Below, one piece after another: positions 1 through 19,513 of a stretch of DNA of 19,513 nt. The DNA is from an uncultured Nitrososphaerota archaeon (GTDB lineage: Archaea > Korarchaeota > Korarchaeia > Korarchaeales > Korarchaeaceae). Below the pieces are notes generated by a model. That model was given only the letters and a program-made list of their open reading frames with translations, ran no database searches and had not been told where the DNA came from. Each line of letters begins with the position of its first letter. Positions within the stretch are counted from its first letter, which is position 1. The position numbers were made by a program, and so were the translations under genes. Location of the stretch: assembly GCA_964594835.1 (NCBI GenBank), contig CAZQNA010000017.1, positions 1 to 19,513 of the forward strand. Reading direction: 5' to 3'.

Positions 1-987
1 GAGAGGCTGGAGTCGATAATCAAGGCGTCCCTAGGTGGGGGGTCAGGATCTAGAAAGCAGAGGACTCTCCTCGACGAGGAGGATGTGGTGCTCGCGGATC
101 CCAGCAAGGTGAGCGTCTACCTGCCCGACAAGATAAGGTCTAAGGTGAAGAGGGACTCGTTGGACACCATGAGGATCATACTGGCCTCCATAGAGGAGTT
201 CGAGGACCCCGACTTCAGGGACTTCTGCAAGGTCCCGCTGATGTACTGGATGCGGAGCATGCTCACGAAGCAGGATCCGGACAAGATCGTGAAGACCTAC
301 CTCGACCACCTCTGGAGGATGTACTTCGCGCTCCACTTCCTCAAGCTCTTCAGGGAGAGGGTGGCACGCCTAGAGCCGGCGCCTGCCAAGATACTGGTGG
401 GCGACTCCACGGAGCTGAGGAGGGTCTTAGAGGGCGGGGCCAGCGAGGAGCTGGCCGAGGGGTTCGACGGGGTCGTCACCAGCCCGCCCTACATGACGGC
501 CATAGACTACGTCGGGGACCAGCTCTACGCCCTCTACGCCCTCGGGTTCACCAAAGATCACCTGGAGATCGACAAGAAAACGCTCGGATCCACGAAGGCC
601 GTTGAGGACCTGTCCCTCCAGATAACTAGGGGCGGGGCCGCGTTCTCCGAGCTCCCAGCGTCGATAAGGGAGTTCCTCACCGCGGTCTACAGGCACAGGA
701 GAAAGCACGCCTCGGCCCTCCTGAAGTACTTCCACGGGATCCTGAGATCCTTCAGGGAGCTCAGAGAGGTCGTGAAGCCCGGAGGGAGGGTGGTGTGGAT
801 AATCGGGAAGCAGCAGGTGATGAAGCTCAACGAGGATAGGGTAACCGTGCCGGTGGCCAAGATGATGGAGGAGCTGGGTGAGACGGCTGGCCTGAGGCAC
901 CAGAGGACCATACACGTGGAGCTGGCCAAATCTTCAGAGAGGGGCGCCATTCCGACTGAGAGCCTGATATTCTTCGAGAACCCCTGA
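1..987 (+). CDS. DNA amino-methyltransferase (probably N4-cytosine), 5'-truncated by the window edge
   Basis: Frame is open from base 1 (ERLESIIKAS...) to TGA at 985-987. Catalytic motif IV GVVTSPPY, preceded by GDST and followed by VKPGGRVVWIIG. Motif I is not seen and probably lies upstream of the window. Confidence 0.9.
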   Translation, partial: ERLESIIKASLGGGSGSRKQRTLLDEEDVVLADPSKVSVYLPDKIRSKVKRDSLDTMRIILASIEEFEDPDFRDFCKVPLMYWMRSMLTKQDPDKIVKTYLDHLWRMYFALHFLKLFRERVARLEPAPAKILVGDSTELRRVLEGGASEELAEGFDGVVTSPPYMTAIDYVGDQLYALYALGFTKDHLEIDKKTLGSTKAVEDLSLQITRGGAAFSELPASIREFLTAVYRHRRKHASALLKYFHGILRSFRELREVVKPGGRVVWIIGKQQVMKLNEDRVTVPVAKMMEELGETAGLRHQRTIHVELAKSSERGAIPTESLIFFENP

Positions 988-1036
988 CAGTCAGCAAAAG
1001 TTTTCATAAAGACCGATAGACCCGTCAGGGGTCGAC

Positions 1037-2308
1037 CTGCCCCTACGCAGGCTGCTCTGCCTTCGCCCCACGGAGGGCCTCTCGCTGGAAGAGAGGTGGC
1101 TGCGAGATGCCTACGAGAACATCCTAAAGAACCTCGTATCAGCGTGCCTACCCGGAGTGAGGGGGGCGGTGACCGAGTTTGACCCCCTCTCGAGGGCCTT
1201 CCACGGACTCGACAGGGTCACGGAGCCCTTCGACAGGTACGAGTTCGAGGCCAACCTGACGCTCACCTCGTACTACCACGCCTCGAAGGGCGGGCGGGGG
1301 AAGCTGCTGGAGAAGCTGATCGCCCTGAAGGCCGGTGAGAGGGGGACTCTGAACTTGAAGCTCAGCGAACTCCCCGCCTACCTCGAAGCGCCGAACATCA
1401 GGTCAAAGCTGAAGCCCAGGGGGGAGAGGCTCAGCAGGGAGGAGAGGGAACTCCTCAACACGCTGAGGAGCAAGTGGTCGTGGAGAGGGTCCCCTCAGGA
1501 GGACCTGACGATAGACCTAGTCAACCTCAGGTCGGACGGCACGCTGGCGTTTCTAGAGGTCAAGAACAGGGTGGACAGCGGCGGAACGGCCGCCAGGAGA
1601 GAGACCCTAGACAAGTTTGGCCGGCTCCTCAGAGTGGCCGCGACAAATCAGACCCTCTACTCGGACGGCCAGAGGCAGTTCTCACTGACCGACCTCCTGG
1701 CGAAATTTGGCGTGGGCAAGCTGAGGGCCATTTCGGGCTTCCTGTACAGCCCAGCCGGCGGTCCCGCCACGTTGGAGGACGACGAGAGGTACGGGTTCGT
1801 CGGAGAGAGCAGGAGGAGAATCTCGGAGCTGAGCACCGAGTTTCAGGATCAGCCTGACTTCAGCTTCGATCAGGACCGCATGAGGCTGTCCTTCAGGTTC
1901 GCCAGTGTAACGTACACGCTCGAGGCGGCGTACGGCGACGAGATAACGGAGAGGTTCTGCGACAGGCCGTTTCCAGTGGCCGAGCTCCTCGAGGCAGGGT
2001 ACGACGACATGTGGCTTGCTCTGGCCGTCGCCGTGAGGGAGAGGACTATGCTCAAGAAGCTTGGGATCAACACGATCACTGTCCTCTTGAGAGCGGTCGA
2101 GGAGGAAGACAAGGTCTCGGACGCAATGAAGAGACTGATTGACTCGGAGGGAGACGACGAGTCAGCGCTGGAGATCATCGTCAGGAGCTTAGACGCCAGA
2201 CTACCTGAAGAGGTGAAGGAGCGCGTAGTGAGCGAGATCGGTAGCCTAGACGGGTATTTGGCCGACGTGATCTTCATAACCACTGCATTCCTTGCGGTGG
2301 GTGGATAG
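1037..2308 (+). CDS. Putative type II restriction endonuclease (PD-(D/E)XK fold)
   Basis: GKLLEKLI helix followed by TIDLV...FLEVKNR. Directly downstream of the MTase. Frame is open back to 1010. The start is uncertain: CTG 1037 or GTG 1157. Confidence 0.7.
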   Translation: MPLRRLLCLRPTEGLSLEERWLRDAYENILKNLVSACLPGVRGAVTEFDPLSRAFHGLDRVTEPFDRYEFEANLTLTSYYHASKGGRGKLLEKLIALKAGERGTLNLKLSELPAYLEAPNIRSKLKPRGERLSREERELLNTLRSKWSWRGSPQEDLTIDLVNLRSDGTLAFLEVKNRVDSGGTAARRETLDKFGRLLRVAATNQTLYSDGQRQFSLTDLLAKFGVGKLRAISGFLYSPAGGPATLEDDERYGFVGESRRRISELSTEFQDQPDFSFDQDRMRLSFRFASVTYTLEAAYGDEITERFCDRPFPVAELLEAGYDDMWLALAVAVRERTMLKKLGINTITVLLRAVEEEDKVSDAMKRLIDSEGDDESALEIIVRSLDARLPEEVKERVVSEIGSLDGYLADVIFITTAFLAVGG

Positions 2309-2313
2309 AAAGT

Positions 2314-3126
2314 TCAACGAAGCAGTTGGAGATTTCTCTTCGCTTCTTCCAGAACGCTCATTAGGCTGAAGTAGAGCTCTCCTGCCAGAGTAAGCTCCAC
2401 TCTGATCTCTCTGCCCTCCCTTACCCGCCTTATCAGACCACCTTGCTCCAGTCGTGATAAGTGGTACGAGAGCCTAGAGGCCACCGCTCCCTTCTTGGGA
2501 CTCTTCGGTCTCTCACCTGAGGCTATCCTCTCAACTAGTTCCTTGAGTGAGATTCCCCCACCGGCCTTAGAGACTTCCCTCAGAACGAGGTAGGCGGCCC
2601 GGGAGGGCAAAGCGGCCCTAGGGACTGGGATCTCTACGATCTCTCCCGGGCCCCACGCGGATCCCCTCTCCAACAAGTAGGTCCGCAGCCCTCTCGTCTC
2701 TAGAAGCGAGGCGGATTCAAGCCTGGCTAGGAGCCTCTCCCGCGATGCCACGTAGTAGACTCGAGGCCTGACGGGAGAGACCATCGCGGCGATCAGCAGC
2801 CCGGCCTCAGTTACCTTGGGCGCCGAGGTTATGCAGAAGTACGTCTCTCCCCGATTTCCAACCTCCAGGGAGATCCTCAGCGCGACCCTCGCCACCTCCA
2901 CTACGTTCAGAAGGTTCAGCCTGAGTTCGACTATCCTCCCCTCTTCGTCTAGGGTGAAGTACCTCTCCCTGATCTTCCGGACATAAGGATCGAATTTCTC
3001 CTCAAAATCTCCGGTTCCCCTGAGTAGGATGATCTTCGTGACGCCGAAGTGGTCCAGACCCCTGACGAGTCTCTCGTACTCGAACCCCGTGGGGATCACG
3101 TGGACCTTCTCTTCTCTTAAAGACAT
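2314..3126 (-). CDS. DUF6293/HFX_2341-like transcriptional regulator (CARF-like Rossmann domain plus C-terminal winged HTH)
   Basis: N-terminal VHVIPTGFEYERLV and FCITSAPKV. C-terminal ISLKELVE...LSYHLSRLEQGGLIRRVREGREIRVELTLAG wHTH. ATG at 3126 preferred to the longer TTG start. Confidence 0.75.
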   Translation of the reverse strand: MSLREEKVHVIPTGFEYERLVRGLDHFGVTKIILLRGTGDFEEKFDPYVRKIRERYFTLDEEGRIVELRLNLLNVVEVARVALRISLEVGNRGETYFCITSAPKVTEAGLLIAAMVSPVRPRVYYVASRERLLARLESASLLETRGLRTYLLERGSAWGPGEIVEIPVPRAALPSRAAYLVLREVSKAGGGISLKELVERIASGERPKSPKKGAVASRLSYHLSRLEQGGLIRRVREGREIRVELTLAGELYFSLMSVLEEAKRNLQLLR

Positions 3127-3129
3127 CGT

Positions 3130-3180
3130 TGAACTTCTCAAATTAGTTAAAGATAAATTTTGATTAAGCGCCTTACCGAC
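3130..3180. promoter_or_regulatory. AT-rich divergent promoter region
   Basis: CAAATTAGTTAAAGATAAATTTTGATTAAG between two head-to-head genes in otherwise GC-rich DNA. Confidence 0.6.
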
Positions 3181-3182
3181 AC

Positions 3183-3731
3183 GTGCCCGACTACCGGGTT
3201 CACGCCGCCTTGGGCTCGATCGCAGGTCTGTTAGCCGGTTTCGTGTTCTCTCTTGACTTATCTCTGGTACACGCCCTCATGGGCATCCTGGGGGGCCTCC
3301 TACCGGACATGGACGCGGAATCTTCCCTCGGTCACAGGCTCCTGCCCCTGCTGGGCGTGGCGGGGATCATCTGGGGTTCCCTTGACGGCTCTCACCTCGG
3401 TCTCTACATCATGGTTTGGGGCGCTATACTGGTGGCCGGGTACTTCGCACCGGCGCTAGGTCACAGGGGGCCGTGGCACGTCCTATCCCTGTTTCTGCCC
3501 ATCGTTCCCTACCTCGCGGCGGAATCGGCGGCGCCCTCCTACCTACTCGGCGAAGACCCCTGGGAGCTGGTCCTGCTGCTGATCGCGATGAACAGGACTG
3601 AGGAGGCCGCAATGCTTCTCCTGCTCTCGGACACCCTCACTCTGGGGACTCACGGACCGGATCCGCTCGGGCTGAGCGTGGCCGCGGTGGCCGGCGTGTT
3701 TTCCCACCTTCTGGCCGACATGGCCCACTAG
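3183..3731 (+). CDS. Membrane-bound metal-dependent hydrolase (YdjM/DUF457-like)
   Basis: Family motifs MPDYRVH, GGLLPDMD, GHRGPWH and SHLLAD, with several hydrophobic helices. Confidence 0.85.
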   Translation: MPDYRVHAALGSIAGLLAGFVFSLDLSLVHALMGILGGLLPDMDAESSLGHRLLPLLGVAGIIWGSLDGSHLGLYIMVWGAILVAGYFAPALGHRGPWHVLSLFLPIVPYLAAESAAPSYLLGEDPWELVLLLIAMNRTEEAAMLLLLSDTLTLGTHGPDPLGLSVAAVAGVFSHLLADMAH

Positions 3732-3741
3732 GTGAGCGACT

Positions 3742-5820
3742 GTGGCGCGCCTCAGGAGACTAAGGGCCCTCCAAATCTTTGCGCTCCTGGCGCTAATTGT
3801 ACCTACAGCCGCCTCCCTGGGCTTCGGGGGTGGGCAGCAGAACCCTGACGCGCTACCCCGAGTCGAGGTAGGAGAGATCTTCACCGCGCACAGGGTTCAC
3901 CTGCCCGACGCTAGGGTATCGGAGCGACACCGCGTCGACGTGCGGATTAGAGTGCCAAGCCTCCGAGGGCCGGGCCCCCACAACGTCACTATCGCGGTCT
4001 TCCCCCAGGCCGGGCCGCTCAACCTGAAGCTCCAGCTAGAGGACTATCACGCGGCGGACTGGGCGAACGTCACCGTGAGCGACGAAGGCTCCCGCGTGGT
4101 GGTCCACGCGTGGAACATCACTGAAGACATCTTTTGGATCCACCTAGAGATCCGCCTGAACGGATCGGTTCGATGGGATCCGATAGACTTCGGATGGGCA
4201 GACCCCCCTCCCAACGATGTGCTGCTATTCAGGGAGGTTCCAAAGTTTGAGTTCCTACTCAGGGCCAGCGATCGAGCCCCACAGTCGCAGATAAAGGTCA
4301 TAGTGAACTCCCTCGCCCTCCTCCCATCCAGTAGGTGGTGGCTGGACACCAACCTCAGCGTGGAGGCCGAGTGGCTCGAGCCAAAGGATGGAGAGTGCTG
4401 GTTCTTCGCCAACCTCTCCGAGATCGAGCCCGGGCAGTACCCAATATCCCTTCGGCTGCCGCGGGCCGGAACTGTTAGCCGCTTCAGGCCGAATGTCCAG
4501 GCCGAACTCACGATCCCCGACTGGAGACTCGAGGATCTCGGCTACTCCGCGTCGGTGGACGGCAGGCCCGTGAACATCACCCTCTCATCGACGACCATCT
4601 ACAAAGCCGGGTACAGACTCCTGGCCGAGCCCCTTCCTGGGAGGAGCTTCACGCTCATGGGATTTGAAGAAGTTCCCGTGGAGTTCGAGGCGCCCGGCTG
4701 GTTCTCCGCAAGGCTGGATCCCGAGGGCCTCGAGAGGATCTTGGCTATCGAGATCCCGGAAGGCGTCGAGATAACGGACCTCAGCGCCAGCGAGACGGAG
4801 GTCCATGGGCGGGAAGCCCTCCTGCTGACCGTCAAGCTCTCCGAGCCAGCGAACGTCACCCTGCTGCTCGGGGTACCCCGACTGGCCTACCCCCTGGAGT
4901 TCGGCAGGTTCTACAGGTCGCAGATCCCCCAGGTGATTGTGGAGGAATTCACCAGGCCGGAGAGGCTCATCGAATCCGACGACCCCTTCGTCCGGCTGTG
5001 GGCGGATCAGGTCTTGGGCGACGAGGAGGACGTGGTGAGGGCGGCCTACTTGGTGGCCTACAACCTGTCGAACACGCTGGTCTACGACTCCGAGAAGGCC
5101 AACGCGTCCGAGAGCGGCGTCTGGCGCGGGTACGAGGGGGCCAAGGAGGCCCTGATGAGGAGGAAGGGGGTCTGCAGAGACTTTGCCAGGGCCGCCGTGG
5201 CCCTGCTCAGGGCCAAGGGCCTTCCGGCTAGATACGTCACGGGCTACCTGATAACGGGCGAGGACGTGAAGGGCGCCCACGCGTGGTTTGAGTTCTACGT
5301 CCCGGGCCTGGGGTGGGTTCCCGCTGATGCCACGGCCCCGAAAGGGAAGTCGAGGTACGTTGAGCCCAAGATCGGCGTGCTGAGTGACCACCTGTACGTG
5401 ACCGCGCTCTGGGGAAGGAACCTGCGTCCGGCGGAGACCGCTGGGGCGAACAGGAGCAGGGCCAAAGAGGTCTTGGCGGAGATGATAGAGCTGACCGGGC
5501 GGAAGCTGACCGGAGATCGGCTGTACGGTTGGGTCAAGGGGGAGGAGAGGGCGCTGGCGCTCGGAGAGCTGGGTGAGGCTGAGTACCTGCTGGCGAATGG
5601 GGACTACCACGAGGCGCTCGTCACCGTGGCCTGGGTTCAGGAGAGGGCGAGAGGTTTCCGCCGGATGGTCGTCGAAGTGATTGTGGGGCTATCGCTATTA
5701 GTGCTGTCTGCTTTAGGGGTCAAGCAGGTTTTCAAACTTATCCAGGGCGAGAAGTCACGCAGGAGGCTTTCATATTCCGAGGCTATTTCGGAGAGCCAGC
5801 AGCACGCCTGCCAACATTAA
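3742..5820 (+). CDS. Secreted, membrane-anchored transglutaminase-like (Cys protease fold) protein
   Basis: Signal-peptide-like N-terminus. GVCRDFA...GLPARYVTGY...HAWFEFY...GWVPADAT gives a Cys-His-Asp triad. C-terminal transmembrane helix. Confidence 0.9.
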   Translation: MARLRRLRALQIFALLALIVPTAASLGFGGGQQNPDALPRVEVGEIFTAHRVHLPDARVSERHRVDVRIRVPSLRGPGPHNVTIAVFPQAGPLNLKLQLEDYHAADWANVTVSDEGSRVVVHAWNITEDIFWIHLEIRLNGSVRWDPIDFGWADPPPNDVLLFREVPKFEFLLRASDRAPQSQIKVIVNSLALLPSSRWWLDTNLSVEAEWLEPKDGECWFFANLSEIEPGQYPISLRLPRAGTVSRFRPNVQAELTIPDWRLEDLGYSASVDGRPVNITLSSTTIYKAGYRLLAEPLPGRSFTLMGFEEVPVEFEAPGWFSARLDPEGLERILAIEIPEGVEITDLSASETEVHGREALLLTVKLSEPANVTLLLGVPRLAYPLEFGRFYRSQIPQVIVEEFTRPERLIESDDPFVRLWADQVLGDEEDVVRAAYLVAYNLSNTLVYDSEKANASESGVWRGYEGAKEALMRRKGVCRDFARAAVALLRAKGLPARYVTGYLITGEDVKGAHAWFEFYVPGLGWVPADATAPKGKSRYVEPKIGVLSDHLYVTALWGRNLRPAETAGANRSRAKEVLAEMIELTGRKLTGDRLYGWVKGEERALALGELGEAEYLLANGDYHEALVTVAWVQERARGFRRMVVEVIVGLSLLVLSALGVKQVFKLIQGEKSRRRLSYSEAISESQQHACQH

Positions 5821-5976
5821 AGATCCGTTCCCCCATGCGTTGCAGGGCGGAGCTTTTCGTTCACTATGTTAGCGATCAAGTTCGCATGAGCTCAGTAAGG
5901 TTGACTGATAATCGAAATTCTTGGTCCTAAGATCTAAGAGTTACCCAAATAACTATTTTGCAGGCGTGATCACATA

Positions 5977-6921
5977 ATGCGATCTGCGGAGAGGCAAGGG
6001 GAGCTGGAACGGTGCGACGGTAAAGAGGATCCGATAGAACTCCTCCTAAAGCACAAGAGAGAGTTGGCGTCCGCTCTTTTAGTGATCTTCGTTACCCTAT
6101 CGTATTTTACCAGCTTGCCTCCATCAAGATCAACTATTTACGTTAATTACTATGACCAATCCAAAAGCTCCGATTTCAGATTCTTGTTAAATGAACTAAA
6201 CAAAAAATGGAGGAAAGATGTCTTGACCAGGGAGGATCTCAACATAAGTCCATGGAACTTGAAAATATACAGAACAAAACTAGACCTCTTCAAGTACGAA
6301 AGGGACATCCTCTTTTTCAGGGTGGCGATATCTCGGTCGGACGGAGGTACTCTTACATCCCCCGTCCCATCTCCATGGGGCACAAGCACGCTCGGTAAAT
6401 CATTTGTAGAGCGGAATCTGGCGCTTCTCCTGATGGTAGAAGACGAAAAAGGATTGGTACGGGGTAAGTACACCCTTGAGATTTCGCTCAGGGATAATAC
6501 AACTTCCATAGAACTACCCTTTGCTCTGAAAGTCCCTGATGATATGAGGGGCAAAGATGTGACTGTGCACGCTTGGCTCTATGTTACAGGCGGGGATGAT
6601 AAAATAAGCTATATAAATCATGAAATATACGGATTAATTCCATACGATTACAAGGAGTATTGTAAGGTTTACAGTTACAAATCATTTCAAACGTGGGGTG
6701 AACTGTTTTCGATAGTCTTGCTATCCCAAAGCATATGGGGCTTGGTAGCAGGAGCTGCAGGGTGGACTTTATCCTGGTTAATTGGTTTAATTGGCAGAAG
6801 ATATCCTAGAATTTCGGTTGAGCTAGCTAAATATAAATCAGTTCTACTAATCTCGGTTTTAGCACTATTCTTATCCTTAATCTCGACCTTGATCGTTTCA
6901 TACTTAGTCTCAATATCATAG
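5977..6921 (+). CDS. Hypothetical membrane protein, low GC
   Basis: 314-aa ORF with one N-terminal and about two C-terminal hydrophobic segments. Two sampled 60-nt lines are 32% and 37% GC. Confidence 0.7.
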   Translation: MRSAERQGELERCDGKEDPIELLLKHKRELASALLVIFVTLSYFTSLPPSRSTIYVNYYDQSKSSDFRFLLNELNKKWRKDVLTREDLNISPWNLKIYRTKLDLFKYERDILFFRVAISRSDGGTLTSPVPSPWGTSTLGKSFVERNLALLLMVEDEKGLVRGKYTLEISLRDNTTSIELPFALKVPDDMRGKDVTVHAWLYVTGGDDKISYINHEIYGLIPYDYKEYCKVYSYKSFQTWGELFSIVLLSQSIWGLVAGAAGWTLSWLIGLIGRRYPRISVELAKYKSVLLISVLALFLSLISTLIVSYLVSIS

Positions 6922-7000
6922 TAGCTGAAGTTCTCCAAATTAGAGTAATGGGCGCCCCCAACACCCCCTGTCCTCTAGGAACCTGCAGGGCCCTAAAGGC

Positions 7001-7014
7001 AAGGTTTAATTACC
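7001..7014 (+). promoter_or_regulatory. BRE/TATA-like promoter of the tRNA
   Basis: AAGGTTTAATTACC about 25-35 nt upstream of the tRNA 5' end. Confidence 0.6.
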
Positions 7015-7037
7015 GCATCGGGTTTCTACCTGCCTGC

Positions 7038-7167
7038 GGGCCGGTGGCGCAGACTGGTAGATCTAGTCTCTGGGGGCTTCTCGGCTAAAATCTCCCCCGG
7101 AGACGGAGCCAAACGCGCCCCCTTGGCATGGGGGAGGTCGCGGGTTCGAATCCCGCCCGGTCCACCA
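7038..7167 (+). tRNA. tRNA-Ala(GGC) with a 53-nt intron (7061-7113) at position 22/23; CCA encoded
   Basis: Acceptor stem GGGCCGG/CCGGTCC with a G3:U70 pair. D stem GCGC/G|CGC is restored by splicing. Anticodon arm CCCCC-TTGGCAT-GGGGG, T arm GCGGG-TTCGAAT-CCCGC, ACCA end. Confidence 0.95.
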
Positions 7168-7239
7168 TTTTCCCATAATTTTGGGTTCACAGAAAGCCTC
7201 TTTCATGAAAAGCAGCACCTTGGCCCTCCCGATGTAGGC

Positions 7240-8640
7240 TTAGTTAGCTGTCACCCTTACGAGGGAGCTCCTCACCAACTCTCCGCTTCCACCCACCTCC
7301 AGCAGGATGAGCGCCCCCTCCCTACATCCTCCGATCCTGATGTACTCCTTCAGCTGGGCTTTGTACCTCCCGAGCGACGCCGGGGCAAACCTGCGCATCG
7401 GCCTCAGCGTGGTCTTCACGTCGACTGGTCCCACCTCGCCGCCAACGAATCTGGCAAACAGGTCGGGCCTGTGGTTCTGCTCATACAGCCGCCTCCAGCG
7501 GCTGGTTTTTACCCACCTCTCGATCCGCGAGCTGATCTCTCTCAACACCTCAAACTTGCCGCTCAGCCCGAGTTCTTTGACAATAAGCTCTCCAGCCTTC
7601 CCTAGCCTTGGCGAGGCGGACGCCCTATTGGCCCTGACCTCCAGTATGATCTCTTGGGAGACGTAGATTCGCCCATCCAAGGTGACGTAGTAGTAGAACG
7701 GCAGGCCGGTCAGTCTGACGCCGTTCTCCTCCAGCACGCCCCGAACCGTCCTGTCCCTGAGTCTGACCTCGATCTGACCTCTTCGGGGTACGTGCCACCC
7801 CAGCAGGGGCTTGTATCTCGAGTCCCCGGGAACTCCGACGTAAGATCTCCCGTTTGAGAGGAGCCTTAGCGTCAGATCCCCTATGGGGATGTCCACTCTC
7901 ATGACGCCGGGCCCTGCAGTTCTGCCTGATGACCCGATTCTCACTCTCTCCAACGGAAGTCGCCAAGTTACGCCTCCGACAGGCCTGATTAGGATACATT
8001 CCTCATCGACCTCTGTCCAGGGAAATCCCCTACAAATCTCCGAGATCAGCTCTCGCTTGCTGAGTTTGGAGATCTTGAGTTCCGTCAGTCCGGGCTTGAG
8101 CCCCTCCAGCTTGAGCCCCTTGCCCACCACCCTGGCTAGCGCTCTCCTCCCCTGCACCCTCACCTTCACGTACTCCCCCTCGACGCCCCACGCCCTGAGC
8201 AGGGGCCTGCCCACGTACAGCCTGCCGTTGGGCCTCACCACGACCAGCTTCCTCGCCCCCAGCAGCGACTGAGCAGCCTCCCTCGGCTCGGCCCCAGCCC
8301 TGAGGAGCTCCTCGACGTAGCCCAGCAGCCTCTGCTCTCCGGCCAGGCACCTCCTCTCCCTGGGCGGGAACTTCAGGAGGGTCAGCCTGATGGCCCTGAG
8401 CAGGGGGCCCGCGTCTTCGCCAAGCCTGGAGGCCAGGGACTCCAGGGCCCTCAGGGCGTCTGCTCCAACGCCCTCCGTCGAGGCGAGGAGCCTCAGCTCC
8501 CTCCAGGCGCCGGGCCCCTCGGCGCCACGGCGATCGCGGTCCGCGCGAGGGGGTGCGAGGCCCCCGTCAGCTCCCTCGAAAAAATCCGGGATCAGGGGGC
8601 GGCAGGCTCCGCAGTAGGCCGTCTCCACCGCTCGCCTCAA
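7240..8640 (-). CDS. Hypothetical protein with repeated AbrB-like hairpins and a C-terminal PD-(D/E)XK nuclease domain
   Basis: C-terminal LGKAGELIV...RPDLFA...VDVKTT...AQLKEY. Internal NGRLYV, NGRSYV and DGRIYV motifs. Start codon uncertain. Confidence 0.7.
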   Translation of the reverse strand: MRRAVETAYCGACRPLIPDFFEGADGGLAPPRADRDRRGAEGPGAWRELRLLASTEGVGADALRALESLASRLGEDAGPLLRAIRLTLLKFPPRERRCLAGEQRLLGYVEELLRAGAEPREAAQSLLGARKLVVVRPNGRLYVGRPLLRAWGVEGEYVKVRVQGRRALARVVGKGLKLEGLKPGLTELKISKLSKRELISEICRGFPWTEVDEECILIRPVGGVTWRLPLERVRIGSSGRTAGPGVMRVDIPIGDLTLRLLSNGRSYVGVPGDSRYKPLLGWHVPRRGQIEVRLRDRTVRGVLEENGVRLTGLPFYYYVTLDGRIYVSQEIILEVRANRASASPRLGKAGELIVKELGLSGKFEVLREISSRIERWVKTSRWRRLYEQNHRPDLFARFVGGEVGPVDVKTTLRPMRRFAPASLGRYKAQLKEYIRIGGCREGALILLEVGGSGELVRSSLVRVTAN

Positions 8641-8999
8641 AATCAGCTGCCTCCCGGCCCGGGAGGAAGGCCCTTATCCCCCTGTGCCCTGGCTCTGCTG
8701 CCGGGTCGGAGACCTCAGCGTTGGGGAAACATTCGCCGTCCGCCCGCCGGATATGCCTCACGGTTCAGATGTGGTGGAGACCCCCGACTAGGCCGGGCTC
8801 TCGCCCTCACCTCGCCGAGCTTTGCCTCCTCGCTGGCCTCTGCCCTCTCCCCTTCCCTCTCTTCTTTCTTGCTCCCTCGCCCGCTCCGCTTCTTCGGCTC
8901 TCGACCCGTTTTCGTCTCGCTTCCGCGTTTTCCTTCCTTCTCCCATCTCCTCTCTGGGGTCGGGCCTTACCTCCCGGGGCCGACCCCCTAACCCGCCCT

Positions 9000-9066
9000 A
9001 GGCCATAATCCGAGCTGGGTGACGTGAGGGTGGCGCCATGGCGCCACCGCCCCTCCACTCCAGAAA
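9000..9066 (+). repeat. Left copy of an inverted repeat (22-bp perfect core at 9000-9021)
   Basis: AGGCCATAATCCGAGCTGGGTG is the exact reverse complement of 11839-11860. Further shared blocks are GAGGGTGGCG, GGCGCC(A/T)CCGCCC and CCAGAAA. Contains the perfect 20-bp palindrome GGTGGCGCCATGGCGCCACC (9029-9048). Confidence 0.9.
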
Positions 9067-9136
9067 ACTTTCACATAACGGGATTAAGTGGCTCTGAAAA
9101 CCGCGAAAAGTTTCCTTATCGCGCAATAATTTAATA
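9063..9136 (+). promoter_or_regulatory. Promoter with two GAAA-NN-TTTC palindromes and a TATA-like box
   Basis: GAAAACTTTC at 9063-9072, GAAAAGTTTC at 9105-9114, AATAATTTAATA at 9125-9136. Confidence 0.55.
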
Positions 9137-9167
9137 CTGGGAGCTCGAGGCGGACACGGTGGAGGAC

Positions 9168-9329
9168 ATGGCCAGGCTCTCTGACAACCCGGTCGTGTGG
9201 GCCCTTCTGGTCGGGGGCGCGCTGGCCGTCGTAGGCGTGGCTCTGAACTCCACCGCCCTCCTGGCCCTGGGGGCCGTCATTTCCCTCGGCGGAATCCTGA
9301 TGGGGGTGGTCTACGCGGCAAAGAGGTGA
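9168..9329 (+). CDS. Small 53-aa two-helix membrane protein (absent from the ORF track)
   Basis: MARLSDNPVVWALLVGGALAVVGVALNSTALLALGAVISLGGILMGVVYAAKR. GGAGG just before the ATG, with an alternative in-frame GTG at 9159. TATA-like box upstream, GC3-rich codons, stop 6 nt before the next gene. Confidence 0.8.
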   Translation: MARLSDNPVVWALLVGGALAVVGVALNSTALLALGAVISLGGILMGVVYAAKR

Positions 9330-9335
9330 GCCAGC

Positions 9336-9623
9336 GTGGCCAGGAGGAGGGTCGTGGACATAGGGAGGAGGCGGTACGTCCAGTACGTGGACAGGAGGGG
9401 CAGGATAAGGAGGAATGTACCGTGGAGCAAGTACCTCCAGGGGAAGGAGGGGGCCAGGGCGGCCAGGGTGAGGGAGGCCAAGAGGGGGCTGGCGAGGCTG
9501 GCGATGGGCAGGATCCCCCTGGTGGGAGACGCCCTGGACGCCTACGAGGCCGCCAGGCACCTGAGGACGATAGCCAGCGGGGGGAAGGCGAGCAGGTCAG
9601 GCCGGTCCAGGCGGCGGAGGTAG
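9336..9623 (+). CDS. Small, highly basic Arg-rich protein
   Basis: 95 aa, host-like AGG codons, GAGGTGA Shine-Dalgarno overlapping the upstream stop. Contains GRIPLVGDALDAYEA. Confidence 0.75.
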   Translation: MARRRVVDIGRRRYVQYVDRRGRIRRNVPWSKYLQGKEGARAARVREAKRGLARLAMGRIPLVGDALDAYEAARHLRTIASGGKASRSGRSRRRR

Positions 9624-9639
9624 TCGAACCCGAGTCAGG

Positions 9640-9933
9640 TCAGGGGCCGTCCCTCTCCCTCCTGAGCTCCATCAGCGCCAGGGCCACCCTCACGCCGTCC
9701 CTCGTGAGGGAGAGCACCCTCATGCTCTTCCCGTGGTCGGTCAGGAGCCCCCTGGAGACGAGCCTCTTCGCGACAGACTTGAACTTGGCCCTGATGCCGC
9801 ACCTCCGAGCTATCTCCTCCCACCTTATGGCCCTGGCGACCCTCTCCAATGACGAGTAGGATCCCCCTATGAAGCCCTCCCTCAGCATCCTGATCAGGAC
9901 CTCCTCCTCGTGGGGCTCAAGCCCGGATTCCAC
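9640..9933 (-). CDS. Small winged-helix protein
   Basis: KSVAKRLVSRGLL...VLSLTRDG recognition helix and wing pattern. GTG start at 9933 or 9948. Confidence 0.7.
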   Translation of the reverse strand: MESGLEPHEEEVLIRMLREGFIGGSYSSLERVARAIRWEEIARRCGIRAKFKSVAKRLVSRGLLTDHGKSMRVLSLTRDGVRVALALMELRRERDGP

Positions 9934-9993
9934 AATTGTACAACTCACTTACACAAGTATTTTAGCTCGTCGAGACCCCCTTCAGGTCCGGTG

Positions 9994-10548
9994 ATGGGGA
10001 TCAAGGCCGAGGCCCGAACCGCCGCAGGAGGGAGGAAGAGCTTGGCACAGGTGGCGCTGGAGCTCGCCGAGCTTGGATCCAAGGTGAAACCTGGAGAGAG
10101 GCTCACGCCTCACTCGATCAGGTCTCTGGGGATCGACGCCAGCTGGCAGACCATCCTCAAGGCGGCCAAGCTCATGGTCAGCCTTCAGGAGAGGCTCTGG
10201 GAGAGGGGCTTGGCCGTCGAGGTCCTGAGGGACGGGAGGGAGTGGAAAATAGTCTTCAGGAGGAGGTTTGAGGGCCTGTCTACTGAGGAGGTGGCCAGAA
10301 GGGTTAGGGAGCTCTACTTCCCGAAACCCGATGAGGTGGACGTCCTCCTGGTCCGGCTCTTTAACCTGGGGGCCGACTCGCCCGATGGAGCCGTGAGGCT
10401 CCTCCCGGGGCCGGCCTTGGAGAGGGCGCTGGAGCTGGGCCTGGTGGCCGAGTCGGCCGGCCGGTACCACCTGACGGAGCTGGGGGTGGCCGCCGCCAGG
10501 AGCACGCTCAGGATGTATCCGGAGCTGAAGGGCGGAGAGTGGGTCTAA
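9994..10548 (+). CDS. Putative DNA-binding protein with wHTH-like domains
   Basis: LTPHSIRSLGIDASWQTILKA and ALELGLVAESAGRYHLTELG. Start at GTG 9991 or ATG 9994 avoids overlap with the divergent gene. Confidence 0.7.
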   Translation: MGIKAEARTAAGGRKSLAQVALELAELGSKVKPGERLTPHSIRSLGIDASWQTILKAAKLMVSLQERLWERGLAVEVLRDGREWKIVFRRRFEGLSTEEVARRVRELYFPKPDEVDVLLVRLFNLGADSPDGAVRLLPGPALERALELGLVAESAGRYHLTELGVAAARSTLRMYPELKGGEWV

Positions 10549-10590
10549 GGTAGCGAGGCTCACCGCAGGTCTTGTGTTTAGGTGCTGCTG

Positions 10591-10819
10591 ATGGGGGGCC
10601 AGGAGAGTTCGACGTAGTGATCGTAGAGGACGGAGGCAGGGCTATAGTGCTATTGTCCCGCTCCGTCCGGCTGTTACACCTAGAGCGAGACGATCGAGGA
10701 GTTGATGATCAACATCAGAGAGGCCGTTGAGTTCTACTCTGAATCCTGACCAGGGAGGAGCTTGAGCAGGTGAAGATCCAAGATGTCCGGAGGTCGTCGC
10801 CACCGAACTCGAGCTCTAA
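10591..10819 (+). pseudogene. hicB: Degraded HicB-family antitoxin
   Basis: EFDVVIVED (from 10605), GYSAIVP (from 10640) and GCYT*SETIEELMINIREAVEFY (from 10669) lie in three different frames, with TAG at 10681. Confidence 0.8.
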
Positions 10820-10825
10820 CTTGGC

Positions 10826-11761
10826 TCAGTAGACGGCCCTGCCCTTCCTCTTCAGCTCCTCCAGCCTCCTCGCCACGTGGGCTTTCTCTCCTTTACTCAG
10901 CCTCAGGAACGCCAGGGTCGCCAGCCTGCTCCCTGCCCTCGTGTCCACCCTGCCGCGCCTCGACTCGACCCACCCGAGCTCCTCGAGCTCGGAGATGGCC
11001 CTGATCGCGTGCCTCCTCCCTATGTTGGCCCTCCTGGCTATCTCGCTCTTGCTCAGGCCGTCCTCGGCCAGCAGGACCTCCAGCACCCTCCTGGCGGACA
11101 TGTCCAGCCTCGCGAGGTCGCGGTCTAGCCCGGCGGCCCTCTCGGGGATCAGGTTGATCCCTGGCGGGGGCGAGGTGACGGCGGCGGATCCCGCCCCCGC
11201 TTTGGCTGGGGTCAGGCTCGAGCTCGCTCCCGCTCCCGCTCTGGATACAGATCCAGCTCCGGCTCCGGCTCCCACGTCCGCGCCCGCGTCCAGGTAGCCC
11301 GCGACCTCCTCGCCCCCCAGGGGCAGGTTCAGGACGACCCTCAGCCTGTCCCAGGCCAGCCCGAGGGACGAGCGGACCAGCCTGGCGAGTCCCCTGACGG
11401 CCCACCCGAGCCTGCCCAGCTCCGCCAGGACGTACGCTAGGGCCCCGAGGAGCACCAGCGCGAGCGTGCTAGCTGCGATGGGCCCGCCCACGGCCACGAC
11501 GCCCCAAGCGGAGGCGAGCCCCCAGAACCCGAGGGTGACCCAGGCGAAGATCCTGGCGGCCCACCTCCTGGACCCGCCCAGCAGGAGGAAGAGCGAGGGC
11601 GTGAGGGCCAGGAGGAGCCAGACGAAGGAGACGTCCCCGAGGTCGGGGTGGATCAGGTAGATCGGCACCCGGAGCAGCAGGGAGATCAGGAGCGCCAGGG
11701 CGGGCGCCAGGATCAGCCTGGCCAGCAGCCTCAACCCGACTCGGCCCGCCCTCGGGGGCAC
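10826..11761 (-). CDS. Membrane protein with Gly/Ala linker and C-terminal MarR-like winged HTH
   Basis: About four hydrophobic segments, a GAGAGAG linker, then RRVLEVLLAEDGLSKSEIARRANIGRRHAIRAISELEELGWVE. Confidence 0.8.
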   Translation of the reverse strand: MPPRAGRVGLRLLARLILAPALALLISLLLRVPIYLIHPDLGDVSFVWLLLALTPSLFLLLGGSRRWAARIFAWVTLGFWGLASAWGVVAVGGPIAASTLALVLLGALAYVLAELGRLGWAVRGLARLVRSSLGLAWDRLRVVLNLPLGGEEVAGYLDAGADVGAGAGAGSVSRAGAGASSSLTPAKAGAGSAAVTSPPPGINLIPERAAGLDRDLARLDMSARRVLEVLLAEDGLSKSEIARRANIGRRHAIRAISELEELGWVESRRGRVDTRAGSRLATLAFLRLSKGEKAHVARRLEELKRKGRAVY

Positions 11762-11773
11762 AGCTTCTAACCG

Positions 11774-11860
11774 TTTCTGGCGCCGCGGGCGGCCGGGCGG
11801 AGGCGCCTCCCAGCCGCCACCCTCGCGCCCCCGGGCGCCACCCAGCTCGGATTATGGCCT
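11774..11860 (-). repeat. Right copy of the inverted repeat (22-bp perfect core at 11839-11860)
   Basis: CACCCAGCTCGGATTATGGCCT, with extended gapped similarity to 9000-9066. Confidence 0.9.
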
Positions 11861-11879
11861 GCTGGGGCTCGGAGGCGCG

Positions 11880-13904
11880 ATGCCCCGCTCAGCGCGGGGG
11901 GCGGCTCACGGCGTCGGCCCGGGCCCGGTCAGGATCAGGGTCCTGGGGCTCAGGTTCGAGTCCCGGGGCCGGCGCTTCAGGGCGCCGCCTCCGTTCGGGG
12001 GAGTCTTCTCCGTCCTGAGGGTCGCGAGGATTGATCCGGGGGAGCCTCAGAGGCCCGGGGCGCTGATCGCCGGCCTGGCGTCGGCCGGGGGAGGGGCGCT
12101 CACGTACCTGATCAGGCCCCTCGCCCACGGCGCGTTCGCCTCCGCCAGGGCCGCGGGCGAGGAGGGGCTCGCGAGGGCCGAGAGGGCGCTCGAGGCGGCG
12201 CTGAGGGTGGGCCTGGGGTTCGTCGATGTGGAGCCGGCTCCGGCCGACCCCTTCCACCTGGCCGTCCCCCTGGCCGGGGCCCTGCCGGACGGGTCGTGGG
12301 CCAGCCGGAGGTGCCTGCGCGTGCCAGGTGGGGGCGGGGTGAGGTGCCTGGCGGCGCTGGAGTTCCGCCTACCCGTCGACGAGGGGTCCCGTCGGGGAGG
12401 TGACGGGAAGGGGGAGGAGGGGCGCGCGCCGGACGTCGGCGCCCTGATCAGGGCCCTGGCCGGGGCCGGGGTGGAGGCGGCGCTGACGCTGTCGGTCTCC
12501 TCCCCCCGCGCCCTCCCCATGCCGAGGTCCCGCGCGCCCGACGGCCCGAGGGGCCACCTGGCCCTGTTCCTGCTCACCCCGGTGTCTGCGACGCTTAGAG
12601 AGGCCAAGAGGGAGGCTGACGCCCTGGCCTCGCTCGCCGAGGCCGCGGCAGAGTCGGCCCTCGGCTGGAGGGCTCGAAGGGTTGCGTGGCCCCGCCTGCG
12701 CCGGCTGGCGAGGGCCCTGCTAGAGAGGCGCGTCCCCTCCGGCGACCTGGGTCCTGGGGACCTCTCGGCGGTCGCCGGCGTCCCCGCGCTCCGGGGCCTG
12801 GGAGGGCTGACCTCGTGGTCCCCCGCGCCCACGTTAGACCCGCCGCCGGCGGTGGAGGGCGTGGAGCTGGGCGTGGCGCTCGGGCCCGGCTGGTCCCTCC
12901 CCCTGAGGCTGGCGCCGGAGTGGCTCCCCCTCCACGTGGCCGTCTTCGGGTCCCCCGGGTGCGGCAAGACGACTCTGGTCAGGGGCTTCCTGCGGAGGTA
13001 CTCCTCAGAGTACGGCGGGCCGGCGCTGGTGCTGGACAGGCACGGCGAGTACTCGGGCCTCCCCGGGTTCAGGGTTGTGAGGGTGGGCCTGGACCCCGTC
13101 GCCCTGGACCCCCTCGACCCCAGGGGGCTGGAGCCGGGCGAGGCGGCGAAGGCCCTCTGCGCCGTGTTCGGGGTGGTCTGGCCCGAGGAGTTCGGTCCCC
13201 TGATGGCCCACCTCCTCAGGGAGGCCTACGTGAGGGTCCTGGAGGGGCCGGGGCGCCCCTCGCTGGCGGACCTGGCGGGGGAGGTGTGGTCGATGGCCGA
13301 GTCCGGCGCCGGGCCCCTGAGGTCCAGGAGGGCGAGGGACGCCGCCTTCTCCCTCGCGTCGAGGCTGGGCGAGCTGGGGACGGGTCTCGTGGCCAGGGCC
13401 CTCGGCGTCGACTCGGGGCCGGGCGAGAGGCTTGCCGACCTCCTGGCGTCCGGGCGCCCCATAGTCCTCGACCTCTCCCGCCTCATGTCCGACGGGGACA
13501 GGACTCTGGTGAGCCTCCTCGCCCTGGCGGAGCTTGAGGGGCTGAGGAGGCGCCGGCCCGCCGGCAGGCCGCACGTCGCGGTGGTGGAGGAGGCGCACGC
13601 GGTTTCCCCTCCCGGGGTCTCGGGCGGGCTCGTCCCGAGGCTCCTGAGGGAGGCCAGGAAGTTCGGGGTCTCGGTGTGGCTCGTCGATCAGAGGCCGTCA
13701 AACGTGGCGCAGGACGCGGTGGGGCTCTGTGGGACCGTGGTGGTGGGGAGGCTCCTCCACCCCGTCGACCTGGAGGCGCTGGGGCTCACGCGCGGGGAGG
13801 GTCGGCCGGGGGGAGTTGACCCCTCCCTCCTGGGCGCGGGGGAGTGGCTGGTCAGGGTCCCGGGCTCTGGGTACTCGCTGATGAGGTCGCAGACGCCTCG
13901 GTGA
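11880..13904 (+). CDS. HerA/VirB4/FtsK-superfamily P-loop ATPase
   Basis: HVAVFGSPGCGKT (Walker A), LVLDRHGEY, IVLDLS, VAVVEEAH (Walker B), REARKFG and DQRPS. The ~330-aa N-terminal region was not recognised. Confidence 0.9.
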   Translation: MPRSARGAAHGVGPGPVRIRVLGLRFESRGRRFRAPPPFGGVFSVLRVARIDPGEPQRPGALIAGLASAGGGALTYLIRPLAHGAFASARAAGEEGLARAERALEAALRVGLGFVDVEPAPADPFHLAVPLAGALPDGSWASRRCLRVPGGGGVRCLAALEFRLPVDEGSRRGGDGKGEEGRAPDVGALIRALAGAGVEAALTLSVSSPRALPMPRSRAPDGPRGHLALFLLTPVSATLREAKREADALASLAEAAAESALGWRARRVAWPRLRRLARALLERRVPSGDLGPGDLSAVAGVPALRGLGGLTSWSPAPTLDPPPAVEGVELGVALGPGWSLPLRLAPEWLPLHVAVFGSPGCGKTTLVRGFLRRYSSEYGGPALVLDRHGEYSGLPGFRVVRVGLDPVALDPLDPRGLEPGEAAKALCAVFGVVWPEEFGPLMAHLLREAYVRVLEGPGRPSLADLAGEVWSMAESGAGPLRSRRARDAAFSLASRLGELGTGLVARALGVDSGPGERLADLLASGRPIVLDLSRLMSDGDRTLVSLLALAELEGLRRRRPAGRPHVAVVEEAHAVSPPGVSGGLVPRLLREARKFGVSVWLVDQRPSNVAQDAVGLCGTVVVGRLLHPVDLEALGLTRGEGRPGGVDPSLLGAGEWLVRVPGSGYSLMRSQTPR

Positions 13905-14016
13905 TCCGGGTCGAGCCGAGCCCTCATGTGCGAGAGGGGCGTGATCTCGGGCTCCGGGGCTGACGTACAGCGGGCCCCACCTTTTATACTCCCCCGGGTA
14001 CGCTGCTCGTCCGGAG

Positions 14017-14331
14017 ATGCCGGTGGTCAAGACTCCGGGGGTCCTCGGCGGCTCCGCCAGAATCGAGGGCACGAGGATCGCGGTCTGGATGATCGTCTCG
14101 CTGATCAGATCAGGTTGGACCGTTGAGCAGATCCTCGAGGAGTATCCAGGGCTCACCAGGGAGCAGGTGGAAGAGGCCCTGGCCTACTACGAGGAGCACA
14201 GGGACGAGGTGGACGGGGAGATCGAGAGGGCTGATGAGCTATGGGAGATAGGTAAGAGACACTCTGAGGCGGATCTCAGGGCTAGAGAGGCCGAGGAGGC
14301 CCTCAGGAGGGCGCTGAGGGAGGCGGGGTGA
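14017..14331 (+). CDS. DUF433-family antitoxin (VapB45-like)
   Basis: PGVLGGSARIEGTRIAVWMI...GWTVEQILEEYPGLTREQVEEALAYY. TTTTATA box about 30 nt upstream. Confidence 0.9.
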   Translation: MPVVKTPGVLGGSARIEGTRIAVWMIVSLIRSGWTVEQILEEYPGLTREQVEEALAYYEEHRDEVDGEIERADELWEIGKRHSEADLRAREAEEALRRALREAG

Positions 14332-14341
14332 TCGTCTCCTC

Positions 14342-14698
14342 TTGGGCGCGCCGGGGCTTCGGATTCTCGCCGACGAGAACGTTCCATTAAAGGTGATCAA
14401 AGCCCTGGAGAGCTTAGGCGTGAAGGTACTGACGGTGGGCGACTTGGGCATCCGGGGCACCGGCGACGAGGAGGTCCTGGGGACCGCCGCCGGCCTTCGG
14501 GTTCCCCTCCTGTCCCTGGATGTCAAGGATTTCTCTAGGCTTCACGTCAGCTGGCTGAACGGTCGCATGGCTCACTTCGGAATAATTCTTGTGAGCACCA
14601 AGTCCCTGAGGACTTTGGGACCAGGCGGTGTTGCGGCCAGGGTCGTTGAGGTCCTCGGGTGGTATCGCGGGCAGACCGGCTGGGTACACTACGTGTAA
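14342..14698 (+). CDS. DUF5615 PIN-like toxin (VapC45-like)
   Basis: RILADENVP...GTGDEEVL...LLSLDVKDF...HFGII, directly after the DUF433 gene. Confidence 0.9.
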   Translation: MGAPGLRILADENVPLKVIKALESLGVKVLTVGDLGIRGTGDEEVLGTAAGLRVPLLSLDVKDFSRLHVSWLNGRMAHFGIILVSTKSLRTLGPGGVAARVVEVLGWYRGQTGWVHYV

Positions 14699-14771
14699 GC
14701 AGCGGCCGTCTGGCCCACTCAATAAACCCCCCTCGGGCGAGCCGTCAGATCGACGGAGCCCTTCGCGAGCC

Positions 14772-15392
14772 TCAGCTAGCGTCGAGTTCAACCCCCATCC
14801 TTCGAAGAGCCTCCGCAACCCTGCGCGCGCCTCGAACCCGTCTCTCCCTCATGATTTTCAGGTACTCCCCGAGCCTCCCCTCGTCTATCATCCGAAGCAG
14901 GCCGGGGGCGATCTCGTCCGCGAGGGGATACCTCAGGTAGATCGCGTCTATCAGCGTCTTCTCGGGCGTTGAGACCCTGATCCACTCGTCAACCTCACTC
15001 AGGCGGACCAGGTCGTATCCGAAGTACATCTTCGGGGAGATCCTCCTCAGGAGGACCTTGTATCCGCAGACGATCCTCTCTCCCCACCTCACCGCCGCCG
15101 ACACCAGGGGCGAGAGCACGGTCAGGGCCGTCACCTGCGTCCAAGCCCCGTGGATCAGGGCCGCCGAGCCCAGGCCGACGTACGACATCGGCAGGGCCTT
15201 CAACACCATGTACGGCGACCTCTTGAAGGTGTACACGCCCCTGGCGAGTTCGACGATCTCCCCCCTCCGCCTCAGCCTGTGTATGAAGACCTTCGCGTAG
15301 GCCCTCCCCACCGCCCCCTCGACCAGCCTGAACGTGAAGACGCTGGAGGACCTCAGCCTGTCCAGGAGCTGATGGTGCCTACGCCTCGGCGT
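14772..15392 (-). CDS. abiEi: Type IV TA AbiEi-like antitoxin
   Basis: N-terminal wHTH (VFTF...RLRRRGEIVELARGVY), SYVGLGSAALIHG and VSTPEKTLIDAIY. The frame extends upstream of GTG 15311 to an ACG at 15392. Confidence 0.8.
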   Translation of the reverse strand, partial: TPRRRHHQLLDRLRSSSVFTFRLVEGAVGRAYAKVFIHRLRRRGEIVELARGVYTFKRSPYMVLKALPMSYVGLGSAALIHGAWTQVTALTVLSPLVSAAVRWGERIVCGYKVLLRRISPKMYFGYDLVRLSEVDEWIRVSTPEKTLIDAIYLRYPLADEIAPGLLRMIDEGRLGEYLKIMRERRVRGARRVAEALRRMGVELDAS

Positions 15393-16032
15393 GGCGCCTC
15401 ACCTTCCTCACCACGGACTCGAAGCTCGGGGGGCGGCCGAGGAGGATCAGCTCCCTGAGCCCCTCGAAGTCGGGGGGAGGAGTCTCCAGCTCCGGCAGGA
15501 GGGATCTAAGCTCGGCACCGATCCCACAGTCCTCGCAGAGGTCCAGGAGGTAGTACACGTCGTACAGGTCTCTGGCCTTCCTCCTGTCCCGGAAGGCTCT
15601 GATCTTCTCCCTGAGGAGGTCACAGGCCGTGAGCACCCTCACGACCAGGCTGCCGCCGTCGGTCATCCAGTAGTCAGCCTCCGTGGTCTCGATCTCCCTG
15701 AACGGAGGGGAGGCCTCCAGCTCCACCTCGGCCCCGGACTCGTCCGCTACCCTCAGGTAGAGCACCCGCGACGGGGTGAGCTTGCTCCTCACCACCCTGA
15801 TCCCGGGCAGCGACCTGAACGCCTCCTCTATCCCCTCGGGCTCCCAGCAGTAGACGTCGACATCTATGGAGAACCTCTTCCCGCCGTAGACCCTCCACAC
15901 GGCCGCTCCCCCGTGGAGCACGAAGTCGAACCTCTTGGCCAGCTCCACCACCAGGAGGTCCTGGAGTTCGGCGATCCTGAGCAGCCTGCCCTTGAGGATT
16001 CGGGCCAGCGGGATCTTGGAGTGCGCTCCCAC
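15379..16032 (-). CDS. abiEii: Type IV TA AbiEii-like nucleotidyltransferase toxin
   Basis: FVLHGGAAVWRVYGGKRFSIDVD and EKIRAFRDRRKARDLYDVY. GTG 16032 preferred because a TATATATAA box lies about 20-28 nt upstream (16052-16060). Confidence 0.9.
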   Translation of the reverse strand: MGAHSKIPLARILKGRLLRIAELQDLLVVELAKRFDFVLHGGAAVWRVYGGKRFSIDVDVYCWEPEGIEEAFRSLPGIRVVRSKLTPSRVLYLRVADESGAEVELEASPPFREIETTEADYWMTDGGSLVVRVLTACDLLREKIRAFRDRRKARDLYDVYYLLDLCEDCGIGAELRSLLPELETPPPDFEGLRELILLGRPPSFESVVRKVRRHAEA

Positions 16033-16142
16033 ACAGTATCGTGGACCTGGGTTATATATATTGATAACCATGGTCTTTAGAATTGTCGAAGGCGCGGAGA
16101 GAAGGGTAATATATCGGACCCGAGCATTTTTCGCGATCTCAC

Positions 16143-17150
16143 ATGGGCGCGGCGATAGAGGCGGATGGGCTGACCAAGAGGTTCGGCGACTTTACTGCCG
16201 TCGACCACGTCTCCTTCACGGTCGAGGAGGGCGAGATCTTCGGATTCTTGGGCCCAAACGGCGCCGGCAAGACCACCACCATCAACATGCTGATCACGCT
16301 GATGAGGCCCACCGAGGGCACCGCCAGGGTCGCCGAGCACGACGTCGTGGCGGAGCCGGACAGGGTCAGGGAGAGGATAAGCGTCGTCTTCCAGGACCCC
16401 ACGCTGGACAGGAGGCTGACCGGCTGGGAGAACCTGTGGATACACGGGAGGCTCTACGGCATCCCCAGGGACGAGCTGGCGGAGAGGATAGAGCGGGCGG
16501 CGAGGTTCACGGAGATCGAGAGGTGGCTCCACGTCACGGTGGACAGGTACAGCGGGGGCATGATGCGAAGGCTCGAGATAGCTAGGGCCCTGCTCTACGA
16601 GGCGGATGTGATCTTCCTGGATGAGCCCACCGTCGGCCTGGATCCGCAGACCAGGGCCAGGATCTGGGAGTACATCAGGGCCCTCAGGAGGGAGGGGCTG
16701 ACCATATTCCTCACCACGCACTACATGGACGAGGCGGAGAGGCTGTGCGACCGCGTGGCCATCATAGACCACGGGAAGATCGTGGCCATGGGCACCGTCG
16801 ATGAGCTCAAGTCCATCGTCGGCGGAGAGGTGGTGTACGTCGCGGTCGACCCTCCCGGGGAGGCGGAGAGGCTGGCCGAGGCCATTCAGCGAGAGGGGCT
16901 GGGTTCCGAGGTGAGGGCCCTGAACGGCACCGTCTCCATATCCACCGAGAACGCCGCGCAGGCCATCCCGGCGGTGGTCTCGCTCGCCTCCTTCCTGGGC
17001 GTCGGGGTCAGGGAGGTGAGGTACAGGACCCCCGACCTGGAGGACGTGTTCCTCCTCGTCACGGGCAGGAGCCTGAGGGACGAGGAGGCCAGCTTCTTCG
17101 ACCACGTGCGCATGAGGCGGATGGCCAGGATGAGGAGGGCCGGGAGGTGA
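16143..17150 (+). CDS. ABC exporter ATP-binding subunit (DrrA-like)
   Basis: GPNGAGKTT, YSGGM, IFLDEPTVGLDP and TTHYM motifs. Confidence 0.95.
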   Translation: MGAAIEADGLTKRFGDFTAVDHVSFTVEEGEIFGFLGPNGAGKTTTINMLITLMRPTEGTARVAEHDVVAEPDRVRERISVVFQDPTLDRRLTGWENLWIHGRLYGIPRDELAERIERAARFTEIERWLHVTVDRYSGGMMRRLEIARALLYEADVIFLDEPTVGLDPQTRARIWEYIRALRREGLTIFLTTHYMDEAERLCDRVAIIDHGKIVAMGTVDELKSIVGGEVVYVAVDPPGEAERLAEAIQREGLGSEVRALNGTVSISTENAAQAIPAVVSLASFLGVGVREVRYRTPDLEDVFLLVTGRSLRDEEASFFDHVRMRRMARMRRAGR

Positions 17151-17155
17151 CGTGA

Positions 17156-17941
17156 ATGGCGACCGCAGAGGCGTACTTCAGGACGATCTCCACCATGTGG
17201 TACAGGCAGATCAGGAGGTTCCTGAGGGCCAAGTCCCGCGTGGTGGGCACCGCGGTCCAGCCGGTGATGTGGCTGGTGTTCTTCGGCATGGGGCTCGGAG
17301 GGGCCATGAGGCTCGCCGCCGCCAGGCCGGGCTCGGCCTCGCTGGACTACCTGTCCTTCATGGCGCCCGGCGTGATCATGATGAGCGTCTTCATGACCTC
17401 CTTCATGTCCGGGATATCGGTGATCTGGGACAGGGAGTTCGGCTTCCTAAAGGAAGTGCTGGTGGCCCCGGTCCCCAGGTCCGCCTCGATCCTGGGCAGG
17501 GCCCTCGGAGACACCACGACGGCCGTGATACAGGGGCTCATAATCCTGGTCATGACCTCCCTGCTCGCCCCGCAGGTGAGCCTCTCTGGCATACCGCTGG
17601 CCGTGGCGTTCATGCTGATGGTCTCCCTGACCTTCACCTCCATGGGCATAGTGCTGGGCTCGAGGATGAGGAGCATGGAGGGCTTCCAGCTCATCAACAC
17701 GTTCCTGTCGATGCCCCTCCTCTTCCTGAGCGGGGCCTTCTACCCGCTGAGGACGATGCCCGACTGGATGCGCTACCTCGCCTACGTGGATCCCCTGACC
17801 TACGGCGTCGACGGGTGCAGGGCAGCGCTGATAGGGATGGGGGAGCTGGGCCTCTGGACCGACCTGGCCCTGCTGGCGGTGCTATCCCTCGCGTTCACGG
17901 CCGTCTCGATAGTGGTGTTCAGGAGGACTACCATAGACTGA
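17156..17941 (+). CDS. ABC-2 type permease (DrrB-like)
   Basis: DYLSFMAPG, WDREFGFLKEVLVAP, FLSGAFYP and DPLTYGVD, about six TM helices. Confidence 0.95.
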   Translation: MATAEAYFRTISTMWYRQIRRFLRAKSRVVGTAVQPVMWLVFFGMGLGGAMRLAAARPGSASLDYLSFMAPGVIMMSVFMTSFMSGISVIWDREFGFLKEVLVAPVPRSASILGRALGDTTTAVIQGLIILVMTSLLAPQVSLSGIPLAVAFMLMVSLTFTSMGIVLGSRMRSMEGFQLINTFLSMPLLFLSGAFYPLRTMPDWMRYLAYVDPLTYGVDGCRAALIGMGELGLWTDLALLAVLSLAFTAVSIVVFRRTTID

Positions 17942-18026
17942 TCTTCGGCGGCGTGGAAACTCTGAGCTGGAGAGTTCACTCAGCTACAGCCTTCAGCGCC
18001 CGATACCCTCGCCAGAGAGCTTGAGT

Positions 18027-18623
18027 TTAGAGTGGCTTCTTCAGCTCGAAGGGCTTCCAGCCCAGCTTCTTTCTGAACTCGTTGATCAGCTCTATCGCCT
18101 TCAGCTTCTCATCCCTGCTCATCCTCTTCGACCTGAGCACGGCCAGGAATAGCACTCTCGTCCTGGCGTTGATCGTCCTCCTGGAGATGCCGTGCTCCAG
18201 GTCCTCCTCCAGCTCCCTCAGTATACCCGCGACCTCCCCCGCGCTGTCCAGCCCGGGCTTCCCGATGTCCTGGACCTCCCTGCCCAGGTAGAGGTGTCCC
18301 TTCTCCACCACGACGAACTTTCCACCCTCGTAGGTTATCCTGCCCTTAACGACGCGGTCGTAGAACCTCCAGTTGTCCGCCCACTGCGGGTCCCTCCTCT
18401 CCAGCTCCTCCAGGACCATTGACCTGATCTCCCTGGTGGTCGTCCCGTCGGTTACCCTCGACGCGACCTCCTCCGCGATCTCCCTGGCGGCCTCGGGCGT
18501 CGCTCCCGCCGCGACGCAGGACCGCTCGATCTTGGACGGGTCGAAGTCCTCCAGGGACCCGTCCATCTTCACGACCCTGATCTTCCTCTCCTCCCGCTCC
18601 TCCCGATCAGTCACTCCCACCAT
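18027..18623 (-). CDS. ATP-cone domain protein with an unknown C-terminal domain
   Basis: VVKMDGSLEDFDPSKIERS...TTTREIRSMVLEEL ATP-cone signature. Confidence 0.85.
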   Translation of the reverse strand: MVGVTDREEREERKIRVVKMDGSLEDFDPSKIERSCVAAGATPEAAREIAEEVASRVTDGTTTREIRSMVLEELERRDPQWADNWRFYDRVVKGRITYEGGKFVVVEKGHLYLGREVQDIGKPGLDSAGEVAGILRELEEDLEHGISRRTINARTRVLFLAVLRSKRMSRDEKLKAIELINEFRKKLGWKPFELKKPL

Positions 18624-18681
18624 CCTCCCTCCTCTCGGATCGACCTCTCAGGGGGGCCAGAGGGGAAAAAGTATCCGGCGA

Positions 18682-19068
18682 TCAGCGAGAGCTGGCCCTC
18701 AGGTACTCCCGCCAGTCCAGCTGGATCAGGGCCACCCTGTTCCCGTCTGGGTCCTCGACGACGGCGACCCTGGCCCCCCACCTGACGTCCTTGGGCCCCT
18801 CCACCACCTTCACACCCTCTCGGGCCAGCCCCTCGCACAGGGAATCCACGTCGTCGACTAGGAACTCGAGCCTCGGCTCCCCCTCCCTCGGGGGCTCCAG
18901 CCCACCCCAGGTCTTCAGGCCAACCTCCAGCCCGCAGCAGTCGAAGCCAGCGTAGTCCCCGAACCGATACTTGAGCTGGAGTCCGAGGAGGCGACCGTAG
19001 AAGTCCACGGCCCGGTCCAGGTCCGAGACAGTCAGCGTGACACCCCACAACCTCCCGACGCCGGCCAT
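18682..19068 (-). CDS. VOC/glyoxalase/bleomycin-resistance family protein
   Basis: VTLTVSDLDRAVDFYGRLLG, LEFLVDDVD and WGARVAVVEDPDGNRV. Confidence 0.9.
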   Translation of the reverse strand: MAGVGRLWGVTLTVSDLDRAVDFYGRLLGLQLKYRFGDYAGFDCCGLEVGLKTWGGLEPPREGEPRLEFLVDDVDSLCEGLAREGVKVVEGPKDVRWGARVAVVEDPDGNRVALIQLDWREYLRASSR

Positions 19069-19119
19069 AGTTGGGCGCCGCGGGGGCAAGGTATTATGGG
19101 ACCCGGTCCCCGCGGCTCG

Positions 19120-19479
19120 ATGAAGCGACCCTCCGCGGGCGACGCCCTCGCGGCAGCCGTGCTCGCGGCGGCCCTCGTTGGGTACGCCTCCACGCTGAGG
19201 CTGACCGCCGATGGGATCCTCAGGGTTCCCCTCGCCGCCTCCAATCCCCCTCTGGCTTGGGCCCTGGCCGCGGCCTCCGCGGCCCTCCTCCCCCGGGTGA
19301 TGGGGTGGCTCGAGCCGAGCGCCGTGCCCGACCTCCCAGCGGAGGAGGTTCGGCGGGACCTCTGGTACCTGCCGCCCATGCAGGCTGGTGGAGTGGGCCT
19401 CCGTCGCGCACTACAACTACGACGTCCTGCTGAAGGAGCTGAAGAGGTACGGGGAGGCGCGCGTGTGAAACCAGTTTGA
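19120..19479 (+). CDS. Hypothetical membrane protein (3' end possibly frameshifted)
   Basis: Two hydrophobic segments. TATTAT box about 25 nt upstream of ATG 19120. Confidence 0.5.
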   Translation: MKRPSAGDALAAAVLAAALVGYASTLRLTADGILRVPLAASNPPLAWALAAASAALLPRVMGWLEPSAVPDLPAEEVRRDLWYLPPMQAGGVGLRRALQLRRPAEGAEEVRGGARVKPV

Positions 19480-19492
19480 AACTAGTTTCAAA
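19475..19492. promoter_or_regulatory. Perfect 18-bp palindrome, candidate operator
   Basis: TTTGAAACTAGTTTCAAA, overlapped by a similar upstream unit GAAACCAGTTT (19467-19477). Confidence 0.5.
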
Positions 19493-19513
19493 TACATGAT
19501 TTCTATGGTGTTT

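Follow-up and report, generated by a model that had tools for sequence, protein, structure and literature searches.

FtsK/SpoIIIE and Streptomyces TraB are built from a multi-TM anchor at the N-terminus, a linker of low complexity, a motor of the FtsK-HerA superfamily and a winged-helix domain for DNA recognition. The locus described here, found in a 19,513-nt window (the whole stretch of DNA analysed) from a hot-vent archaeon, probably korarchaeal, with a high-GC, 1.82-Mb metagenome-assembled genome, has the same parts list when a HerA/VirB4-type ATPase and a membrane-anchored winged helix-turn-helix (wHTH) protein are combined. However, they are split between two chains, the anchor rather than the motor carrying the wHTH, and the motor is less near to FtsK (structural Z ~17-18.5) than to HerA, VirB4 and DndH (Z 28-31). 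The end-resection helicase HerA-NurA shares the RecA-like motor fold (Z 28.2 to Sulfolobus HerA and 26.1 to T. kodakarensis HerA-NurA), but our ATPase scores 46 bits against the 970-bit cut-off of the NCBIfam HerA equivalog, has no HAS-barrel match and no adjacent NurA, Mre11 or Rad50, and falls in a separate clade.

Defence systems offer a second comparison, with Sir2-HerA, DUF4297-HerA and MAD7-MAD8 of MADS, the last termed an ATPase-nuclease module (PMC13662399). The ATPase resembles these in its match to mad8, in its TA/defence-type neighbours and in structural similarity to defence HerA chains (Z 22-28). In contrast to them, it has no Sir2, DUF4297 or other effector gene linked to it, reaches 43.3 bits against a cut-off of 800 for NCBIfam antiphage HerA, and is partnered by a membrane wHTH protein. 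With Ced/Ted and VirB4 of type IV secretion as outlined in PMC9905601, the locus shares a motor close to the VirB4 C-domain (Z 29.7), a small two-helix membrane protein nearby and full-length viral matches that are VirB4-like; unlike those systems, it has no 6-7-TM VirB6/CedA/TedA-like protein among the scanned ORFs, its 56-aa membrane protein is unlinked to the ATPase in other genomes, and the ATPase scores 41.3 bits for NCBIfam CedD (cut-off 600). Archaeal 'dark matter islands', whose top families as published include HerA-like helicases (arCOG00280) and wHTH regulators (Makarova et al. 2014, PMC4158269), are similar as narrowly distributed, fast-evolving clusters beside a tRNA in which a HerA-like ATPase is accompanied by wHTH proteins, orphan genes and small proteins of the membrane; the present locus differs from that description in having no integrase or att repeats.

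A mosaic island between tRNA-Ala and an ABC-transporter backbone

The stretch from 7.2 to 16.1 kb is a mosaic variable island with the tRNA on one side and a conserved ABC-transporter backbone on the other (Table 1), and probably represents the right-hand half of a larger hypervariable accessory island that surrounds tRNA-Ala(GGC). Most of the elements listed in the initial annotation are present, namely the tRNA-Ala, the ORFs, the membrane-tethered wHTH protein, the HerA/VirB4-fold ATPase and an inverted repeat, with the ORFs where it had placed them. The Rfam match to the tRNA (31.7 bits, gathering score 29) spans 7097-7160 (+); ARAGORN called no tRNA at 7038-7167. By eye, the gene reads TTGGCAT in its anticodon loop (GGC = Ala), pairs G3 with U70 and encodes the CCA, and its D-arm region holds a ~50-nt insert (intron), the 5' half and acceptor pairs likewise being read by eye; congener G004 aligns to 6997-7061 and 7129-7172 without the insert. 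The backbone (16100-17941) is common to congeners, with 80-93% DNA identity in G001, G002 and G004, and in G003 the match begins only at 17343, at a contig end.

Table 1. Coordinates of the features discussed, as positions in the window.
Feature	Position	Strand	Basis
tRNA-Ala(GGC), left border of the variable stretch studied	7038..7167	+	Rfam RF00005 and reading by eye
466-aa orphan protein, possible PD-(D/E)XK nuclease	7240..8640	-	C-terminal GE...PD...(D/E)VK motif
Conserved non-coding stretch, leader or small RNA, ~340 nt	8636..8999	-	conservation with G004, no GC3 signal
Left promoter/operator copy (putative)	9000..9051	-	core ACCCAGCTCGGATTATGGC at 9002-9020
56-aa (53 aa from ATG 9168) two-helix hydrophobic protein	9159..9329	+	hydrophobicity, GC3 0.86
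95-aa very basic protein	9336..9623	+	pI 12.0, GC3 0.93
102-aa protein, one half of conserved divergent pair	9640..9948	-	homologs in 4/41 genomes
212-aa ORF, partner of 102-aa gene; probable start 9994 (184 aa)	9910..10548	+	homolog alignment
311-aa membrane-anchored wHTH protein	10826..11761	-	Pfam HTH_24, hydrophobic segments
Right promoter/operator copy (putative)	11799..11860	+	repeat and same motif before ATPase in G003, L033
674-aa HerA/VirB4-fold ATPase	11880..13904	+	DUF87, fold match
DUF433/DUF5615 (PIN-like) toxin-antitoxin-type pair	14017..14698	+	Pfam 84.4 and 47.3 bits
AbiEi/AbiEii type IV toxin-antitoxin pair	14772..16071	-	Pfam 25.5 and 57.2 bits
ABC-transporter ATPase, right border of island, backbone start	16143..17150	+	Pfam ABC_tran 113.4 bits

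Linkage counts covered up to 43 genomes of the phylum, plus metagenome contigs. The initial annotation had proposed a single translocation module and had named scattered homologs lacking conserved linkage as its refutation; this is the pattern seen for the set as a whole, as the genes do not travel together. In that proposal, all seven genes would form one minimal membrane translocation system (Ced/Ted-like, for toxin delivery or for virus extrusion), symmetrical around terminal inverted repeats; it draws on an ATPase from a fitting superfamily whose neighbours are a membrane wHTH protein, a basic protein and a membrane protein with two helices, on one promoter motif that faces both outer genes, and on contigs of close strains (runs X5 and X9) that tile 9240-13848 in the same order, so that the inner genes do travel together among close strains. 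However, the one-module reading fails because its components occur in different genome sets. The 102/212-aa pair is found in three other genomes (G004, G005 and G009), all of which lack a near-ortholog of the ATPase and carry only HerA-superfamily paralogs with at most ~32% identity to it; these genomes gave no full-length match to the membrane wHTH protein, with a weak wHTH-only match in G005. G004 holds the left promoter, the leader and the 102/212-aa pair between other genes: it retains the tRNA, the segments 8635-9037 and 9539-10545, and everything in the backbone past 14920, with other genes replacing 7173-8634 and 10546-14015. The ATPase pair, for its part, is kept beside HicAB in G003 and metagenome contig L033, and the left repeat copy appears to drive a non-coding stretch rather than the nuclease directly. 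The seven-gene system is thus largely refuted by the linkage counts, and we regard it as highly improbable.

The stretch is a patchwork of small gene pairs swapped independently, rather than a single transport machine. The DUF433/DUF5615 pair varies in presence between strains, as contigs of runs X3 and X5 join 13900 to 14764 and skip it, and it is missing after the ATPase in G002, where the ATPase 3' end is joined straight to the ABC backbone; the AbiEi/AbiEii pair has 74-91% DNA matches in G001, G002 and G004. The order of inner genes kept in X5 and X9 weakens this mosaic reading. Across tested genes dN/dS was 0.2-0.47, which speaks against the 'decayed' state suggested in the initial annotation. 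Our preferred explanation, which we hold tentatively, is a cassette-built accessory island in which the membrane wHTH/ATPase pair is a conflict module (antiviral/antiplasmid defence or addiction-type). The cassettes, each gained, lost and reshuffled independently, would be an orphan nuclease-like gene with a conserved leader, two strain-specific small proteins, the 102/184-aa divergent pair, the divergent membrane wHTH/ATPase pair and two toxin-antitoxin pairs.

We think it unlikely that the locus is instead the relic of a virus or plasmid integrated at the tRNA, with a former packaging or conjugation ATPase, small proteins as leftovers, and integrase and att lost. Its position adjoining the tRNA and its orphan small genes fit such an origin, as do PHROGs matches to a phage family of unknown function (E 2.7e-13) and to a family of terminase large subunits (E 3.4e-9) and the label of possible viral DNA-pumping ATPase given to island HerA-like helicases in PMC4158269. 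The three highest-GC 2-kb windows of the genome (0.7525-0.7585; n=3555, mean 0.649, sd 0.037) also fall in 11.0-13.5 kb. However, the ATPase gene and the backbone ABC gene have the same GC3 (0.93) and the GC excess lies in codon positions 1 and 2, which points to amino-acid composition rather than to a recent import. The ORFs named in the initial annotation all have a GC3 of 0.79-0.94, against 0.58-0.65 for ORFs inside 8553-9058. The scan of 25 window ORFs upheld the reported absence of integrase, replicase and NurA families and found no capsid family. The locus showed neither an att repeat nor an integrase nor a circular form: the 3' end of the tRNA is not directly repeated within the contig, and four sequencing runs gave no circular joint. 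IMG/VR, INPHARED phages and PLSDB plasmids held no relative, and congeners differ cassette-wise rather than by a whole element.

The ATPase and its membrane-anchored wHTH partner

The one unusual part of the island is a new HerA/VirB4-type motor ATPase, always beside a membrane-anchored DNA-binding protein. The two genes occur together in this genome (G000), one congener (G003) and one metagenome contig (L033), and they are a conserved divergent pair, the sole ATPase-containing unit kept together; these cases all belong to a single genus and are not independent of one another. Full-length matches to the membrane wHTH protein came from G000 and G003, and in L033 again adjoining the ATPase, with an extra 132-aa membrane protein between the two genes. 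Orthologs of the ATPase were restricted to G003, G002 (a fragment), L032 and L033; near-orthologs occur in 3 of 41 genomes, and 2 of 43 genomes match its N-terminal 340 aa. Wherever the pair was seen, it is flanked by TA modules (DUF433/DUF5615 and AbiE in this genome, HicAB and DUF433 in L033).

The ATPase motor domain (residues 324-674; Walker A GSPGCGKT, Walker B VAVVEEAH) is preceded by a lineage-specific 330-aa N-terminal region, alpha/beta over ~41-280. A DUF87 match (41.1 bits, cut-off 23.2) and the fold of the motor domain (Z 28-31 to DndH-C, VirB4 and HerA) bear out its description as HerA/VirB4-like. The genome carries a separate NurA-HerA-Mre11-Rad50 cluster, so this is not the housekeeping HerA; with a TFIIB-like+DUF87 cluster also present, it is a third, accessory HerA-superfamily paralog. 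A grouping with housekeeping HerA, which the initial annotation had named as counting against its proposal, was not found, the ATPase forming its own long-stemmed clade. Its dN/dS of 0.25 shows purifying selection; values for the membrane wHTH protein are 0.36-0.47. The latter has ~4 TM segments by eye, with hydrophobic segments falling in residues 7-119, a variable linker of low complexity and, over residues 224-280, a wHTH; it is 67-68% identical to its orthologs in G003 and L033, in which the linker is not conserved. HTH_24 matches residues 224-266 above cut-off (24.6 versus 21.9 bits), in agreement with its annotation as a membrane-tethered wHTH, and 12 more related HTH families, FtsK_gamma (E 0.0077) among them, match below cut-off.

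This architecture raises the possibility of a split FtsK/SpoIIIE/TraB-like membrane DNA pump, in which one chain would supply a 4-TM anchor, a flexible linker and a winged helix that recognises DNA, and the other chain the motor. The pump would serve DNA exchange or uptake by moving dsDNA at the membrane or through it. The partner's layout and FtsK_gamma match favor it, along with the conserved linkage and purifying selection of the pair, the 132-aa membrane protein of L033, and a motor fold that ties with VirB4 and TrwB (Z 25.9). In the viral-library Foldseek search, ~800-aa VirB4-like phage proteins of two domains ranked first (~820 alignment columns, TMq 0.41-0.42), so a conjugation/transfer-type two-domain ATPase fits at least as well as a conflict ATPase. 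Nevertheless, we consider the pump unlikely: no VirB6/CedA-like 6-7-TM channel was found among the scanned ORFs and no pilin is conserved, the 56-aa hairpin protein, present in 1 of 43 genomes, bears no relation to the membrane protein of L033, FtsK_gamma is one among 13 equivalent HTH matches, divergent genes with a shared operator region are the classic regulator-target layout, and distribution is restricted to one genus, within TA-rich variable DNA.

The conflict module that we favor draws support from the mosaic structure, linkage counts, promoter motif, purifying selection, third-paralog status of the ATPase and TA/dark-matter-island context, and from the top defence-library match, PADLOC mad8 (E 1.6e-18). 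Several HerA models also match, but these and mad8 span only the generic P-loop motor, which weakens this reading, as do the lack of a nuclease or other effector fixed beside the pair and its linkage in a single genus. The ATPase would act as effector or sensor motor, probably as a hexamer translocating dsDNA, and the membrane wHTH protein may bind GGCGCC/CCACCC operator elements and control it. A plain repressor role for a partner made of 4 TM segments, a linker and a wHTH would be odd, and this make-up recalls the non-motor parts of FtsK.

One putative promoter/operator in two copies and the genes around it

The inverted repeat (9000-9024 and 11836-11860; 25 nt, 96% complementary) is real, and its 22-nt core occurs exactly twice in the genome, versus 0 times for a reversed-pattern control. 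The symmetry ascribed to it is better read as a promoter/operator duplication than as the ends of an element. A 19-nt promoter motif has four sites in five genus genomes and none in controls: in G000 and G003 it lies upstream of the ATPase gene, as it does in L033, and in G000 and G004 at the conserved leader head. In the right copy, a TATA-like ATTATG (11851-11856) starts 29 nt (centre ~26) upstream of the ATPase ATG; the left copy includes a perfect 20-nt palindrome (9029-9048, palindrome self-match) and heads the conserved non-coding stretch. One promoter/operator may be used twice in opposite directions, the right copy firing into the ATPase gene to give a probably leaderless transcript and the left copy into the leader ahead of the nuclease-like gene.

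The leader is 83% identical to G004 (mean over columns), with indels of 1, 2, 3 and 5 columns, and there precedes an unrelated 421-aa gene. It has a purine-rich tract and a 3' end with a hairpin (8650-8666) followed by TTTT (8639-8642), abutting the start of the 466-aa ORF; its folding z is -1.38, its ORFs show no GC3 signal, and Rfam returned no meaningful family at E<=10. The 466-aa gene (GC3 0.79) is present in this genome only, out of up to 43 compared across the phylum, with no DNA match in four congeners. Its product (AF2 pLDDT 40) has a helical N-terminus and the C-terminal motif, along with beta repeats that look AbrB-like by eye, and has 4 weak relatives, no more, among 1.84 billion representatives. 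The PD-(D/E)XK assignment stays tentative: its sole support is the motif, whose E351, P392 and DVK align with two of the four relatives (P0006, P0008), and Pfam, NCBIfam, PHROGs and PADLOC gave no family.

Both small proteins are as initially annotated, the 56-aa form being hydrophobic across residues 4-52 and the 95-aa protein very basic (R+K = 29). The 56-aa gene is confined to this genome, and G004 has no match to segment 9037-9539, the matches on either side of it lying directly next to each other there. Only G000 has the 95-aa gene at full length, with C-terminal remnants of 26-28 residues in G004 and G003. The 102-aa and 212-aa proteins had been taken for wHTH regulators, which found no support, as neither matches a family at cut-off (DUF7059, 18.2 bits versus 27) and PDB sequence searches were empty. 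Homologs of the 102-aa protein occur in G000, G004, G009 and G005, and those of the 212-aa ORF in 5 of 41 genomes, aligning from near residue 36. The two are adjacent and divergent in G004 and G009 and ~0.9 kb apart in G005, and the 102-aa gene has a dN/dS of 0.31 against G004.

Distribution of the genes across the phylum

The genes between 7240 and 13904 were initially annotated as a candidate undescribed membrane translocation module, but we found that as a set they mostly do not travel together. All of the annotated ORFs are present, with GC3 values of 0.79-0.94 like those of real genes in the window's own genome (G000). Across up to 43 genomes of the phylum-level set of 43 species, the 466-aa gene, the 56-aa gene (1/43 genomes) and the full-length 95-aa gene were found in G000 only, and the others are distributed over different genome sets. 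The divergent 102/212-aa pair was found in G000, in the congener G004 and in G009 and G005, two genomes of a sister genus with 40-42% GC; none of the latter three carries a near-ortholog of the ATPase. The membrane-tethered winged-helix (wHTH) gene instead tracks the ATPase, occurring in G000, the congener G003 and the metagenome contig L033. These distributions indicate two conserved two-gene units, the 102/212-aa pair and the membrane wHTH/ATPase pair, with the remaining genes being strain-specific. The initial description of the parts is largely right; a single translocation module is not supported because its genes are not linked as a set. We consider it very improbable that the seven genes form a complete translocation machine.

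No DNA match to the 466-aa gene was found in the four congeners, and a search of 1.84 billion representatives returned four weak relatives of its product. The sole basis of its nuclease label is a GE...PD...(D/E)VK pattern, which is present and aligns with two very weak relatives; the protein has no profile match in the family libraries and no sequence match in the PDB. Its AlphaFold model, built with no alignment, was unusable (pLDDT 40) and was kept out of the fold search. In the Atlas, the best match was an unnamed cluster (score 0.86), with a PDDEXK_3 cluster at rank 19 (score 0.81). IMG/VR contained no relatives of this protein or of the 184-aa product expected from the probable start of the 212-aa gene.

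The 56-aa product, the small membrane protein, is hydrophobic across residues 4-52, and the 95-aa protein is very basic (pI 12.0). Outside G000 the 95-aa protein has three matches of 26-28 residues, in G004, in G003 and, weakly, in G027. Remnants of its C-terminus of this length lie at G003:C3:47886-47963 and G004:C9:302958-303041, one of them with an in-frame TAG, and are traces of earlier cassette turnover. The wHTH label for the 102-aa and 212-aa proteins found no support in any library, including the PDB sequence search. The 102-aa gene has a dN/dS of 0.31 between orthologs, the G004 copy of the 212-aa gene contains an in-frame TAG, and genes resembling toxin-antitoxin components, recognized by eye from N-terminal sequences, surround the homologs of the pair in G009 and G005.

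The ATPase and its membrane-anchored partner

The identification of a HerA/VirB4-like ATPase is well founded, with a DUF87 match of 41.1 bits against a cut-off of 23.2 and Walker A (GSPGCGKT) and Walker B (VAVVEEAH) motifs that are kept in its orthologs. The confidently modelled motor (residues 324-674) matches DndH-C (Z 30.6, rmsd 3.4, 321 residues), VirB4 (Z 29.7), a defence HerA (28.4), Sulfolobus HerA (28.2) and TrwB (25.9), a range of Z 25-31 across 318-342 aligned residues, and is a P-loop motor of the FtsK-HerA superfamily. These near-tied scores locate the protein within the HerA/VirB4 part of the superfamily without resolving its position further. In contrast, the N-terminal region is predicted to be alpha/beta at pLDDT 54-73; a phmmer search of the PDB with this region gave 0 matches, and three PDB fold searches with the ATPase returned essentially motor domain matches. 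Its Atlas matches were to unnamed clusters (0.89-0.91), with a lead to DUF8128 from one cluster (score 0.86) in which 26% of members carry it. Among predicted viral structures, the top matches were VirB4-like phage proteins of about 800 aa, aligned over about 820 columns at TMq 0.41-0.42, which hints weakly that the N-region is arranged as in VirB4.

Assignment to characterized families was rejected in each case. Scores for NurA-associated HerA fell far below cut-off (NF040819, 46 bits versus 970; NF040937, 33.8 versus 800), as did those for CedB/CedD/TedB (NCBIfam CedD, 41.3 bits versus 600) and for Sir2-HerA and DUF4297-HerA (NF042943, 43.3 bits versus 800; NF042944, 23.4 versus 850). The protein shares the RecA-like motor fold with HerA but lacks the HAS-barrel and the NurA/Mre11/Rad50 operon; neither HAS-barrel nor NurA has a match in the window, and the canonical NurA-HerA-Mre11-Rad50 cluster, HAS-barrel included, lies on contig C4 of G000. 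Unlike the antiphage HerA systems, it has no Sir2 or DUF4297 effector as a neighbour in any of the four genomic contexts. Its best match in the defence library was mad8 (E 1.6e-18); MAD7-MAD8 is described in PMC13662399 as an ATPase-nuclease module.

A 16-row tree set the ATPase apart from both the genome's housekeeping HerA and a second DUF87 gene of G000 on contig C12, placing it with two orthologs in a clade of its own, whose stem measures 1.68 substitutions per site. The tree leaves out three fragments (P0003, L033 and that from the congener G002) and, having no CedB, TedB or VirB4 references, covers part of the phylogeny initially proposed. The C12 gene belongs to a clade whose members adjoin a TFIIB-like gene in 8/10 other paralog loci scanned; its own 205-aa neighbour in G000 has no family match. 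The nearest paralogs usually occur in a cluster of a TFIIB-like (cyclin-fold) gene, the DUF87 ATPase and a convergent AAA_18 adenylate-kinase-like gene (L038-L040, L042-L045, L047, L049 and L051, from related genomes and C12 itself), which looks like a conserved housekeeping-type cluster of the phylum.

Near-orthologs of the ATPase were found in 3/41 genomes, namely G000, G003 (70% identity) and the G002 fragment; another 35 match through paralogs only, at no more than about 32% identity, and three have no match. The N-terminal 340 residues as query matched 2/43 genomes. Two word-based searches of a 5.8-billion-cluster collection returned the ATPase and two near-identical proteins only; pattern scans of IMG/VR and genome_contigs, and tblastn against plasmids and phages, turned up no relatives. 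The ATPase represents a new and very narrow lineage of the HerA/VirB4 fold, with a unique N-terminal region of 330 aa and a fixed partner predicted to be a membrane-anchored DNA-binding protein.

This partner, the 311-aa membrane-tethered wHTH protein, contains hydrophobic segments at its N-terminus and scores above the HTH_24 cut-off, as annotated, and with about four TM segments is the only multi-TM ORF in 7240-13904. Full-length matches were found in G000 and G003, and a weak match confined to the wHTH in G005 (E 5.8e-4). In L033, one of two useful loci among six returned by a metagenome scan with a three-sequence query, the gene again adjoins the ATPase in divergent orientation, with a predicted membrane protein between them (see table) and with HicAB and DUF433 on the other side of the pair. 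The suggestion that the module had decayed is not borne out: orthologs of the ATPase give a dN/dS of 0.25 (N-region 0.27, motor 0.20) and those of the membrane wHTH 0.36-0.47, and the overall range of 0.20-0.47, which includes the 102-aa gene, indicates that these three genes are maintained.

We tentatively favor a conflict module as the function of the membrane wHTH/ATPase unit, a possible reading in which the ATPase would serve as a hexameric DNA motor controlled by the membrane wHTH, which is encoded divergently and would act through the shared operator. The main rival, which we judge unlikely, is that the two proteins form a membrane DNA pump resembling a split FtsK or TraB. The construction of the partner as anchor, linker and winged helix and the VirB4-like full-length structural matches speak for such a pump. 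Against it, the unit has no channel and no conserved pilin: Ced and Ted are defined in PMC9905601 by a VirB6/CedA/TedA-like channel of 6-7 TM segments encoded with the ATPase, and no such ORF exists in 7240-13904. A two-helix protein of 53/56 aa, at most a candidate for the VirB2/CedA1/TedC-like pilin of Ced and Ted, lies near the ATPase here; it occurs in 1/43 genomes and was not seen on the G003 and L033 contigs that carry the ATPase, which are short. In its fullest form the pump reading is more doubtful still: a TM anchor, linker and sequence-reading winged helix would join a motor of VirB4/HerA fold that bears a new N-terminal docking domain, forming an undescribed minimal two-component dsDNA pump, which Korarchaeota might use for cell-to-cell transfer or for expulsion or import of foreign DNA, and to which the shared promoter would couple the leader-plus-nuclease cassette. 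If it functions either in defence or as a split DNA pump, the pair would give the FtsK-HerA superfamily a new architecture. To our knowledge, no genetic system exists for the host phylum, and hardly any of its mobilome is known.

A putative promoter and leader element

The inverted repeat initially reported is real, with 25 nt at 96% complementarity and a core present in exactly two copies in the genome. Its left copy is not directly adjacent to the 466-aa ORF. Five aligned upstream regions, three from the ATPase gene (G000, G003, L033) and two from the left arm (G000, G004), have in common the motif GCC(A/G)C(C/T)C...ACCCAGCTC(G/T)(G/A)ATT(A/T)TG(G/A)C, whose 19-nt core has only four sites across the five genus genomes and 0 in the control. 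Since this motif heads both the ATPase and a non-coding stretch, the apparent symmetry is a single promoter/operator used twice. The AT-rich hexamer of the motif starts 29 nt ahead of the ATPase ATG, with its center about 26 nt upstream, the spacing expected of an archaeal TATA box before a leaderless mRNA, and we infer that the ATPase is probably transcribed leaderless from the right copy. Palindromes centered on GGCGCC lie immediately upstream of the motif, as a perfect 20-nt palindrome at 9029-9048 and, identified by eye, as GGAGGCGCCTCC at 11801-11812.

The left copy heads a stretch of about 340-400 nt that is 83% identical between G000 and G004. Indels of 1, 2, 3 and 5 columns, together with GC3 values of 0.58-0.65 for the ORFs within 8553-9058, unlike those of real genes of G000, indicate no coding signal. 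The stretch terminates in a CCTCCCGG-C-CCGGGAGG hairpin followed by TTTT, exactly at the starts of two unrelated downstream ORFs, the 466-aa nuclease-like gene in G000 and, in G004, a 421-aa gene whose LAGLIDADG-like match is sub-threshold. Rfam matches to the conserved leader at E<=10 were at chance level, and its folding z score was -1.38, with 10/100 shuffles folding equally well. The left-hand product is probably a leader or small RNA, and the conserved unit could act as a regulatory leader, an attenuator or a small RNA marking a cassette slot. That unrelated nuclease-like genes in two species follow the same promoter/operator and untranslated leader hints at a slot for swapped effectors under one control element.

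Features located in the window and in the metagenome contig L033
Feature	Coordinates	Strand	Remarks
314-aa predicted membrane protein	5977-6921	+	immediately 5' of the tRNA; 43% GC, GC3 0.46
tRNA-Ala(GGC)	7038-7167		insert of ~50 nt after the D-loop (D-arm region, non-canonical position); by eye
Conserved non-coding unit	8636-9051	-	promoter motif, ~340 nt with long purine-rich tract, hairpin + TTTT; G004 copy L021:14030-14412
132-aa predicted membrane protein	L033:1693-2091	-	between wHTH gene and ATPase; no family match; no window counterpart

The variable island around the tRNA and its host

G004 has the tRNA and the backbone in common with the window, and between them only 8635-9037 and 9539-10545 match. 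The G004 island otherwise contains the 421-aa gene, AbiE, further ORFs and two HepT genes, of which one forms a pair with an MNT-type nucleotidyltransferase. In G002, the ATPase 3' end is fused straight to the ABC-transporter backbone at 16107. Contigs of runs X3 and X5, from different studies, link 13900 to 14764, so that the ATPase end directly meets the AbiEi gene end and the DUF433/DUF5615 pair is absent; the sides of this joint are 36 and 73 letters and the joints were placed at 88% likeness, which calls for some caution. The DUF433/DUF5615 pair is a presence/absence polymorphism. Further joints with short sides (21-23) were discarded as probable repeats or other organisms. The flanking pairs, of type II/IV toxin-antitoxin kind, all score above the Pfam cut-off with their partners adjacent (DUF433, 84.4 bits; DUF5615, 47.3; AbiEi_4, 25.5; AbiEii, 57.2).

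To the left of the tRNA, 1972-6996 is unmatched at the DNA level in the four congeners, which extends the flexible region beyond 7240-13904. The 314-aa protein encoded there has no family match and no counterpart in the congeners, and its gene looks like a recent foreign insert; this 43%-GC gene and the unmatched DNA indicate that both sides of the tRNA are flexible. The same stretch codes for an HFX_2341-like/DUF6293 wHTH protein, a YdjM-like membrane protein and a 692-aa transglutaminase-like membrane protein.

An integrated virus or plasmid now reduced to a relic, a reading we hold to be less likely than the split pump, would suit the position beside a tRNA. Against an integrated mobile element at the tRNA, a scan of the window found no integrase, replicase or NurA family, in agreement with the initial annotation, and the 3' part of the tRNA has no second copy, as a direct repeat, elsewhere in the contig. 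No circular joint was found in four runs, whose contigs show presence and not absence. The ATPase region comprises the three highest-GC 2-kb windows among 3,555 in the genome (mean GC 64.9%), reflecting an Ala/Gly/Arg/Pro-rich composition; its GC3 of 0.93 is the same as in the backbone ABC gene, and the surplus falls on codon positions 1 and 2, which speaks against recent import. Table 1 of PMC4158269 counts HerA-like helicases and wHTH regulators with the most frequent families of archaeal "dark matter islands", and we read the interval as a cassette mosaic inside a flexible island of this kind. Viewed as a whole, it is a variable island of an ordinary archaeal type with many toxin-antitoxin pairs and orphan genes, so classifying it as a new secretion or transfer system would be wrong, and what interest remains is modest and lies in the new ATPase lineage with its membrane wHTH and in the reused promoter-leader element.

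The tRNA itself is real but atypical (Rfam, 31.7 bits at 7097-7160), with an anticodon loop TTGGCAT (GGC, Ala), a G3:U70 identity pair and an encoded CCA, all recognized by eye. ARAGORN did not call it in the window and names tRNA-Lys in the orthologous region of G004, suggesting that tRNA annotation in these genomes may be unreliable.

G000 is a 1.82-Mb genome in 24 contigs rated 97% complete, and the window is its contig C17 in full (19,513 bp). Proteins with 89-95% identity to the ATPase are labelled "Thermoproteota archaeon" or "Candidatus Korarchaeota archaeon". A 2026 survey gives a GC span of 37-66% for korarchaeal MAGs and a value of 65.5% for one marine clade (PMC12787533). No RNA run is listed among the 21 runs containing the stretch, most of which are labelled hydrothermal vent metagenomes, and the host is probably a high-GC korarchaeon of hydrothermal settings.

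Follow-up and report, generated by a model that had tools for sequence, protein, structure and literature searches.

An inverted pair of promoter-like modules around a variable toxin-antitoxin segment in an uncultured Nitrososphaerota archaeon

The locus and its genes

The DNA analysed here, referred to throughout as the window, is a stretch of 19,513 nucleotides from an uncultured Nitrososphaerota archaeon (GCA_964594835.1, CAZQNA010000017.1:1-19513), in which two similar, oppositely oriented sequence modules bracket 2.86 kb of DNA within a variable island bounded by a tRNA gene. The features that enter the argument are as follows, with positions counted from the first letter of the window:

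7038..7166, plus strand: tRNA gene bounding the variable island
7240..8640, minus strand: 466-aa gene of no known family, TTG start at 8640, strain-variable
8641..8999, minus strand: purine-rich, apparently non-coding leader
9000..9053, minus strand: left module, with its exact arm at 9000-9021
9168..9329, plus strand: 53-aa hydrophobic protein
9336..9623, plus strand: 95-aa very basic protein
9640..9948, minus strand: 102-aa member of a divergent gene pair
9994 (or 9910)..10548, plus strand: 184-aa (or 212-aa) member of the same pair
10648..10746, plus strand: remnant of a HicB antitoxin gene
10826..11761, minus strand: membrane protein with a C-terminal winged helix
11795..11860, plus strand: right module, with its exact arm at 11839-11860
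11851..11855, plus strand: TATA-like box of the ATPase gene, ending 24 nt before ATG 11880
11880..13904, plus strand: HerA/FtsK-superfamily ATPase of 674 aa, 75.8% G+C

Numerous breakpoints give the island a mosaic make-up. Its bounding tRNA gene was matched by Rfam (31.7 bits at 7097-7160) and drew no call from ARAGORN; read by eye, it may encode tRNA-Ala(GGC), its D-arm being interrupted by an intervening sequence. A 74% repeat of the tRNA 3' end at 11159-11196, inside a coding region, was considered as an attachment site and taken as chance. Between the modules, the 53-aa and 95-aa genes together span 9168..9623 and share an A/T-rich promoter region at 9126-9137, and most of their stretch (9038-9538) is missing in the sister genome G004. 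The divergent pair that follows is present in the window's own genome (G000) and in G004 at about 87% protein identity; neither product has a Pfam family above cut-off, and an atlas search with the 212-aa protein gave no match at a threshold of at least 0.9. The HicB remnant carries in-frame stops and is 58% identical over 33 aa to an intact HicB of a further sister genome, G003 (E 6e-10). The membrane protein, identified by Pfam HTH_24 and other families, has a homologue in G003 only, so that it is found in G000 and G003, and that homologue indicates TTG 11734 as the likely start. An earlier note had counted three winged-helix proteins here; of these, this protein alone has Pfam HTH matches, the product of 9640-9948 having none and that of 9910-10548 a weak DUF7059 match only. 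Near-identical proteins are labelled Korarchaeota in their sources.

To the left of the modules, the 466-aa gene lies 360 nt from the left copy and varies among strains, its depth falling to half in run X1 and to zero in run X6. Its product has no sequence match in Pfam, PADLOC, NCBIfam or PDB. An E...PD...DxK motif can be picked out by eye near the C-terminus of three aligned homologues. The predicted structure has a mean pLDDT of 54.6, with the C-terminal third below 50, and a fold search with this model returned helical-bundle matches only, over residues 36-128 (Z at most 7.3). Relatives are few: two were found by word-based search and four other proteins, weakly, by HMMER against all libraries (E 1.7e-9 to 2.7e-4), while metagenome and genome contig scans yielded none, the protein occurs in none of the four sister genomes, and its first 60 residues used alone as query recovered itself and one relative.

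To the right, the ATPase is recognized by Pfam DUF87 (2.8e-10), by PADLOC mad8 (1.6e-18) and HerA models, and by HerA chains in PDB, and it scores 46 bits against curated HerA cut-offs of 970. No start codon precedes ATG 11880 in the open frame, and by eye there is no alternative in roughly the first 50 codons. Two of the sister genomes, G003 and G002, also carry the ATPase.

The inverted modules and their conservation

The repeat search of the window returned two arms, 9000-9024 and 11836-11860, of 25 nt with 24 matching positions (96% complementary) and 2811 nt between them; the first 22 nt, 9000-9021 and 11839-11860, are exact, as the earlier note had said. No longer exact inverted repeat exists in the window. 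Among 100 dinucleotide-preserving shuffles, the maximum length of such a repeat ranged over 13-18 nt, and none of the shuffles reached 22 nt. Similarity continues inward, where left 9000-9053 aligns with right 11795-11860 over 53/66 nt once gaps of 10 and 4 nt are allowed. Outside the 25-nt core this alignment scores 29, against a mean of 14.5 and a maximum of 28 in 1000 shuffles, none of which reached 29, and none of 961 other segments of the window matched that score. The gapped similarity described before is therefore real, at a length slightly shorter than the 67-87 nt then proposed. The outward flanks of the arms have no convincing likeness, with a score reached in 16 of 500 shuffles. The similarity takes in an A/T box and the region upstream of it and stops 5 nt past the box, which is the pattern expected of a regulatory module and unlike that of a duplicated gene segment.

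Within each copy the elements succeed one another in the same order toward the outer gene, namely a GGCGCC-type palindrome, two direct RCGYCACCC boxes, a short spacer and a TATA-like ATTAT. In the left copy these are a perfect 20-nt palindrome at 9029-9048, the box CGCCACCCTC, the box CGTCACCCAGC 11 nt on, and ATTAT at 9009-9005; in the right copy they are a 12-nt palindrome, GGAGGCGCCTCC, at 11799-11810 (read by eye), the same two boxes 21 nt apart, and ATTAT at 11851-11855. The GGGTG(A/G)CG and GGCGCC units and the hairpin pointed out previously are thus all present. Relative to the left copy, the right one carries a 10-nt insertion between the boxes, and the change from 11 to 21 nt preserves the helix face on which the boxes lie. 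When the 1.82-Mb assembly was searched for further copies of the 22-mer, a check proposed in the earlier note, the two arms alone were recovered, with no third copy at up to 3 or up to 5 mismatches; the two-box pattern likewise has no other occurrence in the genome.

Of 36 genomes in the family, 3 have the module motif, and each has it at this locus only. Its carriers, three species and a few strains, are all close kin. The left copy is kept in G004 and G003: across 9000-9036, 29/37 columns are invariant in three genomes, vs 148/359 in the adjoining leader, and the window and G003 agree at 30/37 positions vs 174/371 in the leader. The right copy (11799-11860) is identical to its G003 counterpart at 47/62 positions vs 31/99 directly upstream. 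That counterpart has the same 10-nt insertion and an ATTTT 25 nt before the ATG of the HerA homologue, and the G003 DNA further upstream of it is unrelated to the window. The A/T run stands at the same position in all six aligned copies. In these alignments, each copy is better conserved than the rest of the intergenic region in which it lies, and the DNA between the copies differs among the three species; in G004 the left copy is present and the right copy absent, and in G003 the left-type and right-type copies stand on different contigs, C147 and C167. The insertion common to both right-type copies implies that the duplication is older than the split between G000 and G003. Additionally, a motif scan of metagenome contigs gave four matching stretches, of which one (L023) is related to the window and the other three are otherwise unlike it.

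These patterns bear on one alternative that we consider unlikely although worth weighing, namely that the pair is a functionless relic, recombination having produced a second, inverted copy of the module while the island was being reshuffled, the copies being still alike because the copying, or a later gene conversion, is recent. The mosaic nature of the island, with its many breakpoints, would suit such an origin, and so would the greater likeness of the window's arms (identical over 22 nt) than of the two copies in G003 (14/22 by eye). Moreover, in run X3 the left arm differs from the window at 9006 and the right-arm contig equals it, which fits conversion in the window's lineage. Against the relic, left-type and right-type copies each persist where the flanking DNA is 47-73% identical or unrelated, the distance from the right copy to the ATG is kept in two species, and the shared 10-nt insertion places the duplication before the split of G000 and G003.

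Orientation and integrity of the intervening segment

The earlier note had offered, as one of two readings, that the arms are recombination sites of an invertible or mobile cassette acted on in trans. Site-specific invertible segments are known from Hin/Gin/Fim-type switches and from shufflons, and the locus resembles them in having inverted repeats around a few kilobases; it differs in having no recombinase at the locus, a single orientation in the contigs and relatives compared, one relative (G004) with a single arm, and no element that an inversion would switch. As had been stated, no recombinase or transposase family was found when 28 ORFs of the window were scanned against Pfam, and there is no target-site duplication, the flanks being AACCCGCCCT and GCTGGGGCTC. 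Elsewhere in the genome there are four tyrosine-recombinase (PF00589) matches and one serine-recombinase (PF00239) match, on contigs C3 and C7 only, and no site resembling the arms at up to 5 mismatches lies near these genes.

Orientation was checked on contigs, which may hide rare forms, among the 32 of 666 pieces listed. Contigs bridge the left arm in two and the right arm in all four of four runs from three studies, always in the orientation of the window, and none of the four listed joints changes strand. The interior genes also keep one orientation relative to the left flank in G004, in G003 and in a metagenome contig. We regard as very improbable the proposal that a recombinase encoded elsewhere flips 9000-11860 by crossover within the 22-nt cores, for which the exactness of the repeats, the recombinase matches on other contigs and the hint from run X3 that the arms may meet could be cited. 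The constant orientation among the pieces listed and in the relatives, the single arm of G004 and the lack of a similar site by any recombinase gene speak against it, as does the fact that a crossover within identical cores leaves the TATA boxes and the downstream genes unchanged, so that a flip would switch nothing obvious.

A 2.86-kb non-autonomous transposable element or other mobile cassette, of which the arms would be the terminal inverted repeats, has hardly any likelihood in our estimation. Non-autonomous elements likewise lack an internal transposase, and terminal inverted repeats of 25 nt would suit one; the missing target-site duplication tells against it, as do several properties of the interior, of which the own genome holds no further copy and for which no empty site was found in relatives. 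In addition, homology with G004 and G003 runs straight through the left "end", the G003 right arm stays beside the ATPase with a different inner neighbour, and the motif is confined to the one locus in the three family genomes that have it. The interior is not a unit, its left end is crossed by homology, it is seen in one orientation and it lacks a duplication, and the recombination-site proposal is not supported; the duplicated-promoter reading is better supported. On that reading, mobility need not follow from an inverted repeat that surrounds genes of a defence or toxin-antitoxin island.

Proposed promoter geometry and the flanking genes

On balance we find it somewhat probable that the arms do not delimit a cassette and that a single archaeal promoter-operator module is present here in two diverged, outward-facing copies. 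From the arrangement of the elements we infer promoter activity, two start sites and a regulator bound at the boxes. Among the 22 runs listed, none is recorded as RNA. The right copy would be the promoter of the HerA-like ATPase, with transcription starting at or next to ATG 11880 to give a leaderless mRNA. The left copy would start a minus-strand transcript near 8980, comprising a 340-nt purine-rich leader, a Shine-Dalgarno site and the strain-variable 466-aa gene. The CACCC boxes would be the likely site of a shared DNA-binding regulator, and the 2.86-kb interior would be whatever happens to sit between outward promoters, a toxin-antitoxin mosaic by the tRNA gene that is reshuffled between species.

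For the right copy, ATTAT lies at -29 to -25 of ATG 11880, as had been noted, and is the sole A/T run of at least 4 nt in 11735-11879. When 6-nt A/T boxes across the genome are used as anchors and the distance from their end to the following in-frame start codon is counted, a maximum appears at 22-26 nt (46, 53, 51, 48 and 40 cases at 22, 23, 24, 25 and 26 nt, vs about 6-16 at 0-17 nt), and the spacing of the right copy falls inside this leaderless-promoter peak. For 5-nt runs, the length of ATTAT, the corresponding maximum in the genome is a weak one (11, 10 and 11 cases at 24, 25 and 26 nt over a background of about 3-9). The TATTAT to which this box was likened before was located at 19092-19097, 22 nt upstream of ATG 19120, a similar box elsewhere in the window. 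A sigma-70 promoter scan was set aside as not applicable to archaea. In one transcriptome study, the centre of the archaeal TATA box lies some 27 nt upstream of the transcription start (PMC5316973). The right copy agrees with archaeal TATA/BRE leaderless promoters in the distance of about 27 nt between its A/T box and the start codon, which is the spacing seen genome-wide, and departs from them in that the box is short (5 nt) and is preceded by AGCTCGG, which by eye is not A-rich and in which no purine-rich BRE is visible; the left copy departs in its predicted, unusually long leader.

The leader has conserved blocks at 8956-8980, 8714-8741 and 8641-8675, and its indels between species are not multiples of three. 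A conserved GGAGG (8654-8650) stands 9 nt upstream of TTG 8640, and in each of the three genomes the leader's 5' end is complementary to its 3' end, with 89% of cells paired vs 30-64% when one end is slid along the other; the GGAGG and the complementary ends are both compatible with a single RNA that extends from about 8980 to 8640. Covariation in this helix is not significant (reached in 165 of 500 shuffles), the fold has a z-score of -1.5, and no Rfam family was found in 8400-12000 at E up to 1. Archaeal 5' UTRs are mostly 0-50 nt in the one transcriptome study consulted (PMC5316973), and the predicted 340-nt leader is long by comparison.

The left copy is the point of departure for another alternative, distinctly unlikely in our view, in which promoter function belongs to the right copy alone, the left copy serves as an operator, boundary or decoy site for the same DNA-binding protein or as part of the rightward promoter of the 53/95-aa genes, and the 466-aa gene is transcribed from elsewhere. 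No start codon lies at leaderless distance from the left ATTAT, the 20-nt palindrome at 9029-9048 resembles a dimer binding site, and a second invariant block, GGCGAATGTTTCC at 8727-8741, could be another promoter. However, G004 retains the left copy though it lacks the stretch on the right (9038-9538) with that promoter and those genes, the A/T run is present in all left copies, and there is no A/T box 22-32 nt before TTG 8640, the nearest TTAT (8674-8677) being 33 nt off and not kept in G004.

Paralogous operator sites can place separate promoters under one regulator, for example around transcription-factor genes. The two copies are like such operators in their boxes upstream of the TATA-like element, their palindrome, their phase-preserving indel and the regulator-like genes nearby; they are unlike them in that none of the local candidate DNA-binding proteins accompanies the module in each of the three species, and in that the two-box pattern is unique in the genome, which leaves an operator with no regulon to back it. 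If the promoter-operator reading is true, the locus would be a small, clean case of cis-regulatory duplication in an uncultured hot-vent archaeal lineage in which, to our knowledge, almost nothing is known of gene control. The reading would also offer a candidate operator, two phased boxes and a palindrome, in which the spacing varies naturally by one helical turn, and two predicted start sites.

In the earlier note the outward promoters were taken to co-regulate an ATPase and a nuclease. The duplicated promoters are favoured by the leaderless distance, the geometry in G003 and the conservation of both copies; the co-regulated pair is weak, the 466-aa gene being found in none of the four sister genomes, two of which have the ATPase, and lying 360 nt from its module, and its nuclease motif having been read by eye. 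The ATPase and 466-aa genes diverge from each other across 3.2 kb, are not one operon and do not co-occur in sister genomes. A complex prediction that paired the 674-aa ATPase with the 466-aa protein (residues 1-320) scored 0.00 and gave no verdict either way. HerA-effector defence pairs such as Sir2-HerA are described in one report (PMC13434337). The window resembles such pairs in having a HerA-superfamily ATPase in a toxin-antitoxin island near a gene with a nuclease-like motif; it differs from Sir2-HerA in that its genes are divergent, 3.2 kb apart, and the ATPase falls far below the HerA cut-offs.

A more elaborate proposal, which as a single joint claim we hold to be quite doubtful, would have the two modules mark a fixed position in a defence island, with one regulator on the phased CACCC boxes turning on a HerA-type motor and an exchangeable effector together. 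The effector would be PD-(D/E)xK-like in the window and LAGLIDADG-like in a sister species, with a common leader and common first 25-40 residues that could be a docking peptide, and the homologous modules would serve as recombination points at which strains exchange both the effector and the cargo that the modules enclose. By inference, a HerA-like ATPase of foreign composition beside exchangeable nuclease-like genes is worth attention.

The inverted repeat and its surroundings

The window is one entire contig (19,513 bp) of an assembly of 1.82 Mb in 24 contigs, and near-identical proteins are labelled Korarchaeota or Thermoproteota archaeon in the sources. Its inverted repeat is genuine, and it is conserved. 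Arms of 25 nt (9000-9024 and 11836-11860) differ by a single mismatch, and their 22 exact nucleotides form the longest exact inverted repeat of the window; across 100 dinucleotide-preserving shuffles the maximum ranged from 13 to 18 nt. The likeness extends inward from this core, such that 9000-9053 aligns with 11795-11860 when gaps of 10 nt and 4 nt are allowed; none of 1000 shuffles and none of the 961 other segments of the window reaches the score of the alignment beyond the core, and the outward flanks show no convincing likeness. No target-site duplication was found at the arms, and no recombinase among the 28 window ORFs scanned. An earlier note had therefore described the repeat correctly, and the search for further copies that it proposed returned just these two, with no third copy of the 22-mer in the genome at up to five mismatches. 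We lean, by a small measure, toward reading the arms as a pair of outward-facing, paralogous promoter-operator modules. They lie in a contig that is a patchwork from a tRNA gene to about 16,100:

about 7038-7166: tRNA gene (Rfam 31.7 bits, just above threshold; uncalled by ARAGORN)
7240-8640 (-): 466-aa gene of no family
between the 466-aa gene and the left arm: purine-rich spacer, 360 nt
9000-9053 (-): left module, facing the 466-aa gene
between the left arm and the HicB remnant: small genes of 53, 95, 102 and 184/212 aa
10648-10746: HicB antitoxin remnant with in-frame stops, adjoining the membrane winged-helix gene
10826-11761 (-): membrane protein with winged helix
11795-11860 (+): right module, facing the ATPase gene
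11880-13904: HerA-superfamily ATPase, 674 aa, 3' of the right arm
14017-16071: toxin-antitoxin pairs DUF433/DUF5615 (PIN-like) and AbiEi/AbiEii

Judged by eye from its anticodon loop, the tRNA gene appears to be Ala(GGC), its D-arm interrupted by an intervening sequence of ~50 nt. Directly before it, a stretch of low G+C (5750-7000, 43.9%) looks foreign and carries a 314-aa gene that belongs to no family and whose ends are hydrophobic. HicB and HicA are both intact at the same place in the sister genome G003, and the region equivalent to 14017-16071 differs in the sister genomes G004, G001 and G002, with HepT/MNT pairs in G004.

The DNA between the arms and its orientation

When 41 genomes, the window's own (G000) included, were searched with 8600-12300, strong DNA matches came, besides G000, from only two genomes of the same genus. 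In G004, the tRNA is followed by a different gene of 421 aa (10400-11665 of L011, the G004 DNA), which by eye seems LAGLIDADG-like, with a Pfam E of 0.0054 that falls under the cut-off. The G004 homologue of 8635-9037 crosses the "left end" uninterrupted and carries the left arm with two mismatches, then skips to 9539-10545 and passes into unrelated DNA with HepT/MNT genes. Absent from it is 9038-9538, comprising the palindrome's second half, the promoter and the 53-aa gene, as well as two thirds of the gene for 95 aa. A shared CGCC marks the junction (L011 10037-10040), and the loss looks like a microhomology deletion. The right arm and the ATPase gene are absent from the 19 kb examined in G004, and the ATPase is unmatched in its whole genome. 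In G003, the left-type copy lies on one short contig, where PIN/UPF0175, DUF433, HicB/HicA and membrane winged-helix genes come after it. Another contig has a right-type copy ahead of a HerA homologue, and the DNA beyond that copy on its upstream side is unrelated. In G002, the C-terminal end of the ATPase is followed directly by an ABC transporter gene. The core pattern occurs in three of 36 family genomes, at this locus each time. Judged by the comparisons with G004, G003 and G002, the stretch that separates the arms does not form a unit, and what stays constant is each arm with the gene that it faces.

The sequencing runs found were all assemblies, not reads. Contigs bridge each arm in runs X1 and X3, and the right arm also in X5 and X6; all have the window orientation, which alone was seen among the 32 of 666 pieces listed; the four joints listed there are short-sided skips, none with a strand change, and contigs hide rare forms. 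The interior genes likewise keep one orientation relative to the left arm in G004, in G003 and in L023, a metagenome contig with 96.8% identity over 8968-10749. Against the proposal that the repeat bounds an invertible or mobile cassette stand the orientation in these runs, the G004 homology across the left end and an interior that is not a unit. We find no support for either process: inversion of the segment is very improbable given the single orientation in run contigs and relatives, although contigs can hide rare forms, and its transposition is scarcely credible.

Module geometry and the probable ATPase promoter

Six copies, four left-type and two right-type, were aligned in the direction of the gene faced. 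All have the same order of palindrome, box, box, 4-nt spacer and A/T run, in which the palindrome is of GGCGCC type (ACGCGT, likewise palindromic, in the G003 left copy), the first box is ...CGCCACCCTC, the second CG(T/C)CACCCAGC and the A/T run is ATTAT, ATTTT or TTTTT; similarity stops 5 nt past this run. The box-to-box distance is 11 nt in 4/4 left-type and 21 nt in 2/2 right-type copies, a 10-nt insertion that preserves helical phase and that, on this alignment, is older than the split of G000 and G003, since both have it.

Guessed start codons, used as anchors, gave blurred profiles. In a count anchored on A/T boxes, which took in 936 long ORFs whose upstream DNA is free over at least 40 nt, the interval between the end of a 6-nt A/T box and the in-frame start that follows has a sharp genome-wide peak at 22-26 nt. 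This peak is the signature of leaderless transcripts, and agrees with archaeal promoters as described in PMC5316973, where the TATA box is centred about 27 nt upstream of the start site. From the end of the right ATTAT, the sole A/T run of at least 4 in its 145-nt intergenic region, to ATG 11880 there are 24 nt (25 nt in the G003 equivalent), and no earlier start occurs in that frame. For runs of exactly five A/T the genome-wide peak is weak, so the right ATTAT would be a modest box. It is quite likely that the right copy serves as the ATPase promoter, from which transcription would start at or near ATG 11880 to give a leaderless mRNA. The suggestion of duplicated outward-facing promoters is thus better supported than that of a cassette, at the right copy by a spacing kept in G003; the role of the left copy is less certain. 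Elsewhere, a TATTAT lies 22 nt before ATG 19120 (19092-19122), within a longer ORF listed from 19096; 19120 is probably the real start, without a leader.

G+C in the ATPase gene is 75.8% versus 64.9% for the genome, among the assembly's highest (at least 74% is reached by 2 of 1783 two-kb windows), and a search of 43 genomes from the phylum found homologues in only three, G000 counted. The ~330 residues ahead of its Walker A site gave no family match. On a G001 contig (L037, 2295-2354), within a segment common to G001 and G004, 20 residues match the ATPase C-terminal end (75%, E 6e-5) and may be the remnant of a lost ATPase gene.

The left module, its predicted leader and the gene behind it

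For the left ATTAT the predicted start falls near 8980 (-), where a start codon is absent; a transcript from there would run through a 340-nt leader and then the gene. The DNA from 8999 to 8641 has conserved blocks common to three genomes with purine-rich DNA between, and appears non-coding because indels between species are not multiples of three. Its best-kept part is the left module (29/37 columns invariant in the three genomes vs 148/359 in the adjoining leader). A functionless relic is an unlikely reading of the repeat, and so is a left copy that is an operator only. The comparisons point to no regulator: none of the local candidates accompanies the module in every species, and the two-box pattern is unique in the genome. 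The window arms are identical over 22 nt, the G003 copies match at 14/22 and in one strain the left arm differs from the right, a hint, drawn from one or two sites, of gene conversion between arms in the window's lineage.

A GGAGG lies 9 nt before TTG 8640 in a small hairpin (CCTCCCGG/CCGGGAGG), and the leader's 5' block (8956-8978) is complementary to the block directly ahead of the GGAGG (8658-8680). Complementary leader ends recur in all three genomes (L011 10093-10104/10410-10421; 2640-2660/2949-2969 in L012, a second relative's leader locus), and the equivalent arms in G004 and G003 are the top or only long-range inverted repeat. The ends pair in 89% of cells vs 30-64% when slid; covariation in the helix is not significant with three sequences, and no unusual fold stability was found for the leader (z = -1.5). 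The complementary ends and the Shine-Dalgarno site are compatible with a single leadered transcript that begins at about 8980 and reaches the gene. The 3' arm overlaps the hairpin, which would mask the Shine-Dalgarno site. The same CCGGGAGG is present in the 5' arm, which could thus compete for the pairing; the 340-nt leader may act as a translational switch.

For the 466-aa protein, two close relatives are the only convincing matches, and it was not found in 4/4 sister genomes. Coverage of its gene body falls to half depth in X1 and to nothing in X6, which argues that the gene is exchanged even between strains. It shares with the G004 421-aa gene only upstream DNA and a short N-terminal LxP(D/E)FFEG. 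The conserved leader precedes two unrelated genes with only their first 25-40 residues in common. The putative nuclease label of the 466-aa protein comes from an E...PD...DxK motif, with E351, D393 and D407-x-K409 picked out by eye in the alignment.
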